This document shows positions 1 through 64,000 of a stretch of DNA of 64,000 nucleotides, one piece after another (position 1 is the first letter of the stretch; each line of letters opens with the position of its first letter). The stretch is from the NCBI GenBank assembly GCA_963804995.1, contig CAWDSK010000001.1:576001-640000 (forward strand), given 5' to 3'. Source of the DNA: an uncultured Acidobacteriota bacterium (GTDB taxonomy: Bacteria > Acidobacteriota > Terriglobia > UBA7540). Position numbers and translations under genes: made by a program. The notes under the pieces are model-generated. The model saw nothing but the letters and a program-made list of their open reading frames with translations. It searched no databases and had not been told where the DNA came from.

Positions 1-875
1 ACCCAACTCGCCTCCATCTCCAGCCGGCGCGGCGCGCCCGTGGAACCGTAAGAGGCCTGGAAGAAGCGCACTCCCTGGTAAGTCAGCGGATCGTTCACAG
101 AGATCTGTTTGTGCGCCACCTCGTGGCCATTTTCTTCCACCGCCAGGCGGCTCCAATACTGTTGCGGTGAACCGTCAGGGTAACGGTCCATACCTGCCGC
201 GTCGCAGCGGATCGTGAATGCCAGGCGTCGCGGCGTGCCCGGCATGGACAAAGGGTCGACCGTGTCGGTACGCATTCCCGGCTTCAAGTTTATAAATCCC
301 CGGTAGCCGTGCGAGCCGTCAATGATTGCCCCCAAGAAAATCACCAACAGACTGGCATGAACCACATAAGGAGCCAGACGCGCCATGCGGTGCTTCTCAA
401 TGTAGAGTGTTCCCTGGGCTAAGGGTTCCGGACGTGGCGGGTAACCGAGGGACCGCAGATGGCGGTTAGCCACCGCCACGGCTTCCGCCGGAGTGTGCTT
501 GTCCAGAGGAATCTCACGCTGGAACGGCAGGGCACGGACGAAGACTGCGTCCGCCGAGAGGTGGGGCCGGACGTACAGTCGCCATACTTGCGGGAACCGC
601 TCGATCGAGGCCAGGGTGATATTGGCTCCGAGCAACCCTAAGAGAAGTATGAACCACCAGGTATGGAAAACGTCGAACAGACCCAACGCGTTAAGCAGCC
701 GGAGCGTGTGCGGAGCATAGATCTGCTCAATCTGCCCTTCCTGGGCCATAGGCTTTTGGAGAATTAGCGTCCCCAAGGTAACGGCCACGCCTAAGAAGCC
801 AAGCAGTAGCAAGCCGCATTTCAGCGAGCTGAAGAATTGCAAGAACTTATCCAGACTTGATTGCCCTTTGACCAT
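1..875 (-). CDS. Cytochrome c biogenesis protein, ResB/Ccs1 family (5' part; runs off window edge)
   Basis: Manual translation from ATG at 875: MVKGQSSLDKFLQFFSSLKCGLLLLGFLGVAVTLGTLILQ...LGLFDVFHTWWFILLLGLLGANITLASIERFP, the typical ResB N-terminal TM pattern; later YVVHASLLVIFLG. Confidence 0.8.
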   Translation of the reverse strand, partial: MVKGQSSLDKFLQFFSSLKCGLLLLGFLGVAVTLGTLILQKPMAQEGQIEQIYAPHTLRLLNALGLFDVFHTWWFILLLGLLGANITLASIERFPQVWRLYVRPHLSADAVFVRALPFQREIPLDKHTPAEAVAVANRHLRSLGYPPRPEPLAQGTLYIEKHRMARLAPYVVHASLLVIFLGAIIDGSHGYRGFINLKPGMRTDTVDPLSMPGTPRRLAFTIRCDAAGMDRYPDGSPQQYWSRLAVEENGHEVAHKQISVNDPLTYQGVRFFQASYGSTGAPRRLEMEASW

Positions 876-1222
876 TAATCGCTCCTGCCGGTAATCGAAG
901 TGCCGTCCTAAAGGGCGGCGCTACAGCACAACATTCGGCATCTCTATTGCCAACCGGGAAAAATTGTCCGGTTCCTCTATTCCCTTGAAAATGGGCAAGA
1001 AATCGGTCTGGATTTACTCCGCAGGTGAGTTTCCGACGACTTGGCGGGTTGAAATCTTGGGGCAAAAGCCTCATGGAATTGTGTGTGGATGCGCAATTTG
1101 TCCGCTTTCTGAACGTTAAATAAGTCCGCTTTCCCTATCTTTCAACAACATCTGAGTGGACAGAAAGGAACTCAAAATGCTGACAAAAGGGCGGTGCCGA
1201 AACGTTTTTTGGCTAGGAGACT

Positions 1223-1522
1223 ATGATGAAACCTTTTACTACCATGCCAGGCTCGACCGATGCGAAGGACTTTGTTGGGGGGCCGAGGGCTGTTGTTCCT
1301 ATTAAGGAGGTTACACCCATGGAGATGCAACCCACCTTCACGCTCACGTTCTCCGTCGGAACATCCATGCGGGAAATCCACGATACCGTCATCAAGACGA
1401 TTCTGCAGTACACGCGCCACAATCGCCTGCGTGCCGCTCAACTTCTGCAGATCAACCCCCGCACGATCCGGCGTCGCTTGGGCAAGAAGGAAGCAGCTGC
1501 GGCAGCAGTCCGCGCGGCTTAA
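1223..1522 (+). CDS. Small Fis-like helix-turn-helix protein
   Basis: AGGAG RBS; C-terminal IKTILQYTRHNRLRAAQLLQINPRTIRRRL is a Fis/NtrC-type HTH. Confidence 0.7.
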   Translation: MMKPFTTMPGSTDAKDFVGGPRAVVPIKEVTPMEMQPTFTLTFSVGTSMREIHDTVIKTILQYTRHNRLRAAQLLQINPRTIRRRLGKKEAAAAAVRAA

Positions 1523-1771
1523 TACTTTTTATAGTTGTTACCACGGCTCCCGCCTCGGTGTGAGACGAGTGTCAATCCCTTGCAGTCCCTTCTGCCGGAT
1601 TCGCCCCGTTACCTCGTTGAGGCGGGTTAGCTAAGCATGCATGACAGAGTGTCATGTCCCCTGCCCGGCTTTCCCCTTCCCCCATAGGAAACCTTCCAGG
1701 ATTGGTGACTTACGTGCTCCTTGATTAATCGATCGTCTACTGAGCAGATTCACACGTTTGGATTTTGAGAT

Positions 1772-2245
1772 ATGTGGGATGCAGTCGAACAGCCCGGGTG
1801 GAAGGCAGAGAGTCCGGAGGAGAGGGAACCTCGGGGTGAGGTAATAACCGGCCGTATCCTGATTATCGACGACGACCCTCATTTCCTGAGAATTCTCCAA
1901 CGCATCCTCTCCGGTGAGCAGTTTGGTGTCACCGCGACCTCGAACTCCTGTGAGGCCATAGAACTTCTGCGTTCCAGCAATTTCGATTTGGCCATATGCG
2001 ATTTACGGATGCCTGATTGTGACGGTCTCAGCATTCTGCAGGCCCTCCGCAGCGGGGGGAGCGAGATTCCTGTGATTATCCTAACCGCGTATGGCGAGGT
2101 GGATACGTACCTCGAAGCCATGAACGCGGGCGCCACCGAATACCTGAACAAGCCCATTAAGTCTGAAGAACTGGTGCGGGTTGTCCGCAATTGCCTCCGC
2201 AAAGGTAATCACCGCCGCAACTCCAAGCGCCCCAACAACGTCTAG
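1772..2245 (+). CDS. Single-domain response regulator (receiver)
   Basis: ILIIDDD, DLRMP (phospho-Asp), ILTAYG and YLNKP receiver motifs; start uncertain. Confidence 0.85.
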   Translation: MWDAVEQPGWKAESPEEREPRGEVITGRILIIDDDPHFLRILQRILSGEQFGVTATSNSCEAIELLRSSNFDLAICDLRMPDCDGLSILQALRSGGSEIPVIILTAYGEVDTYLEAMNAGATEYLNKPIKSEELVRVVRNCLRKGNHRRNSKRPNNV

Positions 2246-2406
2246 AACCCCTCTTTTTTCGCGCTATAGCGCCCCTGTAAATCGTGCTTCCACCCACATG
2301 CTCTGCGTGAAGGCTCACGGAAGTGGGCGTATTGGGGAATGCCGGGTGCGTTTTAACGACGCTGACTGCCTGGGAGCCGTTATGACTATTTGTGGATGAG
2401 GTGGCC

Positions 2407-2570
2407 GTAGCACAGCCACTCCTGGCTGTGTCTCCAAGCTCTGAACCTTGAGCCGCAGTCACAGGCAGGAGTGCCTGTGCACCCTGCGCGGCTTGCTTCT
2501 TCGCTTCGATCCATTTGCTCAAAGGGCGCACGAAGAACCGCAGACCTCAACGGCGGAGGTCTGCGCTACA
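2407..2570. repeat. GTAG-type REP-like palindromes
   Basis: GTAGCACAGCCACTCCTGGCTGTG (also at ~55083 and ~55349) and CCGCAGACCTCAACGGCGGAGGTCTGCGCTAC (same unit as in the 38.7-39.3 kb array). Confidence 0.7.
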
Positions 2571-2578
2571 CAATCCTG

Positions 2579-4978
2579 CTAAACCTTCAACTCCACAATC
2601 GTTGCGCCTGCCCCGCCTTCCTGTTGTGACGCGGGGTAGAATTTTTCCACTTGGGGGTGACTTGAAAACATTTCATGCAGGGTCTTCCGCAAAATGCCTT
2701 TACCGAAACCGTGAATAATGCGCACCCGGGAACGGCCACCGAGAAACGCCTGGTCGAGAAACTTGTCCACGCGCTCGCGGGCCTCTTCCGCTGTGTTACC
2801 TATGACGTTGAATTCTTCCGAAACCTCCGGCGTGCTCCCGGCGGGGGCCGTCGCTTCCGGAGCCGTGGCGCCACCCGGCAGAAGCGGCCGGACCTCCTCC
2901 TTGCGGACGCGCATCTTGAGGTTGCCGATCGCCACTTCCAGGTTTTCCCCATCGAGCAAAGCCGTCACCGTCCCGGGGGTTGAGATATTCGGCAACTGCA
3001 CGCGGTCACCGACCGCCAGCAGCCTCACTACCGGCGTCGCCTCGGGTGTTTCCGAGGGCATGCCCAGAGCCTCCAGCACCTGCGCATTCCATTCTTCCCG
3101 AGCCTCGTGCACCAGGACCGTGGCTTTCCGCTCGCCCCGCGCCACCACCTTGGCGGGCGCCGCCTGCTTGCGCAACTCTTCGAGGGACTGCTCCCAATCC
3201 TTGGCGTACTGGCGGAGCGTGCTCTCCAGGCGGGAATCGAGTTCGCGCAATTTCGCCCGGCGGTCGCGTTCGAATTGCTGCTCCAACTTTTCGTGCTGCG
3301 CGGTCAACTCCTTCCGCTCCTCCACCAGGGTTTCGATGCGGCGCTCCATCTCCGTGCGTTGCTGGTGCAACCCGGCCACCAGGGCGGCCGCTTCCGCGTC
3401 CGCCGGATGGAGGAGCGACCGCGCTTTCTCCACGATCGAGGGCTCCAGTCCCAGGCGCGCCGCAATATCCAGCGCACTGGACTTGCCCGGCAATCCCACC
3501 AGCAATCGATAGGTGGGCTGGAGCGTGGCTTCATCAAACTCCATCGCGGCGTTCACGGCCGCCGCGGTCTCCGCCGCGTAAGCCTTCAGGCGCGAATGGT
3601 GCGTGCTCACGAGTGTCATCGAGCCACGCTCGCGAAAGTGTTCGAGGATGGCCACAGCCAGCGCCGCCCCTTCGTTGGGCTCCGTGCTGGCGCCGATTTC
3701 ATCGAGCAGGACCAGGTCGTTCCGGTCGCCCACTTGCGCCATGGCCTCGATATTCGTCACGTGCGCGGAAAACGTGCTGAGGTTCGCCGCGATGGATTGC
3801 TGGTCGCCGATGTCAGCCAGCACGCGCCCGAAGAGCGGCAGCTTGGCTTCGCTCGCGGGCACAGGGATCCCTGCCTGCGCCATGAGCACCGTAATCCCCA
3901 GAGTTTTGAGCGCCACGGTTTTTCCGCCCGTATTCGGCCCGCTGATAATCATGAGGGTGTGGGGCGCCTTCAGTTCCAGGCTCATGGGTACCGGCTGGCG
4001 TCGCTGGCTGCGCAGGGTCTTTACGAGCAGCGGGTGACGCACCTCGTGCAGCCACAGGTCTCGCTCCTCGCGGAATTCCGGAATGCAGCAGTCGTATTGG
4101 CGGCTGAATTCTCCCTTGGCGAAAGCCAGATCGATTTCGCTTACGATATCGGTGGCCCTGTTCAGGTCTTCGCGCCGCTCCTGTAATTTGCGGCTGTACT
4201 CGCCCAGGATGCGCTGCACCTCCTCAAACTCGCGGTCCTGCAATTCCACAAGTTCGTTGTTAATCCCCAGGGTCTCCAGGGGCTCAATGTAAACCGTGGC
4301 GCCCGAGGAACTGGTTCCGTGCACGACGCCTTGCACGCGGCGCTTGTCTTCCACGCGCACGGGAATCACAAAGCGGTCGTTACGGATAGTCACCACGGCG
4401 TCTTGCAGAACGTCCTCCTGCGCAAAGCGCCGCAACATGCGCTCCAGGCTCGACTGGATTTCCATCTTCAGCCGCTCGATGGACCGCCGGATTCGCGCGA
4501 GCTCCGGGCTGGCCGTGGATTCGAGCGTGCCATCGGGATTGATCTTCCCGCCCAGCTCCGCGACGAGACTGCGGAAATCCGGCAGGGTACGCGCCAGTTC
4601 CGCCAGGCGCGGCGTGGGGTGCTTCGCGAACGTCCGGTACATATCCAGCGCCCCGCGCGCCACCTCCACCACCGCCAGAATCTCCAGCGCCTCGAGCGCC
4701 ATGCCTTCCACGCGCAGCTTGTCAAGCAGGGGACGCGGGTCGTGCAACCCTCCCAGGCTGGGGCGAGGGCTCTCCCGCAGATAATCGTGCGTCTCACGTG
4801 CCAGTTCCAGATCCTGCCGCAGCCGGGCAAGATTCGCGTGCGGCTCAACCCGCCGAAGGAGCGGCTCACTGATCGGCCCGGAAAGATAGCCGTGCAGCAA
4901 CTCGATGACGGCGGCGAATTCCAGCACCTCGCGCGAGAAGGGATCGATCGGCTTGCGGGTCAATTCGGGCTCAGACAT
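2579..4978 (-). CDS. mutS2: Endonuclease MutS2
   Basis: Walker A GPNTGGKT, LSTFSAH, LLDEIG, coiled coil, KOW region and C-terminal Smr domain (IIHGFGKGILR); ATG at 4978 preferred. Confidence 0.95.
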   Translation of the reverse strand: MSEPELTRKPIDPFSREVLEFAAVIELLHGYLSGPISEPLLRRVEPHANLARLRQDLELARETHDYLRESPRPSLGGLHDPRPLLDKLRVEGMALEALEILAVVEVARGALDMYRTFAKHPTPRLAELARTLPDFRSLVAELGGKINPDGTLESTASPELARIRRSIERLKMEIQSSLERMLRRFAQEDVLQDAVVTIRNDRFVIPVRVEDKRRVQGVVHGTSSSGATVYIEPLETLGINNELVELQDREFEEVQRILGEYSRKLQERREDLNRATDIVSEIDLAFAKGEFSRQYDCCIPEFREERDLWLHEVRHPLLVKTLRSQRRQPVPMSLELKAPHTLMIISGPNTGGKTVALKTLGITVLMAQAGIPVPASEAKLPLFGRVLADIGDQQSIAANLSTFSAHVTNIEAMAQVGDRNDLVLLDEIGASTEPNEGAALAVAILEHFRERGSMTLVSTHHSRLKAYAAETAAAVNAAMEFDEATLQPTYRLLVGLPGKSSALDIAARLGLEPSIVEKARSLLHPADAEAAALVAGLHQQRTEMERRIETLVEERKELTAQHEKLEQQFERDRRAKLRELDSRLESTLRQYAKDWEQSLEELRKQAAPAKVVARGERKATVLVHEAREEWNAQVLEALGMPSETPEATPVVRLLAVGDRVQLPNISTPGTVTALLDGENLEVAIGNLKMRVRKEEVRPLLPGGATAPEATAPAGSTPEVSEEFNVIGNTAEEARERVDKFLDQAFLGGRSRVRIIHGFGKGILRKTLHEMFSSHPQVEKFYPASQQEGGAGATIVELKV

Positions 4979-5280
4979 GGTGGTGCGGTCATTGTAGCAG
5001 AGGCGGGGATGGGGAGTAGGCCGTAGGCAGCGAGCGGTAAGCCAGGGGCGCGGGATGCGAAGCTTTGGAGTGCGGCAGCTTGCTGCCGCTTTCCTCCCCG
5101 CGAGCTTGCTCGCGGCAATCTTCAACGTGGGCTCTATCGAGCCACGGCACGGCCAGCAAGCTGGCCTCTGGACTTTGGCCTTTAACTAGATAAAGGCTGT
5201 CGGAAAGTATTTACTTGCAGAAAAGCCAGTCTTCTGATATCTAGTTATATGACTAGATATTCCTCAAGGAGGCTTTTCTC

Positions 5281-5568
5281 ATGGGGTTCCCTACCAAAGT
5301 ACAGCTTATCAAACGCCAGGCGAGCGAGCAGTGGTACATCAACTTTCCTTCCGCCCTCGCCCAAGCCATGGAGTTTGCGCGCGGCGAATCGGTCGAATGG
5401 TTCGTCGAAAACAAAGGTCTGCTGGCCCTGCGACGAGCCTCGCCGCCGCCTTCCGTGCTAAAAAAAACTCTACCGGCGTCCTCGCCGAACTCGAACAACT
5501 CTGGAGCCAATGTTTCCCGGGCTTCCGCCAGCGCCGCGTTGCCGCGCACGCCCAAGCCCTCGCGCTGA
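5281..5568 (+). CDS. IS ORF A, AbrB/MazE-like DNA-binding domain
   Basis: AAGGAGG RBS; QWYINFPSALAQAMEFARGESVEWFVE resembles the AbrB swapped hairpin; A8 run at 5460-5467. Confidence 0.65.
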   Translation: MGFPTKVQLIKRQASEQWYINFPSALAQAMEFARGESVEWFVENKGLLALRRASPPPSVLKKTLPASSPNSNNSGANVSRASASAALPRTPKPSR

Positions 5569-6908
5569 GCACCTTGCTTTGTCTGGGACGCCATACCGTG
5601 ACCGGTCTGCTCACCACTTGCGGCCTGCAGTTCCGTGACTGGACCTCCAGTTACCGGCTCTTCTCCCAGCACCGTCTGCGGGTTGAGGCGCTCTTCTCCG
5701 TGGTGCGCCGCGCGGTGGTGAGCGAACTCGCACCCGGCGCTCCCGTCTGCGCCCTCCTCGATGACTCGCTGTTGCGTCGTTCCGGTCGGCGCACTCCCGG
5801 GGTGGCTTGGCGCCGCGACCCGCTGGGCCCGCGCTTTCAAACCAACTTCGTGCGCGCCCAGCGTTTTCTTCAAACCTCCCTCGCGCTCCCCACTCCCGAC
5901 GGCTCCTGCCGCTTGCTCCCCATTGCTTTCCGCCATGCCCCCACGCCCCGCAAGCCTTCCCGGCAGGCCCCCGCCGCCGAGCAGCAGCAGTACCGCACCC
6001 AAGCGCGCGCTGCCCGCCTCGGTCAACGCGCCAGCGAACAGATCCACGATCTGCGTGCGGCCCTTGACTCCGATCCCGCCTCCGCTTCGCGCCTTCTCCT
6101 CGTCGCCTTCGATGGCGGATACACCAACCGCACCGTCCTCAAACGCCTTCCTCCCCATACCACCGCCATCGGCCGGCTCCGCAAAGATGCTCAGTTGCTG
6201 TTCCGGCCCGATCCCCAAACCCAAAAGGCGCGCGGTCGCCGTCTCTGCTACGGGCCTCCCGCTCCCACTCCCGAGCAGGTCCGCACCGACGATGCTCCCT
6301 GGCAGACCTTGACCTTTACCCATCACGGCATTCCCCATCAACTCCGCTTCAAGCGCCGCACCGGCCTCCTGTGGCGTGCCGCCGGCGCCCACCAATTCCT
6401 GCAACTTGTCGTCATCGCGCCGCTCGCCTATCGTCTGCGCCAAGGTTCCAAGCTGCTCTATCGCCAACCCGCCTTCCTCCTCTGCACCGACGAAAACCTC
6501 GACCCCCAACTCCTCATCACAACTTACTTCCAACGCTGGGACATTGAAGTTAATTTCCGCGATGAAAAAACTCTGCTGGGAGTGGGCCAAGCCCAGGTCC
6601 GCTCCCCCCATTCGGTCGAGTCTGCCCCCGCCTTCACCGTGGCCGCCTATGCCCTCTTGCTCCTCGCTACCCATCGCGCCTTCGCCCGTACCCGCCACGG
6701 CCTGCTGCCGCGCCCCAAGTGGATCCACGCTGCCCCCACTGCCCGCATCTCCACCCAACACGCCATCCATCAACTGCGCGCCGAGGTCTGGGGCCGGGGA
6801 CTGGGTCTCGATCATTTCTCCGGCTTCGCGCCTCCCCAACCCTCTACAACGAAGCCCCAGAATTGTACCTTCCCCCTCGCCTCCGCCCTCTGCTACGCCA
6901 ATGCTTGA
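5331..6908 (+). CDS. IS ORF B, DDE transposase (probably expressed by -1 frameshift from ORF A)
   Basis: LLDDS, AFDGGY, YFQRWDIEVNFRDEK (Y-R-E-K motif); lies in the -1 frame relative to ORF A. Confidence 0.85.
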   Translation: MVHQLSFRPRPSHGVCARRIGRMVRRKQRSAGPATSLAAAFRAKKNSTGVLAELEQLWSQCFPGFRQRRVAAHAQALALSTLLCLGRHTVTGLLTTCGLQFRDWTSSYRLFSQHRLRVEALFSVVRRAVVSELAPGAPVCALLDDSLLRRSGRRTPGVAWRRDPLGPRFQTNFVRAQRFLQTSLALPTPDGSCRLLPIAFRHAPTPRKPSRQAPAAEQQQYRTQARAARLGQRASEQIHDLRAALDSDPASASRLLLVAFDGGYTNRTVLKRLPPHTTAIGRLRKDAQLLFRPDPQTQKARGRRLCYGPPAPTPEQVRTDDAPWQTLTFTHHGIPHQLRFKRRTGLLWRAAGAHQFLQLVVIAPLAYRLRQGSKLLYRQPAFLLCTDENLDPQLLITTYFQRWDIEVNFRDEKTLLGVGQAQVRSPHSVESAPAFTVAAYALLLLATHRAFARTRHGLLPRPKWIHAAPTARISTQHAIHQLRAEVWGRGLGLDHFSGFAPPQPSTTKPQNCTFPLASALCYANA

Positions 6909-6992
6909 ACTGCAAAAGGCCAAAGGCCAGCGGCCAGCAAGCTGGCCTGACCAAAAACGGTAGCAAGCTGCCGCACTCCAAAGAAGGGGCTC

Positions 6993-7550
6993 CTAAACCG
7001 ACTGCGCCTCGTCTTCCTCGATTTCGGGGAGCATTTCCGCGGGCTCGCTCTTGGGCAGGTCTGTAGCGGACGACTTCTTGCCGCGCCGCATGGCCACGAT
7101 TCCCGTGCGCACCATTTCCATGACACCGTAAGGGCGAAGCGCGTCCAGGAGCCCATCGATCTTGTCCTCGGCGCCGGTGATTTCAATGGTCAGCGACTCC
7201 GGTGAAACATCCACGACGCGGGCCCGGAACACTCCCACCAACTGAAGAAGGTGAGAACGCTCATCGTGCTTGGCCGCCACTTTGATCATGGCCAGGTCGC
7301 GGACGATGGCGCGCGTGTGGGTGAGGTTTTCCACCAGCAGAACGTTGACCAGCTTGTACAGGCTCGCCTCGATGCGGCGCGCCTGATCCTGGTCAGCGTC
7401 CACCGTGATGGTCATGCGTGAGACTTCCGGCTTCTCCGTCCGCCCCACGGTCAGCGAATCGATGTTAAAGGCTCGGCGCCGGAACAGCGACGCCACCCGG
7501 GTCAACACGCCCGGCTTGTTTTCGACATGCACCACAAAAGTTCTTAGCAT
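6993..7550 (-). CDS. ilvN: Acetolactate synthase small (regulatory) subunit
   Basis: ENKPGVLTRVASLFRRRAFNIDSL ACT domain; EMVRTG; downstream of ilvB. Confidence 0.95.
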   Translation of the reverse strand: MLRTFVVHVENKPGVLTRVASLFRRRAFNIDSLTVGRTEKPEVSRMTITVDADQDQARRIEASLYKLVNVLLVENLTHTRAIVRDLAMIKVAAKHDERSHLLQLVGVFRARVVDVSPESLTIEITGAEDKIDGLLDALRPYGVMEMVRTGIVAMRRGKKSSATDLPKSEPAEMLPEIEEDEAQSV

Positions 7551-7556
7551 AGGGGC

Positions 7557-9269
7557 CTATGAATCCTCGGCAGTCTCGACCAGCGGGTTGGGCCGGCGAA
7601 TCATCTCGTGCAGTCCGGCTCCGGCCGCTACCATGGGATAAACCGAATCTTCCTGTTCAACCTGGAAATCAATCAGCACCGGCCCGTTATGGGCGCGCGC
7701 CGCTTGTACGGCAGGCACAACTTCAGCCCGCTTGGTCACGGTGACGCCCCGAATGCCGTAAGCCTCAGCCAGCTTGGCAAAATTCGGGCTCAGCAAGGGC
7801 GTCGACTCATAGTTGCGATCGTAAAAGAATTCCTGCCACTGGCGTACCATGCCCAGGTAGCCGTTGTTGATGATGGCAATGTGAATCTTCAGCTTTTCCT
7901 GCACCATCGTGGCCAGTTCGGCCATGGTCATTTGGAATCCACCGTCACCCACCACCACCCACACCTCAGCCTCCGGGCGCGCCACCTTCACACCAATGGC
8001 GGCGGGCAAGGCGAATCCCATCGTGCCCAATCCGCCGGAAGTGATCAAGGAACGCGGATCCTCGTGCTTGAAGTATTGGGCCTCCCACATCTGGTGTTGG
8101 CCCACGTCGGTCACCACCACGGCGGTGCCGCCGCGGGTTTCGCGCCAGAGGTCATTGATTACGTGCGCGGCGTAAAGGTGGCCGCTGTCGGGCAGGTTCT
8201 GGATGTCGCGCACGGAGGAATCCCCCCGCAGAGCGTCGATGTGACTCCGCCACTCACTGCAGTCGATGGGCTCGATGCGGGGCAGGAGTCCGCGCAGGAT
8301 TTCCTTGAGATCGCCAATCAGGGCCACATCCACCTTCACGTTCTTGTTGATCTCGGTAGGATCGATGTCCACATGAATTTTTTTGGCCTGGGGCGCGTAG
8401 GTCTTCAGGTTCCCCGTGACCCGGTCATCAAAGCGCATGCCCAGCGCCAGCAACAAGTCGGCTTCCTGGATCGCGTGGTTCACCCAGGCTTCGCCATGCA
8501 TGCCCATCATGCCGAGATTCAGCGGGTGCGAAGCGGGAAAGGCGCCCAGGCCCAGCAGGGTGAGCGTCACCGGAATGCCGGTGCGGTCAACCAGTTCGCG
8601 CACCTGCTGCATCGCTCCGGACTGCAGGATGCCGTGACCGGCCAGAATCAGCGGTCGCTTCGCCTCCTGAATCAGCTTCAAGGCCTTGGCCAATTCCTTC
8701 GCCGTGGGAGACAGATCCGGACGGTACCCCGGCAAGCGAGGCTGCGCCGACTCCCAATCGAATTCACAGGAAGACTGCTGCGCGTCTTTGGTGATGTCGA
8801 TCAGCACGGGGCCGGGACGCCCGGAATTCGCCACATAAAACGCTTCGCGGATGGCGTTCGCCAACTGACTGGCGTGCGTCACCAGGTAATTGTGCTTGGT
8901 GATGGGCAACGTGACGCCGGTGATGTCAGTCTCCTGAAAGGCGTCGGAGCCGATCAGCTTGCTGCCCACTTGCCCCGTGATGCACACGATCGGAGAGGAG
9001 TCCATCATGGCCGTAGCGATGCCGGTGACCATGTTGGTGGCGCCGGGCCCGGAGGTCGCGATGGCCACCCCTACGCGTCCACTGGCCCGCGCGTAGCCGT
9101 CAGCCATGTGCGTCGCGCCCTGCTCGTGCCGCACCAGCACGTGATGGATCTTGCTGTGTTTAAGCGCGTCGTAAGCCGGCAGGATCGCCCCGCCCGGATA
9201 GCCAAACACCGTCTCCACACCCTCGCGCCCCAAGCATTCCCAAAGAATCTCCGCTCCCGTCTTGACCAT
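7557..9269 (-). CDS. ilvB: Acetolactate synthase large subunit
   Basis: FGYPGGAILP, RHEQGA, TSGPGATN, GSDAFQE and GDGGFQM TPP motif. Confidence 0.95.
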   Translation of the reverse strand: MVKTGAEILWECLGREGVETVFGYPGGAILPAYDALKHSKIHHVLVRHEQGATHMADGYARASGRVGVAIATSGPGATNMVTGIATAMMDSSPIVCITGQVGSKLIGSDAFQETDITGVTLPITKHNYLVTHASQLANAIREAFYVANSGRPGPVLIDITKDAQQSSCEFDWESAQPRLPGYRPDLSPTAKELAKALKLIQEAKRPLILAGHGILQSGAMQQVRELVDRTGIPVTLTLLGLGAFPASHPLNLGMMGMHGEAWVNHAIQEADLLLALGMRFDDRVTGNLKTYAPQAKKIHVDIDPTEINKNVKVDVALIGDLKEILRGLLPRIEPIDCSEWRSHIDALRGDSSVRDIQNLPDSGHLYAAHVINDLWRETRGGTAVVVTDVGQHQMWEAQYFKHEDPRSLITSGGLGTMGFALPAAIGVKVARPEAEVWVVVGDGGFQMTMAELATMVQEKLKIHIAIINNGYLGMVRQWQEFFYDRNYESTPLLSPNFAKLAEAYGIRGVTVTKRAEVVPAVQAARAHNGPVLIDFQVEQEDSVYPMVAAGAGLHEMIRRPNPLVETAEDS

Positions 9270-9502
9270 ATGCTTCACTTCCTTCTTGAATCTACGGCTG
9301 CTCTTGCCCGGAATAAGCTAGCCCCGCCATTGTACAATGGGTGCGCGTCCAATGGGGCAGTTCCATAAAACGCCGGCAGAGGGGCCTGCCGCATCGTTGA
9401 TCACTTAAGGGTAGCCAAGGTATACTACCGACCAGTCGGTAGGCATCTTATCAAGAGGGCCTTCCCGCGTCAACTTCTATTTTGATGGTCTCCTAGTTTG
9501 AA

Positions 9503-9752
9503 CGTAGCGCCGACCTTTAGGTCGGCACATGCTGACCTAAAGGTCGGCGCTGCTTTATTTTTCTCGCCGAAGGATTTTTGTAGGTGAGAATCGTTGCGGG
9601 TTTTACAGGCTGCGGAAAAACGCTCCAATGCTGTCATCCTGAGCGCAGCGAAGGACCCCGGTATTTGAACTTTCAAGCAAATACAGAGGTCCTTCGTCGG
9701 CTTCGCCTCCTCAGGATGACAGTTTGCGGCGTTTTTCCGAAGCCTGTTTAGC
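9503..9752. repeat. Cluster of palindromic intergenic repeats
   Basis: GTAGCGCCGACCTTTAGGTCGGC...GACCTAAAGGTCGGCGCTGC and GTCATCCTGAG...CTCAGGATGAC inverted pairs. Confidence 0.65.
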
Positions 9753-9828
9753 CCGGCATGCTGCCCTCAAAAGCGGCATTACGATATTATATTGCCCAAC
9801 GCTCCCGTTAGGCTTCAAGGAGAAACCT

Positions 9829-10770
9829 ATGAACCCAACACGCTTCAAGGGGCTCGGCCTCTGGTTGATTCTACTCCTGGGATGTGCCGCCACGTTGACG
9901 CTCCACGCCCAGCAGCGAGTCATTCCGGTGTGGCCCGGCCCCGCGCCAGGGTCAGAAAACTGGAAACAGAAAGAAGTCGAGTACCCGAGCCGCAGCGGGA
10001 AGAAGATGGTTCGGAATGTGGTGACGCCCACGCTCACCCTGTTCCTGCCCAATCCCTCTGTGGCCAATGGAACTGCGGTGATTGTGTGTCCGGGCGGAGG
10101 ATTTCGATTCCTCTCCTGGGAATCGGAGGGCCTGGACGTTGCCGAATGGCTCAGCGATCACGGGGTCGCAGCCTTCGTGCTGAAGTACCGCCTCTTCGAC
10201 ACGGGCGCGACTGAGGAGGATTTCCAAAAGGTGACAGCGGAATTGAATCGAGTCCAGGCCCGGATCATCGAATCCGCCGGCCCGAACGCTCCGGCGCCGG
10301 CTGACCCGGCTCGGGAGAGCGTGCTGCCCCTCGCCGCGGCCGACGGTCGGGAAGCCATCAAGCTGATTCGCCGGCGCGCCTCGGAATGGGGAATCGCGCC
10401 CGACCGCATCGGCATCATGGGTTTCTCCGCGGGAGCGCTGGTCACCACGGAAGCGGCGCTGCATTACACCCCCGACGACCGGCCCAACTTCGTTGCGCCC
10501 ATCTACGGAGCGCCCTGGGTTGACATCCAGGTGCCCTCCGACGCGCCGCCCATGTTTATCCTGGTGGCGAATGACGACGCCATCGCCTCCTGGACCAGCG
10601 TGCACTTGTTCTCTGAATGGAAGGCCGCGGGCAAATCCGTGGAACTGCACATCTATTCCAAAGGGGGTCACGGTTTCGGCTCAGGCAAGCGCGGGCTGCC
10701 GGTCGATCATTGGATTGATCGCTTCGGCGATTGGCTTGACGTGCAGGGTTTGCTCAAACCGGCTCACTAA
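9829..10770 (+). CDS. Exported alpha/beta hydrolase (esterase)
   Basis: AAGGAG RBS, signal peptide, CPGGG oxyanion motif, GFSAG nucleophile elbow, GGHGF. Confidence 0.85.
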   Translation: MNPTRFKGLGLWLILLLGCAATLTLHAQQRVIPVWPGPAPGSENWKQKEVEYPSRSGKKMVRNVVTPTLTLFLPNPSVANGTAVIVCPGGGFRFLSWESEGLDVAEWLSDHGVAAFVLKYRLFDTGATEEDFQKVTAELNRVQARIIESAGPNAPAPADPARESVLPLAAADGREAIKLIRRRASEWGIAPDRIGIMGFSAGALVTTEAALHYTPDDRPNFVAPIYGAPWVDIQVPSDAPPMFILVANDDAIASWTSVHLFSEWKAAGKSVELHIYSKGGHGFGSGKRGLPVDHWIDRFGDWLDVQGLLKPAH

Positions 10771-10853
10771 GTGGTGCGTCAATTATCTTCGCGTTCGCTG
10801 GATGGCGCAGACCCTGGTTCTGGGGGTCTGCGATGCCCCGAAGGGGCACTTTT

Positions 10854-11378
10854 TCAGTTATCTTCGCGTTCGGACTTGCCGAAGGATTTCCAGAAGACGC
10901 GCACCACCTGGACAGCTTCCTGGACGTTATCACCCCGGCTGGTGACAATTTCCAGATTTCCAATCAGGCGCAGGTAGTCCGGATCGCCTTCCTTATGACC
11001 CGCGCCGCGTTCCACATTCCCCGAAAAGCGATAAGACCTGCCGTGAATCTTGTTGGTGCGGAATTCCACGTGAGTCTTCTTGCGAGTTCCGTCGACCAGG
11101 TTGAAGGTCAGAGTATCCTCGGATTCTTCTTCCGACTGAGCGACGTCGATGTACCCCTTAAGCTTGCCTTCCTCGTCGAGGATAGCCAGCGTATCGTCGG
11201 GAGCAAGGAAATGGTATTTGGCCGTGATGTCATCAATGGGGCGCTCCTCCATCTGAGCCCTCAGGGAACTGCCGGTGAACCACGCGATCACAAAAATGAC
11301 CAGCCCTGTGAGGAACTTCGAAATCCTGCGACCTCGAAGCGAATCCCATAACGCTTTCTCGCGAATCCCCTGAACCAT
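10854..11378 (-). CDS. Hypothetical exported protein
   Basis: AAAGGA upstream; N-terminal hydrophobic segment; beta-rich mature region; no family recognised. Confidence 0.6.
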   Translation of the reverse strand: MVQGIREKALWDSLRGRRISKFLTGLVIFVIAWFTGSSLRAQMEERPIDDITAKYHFLAPDDTLAILDEEGKLKGYIDVAQSEEESEDTLTFNLVDGTRKKTHVEFRTNKIHGRSYRFSGNVERGAGHKEGDPDYLRLIGNLEIVTSRGDNVQEAVQVVRVFWKSFGKSEREDN

Positions 11379-11730
11379 AGAATCCTTTCTTGCCGACGTG
11401 TTGCTGCCGCCGTATTGCGTCGAGTTTTAGTTCAGTGGCATGTACTAGGCCATGTAACAGAAATGCGCTGATGAATTCAGCCCGCGTAGCGGGCGGGTCG
11501 CCGCGGCGACTAGCCCACGGCGTGCCCTGGGCTACGATCTTACGCCCCTGACGGGGCTGCGGAACGGCCCCCGCACGTCAGAGACTTCGTGAGCGAACCT
11601 CGGTTACACGACCCCAGTTTATTCCGACTTTCAGAAGAGCGCAAATTTCGGTAGTGTCCTAATTTGGGCACCAATATACTTGACTCATCCACTGGGTTTT
11701 GGTATAGTTTTGCTTGTGAGGAGCGAAACC

Positions 11731-12699
11731 ATGCGCGAACCCCGTACCCTGCAAGAAGCCATTATCTATTTTTCGAACCCTGACAATTCCCGCGCCTACC
11801 TTGTGGCGAAGCGCTGGCCCCAGGGCGTCATCTGCCCAACCTGCGGGTCGGAAAAGGTCAAATTCAATCCGGCTCGCGGCGTCTGGCAATGCCCCCGCCA
11901 TCATGCCCGGCGGCAATTCTCCGTCAAGGTGGGCACCCTGTTTGAGGATAGCGCCATCGGCCTGGATAAGTGGCTCACGGCGGTGTGGATGCTCACCAAC
12001 TGCAAGAACGGTATCAGTTCCTATGAAGTAGCCCGCGACCTGGGGGTCACGCAAAAGACCGCCTGGTTCATGCTGCACCGCATCCGGCTGGCCTTGCAGG
12101 ACGAGGGCGGCGGCAAGTTGGGAGGAGAAGTCGAGGTTGACGAAACCTTTATCGGCGGCCTCTCCCGCAACATGCACATCGGTAAGCGGCGGGAGAAAAT
12201 CCAGGGCACGGGCGGGCGCGATAAAATTGCGGTCCTGGGAATTCTGAAACGGCGAGGCAAAGTTCGCACTTCGGTCGTTCCCGATGTGACCCTCAAAACT
12301 CTTCGCGGCAGCGTTGTCGAAAACGTTTCGGCGGGCTCGCAGGTTTTCACGGACGCTTGGATTGGTTACCACGGGTTGGATTCCGAATATGTTCATAGCG
12401 TTATTGACCATGCCCAAGCCTATGCCGTGGAAAACGTCCACACCAACGGCCTCGAAAACTACTGGAGCCTTTTGCAGCGCACCCTCCAAGGGACCTACGT
12501 TAGCGTCGAACCGTTCCATTTGTTTCGTTACCTTGACGAGCAAGCCTTCCGTTACAACCAGCGCGAAGGACTTGATGATCGTGGCCGCTTCGATGCGGCG
12601 GTTTCCAGGATCATCGGTAAGCGCCTCACCTGGAATCGCCTCGCCGGAAAGACGCAAGCTCGTCCAACCTGTTCTAACGCACAAGGCAAGGCAACGTGA
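11731..12699 (+). CDS. IS1595-family transposase
   Basis: Zn ribbon CPTCG..CPRH, VEVDETFIGG, TDAW, HTNGLENYWS, YLDEQAFRYN. Confidence 0.95.
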   Translation: MREPRTLQEAIIYFSNPDNSRAYLVAKRWPQGVICPTCGSEKVKFNPARGVWQCPRHHARRQFSVKVGTLFEDSAIGLDKWLTAVWMLTNCKNGISSYEVARDLGVTQKTAWFMLHRIRLALQDEGGGKLGGEVEVDETFIGGLSRNMHIGKRREKIQGTGGRDKIAVLGILKRRGKVRTSVVPDVTLKTLRGSVVENVSAGSQVFTDAWIGYHGLDSEYVHSVIDHAQAYAVENVHTNGLENYWSLLQRTLQGTYVSVEPFHLFRYLDEQAFRYNQREGLDDRGRFDAAVSRIIGKRLTWNRLAGKTQARPTCSNAQGKAT

Positions 12700-12716
12700 G
12701 CGCCGGGGGAAGCGGG

Positions 12717-12863
12717 TCAAGCCTTCGCCCGCTTCTTCCGCTGGCGTTGCTTCTTCCACTCCGCTTTCCTTCGCTGTAACTCCTCCCGCGGGACGGAGAA
12801 AATCTTGCTGATTGCAGCGTCGAAATTCTGGAATTCTGAGGTTTTTATCCCCTTCTGGCTCAT
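12717..12863 (-). CDS. Small basic passenger ORF inside IS1595
   Basis: MSQKGIKTSEFQNFDAAISKIFSVPREELQRRKAEWKKQRQRKKRAKA, convergent with the transposase inside the IRs. Confidence 0.5.
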   Translation of the reverse strand: MSQKGIKTSEFQNFDAAISKIFSVPREELQRRKAEWKKQRQRKKRAKA

Positions 12864-13349
12864 AAACATTAAATGCCTCAGTCCGTGACAATACCTTATC
12901 CACTCAACATCGTACACCTCCAACCCGTTCATCTCGCACCTTTCGAATGGATGAGTCAAGTAAGTTGGTGCCCTAATTTGACCGTCCGGTGAACCCATCT
13001 CCCCCGATAGGCTCGCTTGACTTAGCGCTGGACGGCGCGTAGCATCGGCGTATCTCACTGACACTATGGAAGTGCCGGCGCAGAAAGTAGCCATGTGGCG
13101 GGCAACGAACGTTCTTATGACCGCCTTCTCGCAGAGCTGGTTGACGATGGCGCGCCTGAGGTGCGCAATCCCAGCGGCGCCGCCCTCAGCCGCGTCTCCT
13201 GGTGCTTGCGGTCAGTAGGGCCCGCCACACCTGCGCAGCGGCAACATAGATGACGAATGAAGTAGTGGCCCGTCCTCTGCACGGGTCCGAAGTCCCGGGA
13301 TTCGCAGCGGCGGTCGGGAGCCACGCAAATGACACAAGGAGGAGGAGCT

Positions 13350-13823
13350 ATGGCGAGAGAAGATGCGTTCAATGCGGCTAAGGCCACGTCCACCTTACTG
13401 GGTGGATTCTTTAAAGACGTTGCCAATGAAATCGGCCTGGAAAAGACCCTTTCGCTGTACGCCAAGCATGGTGAAGTCGTCGGCGCCATGATGGCCAGGG
13501 CGGTAAAGGAACGGTTGGGCGACAAAGAGTTCGACATGAAGACACTCGCTTCGGTCGCGTCCGGGTTCTTCCAGATATGTGGGTATACGTATGAGCTTGA
13601 AGAGACGCCCACGTCGATAAAAGTAAAATGTTTCCAGTGCCCTTTCTACGAAGGACTCAAGAACGCAGGGTTGGACGACCAGACCATCGAGGCTGCATGC
13701 AACCAGTCGGTGGCGGTGGAGCTTGCCGAATTGAAGAAATCCTTCCCACAGCTTTCCGGTGGTCTGAAGTTCCGCTCAGCACCCGACCAACCCTGCATCG
13801 ACGAGTTCGAATTGGCGAAATAG
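13350..13823 (+). CDS. V4R / ATC-hydrolase-like small-ligand-binding protein
   Basis: GGAGGAG RBS; KCFQCPFYEG, AACNQ and QPCIDEF cysteine pattern typical of V4R-fold proteins. Confidence 0.6.
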   Translation: MAREDAFNAAKATSTLLGGFFKDVANEIGLEKTLSLYAKHGEVVGAMMARAVKERLGDKEFDMKTLASVASGFFQICGYTYELEETPTSIKVKCFQCPFYEGLKNAGLDDQTIEAACNQSVAVELAELKKSFPQLSGGLKFRSAPDQPCIDEFELAK

Positions 13824-14255
13824 CCAAGGAGGTTATATGAAGCATGTAGCGCCGAGCGCAGCCATCTTTTAGTAGAGGATGGTGAGGCCGCCGTCGGGGC
13901 GCGGGCAGGCGGCGACCAGGCCCCATACCGGCACGCCCGGAGCGTTCCCGCGGATTTCGGTCGGATGGCCAGAGGCGTCGAACCACTGCTACCCGAGTGA
14001 TCCACCCCTTGCCCAGGCCGTCCCCTCCGTCCAGGCGAGGAGCGTCTCACCACGGGAGTTCCCCGCCACGGAGGGATGCTTACGGTCGGCGGCGTCGCCC
14101 GGAGCAGGAATCAGCTCATTCCCACGTGAGGTCGGCGATCCACATGACGTGCAAACGCCCGCCCCGGCCGAGCGCTATTTGCGCCCCCCGCACGCTGCCG
14201 ATAGCCAAAGCGCTGCCGGGAATGCGGTTCACACGAATGGGCGGTAGGAAGCAAG

Positions 14256-14445
14256 GTAGCGCAGAGTCTTGTGCTTTCCGAGACTCTGCGGCTTTTCGTC
14301 TCTTCGGCGCGAATTTCCATCACCAATTATGATCTCCCGAGAAACTGGCTGACCACATCAGGTGTCAAGGTCGTGTGTTAATAATACAGTGTATGTTTAT
14401 CAGAGTAAGAACCGCAGAGTGTGAAAGGCGTACACTCTGCGCTAC
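14256..14445. repeat. 190-bp REPIN-like element, copy 1
   Basis: GTAG...CTAC termini with terminal hairpins; homologous to 55144-55333. Confidence 0.7.
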
Positions 14446-14625
14446 CCGCTCGGTACAAGCCGTCCTGAGTCAGGTTTTCGGCCGCTTGAATCTCAGTGGA
14501 CGCTAAAGCGATCAGGGTACTGCCTCTCTTCCGTTGGGTGATGTTGAAGCTGGGGCGGAGACGCATCTTTCACCATTCTTGGTCAGAAGGTAACAGCTTT
14601 GCCCTCGCGTGGCATCTAGCAGCAA

Positions 14626-15033
14626 TCAGCGGATAAACTCGACGCGAACGAGGCCAGCTTGTTGAACGGGCTCGAAGTCTGGGTCTGCTGTGACCAAAAT
14701 CGCGGCGTGTTCTTCGGCGCACGCTGCAACGAATGAATCACCTAAGCCAAGCCCGGGGTTTACCTTCCATCGGGCAACCCGCTTTATGAATCCCCCGTCA
14801 ATTGTCTCGAGGACCCCCAATAGCTTCGTCGCCCTTTCCCATGCCTCGTTGGCTTTTTCCAAACCGTCCGACCGGAGATAGCCATAATAAACCTCACATA
14901 AGTTTACCGTGTGGATGGCCAAATTGTTGCGCTCGTCCATCAGGAGGCTAGCCACACGTTCGTGGCCTTGTTCTCCCTTGAAATATGCGATTAGAGCGGA
15001 GGCGTCTACGATGTGTGTAATGGCAGCCGGCAC
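14626..15033 (-). CDS. PIN-domain (VapC-like) ribonuclease
   Basis: IVDASALIAY, NLCEVYY, LGDSF, LVTADPDF; GTG start overlaps the ATPase stop codon. Confidence 0.9.
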   Translation of the reverse strand: MPAAITHIVDASALIAYFKGEQGHERVASLLMDERNNLAIHTVNLCEVYYGYLRSDGLEKANEAWERATKLLGVLETIDGGFIKRVARWKVNPGLGLGDSFVAACAEEHAAILVTADPDFEPVQQAGLVRVEFIR

Positions 15034-17573
15034 TATTGCTCTCTTGATCTTTCCACGCGTTCCTGTTCGAAGTACAATTTTGTATCAAATCGGGCGTCTC
15101 GAAGGGCAGCCTCGGATTCCCTTACAAGCTTGGTCCTGTCCACCGCAACAGATGCTTCCTTCCCTGGAGCTGGATAAATGAGGGTGCCGCAACGACAGGA
15201 AAGTTGGCCAATAGGGGCATTGGATGGTGTTATGAATCTGCGGCACTGGGGGCAAAAAACCGCGTCAAAGAGGCCCGCAACCGCATCGCCAAATTCGACC
15301 GTGTCTTGGCGCGATGTGTGCTTTGCCCACTCATTAAAGTGTGCTCCCACCCAATTCCGCACAGGCCAGTTGAGATCGAGTGAGTCGAGAAATGGTCGCG
15401 TTTGCCCGTAGAATGTCGGATAATTTTTGCGGACTGCCTTATAAAATGACGGCCAAAGTTCCCCAATCTCGTACCTTTCGCTCCTCTTGGCTTGAACGCT
15501 GAGCGATAGGTTATATCGCATTTCCTGGAGAATATGTTCAAGGAGTCTTCCGGCCGTTGAGGCAATGTCTTCAGAGGTTCCGTCCGTCAGCAGTTCCTTT
15601 AGGCGGTCGCGCTCATCCTGCGGTTCGCGGAGGTCCGGTCCTTCGTCTATTGTCCATTTGTGGATGACTTTATTGACATAGTTAGCCGAAACGCCGCACC
15701 TGGCCTGTATATCCTGGAAATGTTCGAACCAAATTCTGTCGTGAGTGGTCAATAGGACTTGGTACTCGCCAAATTCCTTTAGCAACAACTTGGAAAGACG
15801 GACAGCATGGGCACTATCTATGCTCGTCAAGATATCATCCAATACAAGCAGATTGAATTCCGGATATCGCTTGCGATGCCATCGTCGCAAAGCGAGAAAA
15901 ATGCTGATGCCAAGAGTGTCAAGATGTGCGTCACTGTAATACCCGCGCGGGTCCTCGTCGGTCTTTTCGTAAAACGAAGACCGTAGATTGGCGCTTCCCT
16001 GTCCTATCTCTCTGACCTCCAGTCGAATCCCGCCGTGACTCTCGTCAGGATGGAGGCGGGTGTAAATACCGTCAATGTCTTCTGATAATTTATTGAATAG
16101 TTCCTGAACAACCTCCCTCCGTGACTCAAGTGCACGCTGATAGACCGTTTCGGCTTGCGCAGCCTCTGCATTTGCGGCTTTGGATGCGGTTCTGAGGGTT
16201 TCTAACTGACTCCATCCTTCCGAGGCGGTTTCAATCCTCTGCCTTGCCGACAGTAATTGTCTTGCCCGATCAGGCGAGGGCAATCCGTCAATGGCTGTCT
16301 GCAAACTCCCAGCAATTCTGGCTATGGAGGCCATCTCGGGCGACTCTGGCAGAAGAACACATATGGAGCGATCCAGGACTTCGAGGTCGAGATTGCGAAG
16401 GCCTTTATGAACCTCGAGGTCTAACGCAGCGAGCATGGTTGCGAAATCAGTCAAAGGCTGTGTTTGGATTATGTGGGCGGGAAGTCCGGTAGTGGTTAAT
16501 GATTTCCTGGCTTTTGCCAAAGACTCCGTCATCGCACGCACGGAAGCGATTGCGCGGGTCAGTCCAGATGATGCTTCATTACGCAGCGAGATTAGCTCTC
16601 GCATGGAGTCCAGCCGGGCCTGTGCCCTACCGATAGTTGCGGCAGGCTCGATGGGGTTTTCGCAAAGCGGACAGGCAGCGCGGTTTTCTTCCCTTATCCA
16701 CTTGATGCCATCTTCCAGAACCCGGTCATAGAATACCTTCGACTCCGCTGCCTCCTTTTCGTGGAGCTTCCTGCACGCTTCTGTGAGTTGGGAAAGGGTA
16801 TCAGGTGATGTAGCCTCCAGCAGTTCGAGAAGAGAAGCCTTCGCATTCATTAGACCGCCTGCCACGGCCGTGTCGCCGAACTTGGCCAGTTCATGGTCCA
16901 GCAAGCTCAATGACCCGCTTATTTCGTCGGGTGAAGAGATCGAGTTGTGGCCCACGTCCGCCAGGATCTTAGAAATCGCTACAACCAGACTCGCCTTGGT
17001 TGGCTCCCCGACGGTCCCTAGAGTCTTGCTTATGGAGCCCGCTAATTGGGCTACTCGGGCTTGTGCAATTGCAGCATTTTTATTCGCCTCATCCCTCGCT
17101 TCTCTCATCGCGTTCTCAACTTCTTGAATTCCGACAAGAGGTAGGAATGGGCGCAGGTAGGCGTACCGCTCGCGGGGCTGGGATTCAATGAAGCTCAAGA
17201 TATCTCTGCGGCGCAGGATGAAGAGATCCTCCTTTGCACCACCCAGATACGCGACGAAGCCCGTGGGGGTTACTGAGGTTTCCCCTTCCAGGTCGTAAGT
17301 AAGATCCGGACTTGAAAAGACGAGAGAAATCGAAGGTCCTGATGCCCCAGCGTGAATATGAGGGCCTTGACGGTCTGAAGAAATTCCTTGCGCACGGCCA
17401 TCTAAGGTAGCTACACGTCCACAGAGCAACCTTTCAATTGCATCCACAAAAGAACTTTTCCCAGTCCCGTTTTCACCGAACAGAAGCATAGACTTCTTGT
17501 CAAAAATTAAGCTACAGCCCGGGAGCGCAACCCCTCGGAAGCCTGCGACATTTAGGCGGCTAATTAACGGCAT
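15033..17573 (-). CDS. Rad50/RloC-like ABC ATPase with Zn-hook and putative C-terminal HEPN domain
   Basis: Walker A GENGTGKSS, coiled coil with CPLC hook, YSDAH signature region, Walker B LLVLDD, H-loop LTTHD, RNWVGAH (Rx5H), CPQC..CRC. Confidence 0.8.
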   Translation of the reverse strand: MPLISRLNVAGFRGVALPGCSLIFDKKSMLLFGENGTGKSSFVDAIERLLCGRVATLDGRAQGISSDRQGPHIHAGASGPSISLVFSSPDLTYDLEGETSVTPTGFVAYLGGAKEDLFILRRRDILSFIESQPRERYAYLRPFLPLVGIQEVENAMREARDEANKNAAIAQARVAQLAGSISKTLGTVGEPTKASLVVAISKILADVGHNSISSPDEISGSLSLLDHELAKFGDTAVAGGLMNAKASLLELLEATSPDTLSQLTEACRKLHEKEAAESKVFYDRVLEDGIKWIREENRAACPLCENPIEPAATIGRAQARLDSMRELISLRNEASSGLTRAIASVRAMTESLAKARKSLTTTGLPAHIIQTQPLTDFATMLAALDLEVHKGLRNLDLEVLDRSICVLLPESPEMASIARIAGSLQTAIDGLPSPDRARQLLSARQRIETASEGWSQLETLRTASKAANAEAAQAETVYQRALESRREVVQELFNKLSEDIDGIYTRLHPDESHGGIRLEVREIGQGSANLRSSFYEKTDEDPRGYYSDAHLDTLGISIFLALRRWHRKRYPEFNLLVLDDILTSIDSAHAVRLSKLLLKEFGEYQVLLTTHDRIWFEHFQDIQARCGVSANYVNKVIHKWTIDEGPDLREPQDERDRLKELLTDGTSEDIASTAGRLLEHILQEMRYNLSLSVQAKRSERYEIGELWPSFYKAVRKNYPTFYGQTRPFLDSLDLNWPVRNWVGAHFNEWAKHTSRQDTVEFGDAVAGLFDAVFCPQCRRFITPSNAPIGQLSCRCGTLIYPAPGKEASVAVDRTKLVRESEAALRDARFDTKLYFEQERVERSREQ

Positions 17574-17748
17574 CCACTGTCACCCCTTGATGATAAGCTT
17601 CTAAGAGTTTTTCTGGTTGGCCCAAGGTTCCATCTCGCCGCATTTCCTCTAGGTGAGACACAAGCCCAGGCGGAACCTGGCGGTCCGCCCTTAGCTTAGC
17701 CATTAACCTGTCTAATACTTCATCCTCAATTGACTTGACGTTGTCCAT
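17560..17748 (-). CDS. Small hypothetical protein coupled to the ATPase
   Basis: GGAGG RBS; 62 aa, helical; overlaps the ATPase start by 14 nt. Confidence 0.65.
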   Translation of the reverse strand: MDNVKSIEDEVLDRLMAKLRADRQVPPGLVSHLEEMRRDGTLGQPEKLLEAYHQGVTVDAVN

Positions 17749-17918
17749 CTGGCTTGCCTCCCAAACTCGCGGTCAGGAAACGGGAATGACATTCCCGTGT
17801 ACAAGTAGTTTGCATCATACTTGCCGATAAAACAACAGCGAGCAGCAAGCGTAGTGCGGCCCTATAAAAGGTCCGCGACATTTTGTTGTCGATGGGGGAC
17901 GAAACGCAGGAAGGAAAA

Positions 17919-18021
17919 CACGGGATACGGGGGACGGGATACGGGGAACGGCGCAGAGCTCCGCGCCACTTGTTACCACTGCTGGTGAAACGCGGGATAC
18001 GGGATTAGGGAAACGGGACAA
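17919..18021. repeat. Degenerate heptamer (CGGGATA-type) tandem arrays
   Basis: cacgggatacgggggacgggatacggggaacgg and cgggatacgggattagggaaacgggac. Confidence 0.6.
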
Positions 18022-18152
18022 GGGAAAGCCGCCGCAAACGGTGGGATTAATCGGGCGTTCGAATTCACCTTCAACATTCACCGCAGTTATCCTAATGCTT
18101 GACAGTCGCCTCCCTCTCCGTTACCGTGGGGCTTGGTGCAAGGAGGTTCCTG

Positions 18153-18404
18153 GTGACTGTCCATCTTCCCCCCCAGGTCGAACGTATCGTCAATGATGCC
18201 CTTCGCTCCGGCCAATACCGCTCGGCCGAAGACGTGCTCTCGGAAGCGATCGCCGTCTGGCAGGCGCGGCAAGCCGCGGCGGCGGAGCCGTCCGAGGAGG
18301 AGCGGCAAGCGGCCATTGAGCGGCTCAAGAGCTTCGGCAAAACGCACCAACTTTCCTTGGGCGGCATCACCCTCAAGCAACTCCGCGACGAGGCGCGTCC
18401 GTGA
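18153..18404 (+). CDS. Antitoxin, ribbon-helix-helix (ParD/CopG-like)
   Basis: AAGGAGG RBS; MTVHLPPQVERIVNDALRSGQYRSAEDVLSEAI; GTGA overlap with the PIN gene. Confidence 0.8.
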   Translation: MTVHLPPQVERIVNDALRSGQYRSAEDVLSEAIAVWQARQAAAAEPSEEERQAAIERLKSFGKTHQLSLGGITLKQLRDEARP

Positions 18405-18814
18405 GTTGGATTGTCCTCGATGCCTCCGTTACTTTGTCCTGGTGTTTTCCCGATGAGCAAACGCCCGCCGCGATGGGAGTGCTGGACTTGCTGAAGGCGG
18501 GCGAGCAAGCCCTGGTGCCTGCCTTCTGGTGCTCCGAGGTCCTCAATTCCTTGCTCGTGGGCGAGAGGAAAGGGCGTATCTCTGCCGACCAAACACGGGC
18601 TTTCCTCAAAGATCTTCGCGCCTTGCGCCCCACACTCGACAATGCTTCCCTGGAGCGGGTGGTCCAAGACATCCAGGCGCTTTGCCGCCAATATGGCTTG
18701 GCTTCGTACGATGCGCTTTATGTGGAGCTTGCTATGCGGTCAGGGAGTCCCCTTGCCACGCTGGATAAGAGTCAGCGAGAGGCTGCCTTGGCAATCGGAG
18801 TGACTTGCTTGTGA
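18401..18814 (+). CDS. vapC: VapC-family PIN toxin
   Basis: IVLDASVTLSW, SEVLNSL, SYDALYVELA, LATLD. Confidence 0.9.
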   Translation: MSWIVLDASVTLSWCFPDEQTPAAMGVLDLLKAGEQALVPAFWCSEVLNSLLVGERKGRISADQTRAFLKDLRALRPTLDNASLERVVQDIQALCRQYGLASYDALYVELAMRSGSPLATLDKSQREAALAIGVTCL

Positions 18815-19049
18815 GAGTCGAATTGAGCGCGCCTTGCAGAAGGAAGTCCGCGACCGAAAGAATGTGTTGTTCCCTATCCGCATTGACGATTACCTCTTCG
18901 ACGAATGGGATCACCCCCGCAAGGCCGATGTGGTGAGCAAGGTGATTGGAGATTTTCGCGGGTCGGACAATCTTGAGACCTACGCAAAGGCCTTCCCCCG
19001 TTTCCTCGAAGCGCTCAACCGTCCCCAGCCAGCGTCCAAGCCCAGGTAG
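18815..19049 (+). pseudogene. C-terminal fragment of a TIR-domain protein
   Basis: KEVRDRKNVLFPIRIDDYLFDEW...IGDFRG...YAKAFPRFLEAL resembles the end of bacterial TIR domains; no N-terminus or RBS. Confidence 0.55.
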
Positions 19050-19189
19050 CGCAGGGCCCGCACTCCGGCCCCGCGGCTTTTCCAGCGGTGCGGGTTCTTG
19101 CCGCGCCGCAAACAAGATAATCCGAATTTTCATCGGTCGCGCCGCCAAAAGCACGGCGCATAACTCCGCGCCACTTGCCACCGCCCTTT

Positions 19190-20290
19190 CCAGCCCCAAC
19201 GGGGCGTACTAACAAAGCCCGGGGCAACGCCCTGGGTCAACGAAGCCACCCCTTTCCATCGGTAAGCCCTGAAGGGGCGTGCTAACCCTACTCGCCATCG
19301 TGCCCGTTCGTCCCAGCCGGTGGGGCGGTTCAGGGGGTTGCGTAGATCGCCCCCTTCGCTTTGCTCAGAGCCTGCCCTGAGCGGAGCGAAGGGGCAGGCT
19401 CTACAGGGCTCGGGCCGGGAACCAATCTGTTAACCCAGGGCGTTGCCCCACCATTAAGATCGGCGGACCTTCGGCCTGGGCGTGGTAGGACGCCCCGTTG
19501 GGGCTCACAAGAACCTGGCGAGCCCTGCGCGGCGAAGCCGCACCCAAAACGTGCCACGGCCATCCGAAGGTGTGAAAAAATACCATTTTCACCGCTGAGA
19601 CGCTGAGACGCAGAGAAATGACCCTTTGTTTTCAAGCCTCTGCGCCTCCGCGTCTCCGCGGTGAAAGGTTTGATGGGATTCTTTCACAGCTTCTCCTGGC
19701 CGTGTCGGTCACGGGCGAGAGAAGCTGTGAAGAAATCCCTAAACGAGCAAAAGCATCTCGCGCAGAGACGCAGAGGCGCAGAGGCTGCAAAGAAAACAAA
19801 CCAGTTATTTGCTTAAAATCTCTGCGCCTCAGCGGCTCTGCGCGAGATTGTCTATTTCTTCACACCTTCAGACGCCCGTGGCACAGCGTAAAGGCCAGCG
19901 GCCTGCGCCCCAGAGCCGGCTTCTGGCGTCCACCATTAGGATCGGCGGACTTTCAGCCGGGGCCGCGCTCGGCCCCGATCATCAATTTGGAAAGAACGTG
20001 CTATCGGGGCTCGGCCCCGATGATCAATTTGGAAATAACGCGCTATCGGGGCTCGGCGCGCCACCCCTCCTCATCTGAGGCGGGGAGTGTTTTTAAGAAC
20101 TCCCCGCCTGATTTCCGTGGCGCCGTAGGCGACGGGGGTGGTTACCGCCTCCGCCGGGCGACTTGGCGCCACGATCAACACGACGCTTCTATCTTGTCAC
20201 CGCCACGCCACCGCTTGTCAGCACCACGCCTTTTCAGCACCACCCCGGCGCTCGGCGCGCCACCCCTCCTCATCTGAGGCGGGGAGTTCT
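19190..20290. repeat. Non-coding patchwork of palindromic and tandem repeats
   Basis: AGCCC..GGGGCG units; GAGACGCAGAG/CTCTGCG inverted units; 42-bp tandem repeat starting at 19968, 20010 and 20052; CGGCGCGCCACCCCTCCTCATCTGAG x2 (also at ~32398). Confidence 0.7.
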
Positions 20291-20544
20291 TCTCAAGGCG
20301 AGGCCGCTCGGGTCACTCGCTAATATGGACAGCCTTGGTCAGAGACCGCCGCTACAGACCCCGCCATTCGCCCAAACTCCTCAAGGGCCGTAACCTGATC
20401 TGCCGTGCTTTCTTGGTTGGACCTGCGGCTAATGATATTCTTCCCTTGCGGGGAATAGGCCGGCGTTGCGGTGACATCTGCTTATAGGTCCGCCGCCCTG
20501 GGGCGCGGTTAACCTGAAAAATCCATCACAAAAGGAGCTCGCCA

Positions 20545-21432
20545 ATGACTTTTGCGACATCACTTCGGGCAGTCGCTCTCACGATTTCACTGTTCTTTCT
20601 CGCTCTCACCGGGCTGGCTCAGCCCGCTAACGCGCAATCCAAAAAGGTTTTCATGATTACGGATATGGAGGGCGTGGACGGCGTCTTCAATTCGGCTTTG
20701 CAGGTCGTGCCCAACGAGAGCCCGCGCTGGGAAGAGTCCTTGGAGATGTTTACGGATGAGATCAACGCGGCGGTGACGGGACTGCTTGCCGGAGGAGCCA
20801 CGGACGTCGTGATCTGGGACGGTCACCATGCCGACAGCAATCTCTCCGCGCGTGATATCCATCCCCGCGCCCGGCTGCTGACCGGTGAACCGATCTCGCC
20901 TACTCTGGAACTGGATGCTTCCTACGGCGCGGTCATCTTTATCGGGCAACACGCCATGGCCGGGGCGGAGAATGCCGTGCTTAGCCACTCGTATTCATTT
21001 ACGATTCAAAACATCTGGGTGAACAACAAACTGACGGGAGAAATCGGGGCGCGGACCCTGTTGGCAGGAACCATGGGCATCCCCGTCATCATGCTTTCCG
21101 GAGACACCGCCGCCTGTAAGGAACTGCACGACCTGGTTCCCCAGGCGGAGTGCGCCGAGGTCAAGACGGGCGTCAGCAGGACGGCGGGATTCATGCTCTC
21201 GCACGCGGCGGCCTGCGACCTGATTCAGCAAAAAGCCAAACGCGCCATGGAACGCCTGCCGGAATTCAAGCCATACAAGATCGCCGGGCCCGTAGAGGTG
21301 AAAGTAGAATTCACCACTCCGGGGACGCAGGTCTTCAGGCCCCGGGAGGGAGTGGAACGAATCAACGATCGCACCTGGGTGTTTCGAGGGAAAGATATCC
21401 TCAACGCCTGGTTGAAATATTCGGATTTTTGA
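20545..21432 (+). CDS. M55-family D-aminopeptidase (DppA-like), exported
   Basis: TDMEG, DGH, GQHAMAG, LSHSY and SGD motifs; signal peptide; AAGGAG RBS. Confidence 0.9.
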   Translation: MTFATSLRAVALTISLFFLALTGLAQPANAQSKKVFMITDMEGVDGVFNSALQVVPNESPRWEESLEMFTDEINAAVTGLLAGGATDVVIWDGHHADSNLSARDIHPRARLLTGEPISPTLELDASYGAVIFIGQHAMAGAENAVLSHSYSFTIQNIWVNNKLTGEIGARTLLAGTMGIPVIMLSGDTAACKELHDLVPQAECAEVKTGVSRTAGFMLSHAAACDLIQQKAKRAMERLPEFKPYKIAGPVEVKVEFTTPGTQVFRPREGVERINDRTWVFRGKDILNAWLKYSDF

Positions 21433-21812
21433 GAGCGTGGGTGGATTCTCGCTTGGCGGGATTGCGAGAATGAGCATGCCTCGATCGTTTGGCGCAGCTC
21501 AGCCGCGTGGGCTGCCTGCTTCGAAGACGCTGCTGCCTCAATCTGGTTGGGGTGCGAACCGGAAGTGGGAAATCGGCACGTCCGGTCGGGCGTGGGGCGC
21601 AGAAGGCAGGCTCGGCGAGGGGCCCGAAGGTAGGGCTCGGCCCCGCGTTTGCCCCCGCTCTAATCTTGTAGATCCACGACTTTTTGTCGTGGTGGGACAT
21701 GTCCCACATGTTGCTCTCCGCGGGGCATAGCGAGCGAGGTCCCACTTAATTCCCCACCTTCATGCGTTATTTTCCCATGACTTTTCGCATGCCAATTTGC
21801 CGGGTTGCGCTT

Positions 21813-23231
21813 CTAGTCTTCGATTGGTAAATCGTACTTTTCCCCAAACATACCGAGCGCGGCTTTCACCATTTCGTCCTCAGCTTCCGGCGCCCAACCC
21901 ACCGGACATCCAAGCTGAATCTGGATCACCTGCGCCTGGTAAGCGTTCTCGCGCACAAGTTCGCGCGTCGGCACATACAGATTCCGTTCGCCGAAATATC
22001 CAAACAGCATGAAGGGCCCTTTCAAACGCATCCGGTCTTTGATGCGCGCGCCCACAGGAGAACAGGGCTCACCCTGAATCGCCAGGAAGTTCAAGTTTCC
22101 GATCTTCGCCGCCAGGGCCTCTACCATTCGGCACTCGTACTTGCGCGGCTTGTCGAGTTTGGTAACGAAGAAACCACCATCCCCGCATGGCATGTCGGAA
22201 GTCTTCGTGGGGAACGGTATGCCGTCCTTATAGTGCTGCACCAGGGCGCGGATCCAGTTCGTGCCCCTCGCGGGATGCGGTGGCGGCACCAAGCCAACAT
22301 CCATCGGAATGCCGCGCGCGAGGTCCAAAGCCTTCTCATACGGCAGAGGCTCGGCCAGCGGCAGGTCCACTACTTTTAACTGGCTTTCGAGCGGCCCGGT
22401 AATTTCCACCAGCGGACCGTTCGCAATCTTGATGACCTCTTCGGCCAGATAGTGACCAAGCTTATGGCACGCGACCGTCTTATCCATGCCAGTAAAGCCG
22501 GTGGGGAACTGGTTACCGCCGCAAGCGTCAGCGTAAAGGGCGAGGGCGCCGGGGAATCTTTCCTCAACTTCGTCCATGGCGTAACCTGGGTGCGACGGGT
22601 CGTATCCAGTTCCGATAGCACCCGGGTGCGTCGGCTGATTGAACAGTAGCGCCACCGGACGCCCGCCCTTGGCCACTCGCAATAACTGGATCTCGAAGTC
22701 CACGGGAGCCGAACCGCTGGACCGCACCCAGTAGCCATTCCCAAATCCGAAATGCAGCTCAACCGGACCATCTTCCTTGGCGATGGCTTCCTTAATGGCG
22801 CCGAAGATCTTTTCCGCCAGCCAGGCGCCGTAGTCGTAGTTGGTCGGAACCGTCTGCATGGGCACATCGTGGTTGTGCGTGGCCAGCAGAATCAGATAGG
22901 CAGGGGTGATGCCCAAATCATTTTCCACGCGCTCCCGAAGGATCGGCGTGGCGTAGTCCAGGCAGTTCAGGTCGTAGGTGACAATCACCATGCGCCGCGT
23001 GCCGTCGTTCAAAGTTAGAACGCGCGCATGAACGGGGTGGTGGACAATCATCGGGTCGACCATTTTCCCATGCACGGTAATGCGGGGCCGATCCGGAGTG
23101 ATGTCAACCTTGGCGGTGCCTGCCTTCATCTTGCCTGCGTCGGGTCTTGCCCCGAGGGCAGCACCCCACGGCATCGCTGCCACACTGGAGGCGGCGCCCA
23201 GAAAACGTCTGCGGCTTATGCTGGATTGCAT
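21813..23231 (-). CDS. Tat-exported neutral-ceramidase-like hydrolase
   Basis: SRRRFL Tat motif; AGTAKVDITP, LLATHNH, QPTHP, DACGGNQ; GGGAGGAG RBS. Confidence 0.7.
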   Translation of the reverse strand: MQSSISRRRFLGAASSVAAMPWGAALGARPDAGKMKAGTAKVDITPDRPRITVHGKMVDPMIVHHPVHARVLTLNDGTRRMVIVTYDLNCLDYATPILRERVENDLGITPAYLILLATHNHDVPMQTVPTNYDYGAWLAEKIFGAIKEAIAKEDGPVELHFGFGNGYWVRSSGSAPVDFEIQLLRVAKGGRPVALLFNQPTHPGAIGTGYDPSHPGYAMDEVEERFPGALALYADACGGNQFPTGFTGMDKTVACHKLGHYLAEEVIKIANGPLVEITGPLESQLKVVDLPLAEPLPYEKALDLARGIPMDVGLVPPPHPARGTNWIRALVQHYKDGIPFPTKTSDMPCGDGGFFVTKLDKPRKYECRMVEALAAKIGNLNFLAIQGEPCSPVGARIKDRMRLKGPFMLFGYFGERNLYVPTRELVRENAYQAQVIQIQLGCPVGWAPEAEDEMVKAALGMFGEKYDLPIED

Positions 23232-23672
23232 GGCGATTCTCCTCCCGAAACTGAGATTGCGCGTTGGCCCGGATTTCTTATCCAAAAACTGCAAGAGGTT
23301 TCTTCTTTCTGGCGTCCGTGCAGGCGCATTATACGCTTAATCAACCGTGCACAAGCCGCAGGGTCACAAATGCATCAAGTCTGAGGCTGAACAAGCTTGG
23401 GCTTATGCCACCTCTCCTTCAGATTGAACCCCCGCCCAGAAACCAGTTGCGTGGGTCCTCGAAACGGAGCAGAATAGATGTGTAGCTAAACGCTGTTCTA
23501 AGGCATCCAACCATAAGGGGAATTCAGCATTGCTCCTGGCGGCTGGCGCCGGTTATTCCCCGGGGGGCGACACACAGTAAGGCCTGAGGCAGCACAGCAT
23601 GAAGTGGAATGAACGGAAACGGGACCTCGAGTAGCAAGCCTTCGTCATCCACCCCGATTTGGAGAAAATTCA

Positions 23673-25103
23673 TTGGAGCCAGCCTCCCAGCTCTTTCCAA
23701 GCTATTCTCTCTCTGTCGACAAGTTCCACGACCATTGTGGCGTCTTTGCAGTCTACGGACACCCGGACGCCGCTAAGCTCACCTACCTGGGTCTCTACGC
23801 CTTACAACATCGCGGACAGGAAAGCGCCGGGATCGCAGTTTCCGATGGGGATAACCTAACCTGCAAGAGGGGCATGGGGCACGTGGATGAGGTTTTTCCG
23901 AAAAACGTCGTCCAGGGCCTGCCGGGGCGGCTGGCTATCGGCCACACGCGCTACTCCACTGCCGGCGACACGGACTTGAAAAACGCCCAGCCGTTGAAGG
24001 TGAGTTGTCACCGGGGTCAAGTGGCTCTCGCCCACAACGGCAACCTGGTCAACGCCACTTCGATCCGGCGGGACCTGGAAAGCCGCGGCGACATTTTCCA
24101 AACCACCAGCGACACGGAAGTCATACTGCATTTCTTTGCCCGCTCGCGACAGGCAGGAACGCCGGAAGCCGTCGCCGAAGCGCTCAACAAAGTGGTGGGA
24201 GCCTACTCGCTGGTGATGCTCTTCAAGGATGCGGTTTACGGCATCCGCGACCCACGGGGCTTCCGCCCGCTCAGTTTGGGGAAACTTGACGGCGCCTACG
24301 TCCTAGCGTCAGAGTCCTGCGCTTTTGACCTGATCGACGCGAAGTTTATCCGGGATGTGGAGCCGGGCGAGATGGTGATTCTGGATGCGCGGGGCGTGAC
24401 GTCTTTGCGTTTTGCGCCGCCCGCCCCGCCGGCCCAGTGCATCTTCGAGCACGTTTACTTCTCCCGCCCGGATAGCGTGGTCTTCAACCGTCCCGTCCAG
24501 GAAAGCCGCGAGATGCTGGGGCGCTACCTGGCGCGTGAGCATCCCGTGGACGCCGACCTGGTCGTTCCGGTTCCGGACTCCGGGGTTCCCGCCGCCACGG
24601 GGTTTGCCGCAGAATCCGGCATCCCTTTCAAGATTGCACTCATCCGAAACCACTACGTGGGGCGCACCTTCATCGAGCCCACCCAGGCGATCCGCGACTT
24701 CGGGGTGAAGCTCAAGCTAAACCCGGTGCGTAGCTTGCTGGAAGGAAGGCGCGTAGTGCTGGTTGACGATTCTATTGTTCGTGGAACAACCAGTCGCAAG
24801 ATTGTGCGCATCGTACGAGAGGCAGGAGCTCGTGAGGTGCACATGCGGATCAGTTGTCCGCCCACGTTGTCTCCCTGCTTTTACGGCATCGACACGCCGA
24901 CCAAGAAGGAGTTGATTGCGGCCACCCATTCGGTGGACGAGATCCGTGAATACCTGGGCGCGGATACGTTGGGTTATCTTTCGGTTGAAGGGTTGCGGCG
25001 AGCGGTCGGCGATACCGAAGGCCGCTATTGCCTGGCCTGCTACACCGGGAATTACCCCACGACTATTCAAGAGCCGTTGATCGCCTTGCGCAATCGGGAT
25101 TGA
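23673..25103 (+). CDS. purF: Amidophosphoribosyltransferase
   Basis: DHCGVF (catalytic Cys after propeptide), LQHRGQESAG, GHTRYST, VDDSIVRGTT, Fe-S cysteines. Confidence 0.97.
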   Translation: MEPASQLFPSYSLSVDKFHDHCGVFAVYGHPDAAKLTYLGLYALQHRGQESAGIAVSDGDNLTCKRGMGHVDEVFPKNVVQGLPGRLAIGHTRYSTAGDTDLKNAQPLKVSCHRGQVALAHNGNLVNATSIRRDLESRGDIFQTTSDTEVILHFFARSRQAGTPEAVAEALNKVVGAYSLVMLFKDAVYGIRDPRGFRPLSLGKLDGAYVLASESCAFDLIDAKFIRDVEPGEMVILDARGVTSLRFAPPAPPAQCIFEHVYFSRPDSVVFNRPVQESREMLGRYLAREHPVDADLVVPVPDSGVPAATGFAAESGIPFKIALIRNHYVGRTFIEPTQAIRDFGVKLKLNPVRSLLEGRRVVLVDDSIVRGTTSRKIVRIVREAGAREVHMRISCPPTLSPCFYGIDTPTKKELIAATHSVDEIREYLGADTLGYLSVEGLRRAVGDTEGRYCLACYTGNYPTTIQEPLIALRNRD

Positions 25104-25108
25104 GCCTA

Positions 25109-25933
25109 ATGGAACCTTTGGAATCCAAGCCGGAAGAAATCTCTACCCCTGAGCCGGTCGCCGAAGTCAAATCTCCCAAGCCGCAGCGCCAGGAGACCGT
25201 CTGGGATACTCTCCGCTCTCTGCTCATCGTGCTGGTCGGCGTCTTCTGCATTCGCACTTTTGTGGCAGAGGCCACGGTCATCCCCACGGGGTCGATGGAG
25301 CGAACCATTCTGATAGGCGACCACGTGTTTTTGAACAAACTGCTCTATGGCCCCCGGTTGCCGTACACCTCCTTGCGCTTTCCGCCGCTCAAGGGAGTTA
25401 ATCGCGGGGAGATTGTAGCATTTCGTTATCCCCGCAATCCCTCAGTGATGTTCGTCAAGCGGGTAATCGGCGTCGGCGGCAACGTCGTGAAGATCCAAAA
25501 CAAGAAGGTTTACGTTAACGGTCAGCCCCTCATTGAGCCCTATGCGCAGTTCCAGTTTTCAACCACGTTGCCTTTGCGTGACGAGTTCCCGCCCACGCCG
25601 AGCCTGCTTGAAACCTTGCCTGCCGCCTGGGGGCTTGATCCTGCCTGGGCTCGCGAAATGCCCAACTACATCCGCCAGGATGGGTTGCATGTTCCACCCG
25701 GCTACCTATTCGCGATGGGTGACAACCGCGACAACTCGCTGGACAGCCGCTTCTGGGGATTTGTTCCTCTCGAAAATGTCGTAGGCGAACCGCTGTTCGT
25801 GTACTGGTCCTACGACGCGCCGAGCAAAGATTGGACAGCGGAGAATTTGGCGACGCGAACGAAGTTCGATGCTTCAATTATTTGGAACTTCTTTACGCGC
25901 ACGCGCTGGTCAAGGACCGGGAAGACCTTCTAG
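25109..25933 (+). CDS. lepB: Signal peptidase I
   Basis: IPTGSME (Ser), FVKRVIG (Lys), MGDNRDNSLDSRFWG. Confidence 0.95.
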   Translation: MEPLESKPEEISTPEPVAEVKSPKPQRQETVWDTLRSLLIVLVGVFCIRTFVAEATVIPTGSMERTILIGDHVFLNKLLYGPRLPYTSLRFPPLKGVNRGEIVAFRYPRNPSVMFVKRVIGVGGNVVKIQNKKVYVNGQPLIEPYAQFQFSTTLPLRDEFPPTPSLLETLPAAWGLDPAWAREMPNYIRQDGLHVPPGYLFAMGDNRDNSLDSRFWGFVPLENVVGEPLFVYWSYDAPSKDWTAENLATRTKFDASIIWNFFTRTRWSRTGKTF

Positions 25934-26041
25934 TCTGCCGGGTTTGGACTGCCTTCCTTCGCGATTCACCTTGGATAGGAAAACCGCGTTCTGGGGCCTG
26001 CCGCCTGTGCTATTATGGCGCGCTGCCGCTCCGAATCATCT

Positions 26042-27067
26042 ATGCGCTACCGTGACGCTGGCGTCGATATCGACGCCGCCAGCCAAGCCAAATCTCGCAT
26101 CAAGCAGTTGGCGCGAAGCACCTTCAGCCCTCGCGTTTTGAGAGAGGTCGGTGCCTTCGGCGGCTTCTTCTCCTTGCAAGGTCTGCCGCGCGATGCCGTG
26201 CTGGTGTCGAGCGTGGATGGCGTCGGCACCAAGCTCAAGATTGCCTTTGCCCTCAATCGCCACAATACAGTGGGGGCGGATCTGCTCAACCACTGCGTCA
26301 ATGACATTGCTGTGCACGGCGCCGCTCCCCTCTTCTTCCTCGATTACCTGGCCACGGGAAAGATGCGCCCGCAGGTGGTGACGGAAGTCGTCAGTGGCCT
26401 GGCACGCGCCTGCCGCAAAGTAGGGTGCGCACTCGTCGGCGGTGAGACTGCCGAGATGCCGGGCTTCTACCCTGAGGATGAGTACGATTTAGCAGGCTGC
26501 ATCGTGGGATGGGTGAGGCGAAGCAAAATCATTGATGGCGGCAGCATTCAGCCGGGAGACGTAATCCTGGGATTGCCTTCGCTCGGCCTGCATACCAACG
26601 GCTACTCGCTGGCCCGCAAAGTGCTACTCGAAAAGGCTGGCCTCAGACTCACCCAGCACATCCCCGAACTCGGCCGGACCCTTGGAGATGAACTGCTCGC
26701 CCCGCACCGCTGCTACTGGCCAGCAGTTCAGCCGCTGCTCGCCCGTGGCTGGCTGAAAGGCCTGGTCCACCTTACGGGTGGAGGCATTACAGATAACACC
26801 CCGAGAATTCTCCCCGACGGCACGCGAGCGGAAGTTCAACTGGGGAGCTGGCCGGTGCTGCCGATTTTCAACCTGATTGCCAAGCGGGGCAACGTCCCCG
26901 AGGACGACATGTTGCGCACCTTTAACATGGGCCTGGGGATGCTACTGATCATTTCGGAACGGAACCTTGCGAAGGTCATCTCAAACTTGCAGAAGCGGCG
27001 GGAAAAGTTCTGGAACATCGGTCGCATCGTCCGCGGCCGCCCGGGGGTGAAGTACCTGGGCGCTTAG
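26042..27067 (+). CDS. purM: Phosphoribosylformylglycinamidine cyclo-ligase
   Basis: YRDAGVDI, DGVGTK, GGETAEMPG, GLHTNGYSL, HLTGGG, FNMGLG. Confidence 0.97.
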   Translation: MRYRDAGVDIDAASQAKSRIKQLARSTFSPRVLREVGAFGGFFSLQGLPRDAVLVSSVDGVGTKLKIAFALNRHNTVGADLLNHCVNDIAVHGAAPLFFLDYLATGKMRPQVVTEVVSGLARACRKVGCALVGGETAEMPGFYPEDEYDLAGCIVGWVRRSKIIDGGSIQPGDVILGLPSLGLHTNGYSLARKVLLEKAGLRLTQHIPELGRTLGDELLAPHRCYWPAVQPLLARGWLKGLVHLTGGGITDNTPRILPDGTRAEVQLGSWPVLPIFNLIAKRGNVPEDDMLRTFNMGLGMLLIISERNLAKVISNLQKRREKFWNIGRIVRGRPGVKYLGA

Positions 27068-27130
27068 AGCCGATTGTTCAGCATGCGTCCTTCTGGCTTT
27101 GGATCATGAATCCCTTGGCGAGTGTCTTCC

Positions 27131-27731
27131 ATGAAAAAACTTGGAATCCTCCTTTCCGGCCGCGGCTCAAACTTTGAGGCCATCGCCCGCAACGTGCAAG
27201 CGGGCAAGATTCCGGCGGAAATCGCCGTGGTGATTAGCAATAAGGAAGACGCGCTGGGCTTGGCAAGGGCCCGGGAAATGGGGCTCGCGACCCGCTTCAT
27301 CCCCTCCAAGGGTAAAGAGCGCGAAGCATTCGACCGCGAAGTCGCGGCGGTGCTCAAAGAATTCCAGGTTGACTTGGTCTGCCTGGCCGGCTTCATGCGC
27401 ATCCTCAGTCCTTACTTCGTGCGGGAATTCCCCCGTCGCATCCTGAACATTCACCCCGCCTTGCTTCCTGCCTTCCCGGGAGAAGACGCGCAACGGCAGG
27501 CGCTCGAATACGGTGTTAAATTCACCGGCTGCACCGTTCACATCGTGGACGAAGGCGTGGATACCGGCCCCATCATCTGCCAGGCGGTGGTGCCGGTGCT
27601 CGAACGCCGACACCGCGGAAACGCTTGCCGCGCGAATCCTCAAAGAAGAACACCGCATTTACTCCGAGGCCATCTGTCTGCTCCTGGAAGACCGCGTTCA
27701 CATCGAAGGCCGCCGCGTGCTGGGCAAATGA
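27131..27731 (+). CDS. purN: Phosphoribosylglycinamide formyltransferase (apparent extra base near 27603)
   Basis: SGRGSN, LAGFMRIL, NIHPALLP, GCTVH, DTGPII; the conserved end DTAETLAARILKEEHRIYSEAI is in another frame. Confidence 0.9.
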
Positions 27732-27792
27732 TATCCACCCTCACAGGTAGCGACGAACGCATCGAGGTGATACACTAGCGTGTGTAATCCCT

Positions 27793-28074
27793 ATGGCCAC
27801 AAAGACCAGAATTAACGTTACCTTCGACCCTGAAACCTTGCGCCTAGCGGACCGGGAAGCCCGCCGACGGAAAACTTCGCGCAGCAATCTTATTCGCACC
27901 GCAGTTCGTGCTTTCGCCTCCGAGCACGAAAAACAACAGGCCGAGACCGCCCGGTTACAGCGCCAAAGGAAAGCGGTAGCGACCATGGACCGCTTGGCGC
28001 GAGAAGCCGGTGACTGGCCAGCAGTTGAGATTCTCCACGCGTGGAGATACCGGCTGCAGGGTGGCAAGAAGTGA
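27793..28074 (+). CDS. CopG/RHH antitoxin
   Basis: RINVTFDPETLRLADREARRRKTSRSNLIRTAV; GTGA overlap with the PIN gene. Confidence 0.8.
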   Translation: MATKTRINVTFDPETLRLADREARRRKTSRSNLIRTAVRAFASEHEKQQAETARLQRQRKAVATMDRLAREAGDWPAVEILHAWRYRLQGGKK

Positions 28075-28523
28075 CCACCGACCTTTCCAGATCCCGGTAC
28101 GTCGTCGACACTTCCGTTGTGCTGAAATGGTTTGTGCAAAGCGAAGAGAGTGATTGGTTACAGGCCCGGGAATTGCGCACAGCCTATATTCAGAAGCGTT
28201 GCACCCTGAGTTGCCCAGAGTTTCTTGTGCTCGAGCTTGCCAATGCTTTGAAGACGGGACGAAGGTTCACCGCCGATGAAATTAATGTAATTGCAGATTC
28301 GTTTCGGGCGCTGGACCTAGTCTTGGAGGCGTTAAGCTGGTCCACACTCGCGAAGGCAGTAGAGCTGGCGGCCTCGCTCAACGCGGCGGTCTACGATTCT
28401 TACTTTTTGGCCTCTGCAATCGAGTCTAGCAGCATCCTGGTGACGGCTGATGACCTCTTTGTGCGCAAGGTTGGGAAACATCCCAATCTGTCAGCGCTCC
28501 GCCAGCTCCAGATCCTGACCTGA
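28071..28523 (+). CDS. vapC: VapC-family PIN toxin
   Basis: YVVDTSVVLKWF, LELANAL, VYDSYFLA, LVTADD. Confidence 0.9.
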   Translation: MTTDLSRSRYVVDTSVVLKWFVQSEESDWLQARELRTAYIQKRCTLSCPEFLVLELANALKTGRRFTADEINVIADSFRALDLVLEALSWSTLAKAVELAASLNAAVYDSYFLASAIESSSILVTADDLFVRKVGKHPNLSALRQLQILT

Positions 28524-28557
28524 GTGCAGAAGCTAATCCGACTGACGATTAACCCCT

Positions 28558-29868
28558 ATGACCCTCGACGAACAACTCGCATACCTCACCAAAGGCGCGG
28601 AGGAAACCATCCGCGTGGAAGAGCTCAAAGCCAAGCTGGAGCGCTCGGCGAAGACCGGCAAGCCGCTGCGCGTGAAAGCCGGGTTTGACCCCACGGCGCC
28701 GGATATTCACCTTGGCCACACCGTGCTGATTCGCAAGCTGAAACACTTCCAGGATCTCGGTCACACGGTGATTTTTCTGATTGGCGATTTCACCGGCATG
28801 ATCGGTGACCCTTCCGGCCGGAACGTCACGCGCCCACCTTTGACGCCGGAGGAGATCGCCGCCAACGCGGAAACTTACAAGAAACAGGTCTTCAAGATTC
28901 TCGATCCGCACAAGACTGTCGTGGACTTCAATAATCGCTGGCTCGGCAAACTCACTGGGCGCGACTGGGTGACGCTTTGCTCCAAGTACACCGTGGCGCG
29001 AATGCTGGAGCGTGACGACTTTGCCAATCGCATGAAAGAGCAGCGGCCCATTTCCATGCACGAACTGCTTTACCCGCTCTCGCAAGCGTACGACTCCGTG
29101 GCGCTCGAAGCTGATGTGGAACTTGGCGGCACCGACCAGAAATTCAATCTGCTCGTGGCGCGGGCCATCCAGGCCGAATATGGGCAGGAGTCGCAGGTCA
29201 TCATGACCACGCCCATCCTCGAAGGGCTCGACGGCGTGCAGAAGATGTCGAAGTCACTGGGCAACTACGTGGGCATCAATGAGCCCCCCGCCGAAATGTT
29301 CGGCAAGTTGCTGTCGATCTCGGATGAGATGATGTGGCGTTACTACCTGCTGCTCACCGATCTGACTCCTGCCCAGATTGAGGCACTCAAGACCTCGGTC
29401 GCGTCCGGAAAGAATCACCCGCTCGAAATGAAGAAAGCCCTGGCGCAGCGCATCATCACGGATTTCCACGGGCCGGAGGCAGCCGAGCAAGCGCAGAAGG
29501 ATTTTGAATTCAAGCACGAGAGCAAAGGGATTGATCCGAATGCACCCTCGGCGAGTGCCGTGGTTTCATCGGCAGGCCTCATACGGGTGACAGTTGGAGC
29601 CTCCGAGAAGGAGTTCAAGGTCGGTGCGAGGCTTGACACCTGGCTTGTGAACCTGGACATCTGCAAATCCAAGAGCGACGCCCAGCGCCAAATCAAAGCG
29701 GGTGCAGTCTATATTGCGACCGGGGACCTTGGGCAAGCCACTTGGGAGCGAATAACCAATCCCGCCTCAAAATTTTCTCCTTGGGACAACAAGGGCAATC
29801 CGGTTTACACGGAGGTAGTCTTTAAGGTGGGCCGCCAGCAATATCGAGTCAAGTTCCCGCCAAAGTAA
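28558..29868 (+). CDS. tyrS: Tyrosine--tRNA ligase
   Basis: [13 protein letters not shown] (HIGH), [14 protein letters not shown]-terminal S4-like [14 protein letters not shown]. Confidence 0.97.
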
Positions 29869-29882
29869 GATTCTCTGGTGCA

Positions 29883-30008
29883 ATGGTTCGAGTAAATCCG
29901 GACGGCACATCGACACCATTGACCATGCCAAATCATCCCCATTTGAAAGGGTCCACACTCAGGACCATCTGCACGCAGGCGGGCATCCCCAGAGACGAAT
30001 TCCTTTAG
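29883..30008 (+). pseudogene. HicA-family toxin remnant (C-terminal half)
   Basis: MVRVNPDGTSTPLTMPNHPHLKGSTLRTICTQAGIPRDEFL* matches the HicA C-terminal pattern; N-terminus absent. Confidence 0.6.
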
Positions 30009-30152
30009 ACCTTTGAAGGTTCATAGTTTGGCGCGACCGCTGGCCTCAATCAAAGTAAAGTTCGCCATGAACTTCGCGCCTTTCAATCTCCAACGATGGC
30101 TGAAAGCATCGAGCCGCTTGAACTGGGGTTGGCATGAAGACCTCAGGCTTGC

Positions 30153-30587
30153 TTACTGCTTCGGGGCGGGGATGGTGAGGTTGAGCACCAGATGTGTACG
30201 TATATCCACTGAGCTGACCTTCCGGACCTCTGAGGAAGCCCCCTTGAACGTGGCCTTAATCGTGTAATCGTGCGAAAGTGAGAGGTCGGCATACTGGTAC
30301 TGGCCTCCCTCCTGAGAGTAGATCTCCAGCACCTTCCCGGTCTGGAGATCAGTCAGCTCCACCGTCGCACCTTCAATCCCATTCTCCGTCGCGTCCATCA
30401 CTTGGCCGGTGACGGTTTTTGACGGAGGTTTCTTATCCTTGGCAAACCCTTCCGGGGCAAAAAGGATCAACGTCCCAACCAGGAGCAGGGCCGCAAGCGA
30501 AGCCGCTTTGCGGAGCGTGCCCTGAAATTCATCCCCCCGGTGCTGCCAACCGAATAGCGCTTTCACAATTGCTAGGCGTGAATTCAC
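30153..30587 (-). CDS. Exported carboxypeptidase-regulatory-like domain protein
   Basis: Signal-like segment, then VTGQVMDATENGIEGATVELT...GGQYQY...YTIKAT; start uncertain. Confidence 0.7.
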   Translation of the reverse strand: MNSRLAIVKALFGWQHRGDEFQGTLRKAASLAALLLVGTLILFAPEGFAKDKKPPSKTVTGQVMDATENGIEGATVELTDLQTGKVLEIYSQEGGQYQYADLSLSHDYTIKATFKGASSEVRKVSSVDIRTHLVLNLTIPAPKQ

Positions 30588-30588
30588 T

Positions 30589-30762
30589 CTACCAGGCCTC
30601 TTCTTCCTCTTCGGCTTCCTCGCTGGAAATGACGTCGATCTCCACCGGGTTAGTGTTCACCACTTCGAGCTCTGCGCCGCAATCGGGGCAATCCATCAGT
30701 GCCCCTTCTTCAACGTCGTCTTCAACATCAATCACGGCCTCGCACTCCGGGCAGTGAGCCAT
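30589..30762 (-). CDS. LysW-like Zn-ribbon carrier protein
   Basis: CPEC...CPDCGAELEVV and acidic tail, but ends EEEEEAW rather than EDWGE. Confidence 0.7.
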   Translation of the reverse strand: MAHCPECEAVIDVEDDVEEGALMDCPDCGAELEVVNTNPVEIDVISSEEAEEEEEAW

Positions 30763-31059
30763 AAAGCACCCCCAAAAGAACTCCCTGCTTCCCCCAGACA
30801 AGAGTCTAGTCATTTCCAAAGATGAAGTCCAGCGGGTCATCGACGTAAAGGGACGAAGTGACAGGCCATCCCAACATTGCGGTGGGCGTGAGTGTCCACC
30901 CGGTGGGGTCGCGACCTCCGGAGGCTTTTTGCCCTGATGGATTGGACGAACATGGCGGTTGGTTTTTGCCTCCATCTGGCTCTTTCCAATCCTGCCGTGC
31001 CGCGATACTCTGGAATCTCTTCGGAGCAGACCGGGGAATTAATCATCTCGAGGTGCGCC

Positions 31060-32238
31060 ATGAAGGACGATTTCAAATTCGCCACGCTTGCTGTGCACGC
31101 GGGGGAAGCCCCTTGCAAAATCACCGGGGCCATCGACACACCGATCTACCAATCCACCACGTTCGCCGCAGTGGATTCCGATGAAATGGCCGCGTTGTAC
31201 GCCGGAGAGAAGCCCGGATACACTTATGGGCGTTACGGGAATCCCACGGTCCACGCGTTGGAAGAAAAATTCGCGGCGCTCGAGGGCGGCGAAGCCGCGT
31301 TGGCCTTCGGCTCCGGCATGGCGGCTATTTCTTCTGCGATTCTGGGATACGTGAAAGCCGGTGATCATGTGGTGGCAGCGCGATCCCTTTACGGCGCAAC
31401 CTATGATTTCCTCAAGCGGGTACTCCCTGATCTGGGCGCCTCCGCAACCTTTGTGCAATCGACACGCCCCGAAGATTTCGAGAAGGCGATTCGGCCCAAT
31501 ACGCGCCTAATCTATTTGGAGACCCCCAGCAATCCCGTGCTGGAGATCCTGGACATCGCCGCGCTGGCCCGGATCGCCACAGCGCATGGCATCCCCTCCA
31601 TGATTGACAACACCTTCGCTTCGCCGGTGCTTCAACAACCCCTGAAAATGGGTGTGACCGTGGTGGTTCATGCCGCGACCAAGTATCTGTGCGGCCACGG
31701 TGACGCGATGGGAGGCGCCGTCATTGGCCCCCAGGACTACATCCGCCACCTCAATCTCCATGTCCTCCGCGACTTCGGCGGGGTCATGAGCCCCTTTAAC
31801 GCCTGGCTTATCCTGCGTGGAATCCACACCCTGCACCTTCGCGTTCCAGCACAATGCGCCAACGCCCAGAAGATCGCTGAATTCCTGGCTCAACACCCTA
31901 AGGTTGCGCATGTCAACTACCCCGGCCTCCCGGCTCATCCCGGCCACGACCTGGCCAAGCGGCAGATGAAAGGCTTTGGAGCCATGATGAGTTTTGAGGC
32001 CAAAGCGGGTTACGAGGGCGGGAAGCAAGTCATGAATCGAGTCAGGATCTTCGCCCGTGCCGCCAGCCTGGGCGACACGCGCTCGCTGATTGTGCACTCC
32101 GCCTCCACCAGCCATCAAGCCGTTCCGCGTGACCAGCGGCTCGCCATTGGGATCACCGATGGCTTGGTGCGCCTGTCGATAGGGGTCGAGGCCGCGGAGG
32201 ACCTTATCCAGGACCTCGATCAGGCGCTGGCATTTTGA
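31060..32238 (+). CDS. PLP-dependent Cys/Met metabolism enzyme (methionine gamma-lyase / cystathionine gamma-synthase family)
   Basis: PIYQSTTF, YGRYGNPT, GSGMAAI, ETPSNP, DNTFASP, ATKYLCGH, SLGD, RLSIG. Confidence 0.9.
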   Translation: MKDDFKFATLAVHAGEAPCKITGAIDTPIYQSTTFAAVDSDEMAALYAGEKPGYTYGRYGNPTVHALEEKFAALEGGEAALAFGSGMAAISSAILGYVKAGDHVVAARSLYGATYDFLKRVLPDLGASATFVQSTRPEDFEKAIRPNTRLIYLETPSNPVLEILDIAALARIATAHGIPSMIDNTFASPVLQQPLKMGVTVVVHAATKYLCGHGDAMGGAVIGPQDYIRHLNLHVLRDFGGVMSPFNAWLILRGIHTLHLRVPAQCANAQKIAEFLAQHPKVAHVNYPGLPAHPGHDLAKRQMKGFGAMMSFEAKAGYEGGKQVMNRVRIFARAASLGDTRSLIVHSASTSHQAVPRDQRLAIGITDGLVRLSIGVEAAEDLIQDLDQALAF

Positions 32239-32547
32239 TGGGAAGACCGCTTGATCTTCAGTTGCTTCAGCGGCCGCGGCGGGCCATTTTCTTAGAGGGG
32301 TCGGAGGGGCGGGGCTTCAGAGTTTGTGGAAGGAATCCGTCGGCGCTGCCCTTGTCGACGCCAGTTTTCTTCCCCTTGTCAGCACCACCCCGTCGCTCGG
32401 CGCGCCACCCCTCCTCATCTGAGTAGGGAAGTTCTGTAACCACTCCCCTCCTGATTTAGGAGGGGTGGTGCCCTGGGCGACGGGGTGGTTACCGGCAGCG
32501 CGCCGAGCGCCGGGGTGGTTACAGTGGCGCCTGGAGCGCCGGGGTGG

Positions 32548-33252
32548 TTATTCTTCGTTCTCAACTTCTGCTTTGAGTGCCGCGAGGTCCGGGATGATGA
32601 CCGTCTTGCCTTCCATCTTCACCAGCCCTTCAGCCTGAAAGCGGCTCAGGTTCCGCGAAACGAGTTCGCGGACGGTTCCAATGTGCGAGGCAAGTTCCTG
32701 ATTGCTTCCCAGTAATGTGAATTCGGTCCCACGCGCCGTCGATTTTCCACGTCGTTTGGCGAGGCGAAGCAACAGTGCTGCCAGCCGATGCCGGACCGTC
32801 GTGAATGAAAGCTCTTCAATAATTCCTACCAGCTTCCGAAGGCGCGCACCCACCACTTTTAGTACCTTTAGGGCAACTTCCGGATGTTCGAGGCAGAGCG
32901 CTTGAAAATCTTTCTTGCCGACAAATATCAAGGCCGTATCACCCAGGGCGACGGCAGAGGCAGGATAATTTCCACCATCGAATAAGGGCACCTCGGCAAC
33001 GGATTGCCCCGGAGCCTCTATGGTTAGCACCTGCTCGCGCCCGCCCGCCGATGTCTTAAAAACTTTTACCGCTCCCGATGCAACCACATGCAGGCCCTGG
33101 CAGGCTTCGCCCTCGGAAAAAACCACGGCGCCGCCCTCAAGCTTGTGCAGGACGGCGCGCTCCGCCAAGAATCCCAATTCTTTTTCCGAGAGGTCCCAAA
33201 ACATCGGGACCTTTTTAAGAATCGCGGCACGCGCTGCTTTGGACTCAGTCAT
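32548..33252 (-). CDS. Crp/Fnr-family transcriptional regulator
   Basis: cNMP-binding beta-barrel, HTH NQELASHIGTVRELVSR; no FNR N-terminal cysteines. Confidence 0.92.
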   Translation of the reverse strand: MTESKAARAAILKKVPMFWDLSEKELGFLAERAVLHKLEGGAVVFSEGEACQGLHVVASGAVKVFKTSAGGREQVLTIEAPGQSVAEVPLFDGGNYPASAVALGDTALIFVGKKDFQALCLEHPEVALKVLKVVGARLRKLVGIIEELSFTTVRHRLAALLLRLAKRRGKSTARGTEFTLLGSNQELASHIGTVRELVSRNLSRFQAEGLVKMEGKTVIIPDLAALKAEVENEE

Positions 33253-33338
33253 ACGCGACAATTTTAGCCCTGATTATCGAGATGCGGATATGTCTTCGCC
33301 CCAGGACCCGTTCGGAGGCAGCGAGTTCGAGCCACTCC

Positions 33339-34724
33339 TCACAACGGTAAGCGCAGCCGGGCTTCGCATCCTGTGCGATCTTTGCGATTCTCAAGCGTCA
33401 GGCTCCCGCCGTGGGCCTCTGCGATTTGCCGACTCAAGACCAGGCCGATTCCGGAGCCTGAGGGCTTGGTGGTGAAGAACGGAACGAAAAGGTTGGAGGT
33501 GTTCGCCAAGCCTGGCCCTTCATCCTGGATGCGCACCTCGAGTTGGTCACCTTGGCGAGCCCAGCCGACCTCAACTCCGCCTCCCGTTTCAAGCGCTGCA
33601 TCCACCGCGTTGCGGAGCAGATTGATGAGCAACTGTTCCAACTGGTCGGCATCCGCGCGAACCGTCACTTCCGGCCCGGGCAAGAGAGTAATCGCCGCCC
33701 GGCGCTCCAGTCCTGCCACGCGACGCACCAGGGCGCCCGCTTCCACCGGCCGGAGCGTCGGACTGGGCAGACGCGCCAGGCGCGCGTAGGCTTCCATGAA
33801 GCGGGTCAACGCCGCCGCACGCGCCTCAATCACTCCCAGTCCTTGACGCACATCGCCTTCCCAATCCGCGGGCCGCGGCTCCCGGTCCAGTATTCTTTCA
33901 AGAGTCCCGGCCATCGATTTGATGGGAGCCAGGGAATTGTTAAGCTCGTGGCCGAGCACGCGAATCAGTCGCTGCCACGCCTGACGTTCTTCTTCGCGCA
34001 GGGGGCGGCTCAAATCCGTCAGGACCAGCAGATGGTGCGGCTTCCCGCCCTCGCGGAAGGTGCTGCGCCGCATGCCCCAGCGTCCGGCTCCACCCGGGAA
34101 GGAGGTGGTCAGGGTTCGCGCCGGTTCCCCTTCCAGCCAATCCGCAAGTCCCAGTTCCTCGGCCGTGCGTCCCAGGATGCGCTCACTGGGCTTGCCGAGA
34201 AGCCGCTCGCCCGCGCGATTCATCAGCCGCAGGCACTCCTCGCCATCGAAGGTGAAAACGGCAACGTCGATTTCCTCCATCACTTTGCGCATCAGGGCGG
34301 TTGCTTCCAGCGCACCCAGCCGCCGGGCTCGCAGCATTTCGCTCAAGGCGTTCACTTCCACCATCACCTCTCCAAAAGCGTCGTCCGGGCGCGCGCCGCG
34401 AGCGCGGATGGAGTAATCCTCTTCGCGCAGAGCTGCCAGCAGGTTGGAAAGGGTTCGCAGCGGATAAACCAGACGGGAGCGGAGTGAAAGCGCGCCGCCC
34501 AACCAGAATGCCGCCACCAGCGCGGTTAGTGTCCAACGCGTGCGGTCCGTGTAGTCGCGAGACCAAAGCAGAATCACCGTCACCAGCACGGCGGGAAGTC
34601 CCGCAATCACCGCGGCCGTCAGGAGCTGGATTTCAAAGCGCATCTGCCGGCTGACGCGAGGTGAACGCCGGGAAGTGGCGTCGCGCCTGGTGGGCTCGGT
34701 CGCGAGAATCACTGGATTGCTCAC
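33339..34724 (-). CDS. PAS-containing sensor histidine kinase (NtrY-like)
   Basis: Two TMs, H-box GHELNNSLAPI, NLLRNA, DEGPG, FFTTK, GIGL. Confidence 0.9.
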   Translation of the reverse strand: MSNPVILATEPTRRDATSRRSPRVSRQMRFEIQLLTAAVIAGLPAVLVTVILLWSRDYTDRTRWTLTALVAAFWLGGALSLRSRLVYPLRTLSNLLAALREEDYSIRARGARPDDAFGEVMVEVNALSEMLRARRLGALEATALMRKVMEEIDVAVFTFDGEECLRLMNRAGERLLGKPSERILGRTAEELGLADWLEGEPARTLTTSFPGGAGRWGMRRSTFREGGKPHHLLVLTDLSRPLREEERQAWQRLIRVLGHELNNSLAPIKSMAGTLERILDREPRPADWEGDVRQGLGVIEARAAALTRFMEAYARLARLPSPTLRPVEAGALVRRVAGLERRAAITLLPGPEVTVRADADQLEQLLINLLRNAVDAALETGGGVEVGWARQGDQLEVRIQDEGPGLANTSNLFVPFFTTKPSGSGIGLVLSRQIAEAHGGSLTLENRKDRTGCEARLRLPL

Positions 34725-34734
34725 CTTTTCACCG

Positions 34735-36099
34735 CTACAAACCGTATTTCTTCATCCGGCGATAGAGGGCGCTTCGGCTCAGTCCCAGAGCGTCGGCGGC
34801 CGCGCTGACGTTTCCCTCATAGCGGGCCAGCGCTTTTTTGACCAGCAGGCACTCAACGTCTTCGAGACTCATCTCTTCCACATGTCCAACCCCCTCGCGG
34901 CCCGCCCGCAGGCCCAGGTCGCTCGAACGTACCGCATCGCCCTGGGCCATCAGAACCGCCCGTTCGACCGCGTGCTCGAGCTCACGGACATTGCCCGGCC
35001 AGGGGTATTCGAACAGCGCCTGCATTGCCGCGCTCTCAAAGCCTGACAGATGCTTTCGGTAGCGTTGCGCGAACTGGCGGAGGAAATAGTTCGCGAGCAG
35101 GGCCAGGTCTTCACGCCGCCCCCGCAAAGGTGGAAGCGCAATCTCAATAGTATTCAACCGGAAGAGCAGGTCTTCACGAAACCGTCCGGCGTGGATTTCC
35201 TGGGCGACGTCAGCGTTGGTCGCTGACAAGACGCGCACATCCACCCGCCGAGTCTTCGATGAGCCCACGCGCTCAAGTTCTCCCGTTTCGAGCACCCGCA
35301 GCAGCTTGGCTTGCAGATTTAACGGAACGTTGGCGATTTCGTCGAGGAATAGCGTCCCCCCGTCCGCGAGTTCGAACCGGCCCACGCGATCCGCTTTGGC
35401 GTCCGTAAAGGCGCCCTTGACGTGGCCGAACAACTCGCTTTCGAAGACGCCTTCGGAAAGGCCGCCTGCGTTCACAGTGACCATGGGCCGCGAAGCGCGT
35501 TCGGACAAGACGTGCAAACTTCGCGCCACCACTTCCTTGCCCGTGCCGTGCTCGCCGGTGATCAACACATTCGCATCGGAAGGACCGACGCGCCCGATCA
35601 GGTCGAGCACCGGCCGCATGGCCGGAGATTCCGCGATCAGGGTGGGCCGGCCTTCGGCTCGCAGCAGACGGTTTTCCGCTTCCAGGCGCTGCCCCTCGCG
35701 CAAGGCGCGGCTCAACTCCAATTGGGTTTTTAGAATCGACAGCAGGCGGGCATTTTCCCAGGGCTTCTGGATGAAATCGCGGGCCCCGCGGCGCATGGCC
35801 TCCACAGCGATTTCCACGCTGCCCCAGGCGGTCATCACCACCACGGGCAGCGTGCTGTCCATACTCTGCACGCGCGTTAGCAGGTCAAGCCCCTCCTGCC
35901 CGGAGGTAGTGTCTCGAGCGTAGTTCAGATCCATCAGCAGAAGGTCATAATCCGCCGCTTCGAGGAGGGCCAGAACCCCAGAGGGAGACGTAGCCGCCCG
36001 GGTCTCAAACCCTTCCGCCTTCAGCAATAGCCGCAGCGCCTCGATAACGTCAGCCTGGTCGTCGGCAATCAGGATTCGCGGCGGGTTTGTCGTCTTCAT
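34735..36099 (-). CDS. Sigma54-dependent response regulator
   Basis: Receiver domain, GEHGTGKE, GAFTDA, LFLDEI, WPGNVREL, Fis HTH. Confidence 0.93.
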   Translation of the reverse strand: MKTTNPPRILIADDQADVIEALRLLLKAEGFETRAATSPSGVLALLEAADYDLLLMDLNYARDTTSGQEGLDLLTRVQSMDSTLPVVVMTAWGSVEIAVEAMRRGARDFIQKPWENARLLSILKTQLELSRALREGQRLEAENRLLRAEGRPTLIAESPAMRPVLDLIGRVGPSDANVLITGEHGTGKEVVARSLHVLSERASRPMVTVNAGGLSEGVFESELFGHVKGAFTDAKADRVGRFELADGGTLFLDEIANVPLNLQAKLLRVLETGELERVGSSKTRRVDVRVLSATNADVAQEIHAGRFREDLLFRLNTIEIALPPLRGRREDLALLANYFLRQFAQRYRKHLSGFESAAMQALFEYPWPGNVRELEHAVERAVLMAQGDAVRSSDLGLRAGREGVGHVEEMSLEDVECLLVKKALARYEGNVSAAADALGLSRSALYRRMKKYGL

Positions 36100-36283
36100 G
36101 TGATTGGATTCCGCTCCGGCAGTTAGATGTGATGGCCCCACCAAACACCACCCTCGGCGGGAATTCTAGCACGTCCGCGCCCGTGGGGACCTGTCCCCTG
36201 GAGTTTTTGTAGTGCATTAGGGTGGGCAACGGCGTGAAATCCCTCTCCTCCGAAAAGGACAAAAGTACCTGCCTGATCCACCC

Positions 36284-36314
36284 TGTGACTTAAGTTACAT
36301 GCAAATGGTTTGCA
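36284..36314. promoter_or_regulatory. Adjacent CRP-like box and 7-1-7 Fur/Mur-like box upstream of feoAB
   Basis: TGTGA-CTTAAG-TTACA (36284-36299) followed by TGCAAAT-G-GTTTGCA (36300-36314). Confidence 0.45.
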
Positions 36315-36393
36315 ATTAGCTAGTTTCAGGGTGAGGAGTTTTTAAGCATTTTGGCCTTTTGTCTGGAACCTACCTTGCCCTAATGGGGTTGGT

Positions 36394-36651
36394 ATGCGAG
36401 ACACAGCGAACTTTGACTCACCCATGAACCTCTACCAAGCTGACGACCACGCCCACCTTAGGATTCTTTTAATTACGGGTGGTTGGGATGTGCGTCGCTC
36501 CTTCAACCAGATGGGCATCCAGCCGGGCGATCGCGTCCGGGTATTACGTCGTGCCCCTTTTGGCGGTCCGCTGATGATTGACAACCGCGGCACCCAAGTT
36601 GCGGTTGGTAAGCAACTGGCGGAAAAGATCCGCGTTGAAGTCCTGCCGTGA
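36394..36651 (+). CDS. feoA: Ferrous iron transport protein A
   Basis: MGIQPGDRVRVLRRAPFGGPL...VAVGKQLAEKIRV; GTGA overlap with feoB. Confidence 0.92.
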   Translation: MRDTANFDSPMNLYQADDHAHLRILLITGGWDVRRSFNQMGIQPGDRVRVLRRAPFGGPLMIDNRGTQVAVGKQLAEKIRVEVLP

Positions 36652-38669
36652 AGGTCGCACTGGTCGGCCAACCCAATTCAGGTAAGAGTACTCTTTTTAA
36701 TGCCGTGGCGGGATACCGCTCGCTAACCTCAAACTTTTCCGGCACCACGGTAGAGTACACGTACGGTGAGGCGCGGGTGAATGGCGCCGTATTGGAACTG
36801 GTAGACTTGCCAGGCCTTTATTCCCTCACGCCAACCTCTCCGGTAGAAGCTGTCAGCCGGGATTTTCTGCTCGCCGGTGGGTGGGACGTCATCGTCAATG
36901 TATTGGACGCCTCGCAACTGGCGCGCAGCCTGGAGCTGACCCTCGAAGTGCTGGACCTCGAAGCCCCGTTGGTCATTTGCCTGAACATGATGGACGAAGC
37001 CGTGCGCAAAGGTATGACGATTGATTCGCGCGCCTTGGCAATCGCCTTGGGAGTGCCGGTGGTGGAAGCGACCACGGCGCGGGGGCGCGGCATCATGGAA
37101 ACCTTTCGGACGGCGCAAGCGGTGGGTGCTGCCGGGCACAACCGTACGCGCGCCTTCATTTACGCAAAGGATGCGGAAGTGGTGGTCGAGCAACTGGCGG
37201 AGAAGATTGCCGGAGTCACACACGCGCATGGGTCGCCGGCCCTTCAGACGCACGAAGCATCGGCCTCGGCTGCCCACACACCCGAACAACTTTCTGCCGT
37301 CAGCGTTGCAGTGGCGGAAGCCGGCGGCAGCGAAGCGCCGGAATTTCCTCCCGCACGCTTCCGAGCCCTCCAGTGGGTGCAGAGTGATCCCCTCGAAACC
37401 CGGCGCGAGGCCCCGGACGTAGCGCCGGCGGTAGAATGGGCGCAAGCTGAGATCGCGGTGCGCACAGGCCAGCCGGCGGATGCGGCAATCTCCGCGGCGC
37501 GGCACGCTGCCTGCCTCACACTTTTTGAGCGCGTGGTGCGTGTGGCGCGGCCCCGCACCGATTGGCGCGAGAAGTTGGATCGTCTGGTCATGCATCCCTT
37601 CTGGGGTTACGTGGCTTTGCTTGGTGTCTTTCTGGGATTCTTCCGCCTGATATTCGACGTGGGCAAGCTGGGTGAGGCCCGCATCCTGGCGGTCTTCGAC
37701 CTGCTGGTGGCGACGCTCGCGCAGCACCTTGACCCGCAGAGCGCACTCTTCGCAGCCACGAAAGGCGCCGTGTTGGGGACGGCCGGGGCGGTAGCCATCG
37801 TGCTGCCCTACCTCCTGCCGTTTCTCGTGGGCTTGGCGATTCTTGAAGACATCGGTTACCTCTCGCGTGTCGGTTACCTGATGGACGCCGCGATGCATCG
37901 CCTGGGACTGCATGGCACGGCCACCCTGCCGATACTGGTGGGCTACGGATGCAGCGTACCGGCCGTGATGGCCACGCGCATCCTCACTTCCCGGCGTGAC
38001 CGCTTTATCGCGGCATTCCTGGCGGTGCTGGTGCCCTGCTCGGCGCGCATGACGGTGATCTTCGCGCTGGTGGGCTTCTATCTGGGGGCGAATTACGCTC
38101 TCGGCATCTACGCACTGAACATTGTGGTAGTAGCTCTCGCGGGACACGTGCTAGCGCGCCTCTGGCCGGAAATTTCACCCGGCATGCTGCTTGAAGTTCC
38201 CGCCTACCGAGTGCCTGCGCCGCGCGTGGTGGCGCTCAAAACCTGGTGGCGACTGCGGGAATTTGTTTTGGTGGCGTTTCCACTGCTGGTGGTGGGGAGC
38301 GTGTTGCTGAGTCTTGTGGATTTCTACGGCTGGCAACATGGCATCAATGCGGCGCTCTCACCGCTCACGGCGCTGCTGGGATTGCCACGCTCCGTGGGCC
38401 TGACGCTGATTTTCGGCGTGCTGCGCAAAGAACTGTCGCTCTTGATGCTAATGCAGGCGCTCGGCACAACCCATGTGCTGGGCGTCATGACCGCGGCGCA
38501 AATCCTGATCTTCACCCTCTTCGTAACTTTCTACCTGCCTTGCATGGCCACGCTCGCCTCCCTGCTGCGCGAACTCGGCTGGCGACTGACCCTCGCCGCG
38601 TCAACTGCACTGCTCGCACTGGCCATCGTCATCAGCCTCGCGGCGCGCGGGATACTGGCGCTTTTGTAG
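36648..38669 (+). CDS. feoB: Ferrous iron transport protein B
   Basis: GQPNSGKS, DLPGLYSL, NMMD, GYGCSVPA, VPCSAR, YLPC. Confidence 0.95.
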   Translation: MKVALVGQPNSGKSTLFNAVAGYRSLTSNFSGTTVEYTYGEARVNGAVLELVDLPGLYSLTPTSPVEAVSRDFLLAGGWDVIVNVLDASQLARSLELTLEVLDLEAPLVICLNMMDEAVRKGMTIDSRALAIALGVPVVEATTARGRGIMETFRTAQAVGAAGHNRTRAFIYAKDAEVVVEQLAEKIAGVTHAHGSPALQTHEASASAAHTPEQLSAVSVAVAEAGGSEAPEFPPARFRALQWVQSDPLETRREAPDVAPAVEWAQAEIAVRTGQPADAAISAARHAACLTLFERVVRVARPRTDWREKLDRLVMHPFWGYVALLGVFLGFFRLIFDVGKLGEARILAVFDLLVATLAQHLDPQSALFAATKGAVLGTAGAVAIVLPYLLPFLVGLAILEDIGYLSRVGYLMDAAMHRLGLHGTATLPILVGYGCSVPAVMATRILTSRRDRFIAAFLAVLVPCSARMTVIFALVGFYLGANYALGIYALNIVVVALAGHVLARLWPEISPGMLLEVPAYRVPAPRVVALKTWWRLREFVLVAFPLLVVGSVLLSLVDFYGWQHGINAALSPLTALLGLPRSVGLTLIFGVLRKELSLLMLMQALGTTHVLGVMTAAQILIFTLFVTFYLPCMATLASLLRELGWRLTLAASTALLALAIVISLAARGILALL

Positions 38670-38715
38670 TCTCACTCATTGCGATCTGATTCGACGTGCG
38701 ACGCTGGCAGTAAGC

Positions 38716-39259
38716 GTAGCGCGGTCCCCCGTTTTTGGGGTCCGCGGTACTTCGTCACAATACATTCGCTCCATTGGCGCAGGAAGAGCCGCAGACCTCA
38801 ACGGCGGAGGTCTGCGCTACGTTTGCTCATGTGACTCCATCGTGTAGTGCACAATGCGGGTGTAGCGCGGTCCCCCGTTTTTGGGGTCCGCGGTACTTCG
38901 TCACAATACATTCGCTCCATTGGCGCAGGAAGAGCCGCAGACCTCAACGGCGGAGGTCTGCGCTACGTTTGCTCATGTGACTCCATCGTGTAGTGCACAA
39001 TGCGGGTGTAGCGCGGTCCCCCGTCTTTGGGGTCCGCGGCACTTCGTCACAATACATTCGCTCAATTGGCGCAGGAAGAACCGCAGACCTCAACGGCGGA
39101 GGTCTGCGCTACGTTTGCTCATGTGACTCCATCGTGTAGTGCACAATGCGGGTGTAGCGCGGTCCCCCGTCTTTGGGGTCCGCGGCACTTCGTCACAATA
39201 CATTCGCTCAAATGGCGCAGGAAGAACCGCAGACCTCAACGGCGGAGGTCTGCGCTACG
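38716..39259. repeat. 146-bp tandem array (~3.7 copies) of paired GTAG REP hairpins (BIME-like)
   Basis: Units start at 38716, 38862, 39008 and 39154; each has GTAGCGCGGTCCCCCG..GGGGTCCGCGG and an inverted CCGCAGACCTC..GAGGTCTGCGCTAC. Confidence 0.9.
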
Positions 39260-39336
39260 CGTGCTGCTGTGGCGTGTTGCAAGATGGCGGCAGCGAGAGG
39301 GCATGTTATACTTGGGGAGACGGCTGAGGAGCAGCG

Positions 39337-39565
39337 GTGAAGATCGACGATTACAAGACCATTCTCTATTGCCAGGAAGATGGCGCGTGGGTAGCAGAGA
39401 TCCCGGCTATTTCAGGATGTTACGCCCTGATGCCCACCCGCGAAGAAGCGCTTGCCGAGCTCTCCAGAGTCTTTGAATGGTGGTCGTGAGATTGGCCCGC
39501 CACTTTTCTTCAAAATCCTTCGCCAGCTTGGGATCACCTCCGCGCAGTTTCGGGAACTGCGATAA
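39337..39565 (+). pseudogene. hicB-hicA remnant with internal deletion
   Basis: MKIDDYKTILYCQEDGAWVAEIPAISGCYALMPTREEALAEL (HicB N-terminus) joined to GGREIGPPLFFKILRQLGITSAQFRELR* (HicA C-terminus). Confidence 0.65.
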
Positions 39566-39639
39566 CACACGCCACGGGGACTGCGACGACCGGGATCAGG
39601 GAGTTACGACTTCCCGGGTAGGCGGGGTGATGCAGAGCC

Positions 39640-40173
39640 TTAAGGCTCATCGCGGGGCAATACCTGGGTGCAGGCCGGGCAGAATTCCGCGCGTTTCAGG
39701 TCGATGCGTTCGACGCCGTTTGAGGCGCTCATTACGCAGGTGTAATCGGAGCAATGGCGCAGCCCGTAGGTGTGGCCGAGCTCGTGGAGGGCTTCTTTCA
39801 GCAAGCGGTCGTGGAGAAGTTCGGGGTCGCTGGGTAGACCGTAGAACTCCTGGCGCAGTCGATGCGCGGAAACCAGGGCCCCGCCGTCCGACATCTGCGC
39901 TTCACCGAAGACAAAAGTCAGGACGGGGATGTAGAGGTCTACCTCGGTCACTCCCAGCACCTTCCAACTATCGCTGGGCGGCCTCTCCAGAATCTTCTTC
40001 AGGATCTCGGAAGAGTGGTATTGCTGGCGCAGGGAGTTGTAGGCGAACTCCGTCTCCAACCCATCCGGCTGGATGGAACACGCCACCTGCAACCGCCGCG
40101 TCAGGCCCTCGGCAAGAGGTTCCAGAAGCGCCCGGTCCACTTTTCCAATTGGCATCAGCGAGATGATTCTCAT
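39640..40173 (-). CDS. Archaemetzincin-family Zn metalloprotease (M54)
   Basis: HELGHTYGLRHC metzincin motif plus C..CVM...CPAC Cys site; FVFGEA; ATGA overlap with the regulator. Confidence 0.9.
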   Translation of the reverse strand: MRIISLMPIGKVDRALLEPLAEGLTRRLQVACSIQPDGLETEFAYNSLRQQYHSSEILKKILERPPSDSWKVLGVTEVDLYIPVLTFVFGEAQMSDGGALVSAHRLRQEFYGLPSDPELLHDRLLKEALHELGHTYGLRHCSDYTCVMSASNGVERIDLKRAEFCPACTQVLPRDEP

Positions 40174-41525
40174 GGCGCGGCCGGGATAGCCTTCCGGAAT
40201 CCGTATTTCTTGATCTTATTGTAGAGGGTGACGCGGTCGATGCCGAGCACTTTGGCGGTCCGCGTCTGGTTCCACTCACAGACCTCGAGCACGTGCAGGA
40301 TATGCCCGCGTTCTACGTCATCAAGCGCTAACCCCCCCTCAGGCGCGGGCGGCGTTGAGACCTGCAGGGGAAAATCCGCAGCCTGGATTTCCGGCTCGCG
40401 GCCAATCACCATGGCGCGTTCGATGGCGTTTTCCAGTTCCCGTACATTGCCGGGCCACTCGTATTTCATCATAAGGTCGAGCGCCGGCCGGCTAAGACTA
40501 GTGAAGCGTTTGTTCATGGCGCGCGAATACTTGTGCAGGAAATGATCGGCGAGTAGGGGGATATCCTCTTTGCGCTCGCGCAGGGGCGGTACCGTGATGC
40601 CGAAAACATCCAGGCGGTAATAGAGGTCGGGGCGGAAGGTGCCCTCTCTTACCAGGGTGGTCAGGTCCTTGTTGGTGGCAGCGACGGCACGAAAATCCAC
40701 CTTGATCGGCTGGTTGCCGCCCACGCGGGTGATCTCTTTTTCCTGGAGGACACGCAGCAAGTCGGTCTGGGTCTTCAGGCTGATGTCGGAAATCTCGTCG
40801 AGAAAAACCGTGCCACCCTCGGCGACCTCGAATTTGCCTTTCTTGCGGTACTGCGCGCCCGTGAACGCCCCCTTCTCATGCCCAAAGAGTTCGCTTTCGA
40901 GCAAGGTCTCCGTCAGCGCGCCACAATGGATGGTGACCATGGGCATGAAGCGGCGCGGGCTCAGGTTGTGGATGGCGCGCGCCACCAACTCTTTGCCGGT
41001 CCCGCTTTCCCCGTGAATCAGTACGGTGGTATCGGTGGGCGCCACAGTCCGGATGGCCTCCAGCACTTTCTGCATGCCGCGGCTTTGGCCGACCATCTCA
41101 ACGGCCTGAACTTCCTCCAGATTTTCGCGCAAGCGCAGGTTCTCTTCCTTCACGCGGCGATGGTCGAGGGCTTTGGAAACCGTGTGGGCCAGGTCATCCG
41201 GGTCGAACGGCTTCATGATGTAATCGTAGGCGCCGTCTTTGAGCGCCTGCACGGCAGTCTCAACCGAGGCATACCCGGTCATAATGATGACGATGATGTT
41301 AGGGTCGACCTCGCGAATCTTGCGGTGTAGCTCCAGGCCGTCCATGCCCGGCATCTTGATGTCTACCAGGGCCAGGTCCCAACGCTGGCGCGGCAGCTTC
41401 AAGAGCGCCTCGCGGGCGCTGGTGGCGGTATCCACACTGTAGCCCTCTTCTTCAAACCATTTTCCAAGCGATTCCCGCACGACACCTTCGTCGTCGACTA
41501 TCAGGATGCTGGCCTTTGGATTCAT
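40170..41525 (-). CDS. Sigma54-dependent response regulator (NtrC/AtoC type)
   Basis: AAGGAG RBS; receiver domain, GESGTGKE, GAFTGA, WPGNVREL, HTH. Confidence 0.95.
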   Translation of the reverse strand: MNPKASILIVDDEGVVRESLGKWFEEEGYSVDTATSAREALLKLPRQRWDLALVDIKMPGMDGLELHRKIREVDPNIIVIIMTGYASVETAVQALKDGAYDYIMKPFDPDDLAHTVSKALDHRRVKEENLRLRENLEEVQAVEMVGQSRGMQKVLEAIRTVAPTDTTVLIHGESGTGKELVARAIHNLSPRRFMPMVTIHCGALTETLLESELFGHEKGAFTGAQYRKKGKFEVAEGGTVFLDEISDISLKTQTDLLRVLQEKEITRVGGNQPIKVDFRAVAATNKDLTTLVREGTFRPDLYYRLDVFGITVPPLRERKEDIPLLADHFLHKYSRAMNKRFTSLSRPALDLMMKYEWPGNVRELENAIERAMVIGREPEIQAADFPLQVSTPPAPEGGLALDDVERGHILHVLEVCEWNQTRTAKVLGIDRVTLYNKIKKYGFRKAIPAAP

Positions 41526-41544
41526 TTTCTCTACTCCTTCAATT

Positions 41545-42008
41545 CGGGATACGGGATACGGGACACGGGATACGGAACCCGCGGTTCGCCTCAAGATTTC
41601 GCCTTCCGTATTCTCAACACCCCGATCAAACGATTAAGCATTTTCTCGATATCTTTAAACGGCTTCGAAACCGAACCAAACTCCTCTGAATTTAGAAAGT
41701 GTAAGTTGCACGCAACAATCAGGTGTGTCTCCAGTTCCATCAGTGACCCTCGCGCCACCGTCAGGAACTGAATGTATTCTCCCCTGGACCCTCTTCCCCA
41801 TCCTTCTGCGATATTAGCGGCGACCGAGGTCGTGGCCCTGCGGATCTGTGAAGTCAAGCCGTACCGTTCTGTGTCGGGGAAGTGAGCGGTTAATCTGTAG
41901 AGTTCGGTTGTAAGGGAAACAGACTTCTTCCAAACATCCAACTCCTTGTAGTTCTGAACCACAAATGCCCCCTACGCTCGTATCCCGTATCCCGTGTCCC
42001 GTGTCCCG
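41545..42008. repeat. Inverted heptamer arrays bracketing a four-helix-bundle gene
   Basis: (CGGGAYA)n at 41545-41575 and the reverse-complement (TRTCCCG)n at 41979-42008. Confidence 0.85.
41591..41962 (-). CDS. Four helix bundle protein ('23S rRNA IVS protein' family)
   Basis: YKELDVWKKS, FPDTERYGLTSQIRRA, ANIAEGWGR, ARGSLMELETHL. Confidence 0.92.
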   Translation of the reverse strand: MVQNYKELDVWKKSVSLTTELYRLTAHFPDTERYGLTSQIRRATTSVAANIAEGWGRGSRGEYIQFLTVARGSLMELETHLIVACNLHFLNSEEFGSVSKPFKDIEKMLNRLIGVLRIRKAKS

Positions 42009-42012
42009 GCTT

Positions 42013-43626
42013 TCACGCCGCGGCGCCGATGTTTACCGGCGGCTCCTCCGGCAGGAGGACGGTGAACCGCGTCCCCTTCTGCGCCGTAGAAGCCACCTCG
42101 ATGTTTCCTCCGTGCTGCTGGATGATGCCCAGGGCAATAGCCAGGCCCAGACCCGTCCCTTGGCCTTCTTCCTTGGTCGTGAAAAAAGGCTCGAAGATGT
42201 GCGAAAGGACCTCCGGGGGAATGCCCGGCCCTTCATCGCTTACCACGACCGAGCCCAAGCGTCGCCCCGGGTCGAAGGTGCTTTCGATAACCAGCCGCCC
42301 GCCCTGCGGCATGGCCTCGATCCCGTTCATCAGGATTGCCAATAACGCTTGCTGAACTTGTCCCGAGTCGAAATAGAGGGCCGGCAGGTCGGCTGCGAGT
42401 CTCTTCTCCAACTCGATGTTCTGCAAAGTCATTTGATGTCCTACCAAAAGTAGACAGCGTTCGATGATGGCATTCAGATCGTTCTTCTGCGGATTAATGG
42501 GATTCTGCCGGGCGAAGGTGAGCAGGTTTTTGACGATACTGCCGCAGCGCCGGCTCTCTCCCTCGATGATATGCAAGTAGCTTTTGGCCTCGCCCAGACG
42601 TTGGTCGTTGCTGAAGCCCTTGTCGGCCATGCGCGAAATCAGCTTGCTGTAAGTCAGGATGCCGGCCAGGGGATTATTGATCTCGTGTGCGACCACTGCT
42701 GCCAACTTCCCGAGTGACGCCATCTTCTCCGACTGGGTCAGGCTGCGATAGGCGCGCTCGAGCTCCTCCGTCTTCCGGCGCACCCGGTCCTCGAGCGTCT
42801 GAGTCCACTGCCGGTTTTCCGCCTGTGCCTTCTTCAGTTCTTGCGTCATTTGGTTAAAGGAAACGGCCAGGCTACCGATCTCGTCCTGGCTTGTTTCCGG
42901 CAGAAGATAATCCAGGTCGCCCTGTGCCACCGCGCGGGTGCCTTCCGTCAGCCGGCGTACGGGTTTATGAACCGTGAACCAGATCAGCCAGGCTGAGAAC
43001 AGGCTCACCATCAGGATGGAGGCGATGGTAAAGACCACCAACCGCCGCTGGTGCTGGGCCACGGCAAGGTCAGCGGCGGCCAGCGAGAGGTTTGTGTCAA
43101 GCACGCCCAGTACCTGGCTGCTGTCGGTGTGCGCGTGGCAAGCGGCGTTCGAGCAATCCGCCTCATTTTCGATGGGCCGGATCAGCCCCAGCACGCGGGT
43201 GCCATCCTGCGCGGTGTAGATGCGCATCCTGTCCGGCCGGTCGAGCCGGGCCAGCGGCTGCGCCTGCGCGTGACAGGCGTAACAGGCTTCCGCTTTCTTA
43301 TCCACAAACTTGCCCACCTCTTTCGCGTCCGTGGAAAAGCTGATTTGCCCTTCCTTATTAAAAATGCGGATGCGGCTGATGCCGTTCTCGTGCCCGATGG
43401 TGTTGATGATGTGGAACACGTCCTCGCGCTGGTTGCGCAACATCGAGTAGCGAATGCTGCGGCGGATAGTGTCACTGATGCGGTCGGCGCTCTGGAAGAT
43501 AATCTCCTGCTGTGATTTCCGCCAGGTGCGCAGGTTCCAGTACCCGTAAAGGCCAAAGAGAAGCGCCACCCCGCCCACCGCGCAGGCCGTCAGCTTGATC
43601 GCCAGACTGTGAGTTACACTAGTCAT
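42013..43626 (-). CDS. Membrane histidine kinase with periplasmic heme-c-type motifs, HAMP and HisKA/HATPase domains
   Basis: TM-periplasmic (CYACH, CSNAACH)-TM, HAMP, AHEINNPL, DEGPG, GTGLGL. Confidence 0.92.
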   Translation of the reverse strand: MTSVTHSLAIKLTACAVGGVALLFGLYGYWNLRTWRKSQQEIIFQSADRISDTIRRSIRYSMLRNQREDVFHIINTIGHENGISRIRIFNKEGQISFSTDAKEVGKFVDKKAEACYACHAQAQPLARLDRPDRMRIYTAQDGTRVLGLIRPIENEADCSNAACHAHTDSSQVLGVLDTNLSLAAADLAVAQHQRRLVVFTIASILMVSLFSAWLIWFTVHKPVRRLTEGTRAVAQGDLDYLLPETSQDEIGSLAVSFNQMTQELKKAQAENRQWTQTLEDRVRRKTEELERAYRSLTQSEKMASLGKLAAVVAHEINNPLAGILTYSKLISRMADKGFSNDQRLGEAKSYLHIIEGESRRCGSIVKNLLTFARQNPINPQKNDLNAIIERCLLLVGHQMTLQNIELEKRLAADLPALYFDSGQVQQALLAILMNGIEAMPQGGRLVIESTFDPGRRLGSVVVSDEGPGIPPEVLSHIFEPFFTTKEEGQGTGLGLAIALGIIQQHGGNIEVASTAQKGTRFTVLLPEEPPVNIGAAA

Positions 43627-43866
43627 TCAGATCCCTCGGCACACGGGATACGGGACACGGTATACGGGACATGGGAAACGGGATGTGGGGCTCAGGTTAC
43701 CGAGCATGTGACTCTCAATTTGGAATTGTGGACCCATCACTCTCCGGATCTGAGAAGTCAGGCCGTATCGCTCCGTATCTGGTAATCGCGAAGTTAATCT
43801 GTAAAGATCCGTAGTAAGGGCAATTGCCTTCTTCCAAACATCGAGCTCTTTGTTGTCGTGAACCAC
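43627..43866 (-). pseudogene. Truncated four helix bundle paralog within inverted heptamer arrays
   Basis: First ~42 aa nearly identical to 41591-41962 (KELDVWKK..LPDTERYGLTSQIRR), then similarity ends; arrays at 43641-43684 and 43895-43962. Confidence 0.8.
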
Positions 43867-43874
43867 AATTCCCC

Positions 43875-45074
43875 TCAGCTCCGGGCTGCAAGTTCCGTGT
43901 CCCGTATCCCGTTTCCCGTACCCCGTATCCCGTATCCCGTCTCCCGTGCCCCGTGTCCCGTGCTTGGCTCCATCACATTCAGGTAGCGGACCGCCAAACT
44001 GAACAGCAGGAACCCCACGCCCACGATCGACAGCGTTACCGCCACCTCCGTCCAGCGGGGGAAGTAGTGCACGCCGGAAGAAGCCGCCAAGCCTGTAATC
44101 GAGACGTTCAAGCGGTTCAGAATGAAGCCTGTGATCACCAGCACCGCGACGGCGAAAAGGCTCTCGCGATTTTCACGAACCTTGCGGAAAAGAAGCATCG
44201 GCAAGGGAATGAGCACGCCCAGCGTAACTTCTAAGAGGAAGAGGACCGTCTCGGTGGAAGGTTCGCGCAGGTGAGAGAGCGCCCCGCGCCCCCAGAGGTC
44301 CTGAAATTTCAACAGGCCGTAAATCGCCAGCACCACGGCCATCGCCCGACCCAACACTTCGAGCAAGGGCATCTCAATCTCCCGGCCAAAGGCGCGTGAA
44401 CTCAGGTTGGATTCAAATATCACCATCGCCATTCCCACGCCCACCGCGGAAATGAAAAAGAACACGGGGAGCAGGGGCGAATACCAATAGGGATGCAGCT
44501 TGGTGGGCACGATCAGGAACAGGCTGCCCAGCGACAACTGGTGCAAAGTCGAGAGCATCACGCCGGCAATCACCAGCGGAATCGTCGCGGCTTTAACCAG
44601 GCGCAGTGGGGTGTGCAGGTGAAAGCGTTCCAGAACCGCGGGAGAGAATTCCAGCGCCAGCACCGTGAGGTAAAGCATCACGCACCAGGCAACCTCAAAC
44701 ATCACGGAGTGCGGATTCCACATCACCAGGGGATGCCAGATGTTGTAAGGCTTGCCCAGGTCGAAGAGCAGTGCCACGGCCACCAGGGCGTAACCCAGAA
44801 ATGCGGTGAGAATCGAAGGGCGAAGCACAGCGTGGAAGCGCTCGATGTGGAAGACGTAAACGATCGCCGCCAGGGTGAAGCCGCCTGCCGCCAAGCCCAC
44901 GCCGCAAAGCACGTCGAAACCAATCCAGATCCCCCAAGGAAACTGATCCGACAGGTTCGTGGCGGCGCCCAACCCTTTGACGAAGCGCAGCACTGCGGAA
45001 TAGAAACCCGCAGCCAGGATTAGAACGAGGACTATCCGCCAGAAAGTGAGCTTAGGAAATTTTGAGAAGGTCAT
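43875..45074 (-). CDS. NrfD/PsrC-family integral membrane subunit (HybB/HmcC-like)
   Basis: GLGAATNLSDQFPWGIWIGFDVLCGVGLAAGGF, DLGKPYNIWHP, SVMFEVAWC, LSTLHQ; ~10 TMs. Confidence 0.9.
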   Translation of the reverse strand: MTFSKFPKLTFWRIVLVLILAAGFYSAVLRFVKGLGAATNLSDQFPWGIWIGFDVLCGVGLAAGGFTLAAIVYVFHIERFHAVLRPSILTAFLGYALVAVALLFDLGKPYNIWHPLVMWNPHSVMFEVAWCVMLYLTVLALEFSPAVLERFHLHTPLRLVKAATIPLVIAGVMLSTLHQLSLGSLFLIVPTKLHPYWYSPLLPVFFFISAVGVGMAMVIFESNLSSRAFGREIEMPLLEVLGRAMAVVLAIYGLLKFQDLWGRGALSHLREPSTETVLFLLEVTLGVLIPLPMLLFRKVRENRESLFAVAVLVITGFILNRLNVSITGLAASSGVHYFPRWTEVAVTLSIVGVGFLLFSLAVRYLNVMEPSTGHGARETGYGIRGTGNGIRDTELAARS

Positions 45075-45093
45075 AATCAAACCCCGTAAATGC

Positions 45094-45274
45094 TGTCCGT
45101 TGTCAGTGGTCCGTGGTCCGTTGTCCAGCCGCCACTCGATCCATTCTCCATCGTAGGGGGCCGGGTGGTTGCCAGGAACCCCTGGAGACTGCCCCCACCG
45201 TCGAACCTTTAGCAACGGACAACGGACCACGGGCGACTGACGACTGTTCCCTGTCACCTGTTCCCTGTCACCTG
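45094..45274. repeat. Inverted heptamer arrays with no enclosed gene
   Basis: tgtccgttgtcagtggtccgtggtccgttgtcc versus caacggacaacggaccacgggcgactgacgac, plus cctgtca/cctgttc units. Confidence 0.75.
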
Positions 45275-46075
45275 CTCTTCCGCCTTCGCCACCTCTTCGC
45301 GGCGGTTGGTAATCCACCAGATCCCGCCCAGAAGCACCCCACCCAGGGTGACAAGGCTGGGGATCTTGGAGAGCACCCGATAGGTCAACATCGGCATGGG
45401 GTCTGTGGGCAGGTTGGCGGGCAAGCCCAGTTGCTCAAAAGGCACCGCCGAGAGATAGAGCACCGAGGTGCCCCCCACTTCATCCTTGCCGTAAATGTGC
45501 TGGAAGTATTTCGACGGCTCTTCGCGCAAACGCTTCTCGGCCTCTTTCAGCAGATCGTTGCGCTCGCCAAAAATGCCGGCCTGCACCGGGCAGACCTCTG
45601 TGCAGGCGGGCTGCTGGCCTTTTGCCTGTCGAGGCGCGCACTGGGTGCACTTCCTCACCTTGGGCAGGAGGGCTTTCCATTCATAGCGGGGAATGCTGAA
45701 CGGGCAGGCCATCATGCAGTACCGGCAGCCCATGCACTTGTCCGCGTCGTAAACTACCGGTCCTGCAGCCGTCTTGTGCAGCGCGCCTACGGGACAAACT
45801 GACGCGCAAGTAGGTTCCTGGCAATGCATGCAGAATCGCCGCACGAAAATACTGCCATGCGTCTGGACCACGTTGAGCGTGTCTGCGGACAATTTGCCGT
45901 CCACCTCGCCGTGGCTTTGGGCGAAGGTAACAAGGGCCTCCTCGGTCAAGGGCCCTGCTGGAAGGTCCTTAGCACCGGACTCGTCGAGGGGAAGATAGTT
46001 CACGATCTTACAGGCGGTAGCGCAGGCTCCACATCCGATGCATTTGGTGGTATCGACGAGAATGGATTTGCTCAT
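45254..46075 (-). CDS. 4x[4Fe-4S] electron-transfer subunit (HybA/FdnH-like), C-terminal TM anchor
   Basis: CIGCGACATAC, CMHCQEPTCASVCP, CMGCRYCMMACP, CTQC..CTEVCP, YGKDEVGGTSVLYL; no Tat signal; GGAG RBS. Confidence 0.9.
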   Translation of the reverse strand: MSKSILVDTTKCIGCGACATACKIVNYLPLDESGAKDLPAGPLTEEALVTFAQSHGEVDGKLSADTLNVVQTHGSIFVRRFCMHCQEPTCASVCPVGALHKTAAGPVVYDADKCMGCRYCMMACPFSIPRYEWKALLPKVRKCTQCAPRQAKGQQPACTEVCPVQAGIFGERNDLLKEAEKRLREEPSKYFQHIYGKDEVGGTSVLYLSAVPFEQLGLPANLPTDPMPMLTYRVLSKIPSLVTLGGVLLGGIWWITNRREEVAKAEEQVTGNR

Positions 46076-46147
46076 TTTTTAAACATCTCCGTAGAGCGAC
46101 AGATTGGACATTCTGCCTGTGACAAAAGTCCGACCCATTAAATGTAT

Positions 46148-46165
46148 AAGCACGCCATATGCCGA
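46148..46165 (-). promoter_or_regulatory. Putative sigma54 -24/-12 promoter for the hybA-like operon
   Basis: Minus strand TCGGCATATGGCGTGCTT = GG-N10-GC, ~75 nt upstream of the start. Confidence 0.5.
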
Positions 46166-46509
46166 GAAATTCAGCAGTTGAGGCTCACAATAGGCCTTAT
46201 TGTCCGAGATACCTGCAGCTCAATTGCAACCAGATTCCACTGCTGTGAAATTACGCAATCGAGACCGTTCTGTGATTGGGAAAATTCGGGGGGGTGGTGC
46301 GAGCAGAGCTTGCAGATTATTCTTCCCCTTGGCGCCTGGTCCATGGGTCGGATCTTGGACGAGGAGAGAAATCACGCAATGGGTGCAGGTCTTTTAATGG
46401 GAGTCACCCGATATTAGCAGTTACAAGGTTTTGTTAAGAGTGGTGGGCTATCCACTATGCGAAACCGCTCCTACGATGCCAAGAATAATGACATGCTTCT
46501 CAATCGCCA

Positions 46510-47202
46510 TTACGGCTGGTGAAGGAAATTCGCCTCGAAAGCGCTCCAGGCCGTCGGGCCAAGTTCACTGAGGCAACCGACCGCAGGAAGTCCACCATCC
46601 TGACTTGTGACACCGAGGGCTAGGTCTGGCGAGACTTGCGTGAAGATGAACTCGCGAAAGCGCGCAAATTCGTTCTCGAGCCACATCACGGCTTGCTCAC
46701 CGAAGCGTACGTTCGGGGAGGTCTCCTCCACGCGGGTGGGGTTAAGGTAACAGATCCAGCCGCTTCCATAGGGGTCGGAGCTCACGAGCTCCGGTTGATT
46801 TACGAGGCGGCTGTTAACGGCCATCACCCGACCGGTCATGGCCGATGAAATGGTGACAGCGTGGCCATTGCGCTCCAGGCGAAAGAGGGGCTGACCGGCA
46901 CTCACCTGGTCGCCCACTTTGGGCAGAACAATCCGGCGGACCGCGCCAACCGCGCGCACAAGCAAAGCGTCAGCGCCCATTTCCAACCCGCCCGTAGGAT
47001 CGGGTCGGAGCCAGGTATGCTGGCTGGCGAGGTGAACGCCTTCCGGCACTTGGCACAACGCCTCAAGCTCATACGCCCTAGCCTGGGCTCCGGGACTCCT
47101 CGCCAGCGCCTGGTGTGCCACCCGCCACGCCTGCCACTTCACGATTCCCAAGTCCGTCAGAACCAGGCAAACAAACATCAGAGCCACAAAAATCGCGACC
47201 AT
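46510..47202 (-). CDS. Membrane-anchored GcvH-like protein, lipoyl Lys absent
   Basis: N-terminal TM; HTWL, LPKVGDQV, MTGRVMAVN, SDPYGSGWI, QDGG; lipoyl loop reads LERNGH. Confidence 0.8.
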   Translation of the reverse strand: MVAIFVALMFVCLVLTDLGIVKWQAWRVAHQALARSPGAQARAYELEALCQVPEGVHLASQHTWLRPDPTGGLEMGADALLVRAVGAVRRIVLPKVGDQVSAGQPLFRLERNGHAVTISSAMTGRVMAVNSRLVNQPELVSSDPYGSGWICYLNPTRVEETSPNVRFGEQAVMWLENEFARFREFIFTQVSPDLALGVTSQDGGLPAVGCLSELGPTAWSAFEANFLHQP

Positions 47203-47261
47203 AATCATCCTCCAGAGACATTTCAAGCGGGGCTCGTCCGAGCCACGTACCGAGCGTGACC

Positions 47262-47939
47262 TTAGCCGAGCAGCATTTCTTCTACGAACTTCTCCCACTG
47301 GAATTCAGGGACCAGACTTAGCACGTCCCCAATGGCGTGACCGCCGTCTTGCAGGCGAGCCTCCGAACCTGGACTAATGCGCGTGTGGAGATCGGCGACG
47401 GATTCCTCCATCCAGCGCTGTGCCACCCTCCCGTGCAACAGGTTTTTCAGATTGCCTTCCGCCGCCGGCGCGTTCACCGCCACCAGCCAACCGACGCCGT
47501 AAGGGTCCTGATGAGCGAGCGCGGGATTGCGCAGGACTTCCGGGTTTACGTCCACCACTTCGCCCTCGATGGGCGAGAGCATTTGAAAGCGATGACTGCC
47601 CCGGCCAAGCGTCCATCCCTTTTCGCCCTGACGCAGCCAGTGGCCGCGCGCGGGCAAATCGATTTGATCAATCTGGCCCACCAGCCGCGCCGCGAAATCA
47701 TCCAACCCGATGCGCACCACCTGGCGCGATTCTCTCATCGCCCAAGCGTGCCCGGGATGATAGGAAAGATGGGCGGGGACCTTGAAACCTCCCACGACGT
47801 TCATCGAAAAGGCCAGCTCTTCGCCCCGCACTTCCTCAGCCGCATTCTTTACTTCCATCTGCTGCGGCCGGCGCCTTTGGAGGTAGTAATCCACCGTGAC
47901 GAAGACTATGAATGTTGCGAGCATCAATCCAACAACCAT
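47262..47939 (-). CDS. Membrane-anchored GcvH-like protein, lipoyl Lys absent
   Basis: N-terminal TM; YHPGHAWA, RIGLDDFA, SPIEGEVVDVN, DPYGVGWL, QDGG; lipoyl loop reads LGRGSH; GAGG RBS. Confidence 0.85.
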   Translation of the reverse strand: MVVGLMLATFIVFVTVDYYLQRRRPQQMEVKNAAEEVRGEELAFSMNVVGGFKVPAHLSYHPGHAWAMRESRQVVRIGLDDFAARLVGQIDQIDLPARGHWLRQGEKGWTLGRGSHRFQMLSPIEGEVVDVNPEVLRNPALAHQDPYGVGWLVAVNAPAAEGNLKNLLHGRVAQRWMEESVADLHTRISPGSEARLQDGGHAIGDVLSLVPEFQWEKFVEEMLLG

Positions 47940-48004
47940 TTAGCACCTCAGGGGGTTCTGCTCCCTTGCTACGGAGCGAAGCACCCGAATCTCACGATGG
48001 ATAA

Positions 48005-48022
48005 TTGCAGACCACTGGCCAA
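48005..48022 (-). promoter_or_regulatory. Putative sigma54 -24/-12 promoter for the gcvH-like pair
   Basis: Minus strand TTGGCCAGTGGTCTGCAA = GG-N10-GC, ~65 nt upstream of the start. Confidence 0.6.
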
Positions 48023-48135
48023 AGGCAGCAGCTTTACAATAGTGAATAGTCCACCAATCCCCCCTAAAATGCAGCAGATAGAGCATCTCAGGAATTTAAT
48101 TGGAAATGGACATATTTGCTGAAAACTAGCCTAGT

Positions 48136-48255
48136 TGTTGCGGTTTTCAATAGCGGCACTTCGACGGAAGGTCGCATACTGTCGGAACAGTCTTTGTTTT
48201 CATGTTGATATAGGGCTGTTGTCTTGCACAACATAGGCCGGTGAATAGTTCAACA
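48136..48255. promoter_or_regulatory. Putative upstream activator sites TGTTG-N7-CAACA
   Basis: Perfect copy at 48217-48233; near copies at 48136-48152 and 48239-48255. Confidence 0.45.
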
Positions 48256-48448
48256 GGTATAGGACTCCCTTCGCTTGTAAGAAGCCCGCCTCATACGCTC
48301 GAATTATTAATGACGCTTTGAAAATTCACTTTTCCATCAGAGAGGCACATAGGTACAGTGTAACGCAATTCTCAGCGCCTCCGCGCCTCTGCGGTGAGTG
48401 GGATATCTCAGGGCATTGTTTCACAGCTTCTGAGGCAACGAGTTCCAT

Positions 48449-49516
48449 TTATCGGCCGCCTGCGGGTCCGGCGGCCTCCGGCTTGAGGTTCAACATGATC
48501 TGAAACCACCAATTGGGCTGGTAGTTGATCTGGACGGGAGCGCCGCGCAGGTTGCCGGTTGTTCCCAGCAGGATTTCGAAATCGGTTTTTTCTCCCGTGG
48601 TGTGGTTGGCGATCTGGAAACGTGCTTCGCGGAGATTGTGGTAGGTACGATCGACCTTCTGCTTGGTGTCGTTGAGGGTGAAATGAACCGTCTTCTCCAT
48701 CACGGGCCGAGTGCTCTCGAGTGTCACGGCATAGAGCCTGGAGTTGTAGATGTAGCACAGCGAAATCGGGGCGGCCTTTCCCTCCGAAGCGTCGCTGGTC
48801 AGTTCCTGGACCGTTGAAAGGAAGCCGCCCTGCCGGTTGCAGCCCATCGCCGCTCCTTCCAGGGCATGAAACTGACGTTCTTGCCCGTCCTTCAAGCGGT
48901 CGAGGGTCAGTTTCTCAGCGGGCTGCAATTCGCGGAAGTCGAAATCGTGGTCCGAGTAAAACGGCACGGTGGTGGACACGGCGCGGCCGGGATCCACTCG
49001 GCTGATGATGGCTTCGAAGCGGTGCTGGCCTGCCTTGTTTTCGTTCGAAAGCTCCTGACGCATGGCGCCCACGGATTCTCCCTTGGACAACTTCATGAAT
49101 CCCAGGAAAGCGCTCGACCCTGCTGCACCGGCCGCGTTGTGCTTGACCACCTCCGTTCCCGCGCCCCAGCGATTGATGCTGTGAGCCCGGGCGGGATCGG
49201 AACCGAAGAGGAGGTGAATGACCTCCAGTTTCGGATCGTCAGCGGCCTCGCCAACTTTGACGTAGCCGCCTCCCACGTCATCTTTCGAAATCCAGAAGAA
49301 AAGTAAACGGATCTGGACTGTCATCTCAAAATTGTATTGGGCGTCAAAGCGAGGTGGTGCGCTAAGCCAGTGCAGCGCTTCGGTAATAGCCGGAGCGTCG
49401 CCCGGTCGGTTGGCATCCGCCGGCCTGTTGGCATCCGAAGCAACGGCCACGGCGCTCAAGGCTATCGCAAAGATTGTCAAAAGAGAGGCCCCAATGGCCC
49501 GGCCTGGTTTCAGCAT
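48449..49516 (-). CDS. Hypothetical exported protein
   Basis: Signal peptide; 355-aa ORF with plausible composition (RLLFFWISKDDVGGG, YQPNWWFQI); no family recognised. Confidence 0.7.
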   Translation of the reverse strand: MLKPGRAIGASLLTIFAIALSAVAVASDANRPADANRPGDAPAITEALHWLSAPPRFDAQYNFEMTVQIRLLFFWISKDDVGGGYVKVGEAADDPKLEVIHLLFGSDPARAHSINRWGAGTEVVKHNAAGAAGSSAFLGFMKLSKGESVGAMRQELSNENKAGQHRFEAIISRVDPGRAVSTTVPFYSDHDFDFRELQPAEKLTLDRLKDGQERQFHALEGAAMGCNRQGGFLSTVQELTSDASEGKAAPISLCYIYNSRLYAVTLESTRPVMEKTVHFTLNDTKQKVDRTYHNLREARFQIANHTTGEKTDFEILLGTTGNLRGAPVQINYQPNWWFQIMLNLKPEAAGPAGGR

Positions 49517-49841
49517 CAAGCAACCCCCAAAGTCCAAGATAGCGCAAGATTATGAATCTGCAAATAAGGAAGAGTCAATTGATGGTGAAGCTTCTTGGGG
49601 CGCTGGAACGGCAAGAAGCTCACCTCCTGATTCAGGAGGGGTGGCGCGGAAGCGACGGGGTGGTTACGGCAGGCTCTCGTAGCGGCGGGTTTACCCCGCC
49701 ATTTCCTCGGTGCTGTACTACTGCATGGCGCTGGAAAAGCAAAGCCAAGATTCACCACAGAGCTCACAGAGGCCACAGAGAAGAGATCCCCAGTCTGTCT
49801 CTGTGTTCTCCGTGTCCTCTGTGGTGAATGGCTCTTCGGAC

Positions 49842-49930
49842 GGCTACCGCGTCACCTACTTGCCGGTTGACCGCGAGGGCCTATTGAATTTGGCCGACCT
49901 GGAAGTTGCCATCACGAATGAGACCGCCGG
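49842..49930 (+). pseudogene. Cysteine desulfurase (IscS/NifS) internal fragment
   Basis: GYRVTYLPVDREGLLNLADLEVAITNETA is a characteristic IscS segment; no start and no continuation. Confidence 0.55.
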
Positions 49931-50424
49931 GGTGGTGTTGACAAGATAGAGCCGAGGTGCTGATCTTGGCGTCACGCCACCGGAAATAGCTTGCGACTTG
50001 CGTACGATGCAGGAGTTAAGCGAATTGGCCCTGACCCACACCGTTTTTCGCAGGTAGTCACCGATAACAGATTCTGTAATCCTGCGCGGGCATGGGGCAC
50101 TTCTGCGGGTAGGGCGTTACACGACCAAGTGGATTTCCTACAGGCGCGGCGTGATGCAGGCGCAGTCGTTACTGAAACAACATATGCAGTTGTCTGACTT
50201 CGTACCCAGCTGATCGCATTTGCCGCGACGGCCCATGACGCGGTCTTCGTGAATGAGGCTGGAGGTCGAGCTGGCGATTCGGAGGTTGTGTGCAGTCAGC
50301 GCGACCGGAGCTAGGAGTGTGTCGGAAATAATAATTCGTCAACGAAGAATCAACAACTTACAGACACTCGAATCTCGCTAAGTTATTAATTCTACGTACA
50401 ACGAAATCTATCTCCGACGGGCTC

Positions 50425-51099
50425 CTAGGTACCCGGCACGTTAGGCGGAAGGAAATCGAGCAGCAGATGGAATATCTCAATTTGACCCAAGGTGATAGGC
50501 TCCCTACCGTGGCGTGACATCTGGAGTGGCCCAAGATCCTGAAGGCCATCTGCCTCAGCCAACCTCGTGCCCAGTGCCACCCTCAACACCTCGGTTCTCT
50601 CCGCAAAACCAGTTCTTAATCGGCCTAACCATTCCAAGGCTGTATCCGTTTGCACATATCCAAGCATTCCGCCAACAGCCTCCTTGGCGGCGTACCGGCC
50701 GACAATGAAACAGCCCAAACCGTCCTCTCCGAAGTACTTTTCAACTGAGTTCGGCCGGTACAGCCGCTTGGCTTCGATGTGAAATCGAGGCCTTTTGCCC
50801 TGGCCCGAGAGGCGCACGAATTCAATGTCCACCCGAGGGCGGCTGCGGCCCAGCTTGCCCGATACATTTTGGGGAGGATCGTCATGTACGTCGAAGAGTT
50901 GCATCCAAGCTTCAGCGTCCTCACTCTCTATTACCTCTCGCACGCCGCGAACGAGTTCGCCCGTAATGCTGGTCTCCTCCGCCTGGCTAAGGTCCGCAGT
51001 CTTGATCAGTTCATAGCCGCGCAGAACCAAAATGTGGCAATTTCGAATGAACGCCAAGCGATACAGGATGGCGCGATCTGGGTGCGGGTCCAAGGGCAT
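50425..51099 (-). CDS. Putative PD-(D/E)xK-like nuclease
   Basis: ETSITGEL, RVDIEF..FHIEAKRL, GMLGYVQ; start overlaps the upstream stop. Confidence 0.6.
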   Translation of the reverse strand: MPLDPHPDRAILYRLAFIRNCHILVLRGYELIKTADLSQAEETSITGELVRGVREVIESEDAEAWMQLFDVHDDPPQNVSGKLGRSRPRVDIEFVRLSGQGKRPRFHIEAKRLYRPNSVEKYFGEDGLGCFIVGRYAAKEAVGGMLGYVQTDTALEWLGRLRTGFAERTEVLRVALGTRLAEADGLQDLGPLQMSRHGREPITLGQIEIFHLLLDFLPPNVPGT

Positions 51100-54000
51100 C
51101 AGCCGACAACCCTCTCATTCTCTTCCGGGTGCGACTGGATGGATTCCGCGATGATGTCGCCCGCATCCTGCATGGCTTGAGTTTGGGTCCAATCCAGGCG
51201 ATGTAGCGGTTTCAACATGTACGTTTTGGACGGTTCGTATACGCGGAGGTTGCGGTGAAAGTAGAGCCATTGGGCGCGCTTCTCGATCAATTGGGTCTGA
51301 GCTGCCTCAAATTCATGTGCGCCTTCATCAGTTGCTTTCATAACCCGGACCGGCAAGCGCCCCGTGGCCCCGCTCACGATCTCAATAACGGTCAGACCCG
51401 AACCGCCAGCATAAAAAACATCGACGCGGTGACGGATGCCAGTTTTCTCGCCCACGAATCCATCAAGTTCATCGCGAAGTGTTCCAGCGTACGATTTCAA
51501 TTCCTCCACCTTCGGAGGATCAATTGCTTCCTTTCCGATTTTGCCCTGATTCAAGGAAAGGCGAACGTGAACTAGATCATGGATCGCGGCTCTGGCTCAA
51601 CTACCGAGCCTCAAGGAATCGAAAGTTAAATCGTTCAACTCACGAATCAAGTCTGGCCGTTCGAAGCTAGCCTTCCGACCAATGGCCTTCGCGATGTTGG
51701 AATAAAGAGATGTCCAATCGCCCAGCAAATTCGGATCCGCAAATGGGATCGGCAGGGTCCGTAGCGTCTTGAGCGAAAAGATCGTCTTTTGTATCCCGGC
51801 TTGGGACGTGCTAAGAAACTGGTGGTATATTGCGAAATCAGAGTTGAGGTAGAGGGCGAGCGCCTTTAAAAGGGGTTCGTTACCCCGGGGTGAAATGACA
51901 CCAACCTGACCGGGAGGTACGACAATAGCGTGCTCAGTGTACACCGCGAAGGTCCTTGACTCTCCCACCAAAACGTGTGGAGGCTGAGAAACCCTAAACG
52001 GTCTCGCGAACCTACCGCGCCTTACAAACGACTGGCTGGCCGACAGAGGCTGAAGTAACTCAATTGGGAAATCGAATAAGTACCTGCAGTTCTTGAGGGG
52101 CTCGACCGATAAGAGTGGCTTCCCAACAAGTTCGGGATGAAACTTGGCCCCCTCCCTTTTGGCTTGATCCTTGTTTCTTGTTTCAAGCCCCTGCGAAGCC
52201 AAGAGGATTCCTTCTTTTTCCAGTTGTCCGAAGGTCTGGAAGTGACGTTGCACAGCGCCAAGCACCTTCGCGTCGATTGACGAGCCCCACATTGCCAGCT
52301 TCCAAGGCAGCGAGCTTCCGTCGATGACCTCAGAATAAGCTAGTTCTCGCAGTTCGCTCGTGTTGACGATTAGGTTCCAGACAGGAACTCGCTTCCCAGT
52401 CCTCCATTGGGCTGCTGGCTGAGTAGCAACAAACGGGGAATACACCTCGACTGCCTCTGGGCCGCATTGAAGGTCTAGTTGTTGGGGTTTCGGGGAATAG
52501 AAAAATGCTGCCGCGGGAAGTCTGGCCCGGCCTGCAAATAATACTTCTGCGAGGTTCGCGAAATTGGCCACGGACCATAGTTGATTTTTCTGCAAAAAAG
52601 CCGCGCGAAAGGCTTTCGACTCGTACTTGAACAATGTCATGGCAGGAAGCAGCAAGCCAACGACAGCATCTGCCGCAACCAGATCAGAAGCCCGCCACGC
52701 GAATGCTTCGGCCATCTGATTTCCGCCAATCGGGTGCTCGGCCCCGTTGCGTTGCATCCAATTCATTGCTGGCTTGTCGACATTATCGAGCCGATTGGGA
52801 TTTAATTCTTTCCAGGGAGGATTACCCACGATCCAATCGAACCGCTTCCGTTGTATCAAATGCTGCCACTCACCACTTTCCGTGAAGGTATCGGCGTGGA
52901 AAATGTTCTGATTTCTCAGAGGTGGGAGCTTGAACTTTGTCTTTGTCAGGTCTGGCGGGTCAACGTACTCAAGCAGAGTGAGCGACAGGCTCAACTCCGC
53001 AATCTGGCAGGCATCCTCGTCAAGGTCGATCCCAAAAATGTGGTGCGTAAGAAGACTCCCGAGTTCAGCGGGGCGAAGCTGCTTTTGGGGGCACGCTGCC
53101 AAGCGGCGCTCAATCAGCTTTCTGTAACATTGGACCAGAAAAGCACCCGATCCACACGCCGGGTCCAGCACCCTCATTCCGGGCGTCAAAGGCTTGTGTG
53201 AGTCCAGCCGATCCACCATGAAGTTCACGACCGGCACTGGCGTGTAGTAAGCCCCTCGGGCGGCCCCTTCTGATCTTGCTGACGGGTGGTGGGTGGCGTG
53301 GAGGAACTGCTCGTAGATGACTGACAGGGTTTCAATGGGGATCAGCGAAAAATCGTAGATGTCGAAAAGAGGCAGTTGGCCCTCGGCGGTTCCCCCATGG
53401 AACACGGAAGCCACTCTCCGCAGCCGCTCTGCTCCAAACTCTTGAATCTTCGTACGTGAGAGCGGGAACACTGAGCCATTCAGCCATTCGTCAATACGCT
53501 GCACTAGTTCCGCAAATATGCTAAGCCGCGCATGCTGACCGAAAGCCTCATCATAGGAAATGTCCCACTCTTTCAGTTTAGCGTCGGAAAGTATATTTCG
53601 TTGCCGCAAATAGCGTAGGTATACGAACTTCCCAATCATGGAGTGCGAGAGGGCACGATTCTCAACGCCGTTTTCGCATAGCCAGTCATCCAGAGCGCGG
53701 AGATTCTTGAGGAGCCTCCAGTCAACCCTCGACTCCGGCGTCACCTGACTGCCCCATTCCTTCCATACAGCCCCCGAGTCGACAGCGGCGCCTCGAATCG
53801 ATGCAAGCTGAGCCGCGACTTGTCCAAAATCATTGATGGCACGAAGCGCGCCAAGGTTTGGGTCGTCTCCAGCATGATCGTCATAGCGGAACCCCGGGTA
53901 AAGACGCACCCATCCGGGACTCACGACTAGCAAAAAGGGGACGACGTTTTGGTTCCAGACTTTCCTGTGGATTTCCCGCGCTTGCTGTTCCGAATCAGCC

Positions 54001-54203
54001 TGGCAAACATAAACGACTGGAACATCTGATTGGGAAGGGTCGTAGGCGCTGCCGCGAAGTGTGTAGACCCCCTTGAGGTCACACGCCTGTTGCGCCATTC
54101 GGAGGATGTGGCCGTAGTTGGGGTCAAGTCTAAGAGCGTCACCGGAACGATAGTTCGGCGAATCGGTGTATTGGAGAGCACCCAGGACGTCCCCAAGAAT
54201 CAT
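51099..54203 (-). pseudogene. Large N6-adenine DNA methyltransferase (type IIG/Eco57I-like) interrupted by one in-frame TGA at 51597-51599
   Basis: GAYYTP, VLDPACGSGAFL, FGIDLD, IVGNPPW; the frame continues after the TGA (LRLGS*ARAAIHDLVHVRLSLNQGK) to 51099. Confidence 0.8.
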
Positions 54204-54523
54204 GTTGGTCACATTGCCTGGCAAGCTTTTCCCTTGGATTACAACCGCCGTCTCACCCACACTGGCTAACGCGTGAAAATGCGCTGGCTTTGAATCGCTG
54301 CGCGGCCTGCTTTTTAATCGCCCGGCTATTCCGCCCCAGCAGCCGTAGATTACCCTTGCACGTGCCTCACTCCGTGAGCCGAATTGTATCACGATCGCGC
54401 AAGCGAATAAAAGGCGAATACATGGCGAATACGCGGCATCAGAATTTTATTCGCGCCTCAATTCACGCTGCGGAAAGGGCACATTGAGTCTCCGAACAAA
54501 TTCACTTGGCTGTGTAGTCGCCT

Positions 54524-54829
54524 CATGCTTATCCGGTTGTTTCAGCAAGCCACAATTAGTAGTATATGGGCATGCCCCGCCCAGCGTTTCCGAAAACCTT
54601 GCGCGAGTTCCGCGGGCCGCGAGTTCCGCCAGGCTTATCCTGATGAATTCGCCGTTCGCCATAATCGGCGCAAGAAACCTATGGCGGCTTTCCAAACCCT
54701 GTTGGGACTCGGAACCACGCACAAGTCCACGACCTATAAGGAGATGCGAAGCACGTGGACCTTGCCAAGCCGCCAAGCCATGGCTGACCACAACATATTG
54801 TGGCTTGCTGAAACAACCGGATAAGCATG
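54524..54829. mobile_element. 306-bp internally deleted IS1595-family element (MITE-like)
   Basis: Perfect 33-bp IRs (54524-54556, 54797-54829); 8-bp TSD AGTCGCCT; interior encodes QAYPDEFAVRHNRR..MAAFQTLLGLG, an IS1595 C-terminus. Confidence 0.88.
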
Positions 54830-55080
54830 AGTCGCCTAACCATGCATATAGTCCGCCCGGTCACTTCGGGCGATTGCACTTGGAGGACAGCGCACCTTGA
54901 AACCGTACTTCGCCGGATTGGGAACGAAAACGTCTGTATTGAAATTGGCCAGCCTGCACCACTTGCATGCAATTGCACCCGGAAGGCGCGCTCCCCGAAC
55001 GTGAGTCAGCGCGGACCTGTTTCGTAGCGCGGTCTCCCGTTTTTGGGGTTCTTCGTTTGGAAAACCTCCAACCCGGGCGG

Positions 55081-55398
55081 CTGTAGCACAGCCACTCCTG
55101 GCTGTGTCGCCAAGCGCGAACGTCCGGCCGCATTCACAGCGAGGTAGCGCAGAGTCTCGCGCTCTTCGAGACTCTGCGGCTTTTCGTTTCTTGGCCGCGA
55201 CCGGCGATCACCACTTATTTCCCCAATGGACACTGCATCACCGTGTTAGGTGGTTAATACGTGCGTTAATACTATAGCGTATGCTCATTAGATTAAGAGC
55301 CGCAGAGTCTGAAAGGGCCAGACTCTGCGCTACCTCCTCGTGCCTGCTGTAGCGCAGCCACTCCTGGCTGTGTCGCCAAGCGCGAACGTCCGGCCGCA
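55081..55398. repeat. 190-bp REPIN-like element, copy 2 (55144-55333), between 52-bp direct repeats
   Basis: Homologous to 14256-14445; direct repeats at 55081-55132 and 55347-55398. Confidence 0.75.
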
Positions 55399-55564
55399 AA
55401 ATGGCGTTTGTGGGTGGGCAAGACCAGCGTTAATATAGCCCGCTGAAGCGCAGCGCGGCGGGGCCGCAACCAAACAGGCGTCATAGCCCTCTCCCCCGGG
55501 GGAGAGGGTGGATCGCGGCTTCTTTGACTGACCGGATTTTAATTTCATCCAGGGGGAGGAACCG

Positions 55565-56890
55565 ATGAGGAATTGGACGCGAAGAGGCTTTCTGGGAGCA
55601 ATGGCGGGGGCAGCGGCGGCAAAATCCTTGGGGGCTGAGCCCAAGGGCATTCCACCGATGCCGCAGCCCCAGATGGGGCGGGGTGTTATCAAGATTAAAA
55701 TCACCGATTTGAAATGTGCCATCATTGGCCAGAACCCGGTGGTGCGCGTGGTGACGGATCAGGGCATCTCGGGCTATGGCGAAGCCGAGTCCGTAAAGAA
55801 CTATCTCAAGCCGATGGTCTTGTTTTACAAGCAGTTTCTTCTGGGCGAAGATCCCACGGACGTGCAACGCGTGATGCTGAAGATTCGCCGCATGGGAGCG
55901 TTCAAGCCTTGGGGTGCAGCGGTGAGCGCCATCGAGATTGCCTTGTGGGACATTGCCGGGCAGGTGGCCGGGCAGCCGGTCTACAAGCTGCTGGGCGGAA
56001 AGATGCGCGACCGTGTACGCGCCTACGACGGGGCGGTGCGCTTCCCCATGCACGGCGAAACGCCTGCCGATTACGCCGAGAACACGCAAAAGATCAAAGA
56101 ATCCAAGGAAGGTTTCACCCTGATCAAACAGTCGGTGGGGTTTCACATTTCCGAAATGATCCGTGGTGTGCCCGACGGCTGGTTCGACTCTCCGGGACGC
56201 ACCGGACCAGGCCATCCTGACAGCGGCGTGCTGACCCAGCGCGGCATGGAACACATCGTGGCTTGCTGCGAAGCCATGGCCAAGGTGCTGGGCGATGAAG
56301 TTGCTCTGGCCCTGGATTGCGGACCCGGGTGGACCCTCAAGGACGCCATCACCTTTGCACACGCCATGGAACCGTACCATATCGAATGGCTCGAAGACGT
56401 GCTGACCGGCGACTATTCGGTTTATCCCAACGCGCAGTTGTTTAAGGAACTCACGCAGGCGACGTCGCTGAAGATTCATACGGGCGAAGAGATTTACCTG
56501 CGGGAGAACTTTAAGGACCTGATCGAAAACCAGGCAGTCAATGTGATCGGACCGGACCCGGAAGATGTAGGCGGCATGGCGGAACTGAAGTGGATCGCCG
56601 AGTACGCCGATCTGCATGGCATCCTCGTGGCTCCCCACGGAATCTGCGACGGGCTGATTGGGCTCGCCGCGCTCGTTCACATGTCGGCGACTCTGCCCCA
56701 GAACTACATCGCCTTCGAGTATCCCATCGGCGAGGAGGAATGGTGGTACGACATCATCGAGGGGCTGCCCGACCCCATCATGAAGAAGGGCTTCATCGAC
56801 ATATGGGACGCACCGGGTCTGGGCATCAGATTCAATGTCCCCAAAGCGAAAGCGCATCTCAGGCCGGAAGATCGCGACTTTTTCGACTGA
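55565..56890 (+). CDS. Mandelate racemase/muconate lactonizing enzyme family protein with Tat motif
   Basis: TRRGFL; SAIEIALWDIAG..PVYKLLGG; LDCG, WLED, TGEE metal ligands; APH; GGAGG RBS. Confidence 0.9.
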   Translation: MRNWTRRGFLGAMAGAAAAKSLGAEPKGIPPMPQPQMGRGVIKIKITDLKCAIIGQNPVVRVVTDQGISGYGEAESVKNYLKPMVLFYKQFLLGEDPTDVQRVMLKIRRMGAFKPWGAAVSAIEIALWDIAGQVAGQPVYKLLGGKMRDRVRAYDGAVRFPMHGETPADYAENTQKIKESKEGFTLIKQSVGFHISEMIRGVPDGWFDSPGRTGPGHPDSGVLTQRGMEHIVACCEAMAKVLGDEVALALDCGPGWTLKDAITFAHAMEPYHIEWLEDVLTGDYSVYPNAQLFKELTQATSLKIHTGEEIYLRENFKDLIENQAVNVIGPDPEDVGGMAELKWIAEYADLHGILVAPHGICDGLIGLAALVHMSATLPQNYIAFEYPIGEEEWWYDIIEGLPDPIMKKGFIDIWDAPGLGIRFNVPKAKAHLRPEDRDFFD

Positions 56891-57192
56891 TCGGATTCAA
56901 ATTTCCGTCAGTGGGAGGAACGCAAAATTGGTCGCCCGCCATTAAGATCGGCGGACTTTCAGCCGCGGCGACACGGTGGCTACCCGCTTGGACGTAAAGA
57001 CACGCTGAACCACCAAGACACCAAGGCACGAAGTTACGCCATTTGTTAGACAATCCTCGCCAGAGCTTTCTAGTATCTTGGTACCTGGGTGGTGAAAGAT
57101 TTGCGAGCGCGGTCGTTACCGCCACCATTGACCGGAAGTTTGGCATCAAGGGAAAAGCCCACGGACAGAACAACCCTGTCCGTGGCTACCCC

Positions 57193-58551
57193 CTACGTTA
57201 AGTTAAGGTAGACGGTTTCGTTTGCAAATTATGCTGCCACAATACGCACACTCGCCGGTCCAGGTGAATAACAAGCGTTGGATCTCACGGCGCGTCTGTG
57301 GCAGGGTCCACCCAGAAGTTTTTTTTGCTCCGCAACATCTCCAAGGTCAGGAAAGCATGCGCCAACATGACCAGGGTGACGTGGTGATGCCAGCCCGTCC
57401 AATTGCGGCCCTCGTAGTGATCCAGCCCCAGTTCCTCCTTGAGCTGCTGATAGTCCTGTTCGATCTTCCAGCGGCTTTTGACGATGCGCACCAGCCGTCG
57501 CAGGGGGTAGTTCTCCGGCAGGTCGCAGAGAAAATATTTCGTGGGCTCGGGCTCGCCGGGCGGCCATTCCACCAGCAACCAGACCTGCGGGTGGGGCGGG
57601 TCACCTTCGTCGAATCCGTGCCCGGGCTGGACGCGGGCCGCGTAGAAGCGGGACTCCAACCCGCCTTTCGTGCCTTCTCGCCAGCGCACTTGCTTCCACC
57701 CCCGGGCCTTCTCCGCCACTTCCCGTACCGCGCACGGCCGCTGCTCGCCGTAATGGTAAACTGTCGGCCAACGTCCTCGCCCCCGGGTTTTCCGCCAGCG
57801 CGGCGGTTTCGTCCACACCCGCACGGTGGAAGGAATGCCCACGGCATAAGGAAGTTGGCGAGCCTGCAGCCCCTGGCGAAATTCCGTCACTTCCCCGTAG
57901 GCGGCGTCCGCCAGCACCACCCCGCAGCGCAAACCCCAGGCGCGCGCCTCGTCGATCATTTCCAGCGCCAGTTGCCATTTCGTCTGGAATTTCACCGCGG
58001 CGGGGATGCCCGCGGCGCGGCGCCGCTCGGGATCCTGCGTCCAGCTTTCCGGCAAGTAGAGCCGCCAGTCCAGGATGGTACTTTCTTCCCCTCCCACCTG
58101 ATGCAGGCTCACGGCCACTTGGCAATTGGCCGTCTTCCCCAAGGTGCCGGAGTATTGCCGCGCTACTCCCACCGAGTGGTGACCCTGTTTGGGGAATCCC
58201 GTGTCGTCGATGACCCAGAGGGGATCGGGCAGCAGTTCTGCCGTCATGCGTCGCGCCAAGCGTTCCCAAACCGGAGCCCATGGCCAAGGACTTTGTCCGA
58301 TCAACTGCTGCAGGGCCTGGACATTCCCCTCGGGCAAACGTGCCGCCATCGGCTCGATCGATTTGCGTTCCCCGTCCCGCAACAGGCCGCGGACGTATAC
58401 CGAACTCCAATGCCGTCGCTCGCGCCGCCCCAGCGGCTCCAGCAGGTCGGCCAAGAATTGTTCCAAACGCTTTCGACATTTCTCGATTTCGCTCTCGGTC
58501 ATGGACCGGAGCTTAACACCTCCCCTGCGGGAGGTCAATAACTTAACGTAG
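57193..58551 (-). mobile_element. IS701-family insertion sequence
   Basis: 13-bp IR CTACGTTAAGTTA / TAACTTAACGTAG around the transposase; no clear TSD. Confidence 0.85.
57285..58502 (-). CDS. IS701-family transposase
   Basis: RKSIEPMA, IDDTGFPKQG, VARQYSG, NCQVAV, LADAAYG, RWKIEQDYQQLKEELGLDHYEGR. Confidence 0.95.
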   Translation of the reverse strand: MTESEIEKCRKRLEQFLADLLEPLGRRERRHWSSVYVRGLLRDGERKSIEPMAARLPEGNVQALQQLIGQSPWPWAPVWERLARRMTAELLPDPLWVIDDTGFPKQGHHSVGVARQYSGTLGKTANCQVAVSLHQVGGEESTILDWRLYLPESWTQDPERRRAAGIPAAVKFQTKWQLALEMIDEARAWGLRCGVVLADAAYGEVTEFRQGLQARQLPYAVGIPSTVRVWTKPPRWRKTRGRGRWPTVYHYGEQRPCAVREVAEKARGWKQVRWREGTKGGLESRFYAARVQPGHGFDEGDPPHPQVWLLVEWPPGEPEPTKYFLCDLPENYPLRRLVRIVKSRWKIEQDYQQLKEELGLDHYEGRNWTGWHHHVTLVMLAHAFLTLEMLRSKKNFWVDPATDAP

Positions 58552-58559
58552 TAGTATTG

Positions 58560-58710
58560 GGGGCTCGGGGTTAGGGTCCTGACTCCTAGCTTCTAACTCC
58601 TGGCTCCTGACTCCTCTCCCCCAGCCCCGTATCCCGAGTCGCGAACCCAGATTCCCGATTCCAGATTTGAGATCGCCGAGTCCCGAATCCCGTACCCCGT
58701 TTCCCGGCCG
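58560..58710. repeat. Degenerate heptamer tandem arrays
   Basis: tcctgac/tcctagc/ttctaac/tcctggc/tcctgac and cccgtat/cccgagt/cccagat/tcccgat/tcccgaa units. Confidence 0.65.
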
Positions 58711-59074
58711 CCGGGCCCTCACCACTCTGACATTTTATCCTCCCAGCGGTGTCCCAGAAGTACCCCGTAGCGCGTCATAGCGGGCGTTGTCCCACCAAAT
58801 GTCACATCTTCATGCGTTATTTTCCCATGACTTTTAACAGGCGGATTCGCCGCGCTGCGCTATCTTATGCCGGCGATTACGCCAAAGGCCGCTTGAGGTC
58901 AGGCGGTTTCACGCCGCCTCGGACACGTTTCGATCGTCCGAGTGCGAGCGGTGCGTGGAACGGGCTATCGCCCTACCGCTTTTCTGCGCGCCCCCACTCC
59001 GAGGCCCCAGGGGAAAGGAGTCAAGATTCGCCAGTCAGCCCGCGCATTCTGAAGGCGGCGACGGGCCCCCTGCC

Positions 59075-60784
59075 TCAGGAAACATTCTCTTGAAAATAGG
59101 CGTTGGAGATGTACTGTGACACCATCCTTTGGGTGTTGAAGAACGACCCGTTGATGGCGATGGCGGAACGCATGACCGTGGCATAAGCCCTGGGCCGGCC
59201 ATAGAACATGGGGAGGATGACCGTTTCCAACTTTGCGTAAAGCGAATTCTCCTCCGCATCCTGGTTCTCCATGGTTTCAGTCCCGTGACCGATCGCCCAG
59301 CCCGTGATGCCTTCGATGCAACCCTCCACCCACCAGCCGTCCAGAATACTCAAACTCGGAACGCCATTGAGGGCAGCTTTCATGCCGCTCGTGCCGGAGG
59401 CCTCTTGGGGGCGCTTGGGTGTGTTCAGCCACAGATCCACCCCACTGTACAGAAGCGGCGCCCACGTCCAATTGTAGTCGGGTACATAGACAATCTTGAC
59501 GGCGTCTTTCAAAGTATCGGCCGCCTGGAAGATGCGGCGGATGACGTCCTTGCCGCCACCATCCGCGGGATGCGCCTTGCCGCCGTAGACGACCTGAAGG
59601 GGCCCTACATTCTGGGCAATCCATTTTAAATGGTCGGCCTTCGAAAACAGCAAGTCGGCGCGCTTATAAGTGGCGGCACGGCGGGCGAATCCGATGGTCA
59701 TGACCTTGTCGTCCAATTGGACTCCCGTACGTTTTTGAACTTCTGCCATCAGCGCCCGCTTAGCCAGGGCGTGGGCCTTCAAAATTTCCTCAGCAGGGAT
59801 GCCGATCGCATAGCGCAAATAGAGGTTATCCCTTCGCCATTCCGGCATGTAACGGTCGAAGAGATCGCGCAAGGGAGGCGTGGTCCAGGTGAGCCCGTGG
59901 ACTCCGTTGGTGATGGCTCGTACGGAGTACTGCGGGAACATATGGCGCGAGACTTCCCCATGTTGCATGGCGACGCCGTTCACATACCGGGATCCGATGA
60001 GCGCCAGGTACGTCATGTTCAAATGTCCGTCCAGGCACGCGCCATGGGCGATGAGGGCGGCGGTGCGGTCCTCACCCAACACCTGGCGAACCATGTCGAT
60101 GCTGAACTGGTCATGGCCGGCCGGAACCGGAGTGTGCGTCGTAAACACACACTTGTGCCGGACGTCGATAACATCCTCCGGCCGCGTGTCGCGCACGTTG
60201 CGCCCCGCCAAGCGCTGTTCAATCAGGGCCAACACCAGCAACGCGGCGTGGCCTTCGTTCATGTGATAGCTCGAGATGTGGTGGTGGCCCAGCTTCGGCA
60301 GGATGGCGACGCCTCCCATGCCCAGCAGGACTTCCTGGCACAGCCGGTAGTGGATGTCTCCGCCATAGAGATAATCCGTGAGCGTCTGGTCCCAAGGGGA
60401 ATTGTCGGGCAGAGCCGTGTCAAGCAGGTAGACCGGCAGCACGTCCCCGCCAATGCCTTCCACCAGGTATCGCCAGGCGCGCAGCTTGACCTCGCGTCCC
60501 TCAATGTTCACCGTAACCACGGGCTTCATCAGTTCCAACTTTTCCTCGGGATTCCACTGGACTGGCGACTCCGATTGGTTGCCGTGGCCGTCCAAATGTT
60601 GCGAGAAATAGCCCTTGCGATGGAGGAGGGTGACGGCCACCATGCGGGCTCCAATATCCGCGGCGGAGCGCAGCGTGTCTCCGGCCAGCACTCCCAGGCC
60701 CCCACTGTAGGTCGGAACGGCAGGGTCGAGAGCAATTTCCATCGAGAAATAAGCAACGCGCGAAGGAGAAACAGGTGGAATCAT
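59075..60784 (-). CDS. glgP: Alpha-glucan (glycogen) phosphorylase
   Basis: AYFSME, YSGGLGVLAGD, HMNEGH, FTTHTPVPAGHD, FARRAATYKR, EASGTSGMKAALNG. Confidence 0.95.
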   Translation of the reverse strand: MIPPVSPSRVAYFSMEIALDPAVPTYSGGLGVLAGDTLRSAADIGARMVAVTLLHRKGYFSQHLDGHGNQSESPVQWNPEEKLELMKPVVTVNIEGREVKLRAWRYLVEGIGGDVLPVYLLDTALPDNSPWDQTLTDYLYGGDIHYRLCQEVLLGMGGVAILPKLGHHHISSYHMNEGHAALLVLALIEQRLAGRNVRDTRPEDVIDVRHKCVFTTHTPVPAGHDQFSIDMVRQVLGEDRTAALIAHGACLDGHLNMTYLALIGSRYVNGVAMQHGEVSRHMFPQYSVRAITNGVHGLTWTTPPLRDLFDRYMPEWRRDNLYLRYAIGIPAEEILKAHALAKRALMAEVQKRTGVQLDDKVMTIGFARRAATYKRADLLFSKADHLKWIAQNVGPLQVVYGGKAHPADGGGKDVIRRIFQAADTLKDAVKIVYVPDYNWTWAPLLYSGVDLWLNTPKRPQEASGTSGMKAALNGVPSLSILDGWWVEGCIEGITGWAIGHGTETMENQDAEENSLYAKLETVILPMFYGRPRAYATVMRSAIAINGSFFNTQRMVSQYISNAYFQENVS

Positions 60785-61084
60785 GGCAACCTCGCTTTAA
60801 TAGTCTCAAACGTAGCGGACTTTCCCGGCCTCATCCTCGGGCACAGCTCAAACCCCAGAACGGTAGTCAGCAAAACCACAGTCAATCAGAGAGAGTTCGC
60901 CTCGCGAATCCTCACCTTCCTTATCGGCCTGACGGCGAAACAGGATGAGGGAGAATTAAATCCTTCCAGATAGTTTCGTTGGTTTAGTCCGGGTTTTTCA
61001 TCAAAGAAGGGAACAAAGGGGCTCAAACCCCGCACTTCCGACCGTTCGAAGAAAACACTTCGGCGTGCTGGGAAATCCCACCCT

Positions 61085-61207
61085 AGCAGGCTGTTGAAAA
61101 ACCCTCACGGTGCGAGGTAGCGGCGGGTTTACCCCGCCATATCGCCAACGATTTCAACAGCGGATGGCGGGGTAAACCCGCCGCTACATCGTCTTTCATC
61201 AGCCTGC
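61085..61207. repeat. REPIN-like nested palindrome (possible terminator role)
   Basis: GCAGGCTGTTGAAA...TTTCATCAGCCTGC enclosing GTAGCGGCGGGTTTACCCCGCCAT and its reverse complement; a half-copy is at ~49679. Confidence 0.7.
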
Positions 61208-62934
61208 TAGAGGCCATCGTTCACGGCCAACAGGGCGGGCACACCGGAGTTGCTGATGACCAGGTATATCATGCTGGTATAGGAGTTGACGGCCATGGTG
61301 GCGCTAGAGTCGCCGGCCGAAAGGGGCATGCTGCCCAGGAGTGCATTCGTTCCACCGTCAAAAACTTTGAGCGCTGGCGGGGAGGAAGAGTTGTCAACAA
61401 TGTACACGCGATTGCGTATGGGATTGACCGCAATCGGTCCGGGGCTGGAGACGGGGAGTGTGGCAAGGACCGCCTCAGTATTTCCGTCAATCACCTCGAC
61501 GCCGCTTCCCGAGAGGGGTGGGCCATACAGCCGATTGCTGCGGGGATTGACGGCACTGACCACCGCGGAGAACGGAACGCTCGAGCGGGTCAGTCCGTCG
61601 GCGGCAACTTTCCCCTCTCCTCCCGGACCCGCGAAGACGTAAGCCACGTGAGTGGCGGGGTTGACAATGATTTTGCTCATCACGCCGCCCGACCCGATTT
61701 CCGCGCTGGTCAGGGTATCGGCGCTGCCATCAATCCGAAAGACGGGGTCATTGTTTGCGCCGCACTGTGCCCCGCCCCAAACCAGGTTGCGGCTGGAGTC
61801 CACGGTGGTCTCGACCGGGCAGCCAAATCCCTGGACGGTGGTTATCAAATGGCCGTCCACGGAGCTGTAAACGTAGATCAAGCCGCCGTAAACGCCCGCG
61901 GCGTAAATCTTGCCGGTAGCGGGATTCACATGGGCGCCCGACCCCGTTCCCAGCGTCGAGATAACCCGATTGGTGTTGCCGTCAATCATCGCCACCTGTT
62001 GTCCGGCGGAGGCGCCGCCACTGGTAAATACCTTATTGGTATTCGGATCGACATCGACGTAGATGGCAGCACTTGCGGGGAGCCCGGTACGTGCGACGGT
62101 AAGCATAGCGCGGGACGATGGAACGCCACCTTCGCCAAGCAGGGTGCCCGTGGCGGTGATGCCCTCACCGGACCAATCCCAGCCGAGAGAGTTGCCCTGC
62201 AGGGTGACTTTGAGCGTTCCCCCGTCGACGCAGTTGTCCTTACCGTAGGTGATATGTTCCGTATACGAAAGGGTGGAACCTTCAAACCCCCGGAACTCCA
62301 GGGAGCCGCCACAGGTAAACGTGGGGTAGTCAATCGTGCCACCGCTTGCGCCCTGGAGTTCCATCATCACCAGGAAGGTATGGACAACGGGCTTATCCTG
62401 CGCCACGGTGCCATGCCATTTTCCCGTTAAGAACCGGCTGGAGGGCGACGTGCCCAATTCCTCAAGAGCTGCCTTGACCGTGGACGCTTGCCCGGCCACG
62501 GCCGTGAAGGGCCGTTCGAAATCCTTCCGGCCCGCCTGGGAGATCTTGAGCATATGGTCGCCGGGCTTCAGATTCACCATCACCAGGCGTCCCTGGGAGC
62601 TGGCTTGTCCTTGAAAGTCGCCGTCGACGTAGACCAGGGCGTCGGGCGAGGTTTCAATCACCAAGCGCGCCGGCTGCGGGGCCAATTTCCGCAAGATGGC
62701 GAGCAAGTCATCCGTCACTCCGGCGGCGCGCAGCTCCTCCTCTACCTGCTGTGACAGATCAAAACTGATCCCTCGTTCGCGCACAATGTCGATCACACGG
62801 GCGGGCGGGACACCTCCCTTCAACAATTGCACGACTTCATCCTTGGAAACCGGCTTGCGCGGATCTTGCGGGCCCGCCGCGAGCGGGATGAGAATGGTAA
62901 ACAGCACCAGAACGAGGGCAAGGTTGCGCCCCAT
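61207..62934 (-). CDS. Exported PEGA-domain / YVTN-like beta-propeller protein
   Basis: Signal peptide; PEGA-like PDALVYVDG..LKPGDHMLKISQAG; repeated VNPxTxxxY..VIDGxT blades; start uncertain. Confidence 0.8.
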   Translation of the reverse strand: MGRNLALVLVLFTILIPLAAGPQDPRKPVSKDEVVQLLKGGVPPARVIDIVRERGISFDLSQQVEEELRAAGVTDDLLAILRKLAPQPARLVIETSPDALVYVDGDFQGQASSQGRLVMVNLKPGDHMLKISQAGRKDFERPFTAVAGQASTVKAALEELGTSPSSRFLTGKWHGTVAQDKPVVHTFLVMMELQGASGGTIDYPTFTCGGSLEFRGFEGSTLSYTEHITYGKDNCVDGGTLKVTLQGNSLGWDWSGEGITATGTLLGEGGVPSSRAMLTVARTGLPASAAIYVDVDPNTNKVFTSGGASAGQQVAMIDGNTNRVISTLGTGSGAHVNPATGKIYAAGVYGGLIYVYSSVDGHLITTVQGFGCPVETTVDSSRNLVWGGAQCGANNDPVFRIDGSADTLTSAEIGSGGVMSKIIVNPATHVAYVFAGPGGEGKVAADGLTRSSVPFSAVVSAVNPRSNRLYGPPLSGSGVEVIDGNTEAVLATLPVSSPGPIAVNPIRNRVYIVDNSSSPPALKVFDGGTNALLGSMPLSAGDSSATMAVNSYTSMIYLVISNSGVPALLAVNDGL

Positions 62935-63137
62935 GGTATGAACCAGAGATCCGGGATTTAGCATTTGCACTCCTACTGCGGCCAGAAAGCAGGTGGGCCC
63001 CGGCATGCCAACCGCCGGCTGCTCTGCGAGGGAAACGTGTCTCATTGCGGCGTCGGCGCGCCACAACGCATAGGATTGTACACCTTATTAACCGGACGGG
63101 AGGGAATGTTGCTAACCCCGTGCTCGGGGTGGTGGGG

Positions 63138-64000
63138 CTAATCCGTGAAAAGGGCGGGAGAGCGCGCGACGTAGCGGACCGGCTTCTTAAGCTTCGTAAT
63201 ACGGCCTTCGCGGACCCCCCTAGCGAGCCAATCCTTGATTTGCAAGGAACGTACCCGCATGTTATCGGCAAGCCATTCGTCTGTTCGAGGTTCCTTAAGG
63301 AGGATCAACATCTGTTCGATGACCAGGATGTAAGCGTCACAACAATATTGCTCTGCGGCGGCGGGCGGCGGGGTCTCTTCTGCCGGCTTGACAGTTTCCA
63401 CGGATGGCGGAACCGTTGCCTCTGTGCTTGGTTCTGCGGAAACTGGAGTGTCTTTGATGGCTTCAACCTCCTTGTCTCTGTGCTCTTGCTCTAAAGGGGA
63501 TCGCTGAGCTGACGAAGAAAAAAGTTGCCCATTCTCATCTTCCGGCGCAGTGAAAAGTGCGCGCAGATTCTCCCACGGCTCCGCAGGAAATGAGATCCCT
63601 CCCCTGCGGAGCAACCTGGGATTTCCTGGGGCCAGGGCTCCCGTGGATTTGACGAACACCTTCACACGACCGTGCTGAAGTGCCTCCGTAGCTCCCGCCC
63701 ACGTACCCCCCGTTTCGGCTGAGCTGGCCACCACCAACGCAGCATCGCCCAGGCCATAGAGCAGCTTGTTTCGGTCCATGGCCGCATAGGCGAACCATCT
63801 CGAATCCGGGTCGTAAGGAGACACCAGGGTCAATCGATCACTCACGAGGTCTGAGCGGTACTGGCCCGAAGTGGCTGTCCTGGCTAAGCCTTCCGCAAGA
63901 ACTCCCAAAGCCCAACCGCCGGACTCAGAGCACCGGACATCGCTTCGCGGTCAATCCCCTTGGCTGCCCCGGAAATAATTGCAATGCCTTCTTTCGCACA
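63138..64000 (-). CDS. dprA: DNA-processing protein DprA family (5' end outside window; apparent missing base near 63928)
   Basis: IISGAAKGIDREAM in one frame, then GVLAEGL..LVSPYDP..AMDRNKLLYGL..GGTWAGA in another. Confidence 0.85.

Follow-up and report, generated by a model that had tools for sequence, protein, structure and literature searches.

In Geobacter sulfurreducens, the sigma54 activator BccR (GSU0598) is described as inducing CbcBA at low potential (10.1101/2021.04.15.440034), and a neighbouring two-component protein, GSU0599, has two CX2-4CH motifs (PMC8396549, PMC3831638), the pattern given as the haem signature of sCache_heme domains (PMC8396549). The sensors GSU0582 and GSU0935 (PDB 3B47 and 3B42) are described as redox-linked spin or ligand switches (PMC8396549). 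A four-cluster Fe-S protein with a C-terminal tail accompanies a ten-helix NrfD-family membrane protein both in Hmc of Desulfovibrio (HmcB/HmcC) and in hydrogenase-2 of E. coli (HybA/HybB). The sensing of redox potential by anaerobes and facultative soil bacteria is largely open, and an operon that is common in Acidobacteriota offers a testable device.

Here, we describe this operon in a window of 64,000 nucleotides (the whole stretch of DNA that was analysed) from an uncultured Acidobacteriota bacterium. The operon is a real and widely conserved bacterial unit, apparently described nowhere in the openly readable literature that was searched (bioRxiv supplements excepted). Its most likely role is to activate anaerobic electron transfer in response to a drop in oxygen or redox potential. 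By analogy, the closest working model is Geobacter BccR/CbcBA, which, as far as the published descriptions can be likened, also combines a sigma54 activator, a quinone oxidoreductase operon, and a nearby protein with two haem motifs. CbcBA, however, is described as a b/c cytochrome pair, whereas the oxidoreductase here is of a different, Fe-S/NrfD family; the consulted parts of those descriptions mention neither a GcvH-fold nor a protease gene, nor GSU0599 as the kinase of BccR. What is new here is the sCache_heme kinase sensor with its two haem motifs, the modelled docking of a GcvH-fold protein on NrfD, the fusions of the H domain, and the anoxic induction of an orthologous operon.

Organization and Conservation of the Operon

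The genes are listed below in the order of transcription.

47262..47939, minus strand: H1, GcvH-fold protein, 225 aa (PF01597 at 67 bits, below the GcvH cut-offs; structure model)
46510..47202, minus strand: H2, paralogue of H1, 230 aa (27% identity to H1 over the domain; complex model)
45254..46075, minus strand: HmcB/HybA-like 4x[4Fe-4S] protein, 273 aa (16 Cys, C-terminal anchor, without Tat leader)
43875..45074, minus strand: HmcC/HybB-like NrfD-family membrane protein, 399 aa (about 10 helices)
43630..43874 (about), minus strand: decayed copy of the four-helix-bundle gene (77% identity to the intact copy over 133 nt)
42013..43626, minus strand: sensor kinase, 537 aa (sCache_heme, HAMP, HisKA with His314, HATPase)
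41591..41962, minus strand: inserted four-helix-bundle (23S_rRNA_IVP) gene (PF05635 at 127 bits)
40170..41525, minus strand: NtrC-type sigma54 activator, 451 aa (Asp55, GAFTGA, HTH_8)
39640..40173, minus strand: archaemetzincin (M54), 177 aa (NF033823 at 168.7 bits, cut-off 145)

A sequence-only reading had named seven co-oriented genes, and all seven are present in the proposed order on the minus strand, with the regulator stop and the M54 start sharing ATGA at 40170-40173; it had overlooked an eighth, the four-helix-bundle gene between the kinase and regulator genes. The latter lies outside the conserved core, with a close homologue at the equivalent place in only 2 of 28 loci, and its decayed copy, between the NrfD and kinase genes, is bounded by inverted heptamer repeats.

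In a neighbourhood comparison, the gene order is kept across Acidobacteriota and a second phylum. The full gene set occurs in 31 of 66 non-edge loci, and H, Fe-S, and NrfD genes without a nearby kinase in 4 of the 66. A metagenome scan, queried with one kinase sequence, favours relatives of that kinase. The kinase is found in 41 of 81 genomes of the family, its sensor in 23 of 61 genomes of the second phylum, and the Fe-S gene in 25 of 29 genomes of the host's genus. A look-up of protein-cluster names returned almost none. The misannotated "glycine cleavage H protein" family comprises 1130 clusters (at 50% identity) scoring E up to 1e-30, and the operon is the first functional context found for this family and for bacterial archaemetzincins. 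The labels "hydB/hybB" and "gcvH" on such genes should not be taken as evidence of hydrogenase-2 or of glycine cleavage.

Promoters and Activator

Two sigma54-type promoters and three candidate enhancers were located in the operon.

48218..48232, minus strand: candidate enhancer 1 of the H1 promoter, GTTG-N7-CAAC (conserved columns in 19 aligned upstream regions)
48137..48151, minus strand: candidate enhancer 2 of the H1 promoter, GTTG-N7-CAAC (upstream-region alignment)
48006..48022, minus strand: sigma54 -24/-12 box, 83 nt before H1 (equivalent position in close relatives)
46245..46259, minus strand: candidate enhancer of the Fe-S promoter, GTTG-N7-CAAC (upstream-region alignment)
46149..46165, minus strand: sigma54 -24/-12 box, 90 nt before the Fe-S gene (conserved in homologues)

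The two boxes are the GG-N10-GC motifs that had been noticed earlier, and both are conserved in homologues: box scores reach the cut-off in 38 of 64 regions upstream of the first H gene (9% of shuffles) and in 30 of 59 upstream of the Fe-S gene (12% of shuffles). The activator has the receiver Asp, GAFTGA, and HTH of the NtrC type, and sigma54 (rpoN) is encoded in the host genome. Since an identical GTTG-N7-CAAC element precedes both internal promoters, the autoregulated sigma54 circuit suggested previously is plausible.

The Predicted Haem Sensor Kinase

The kinase was originally read as bearing a single haem-c motif; the motif type stands and the count is corrected to two, CxxCH at residue 115 and Cx4CH at residue 158, accompanied by an invariant Met62. 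All 52 sensors compared keep the Met and the Cys residues of both motifs, and the second motif is spaced as Cx4CH in 49, Cx2CH in 2, and Cx3CH in 1. Sensor profiles match 3b42 (E 1e-7) and 3b47 (E 1e-5), the fold matches Cache domains, strands 3 and 4 being separated by the inserted haem motif, and motif 2 aligns with the haem site of GSU0935/GSU0582 and the Met with their "MM"; PF11845 is not among the Pfam matches of the kinase. On these alignments, the sensor belongs to the sCache_heme domains, with two haem motifs and predicted haem binding, and the host genome encodes cytochrome c maturation genes (PF01578, four matches). The Cache fold, the place of the haem motif, and the axial-Met position are thus common to GSU0582/GSU0935 and this kinase, which differs in its mostly Cx4CH spacing, in the additional invariant CxxCH, and in having a kinase output instead of a chemoreceptor one.

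Lipoyl-Less GcvH-Fold Proteins

The H1 model (pLDDT 93) has the H-protein fold, superposing on 1dxm with Z 19.7 and rmsd 1.4 over 131 aligned residues, and the GcvH-fold model matches 5a35 (GcvH-L) with Z 12.3. Unlike GcvH and GcvH-L, H1 and H2 lack the lipoyl lysine, as had been proposed, with His in its place in both, and they carry a membrane helix at the N terminus and a DGG-containing helical extension at the C terminus. Their scores (60-73 bits) lie under the TIGR00527/PRK01202 cut-offs of 116-117; across the H family, the [ED]S-x-K lipoylation motif is found in 0 of 103 members and a Lys at the lipoyl column in 9. A role in glycine cleavage or as a lipoate carrier is rejected in view of the His replacement, the missing motif, and a separate canonical GcvH encoded on another contig of the host genome.

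The suggestion that these proteins act as adaptors gains support for H2, whose membrane helix packs against NrfD in the predicted complex. The NrfD+Fe-S+H2 model scored 0.75 in three runs with no less than 82% of contacts in common and a partner pLDDT of 73 or more, on a scale whose mark is reached by 116 of 157 solved pairs and 2 of 215 mismatched pairs; the best of three unrelated controls scored 0.00, the modelled interface being a single hydrophobic helix of a kind that such controls may not have. In two loci (L012 and L014), Fe-S/NrfD is gone and H2 is also lost or decayed, with H1 retained. From the model and this pattern of loss, H2 would be an accessory subunit with its helix on NrfD and a lipoate-free cytoplasmic domain for docking or regulation, and H1 more likely serves the kinase side.

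The Fe-S/NrfD Module and the Search for a Catalytic Partner

The 16 Cys of the Fe-S protein form four [4Fe-4S] sets, invariant in 51 of 51 sequences, and the C-terminal anchor is present. The best NCBIfam matches of the module, all below cut-off, are HmcB at 280 and HmcC at 330 bits (cut-offs 420 and 550), HybA at 224, and HybB at 304 bits. Unlike Hmc and Hyb, the operon is without HmcA/D/E/F, HybO/C, and a Tat leader, which is absent in every upstream frame of the Fe-S gene, and adds H proteins, kinase, and protease. At E 0.001, the NrfD profile had no match among solved protein chains. The NrfD charge bias does not differ between leaderless and Tat-bearing types, from which a periplasmic docking face is expected; an inverted topology is disfavoured by this bias and by fused cytochrome domains that follow a single additional helix.

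The homologous clusters have no hydrogenase or molybdoenzyme subunit as a constant member, in agreement with the earlier observation that the catalytic partner is missing from the window. It is unlikely, although conceivable, that the Fe-S protein, lacking a leader, is carried through Tat by an [FeFe] or [NiFe] hydrogenase or a formate dehydrogenase encoded elsewhere. A leaderless, C-tailed Fe-S and HybB-like pair is reported behind a Tat-bearing [FeFe] hydrogenase (PMC10924467), and the periplasmic docking face implied by the charge bias would suit such an arm; large-subunit-like hydrogenase ORFs were seen by eye near three loci (L074, L083, L095), and a QrcB-like gene in a fourth (L098). However, the host genome (92% complete) has neither PF02906 nor PF14720, and its candidates are limited to hydrogenases of cytoplasmic type, complex I, and an FdhF-like protein. 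PF14720, PF02906, and FDH-N alpha are all missing from 14 of the 25 Fe-S-positive genomes of the genus, some of them 96-98% complete. Pfam on 105 neighbouring ORFs, mostly drawn from 168 candidates (ORFs of up to 900 aa, on the same strand, and within 2.6 kb), gave no molybdopterin or [NiFe] large subunit and one small subunit, at L095. Among 67 Tat-like leaders in the host genome, none looked hydrogenase- or molybdoenzyme-like by eye, in a scan that is incomplete since its pattern missed an ActB-like protein.

It is most improbable that the wire is a decaying relic, inactive or facing the cytoplasm after the loss of its Tat leader and cytochrome, with only the two-component pair of importance: a Leu replaces the conserved Ser of HQS in this NrfD (codon 44535-44537; Ser in 47 of 48 aligned sequences), and to the four-helix-bundle insertions are added frameshift-like breaks or gene losses in five relatives (L012, L014, L022, L030, L035), but 47 of 60 Fe-S homologues are leaderless, in many families, each retains at least 16 Cys, and the leaderless copy in MAG CO124 is transcribed under anoxia.

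Input, Output, or Both

The sequence-only reading had the Fe-S/NrfD pair relay the redox state of the quinone pool to the kinase. That relay is conjectural. In one genome (G379, 95% complete), the kinase is present and nothing matches Fe-S or NrfD. The Fe-S gene has its own sigma54 promoter and candidate enhancer; the module is associated in relatives with small multihaem cytochrome genes (added to the operon in many of them), NrfD-cytochrome fusions, or a Qrc-type module, and in some is replaced by HoxEFU-like genes. Fe-S/NrfD may therefore be a regulated output.

Taken to its end, this would make the module an output only: the kinase would sense NO/CO or periplasmic potential alone, Fe-S/NrfD would be an Hmc/Cbc-like conduit to cytochromes encoded in the operon or elsewhere, and the H proteins would be structural or assembly factors. 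We consider this possible but doubtful. Beyond the separate promoter and the cytochromes, it is favoured by one family (f23), in which 3 of 3 genomes with an NrfD-less kinase locus carry close NrfD homologues elsewhere, by a signalling-fused sCache_heme protein that reportedly bound and sensed NO in vitro (PMC12889525), and by the BccR/CbcBA precedent (10.1101/2021.04.15.440034). Against it, the host clade keeps Fe-S/NrfD tightly beside the kinase with no cytochrome gene, as the prevalence of the Fe-S gene in the genus also indicates, and the H fold is tied to signalling by its fusions to receiver domains (others are to HoxU/NuoG-like Fe-S proteins) and by kinase-adjacent Cys-rich H proteins.

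A self-amplifying sigma54 circuit, on under anoxia or low potential and physically tied to a quinone-linked electron wire, is the reading we prefer, at about an even chance of being correct. In its favour are the conservation of the gene set, the invariant haem motifs, the anoxic induction of the orthologue, the H2 model, the H-domain fusions, the pattern of H2 loss, the adjacency of M54 and activator, and the BccR/CbcBA precedent; counting against it are G379, the 4 loci with no kinase nearby, the NO sensing of another sCache_heme protein, the Leu in this NrfD, and the Fe-S protein having neither a Tat leader nor a carrier that could be found. By homology, the periplasmic two-haem sCache domain would change state with redox potential, or with NO/CO, and the kinase would phosphorylate the activator, as is established for its family. 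The activator would then bind GTTG-N7-CAAC and drive both internal promoters, and possibly also a formate-hydrogenlyase-like operon elsewhere in the genome, where a site likewise precedes the FdhF-like operon (G000:C5:769764). NrfD and the Fe-S protein may link menaquinol, by electron transfer, to a haem acceptor in the periplasm, presumably the small multihaem cytochrome in relatives that encode one. Since this lineage has no cytochrome in its operon, the extra haem of the kinase is the nearest candidate acceptor, in which case the wire could be both output and input. A more ambitious version is tentative: the quinone pool would be read by a signalling complex whose dedicated NrfD/Fe-S wire terminates at the two-haem Cache kinase. 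Within it, a new lipoate-free GcvH-fold adaptor family would plug Hmc-, Qrc-, and HoxEFU-like machines into one activator-protease core, and the Fe-S protein would reach the periplasm without a known Tat carrier.

The Archaemetzincin Protease

In the M54 protein, HExxHxxGxxH is intact at residue 130 with its catalytic Glu, as is the Cys4 site; against HExxHxxGxxHCx4CxMx17CxxC, every ligand is present, with a spacer of 16 rather than 17. The full core is found in 74 of 78 homologues, and the remaining 4 keep HExxH. As in AmzA, the NCBIfam cut-off is exceeded and the zinc motifs are intact; unlike AmzA, the gene of this putative protease is coupled to that of a sigma54 activator, which it adjoins in 72 of 78 loci. 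From this adjacency, the cytoplasmic protease may modulate or reset the circuit. An archaemetzincin sulfur-relay lead (PMC13325395), as far as its source describes it, did not apply.

Anoxic Expression of an Orthologous Operon

In a published transcriptome (supplements of PMC10564751), five of the six genes of the orthologous operon in MAG CO124 are up under anoxia, with log2 changes of -5.9, -5.0, -2.5, -4.2, and -4.2 (adjusted P at most 0.004), negative values denoting anoxic as they do there for dsrP. The protease gene, at log2 -1.2, is not significant, and both flanking genes are unchanged. The comparison is between a single oxic and a single anoxic time point, with low counts and replicates that are technical; many genes of the dataset rose under anoxia, and orthology was judged from gene order and by eye. 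This induction upholds the view of the system as redox-linked. The operon also occurs in a facultative sulfate reducer, with higher expression under anoxia.

Proposed Function of the Operon

The operon, which encodes two lipoyl-less GcvH-fold proteins (H1 and H2), an Fe-S protein, an NrfD-family protein, a histidine kinase, a sigma54 activator, and an archaemetzincin (M54 protease), is best read as a self-amplifying switch, responsive to anoxia or low potential, that is linked to a quinone wire, the Fe-S/NrfD module. No part falls outside known folds and families, and there is a precedent for the overall logic; the strange parts are the H family, which is lipoate-free, and the Fe-S protein, for which no carrier was found. 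A description of the operon was not found in the literature searched. It would work in the manner of BccR/CbcBA of Geobacter (10.1101/2021.04.15.440034), with different components. The wire may be either an input or an output of the kinase: one genome (G379) has the kinase and lacks the wire, and three genomes of family f23 encode NrfD homologues somewhere other than at the kinase locus. The protease, itself intact, is the activator's neighbour in 72 of 78 loci.

In MAG CO124, genes 1840-1835 follow the gene order of the operon, and their features also match as judged by eye. Five of these six genes are significantly upregulated in the anoxic period and the flanking genes are not, in a transcriptome with a single time point per condition and technical replicates; its authors labelled the NrfD gene 'hydB' (PMC10564751). 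The kinase, one H gene, and NrfD of a second, Qrc-type copy are also upregulated under anoxia (3 of 13 genes significant, numbered 42-54; PMC10564751).

The Sensor Kinase

The periplasmic domain of the kinase is a Cache fold with two haem motifs, the cysteines of which are invariant in all 52 sensors compared. The second motif, usually Cx4CH, and an invariant Met align with the haem site and axial Met of the sCache_heme sensors GSU0935 and GSU0582. The CxxCH noticed in the sequence-only reading is the extra motif. Sensors with two haem motifs were noted earlier (PMC3831638, PMC8396549), and NO-sensor properties are described for one signalling-fused sCache_heme member (2026 preprint, PMC12889525). 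Candidate signals for the kinase are either potential or a gas.

The Fe-S/NrfD Module

The best matches of the Fe-S and NrfD proteins are HmcB/HmcC, followed by HybA/HybB, with every score under the cut-off. A twin-arginine (Tat) leader is present in 13 of 60 Fe-S homologues (8 by pattern, 5 by eye) and absent from 47, the window's copy included; twelve Tat-type rows form one group in the tree (support 91/100, not starred). Tat-type proteins mostly have a 3-5-haem cytochrome alongside, and some leaderless types also accompany a multihaem cytochrome, as a separate gene or an NrfD fusion; in the window's clade, no such cytochrome accompanies the module. At L093:11361-14654, a 14-haem cytochrome region is fused to NrfD.

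The charge bias of NrfD is similar between Tat and leaderless types. The docking face is therefore expected on the periplasmic side, and a carrier would be needed for the leaderless Fe-S protein. A leaderless Fe-S/HybB-like pair travels with a Tat-bearing [FeFe] hydrogenase (PMC10924467). No Tat-bearing catalytic partner was found in the window's own genome (92% complete), and 14 of 25 Fe-S-positive genomes of the genus have none of the three catalytic-partner families tested; the case that homologous clusters routinely include a catalytic subunit, which the sequence-only reading had set against itself, is thus not the rule. Hydrogenase or QrcB-like genes lie near a few distant operon copies.

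At window 44535-44537, NrfD has Leu where 47 of 48 homologues have the Ser of the HQS motif, which may be either a mutation or an assembly error. In the alternative complex III locus of the same genome (G000:C9:185203-188234), ActB is apparently split into two overlapping ORFs.

The H Proteins

H1 and H2 have the GcvH fold without the lipoyl lysine, and a canonical GcvH is encoded elsewhere in the genome. In a fast tree of modest support, the two belong to different clades, and receiver-H fusions group on the side of H2. In other family members the H domain comes with Cys-rich domains or is joined to HoxU/NuoG-like proteins encoded next to NuoE/F-like genes, which places the domain in the cytoplasm.

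L074:6010-7389, L083:9724-11034, and L089:9746-11029: HoxU/NuoG-like Fe-S protein, Cys-rich segment, and lipoyl-less H domain, fused; NuoE/F-like genes adjoin
L083:13301-13813 and L089:13375-13740: small Cys-rich protein; the L083 copy lacks a Pfam match

Some H proteins also have this small protein as their N-terminal part.

Accessory-subunit helices pack on NrfD-family proteins in the Qrc and ACIII complexes. In a predicted three-chain model, H2 residues 1-21 pack on NrfD helices 8-9, and the H2 N-terminus lies at the presumed periplasmic end. The H2-NrfD model scored 0.75 against 0.00 for the best control (shared contacts at least 82%, partner pLDDT at least 73), on a scale whose mark is reached by 116 of 157 solved pairs versus 2 of 215 mismatched pairs. 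The predicted interface is one hydrophobic helix, and the model supports, rather than shows, binding of H2 to NrfD.

Promoters and Candidate Enhancer

The sigma54 boxes score above shuffles and keep their position in homologues. Conserved copies of a GTTG-N7-CAAC element precede H1 (two) and the Fe-S gene (one); with a matrix built from relatives, and so partly circular, the H1 promoter ranks first of 4589 candidate sites. The best single site (15.7) precedes an FdhF-like and group-4-hydrogenase operon, and the next two (15.6 and 15.2) look like chance.

G000:C5:753000-769800 (L099): sigma54-type operon with genes for an FdhF-like protein, an AsrA/B-like pair, and a group-4 hydrogenase, and with the candidate enhancer

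Enhancer and sigma54 box are aligned in all four same-genus copies (15.7, 12.4, 12.4, 5.1) and in none of four copies from other genera; as a further target, this operon is a lead only.

Conservation across Genomes

The closest relatives are Terriglobia. H-protein profile matches occur in 97 of 301 Acidobacteriota genomes, with ordinary GcvH among the weakest. Sixty regions (high scores favoured), 28 earlier loci, and the window gave 89 loci, of which 23 near a contig or locus edge were excluded. The prospect that the gene order is unconserved elsewhere, raised with the original proposal, is answered by the full set in 31 of the 66 counted loci, kin genomes making these and the genome counts non-independent samples.

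Gene content of the 66 counted loci
Fe-S, NrfD, kinase, activator, protease: 31
H, kinase, activator, protease only: 10 (one, L098, has a Qrc-type module scoring under the thresholds used)
Receiver-H fusion with Fe-S, NrfD, kinase, without activator or protease: 9
H, Fe-S, NrfD only: 4
H alone: 10
H, activator, protease beside a kinase with [FeFe]-hydrogenase-like input: 2

In the last class, this kinase substitutes for the haem-bearing one next to the same activator-protease pair.

L076:4928-6958 and L089:15730-17790: histidine kinase with [FeFe]-hydrogenase-like input domain

The sensor is encoded in 23 of 61 genomes from the phylum to which L038 (titled Krumholzibacteriia) belongs; all 15 regions fetched contain sensor, activator, and protease, 14 contain H, 8 a leaderless Fe-S/NrfD pair, and 6 a Qrc-like pattern. 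Named sensor homologues come from Zixibacteria, Syntrophobacteria, Marinimicrobia, and Gemmatimonadetes, and H2 look-alikes cluster with Bacteroidota and Ignavibacteriota.

Locus Layout and Inserted Elements

The seven-gene run, the ATGA overlap, and both GG-N10-GC boxes were confirmed as first described. Two four-helix-bundle genes, one intact and one decayed, interrupt the run, each flanked by inverted heptamer repeats, and an empty repeat site lies between the Fe-S and NrfD genes. These genes are insertions, since just 2 of 28 related loci have a close homologue in that position. With their repeats, they look like intervening elements inserting between genes.

Window 41545-42008, 43637-43961, and 45095-45244: inverted heptamer repeat arrays around the four-helix-bundle gene, remnant, or empty site

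An ORF resembling this gene lies inside a Hox-like operon (G000:C3:962358-962750). Between feoB and the protease gene is a tandem repeat (window 38716-39259; 146-bp unit, 3.7 copies, 98% matches, internal palindromes). Just downstream of the operon (window 32548-38669) are a Crp/Fnr-type regulator, a second kinase/sigma54 pair, and feoAB, with no conserved adjacency to the operon in relatives. Window 50425-54392, with an N6-methyltransferase gene (931 aa) and two downstream ORFs, one without a Pfam match, is a possible restriction-modification or defence island.
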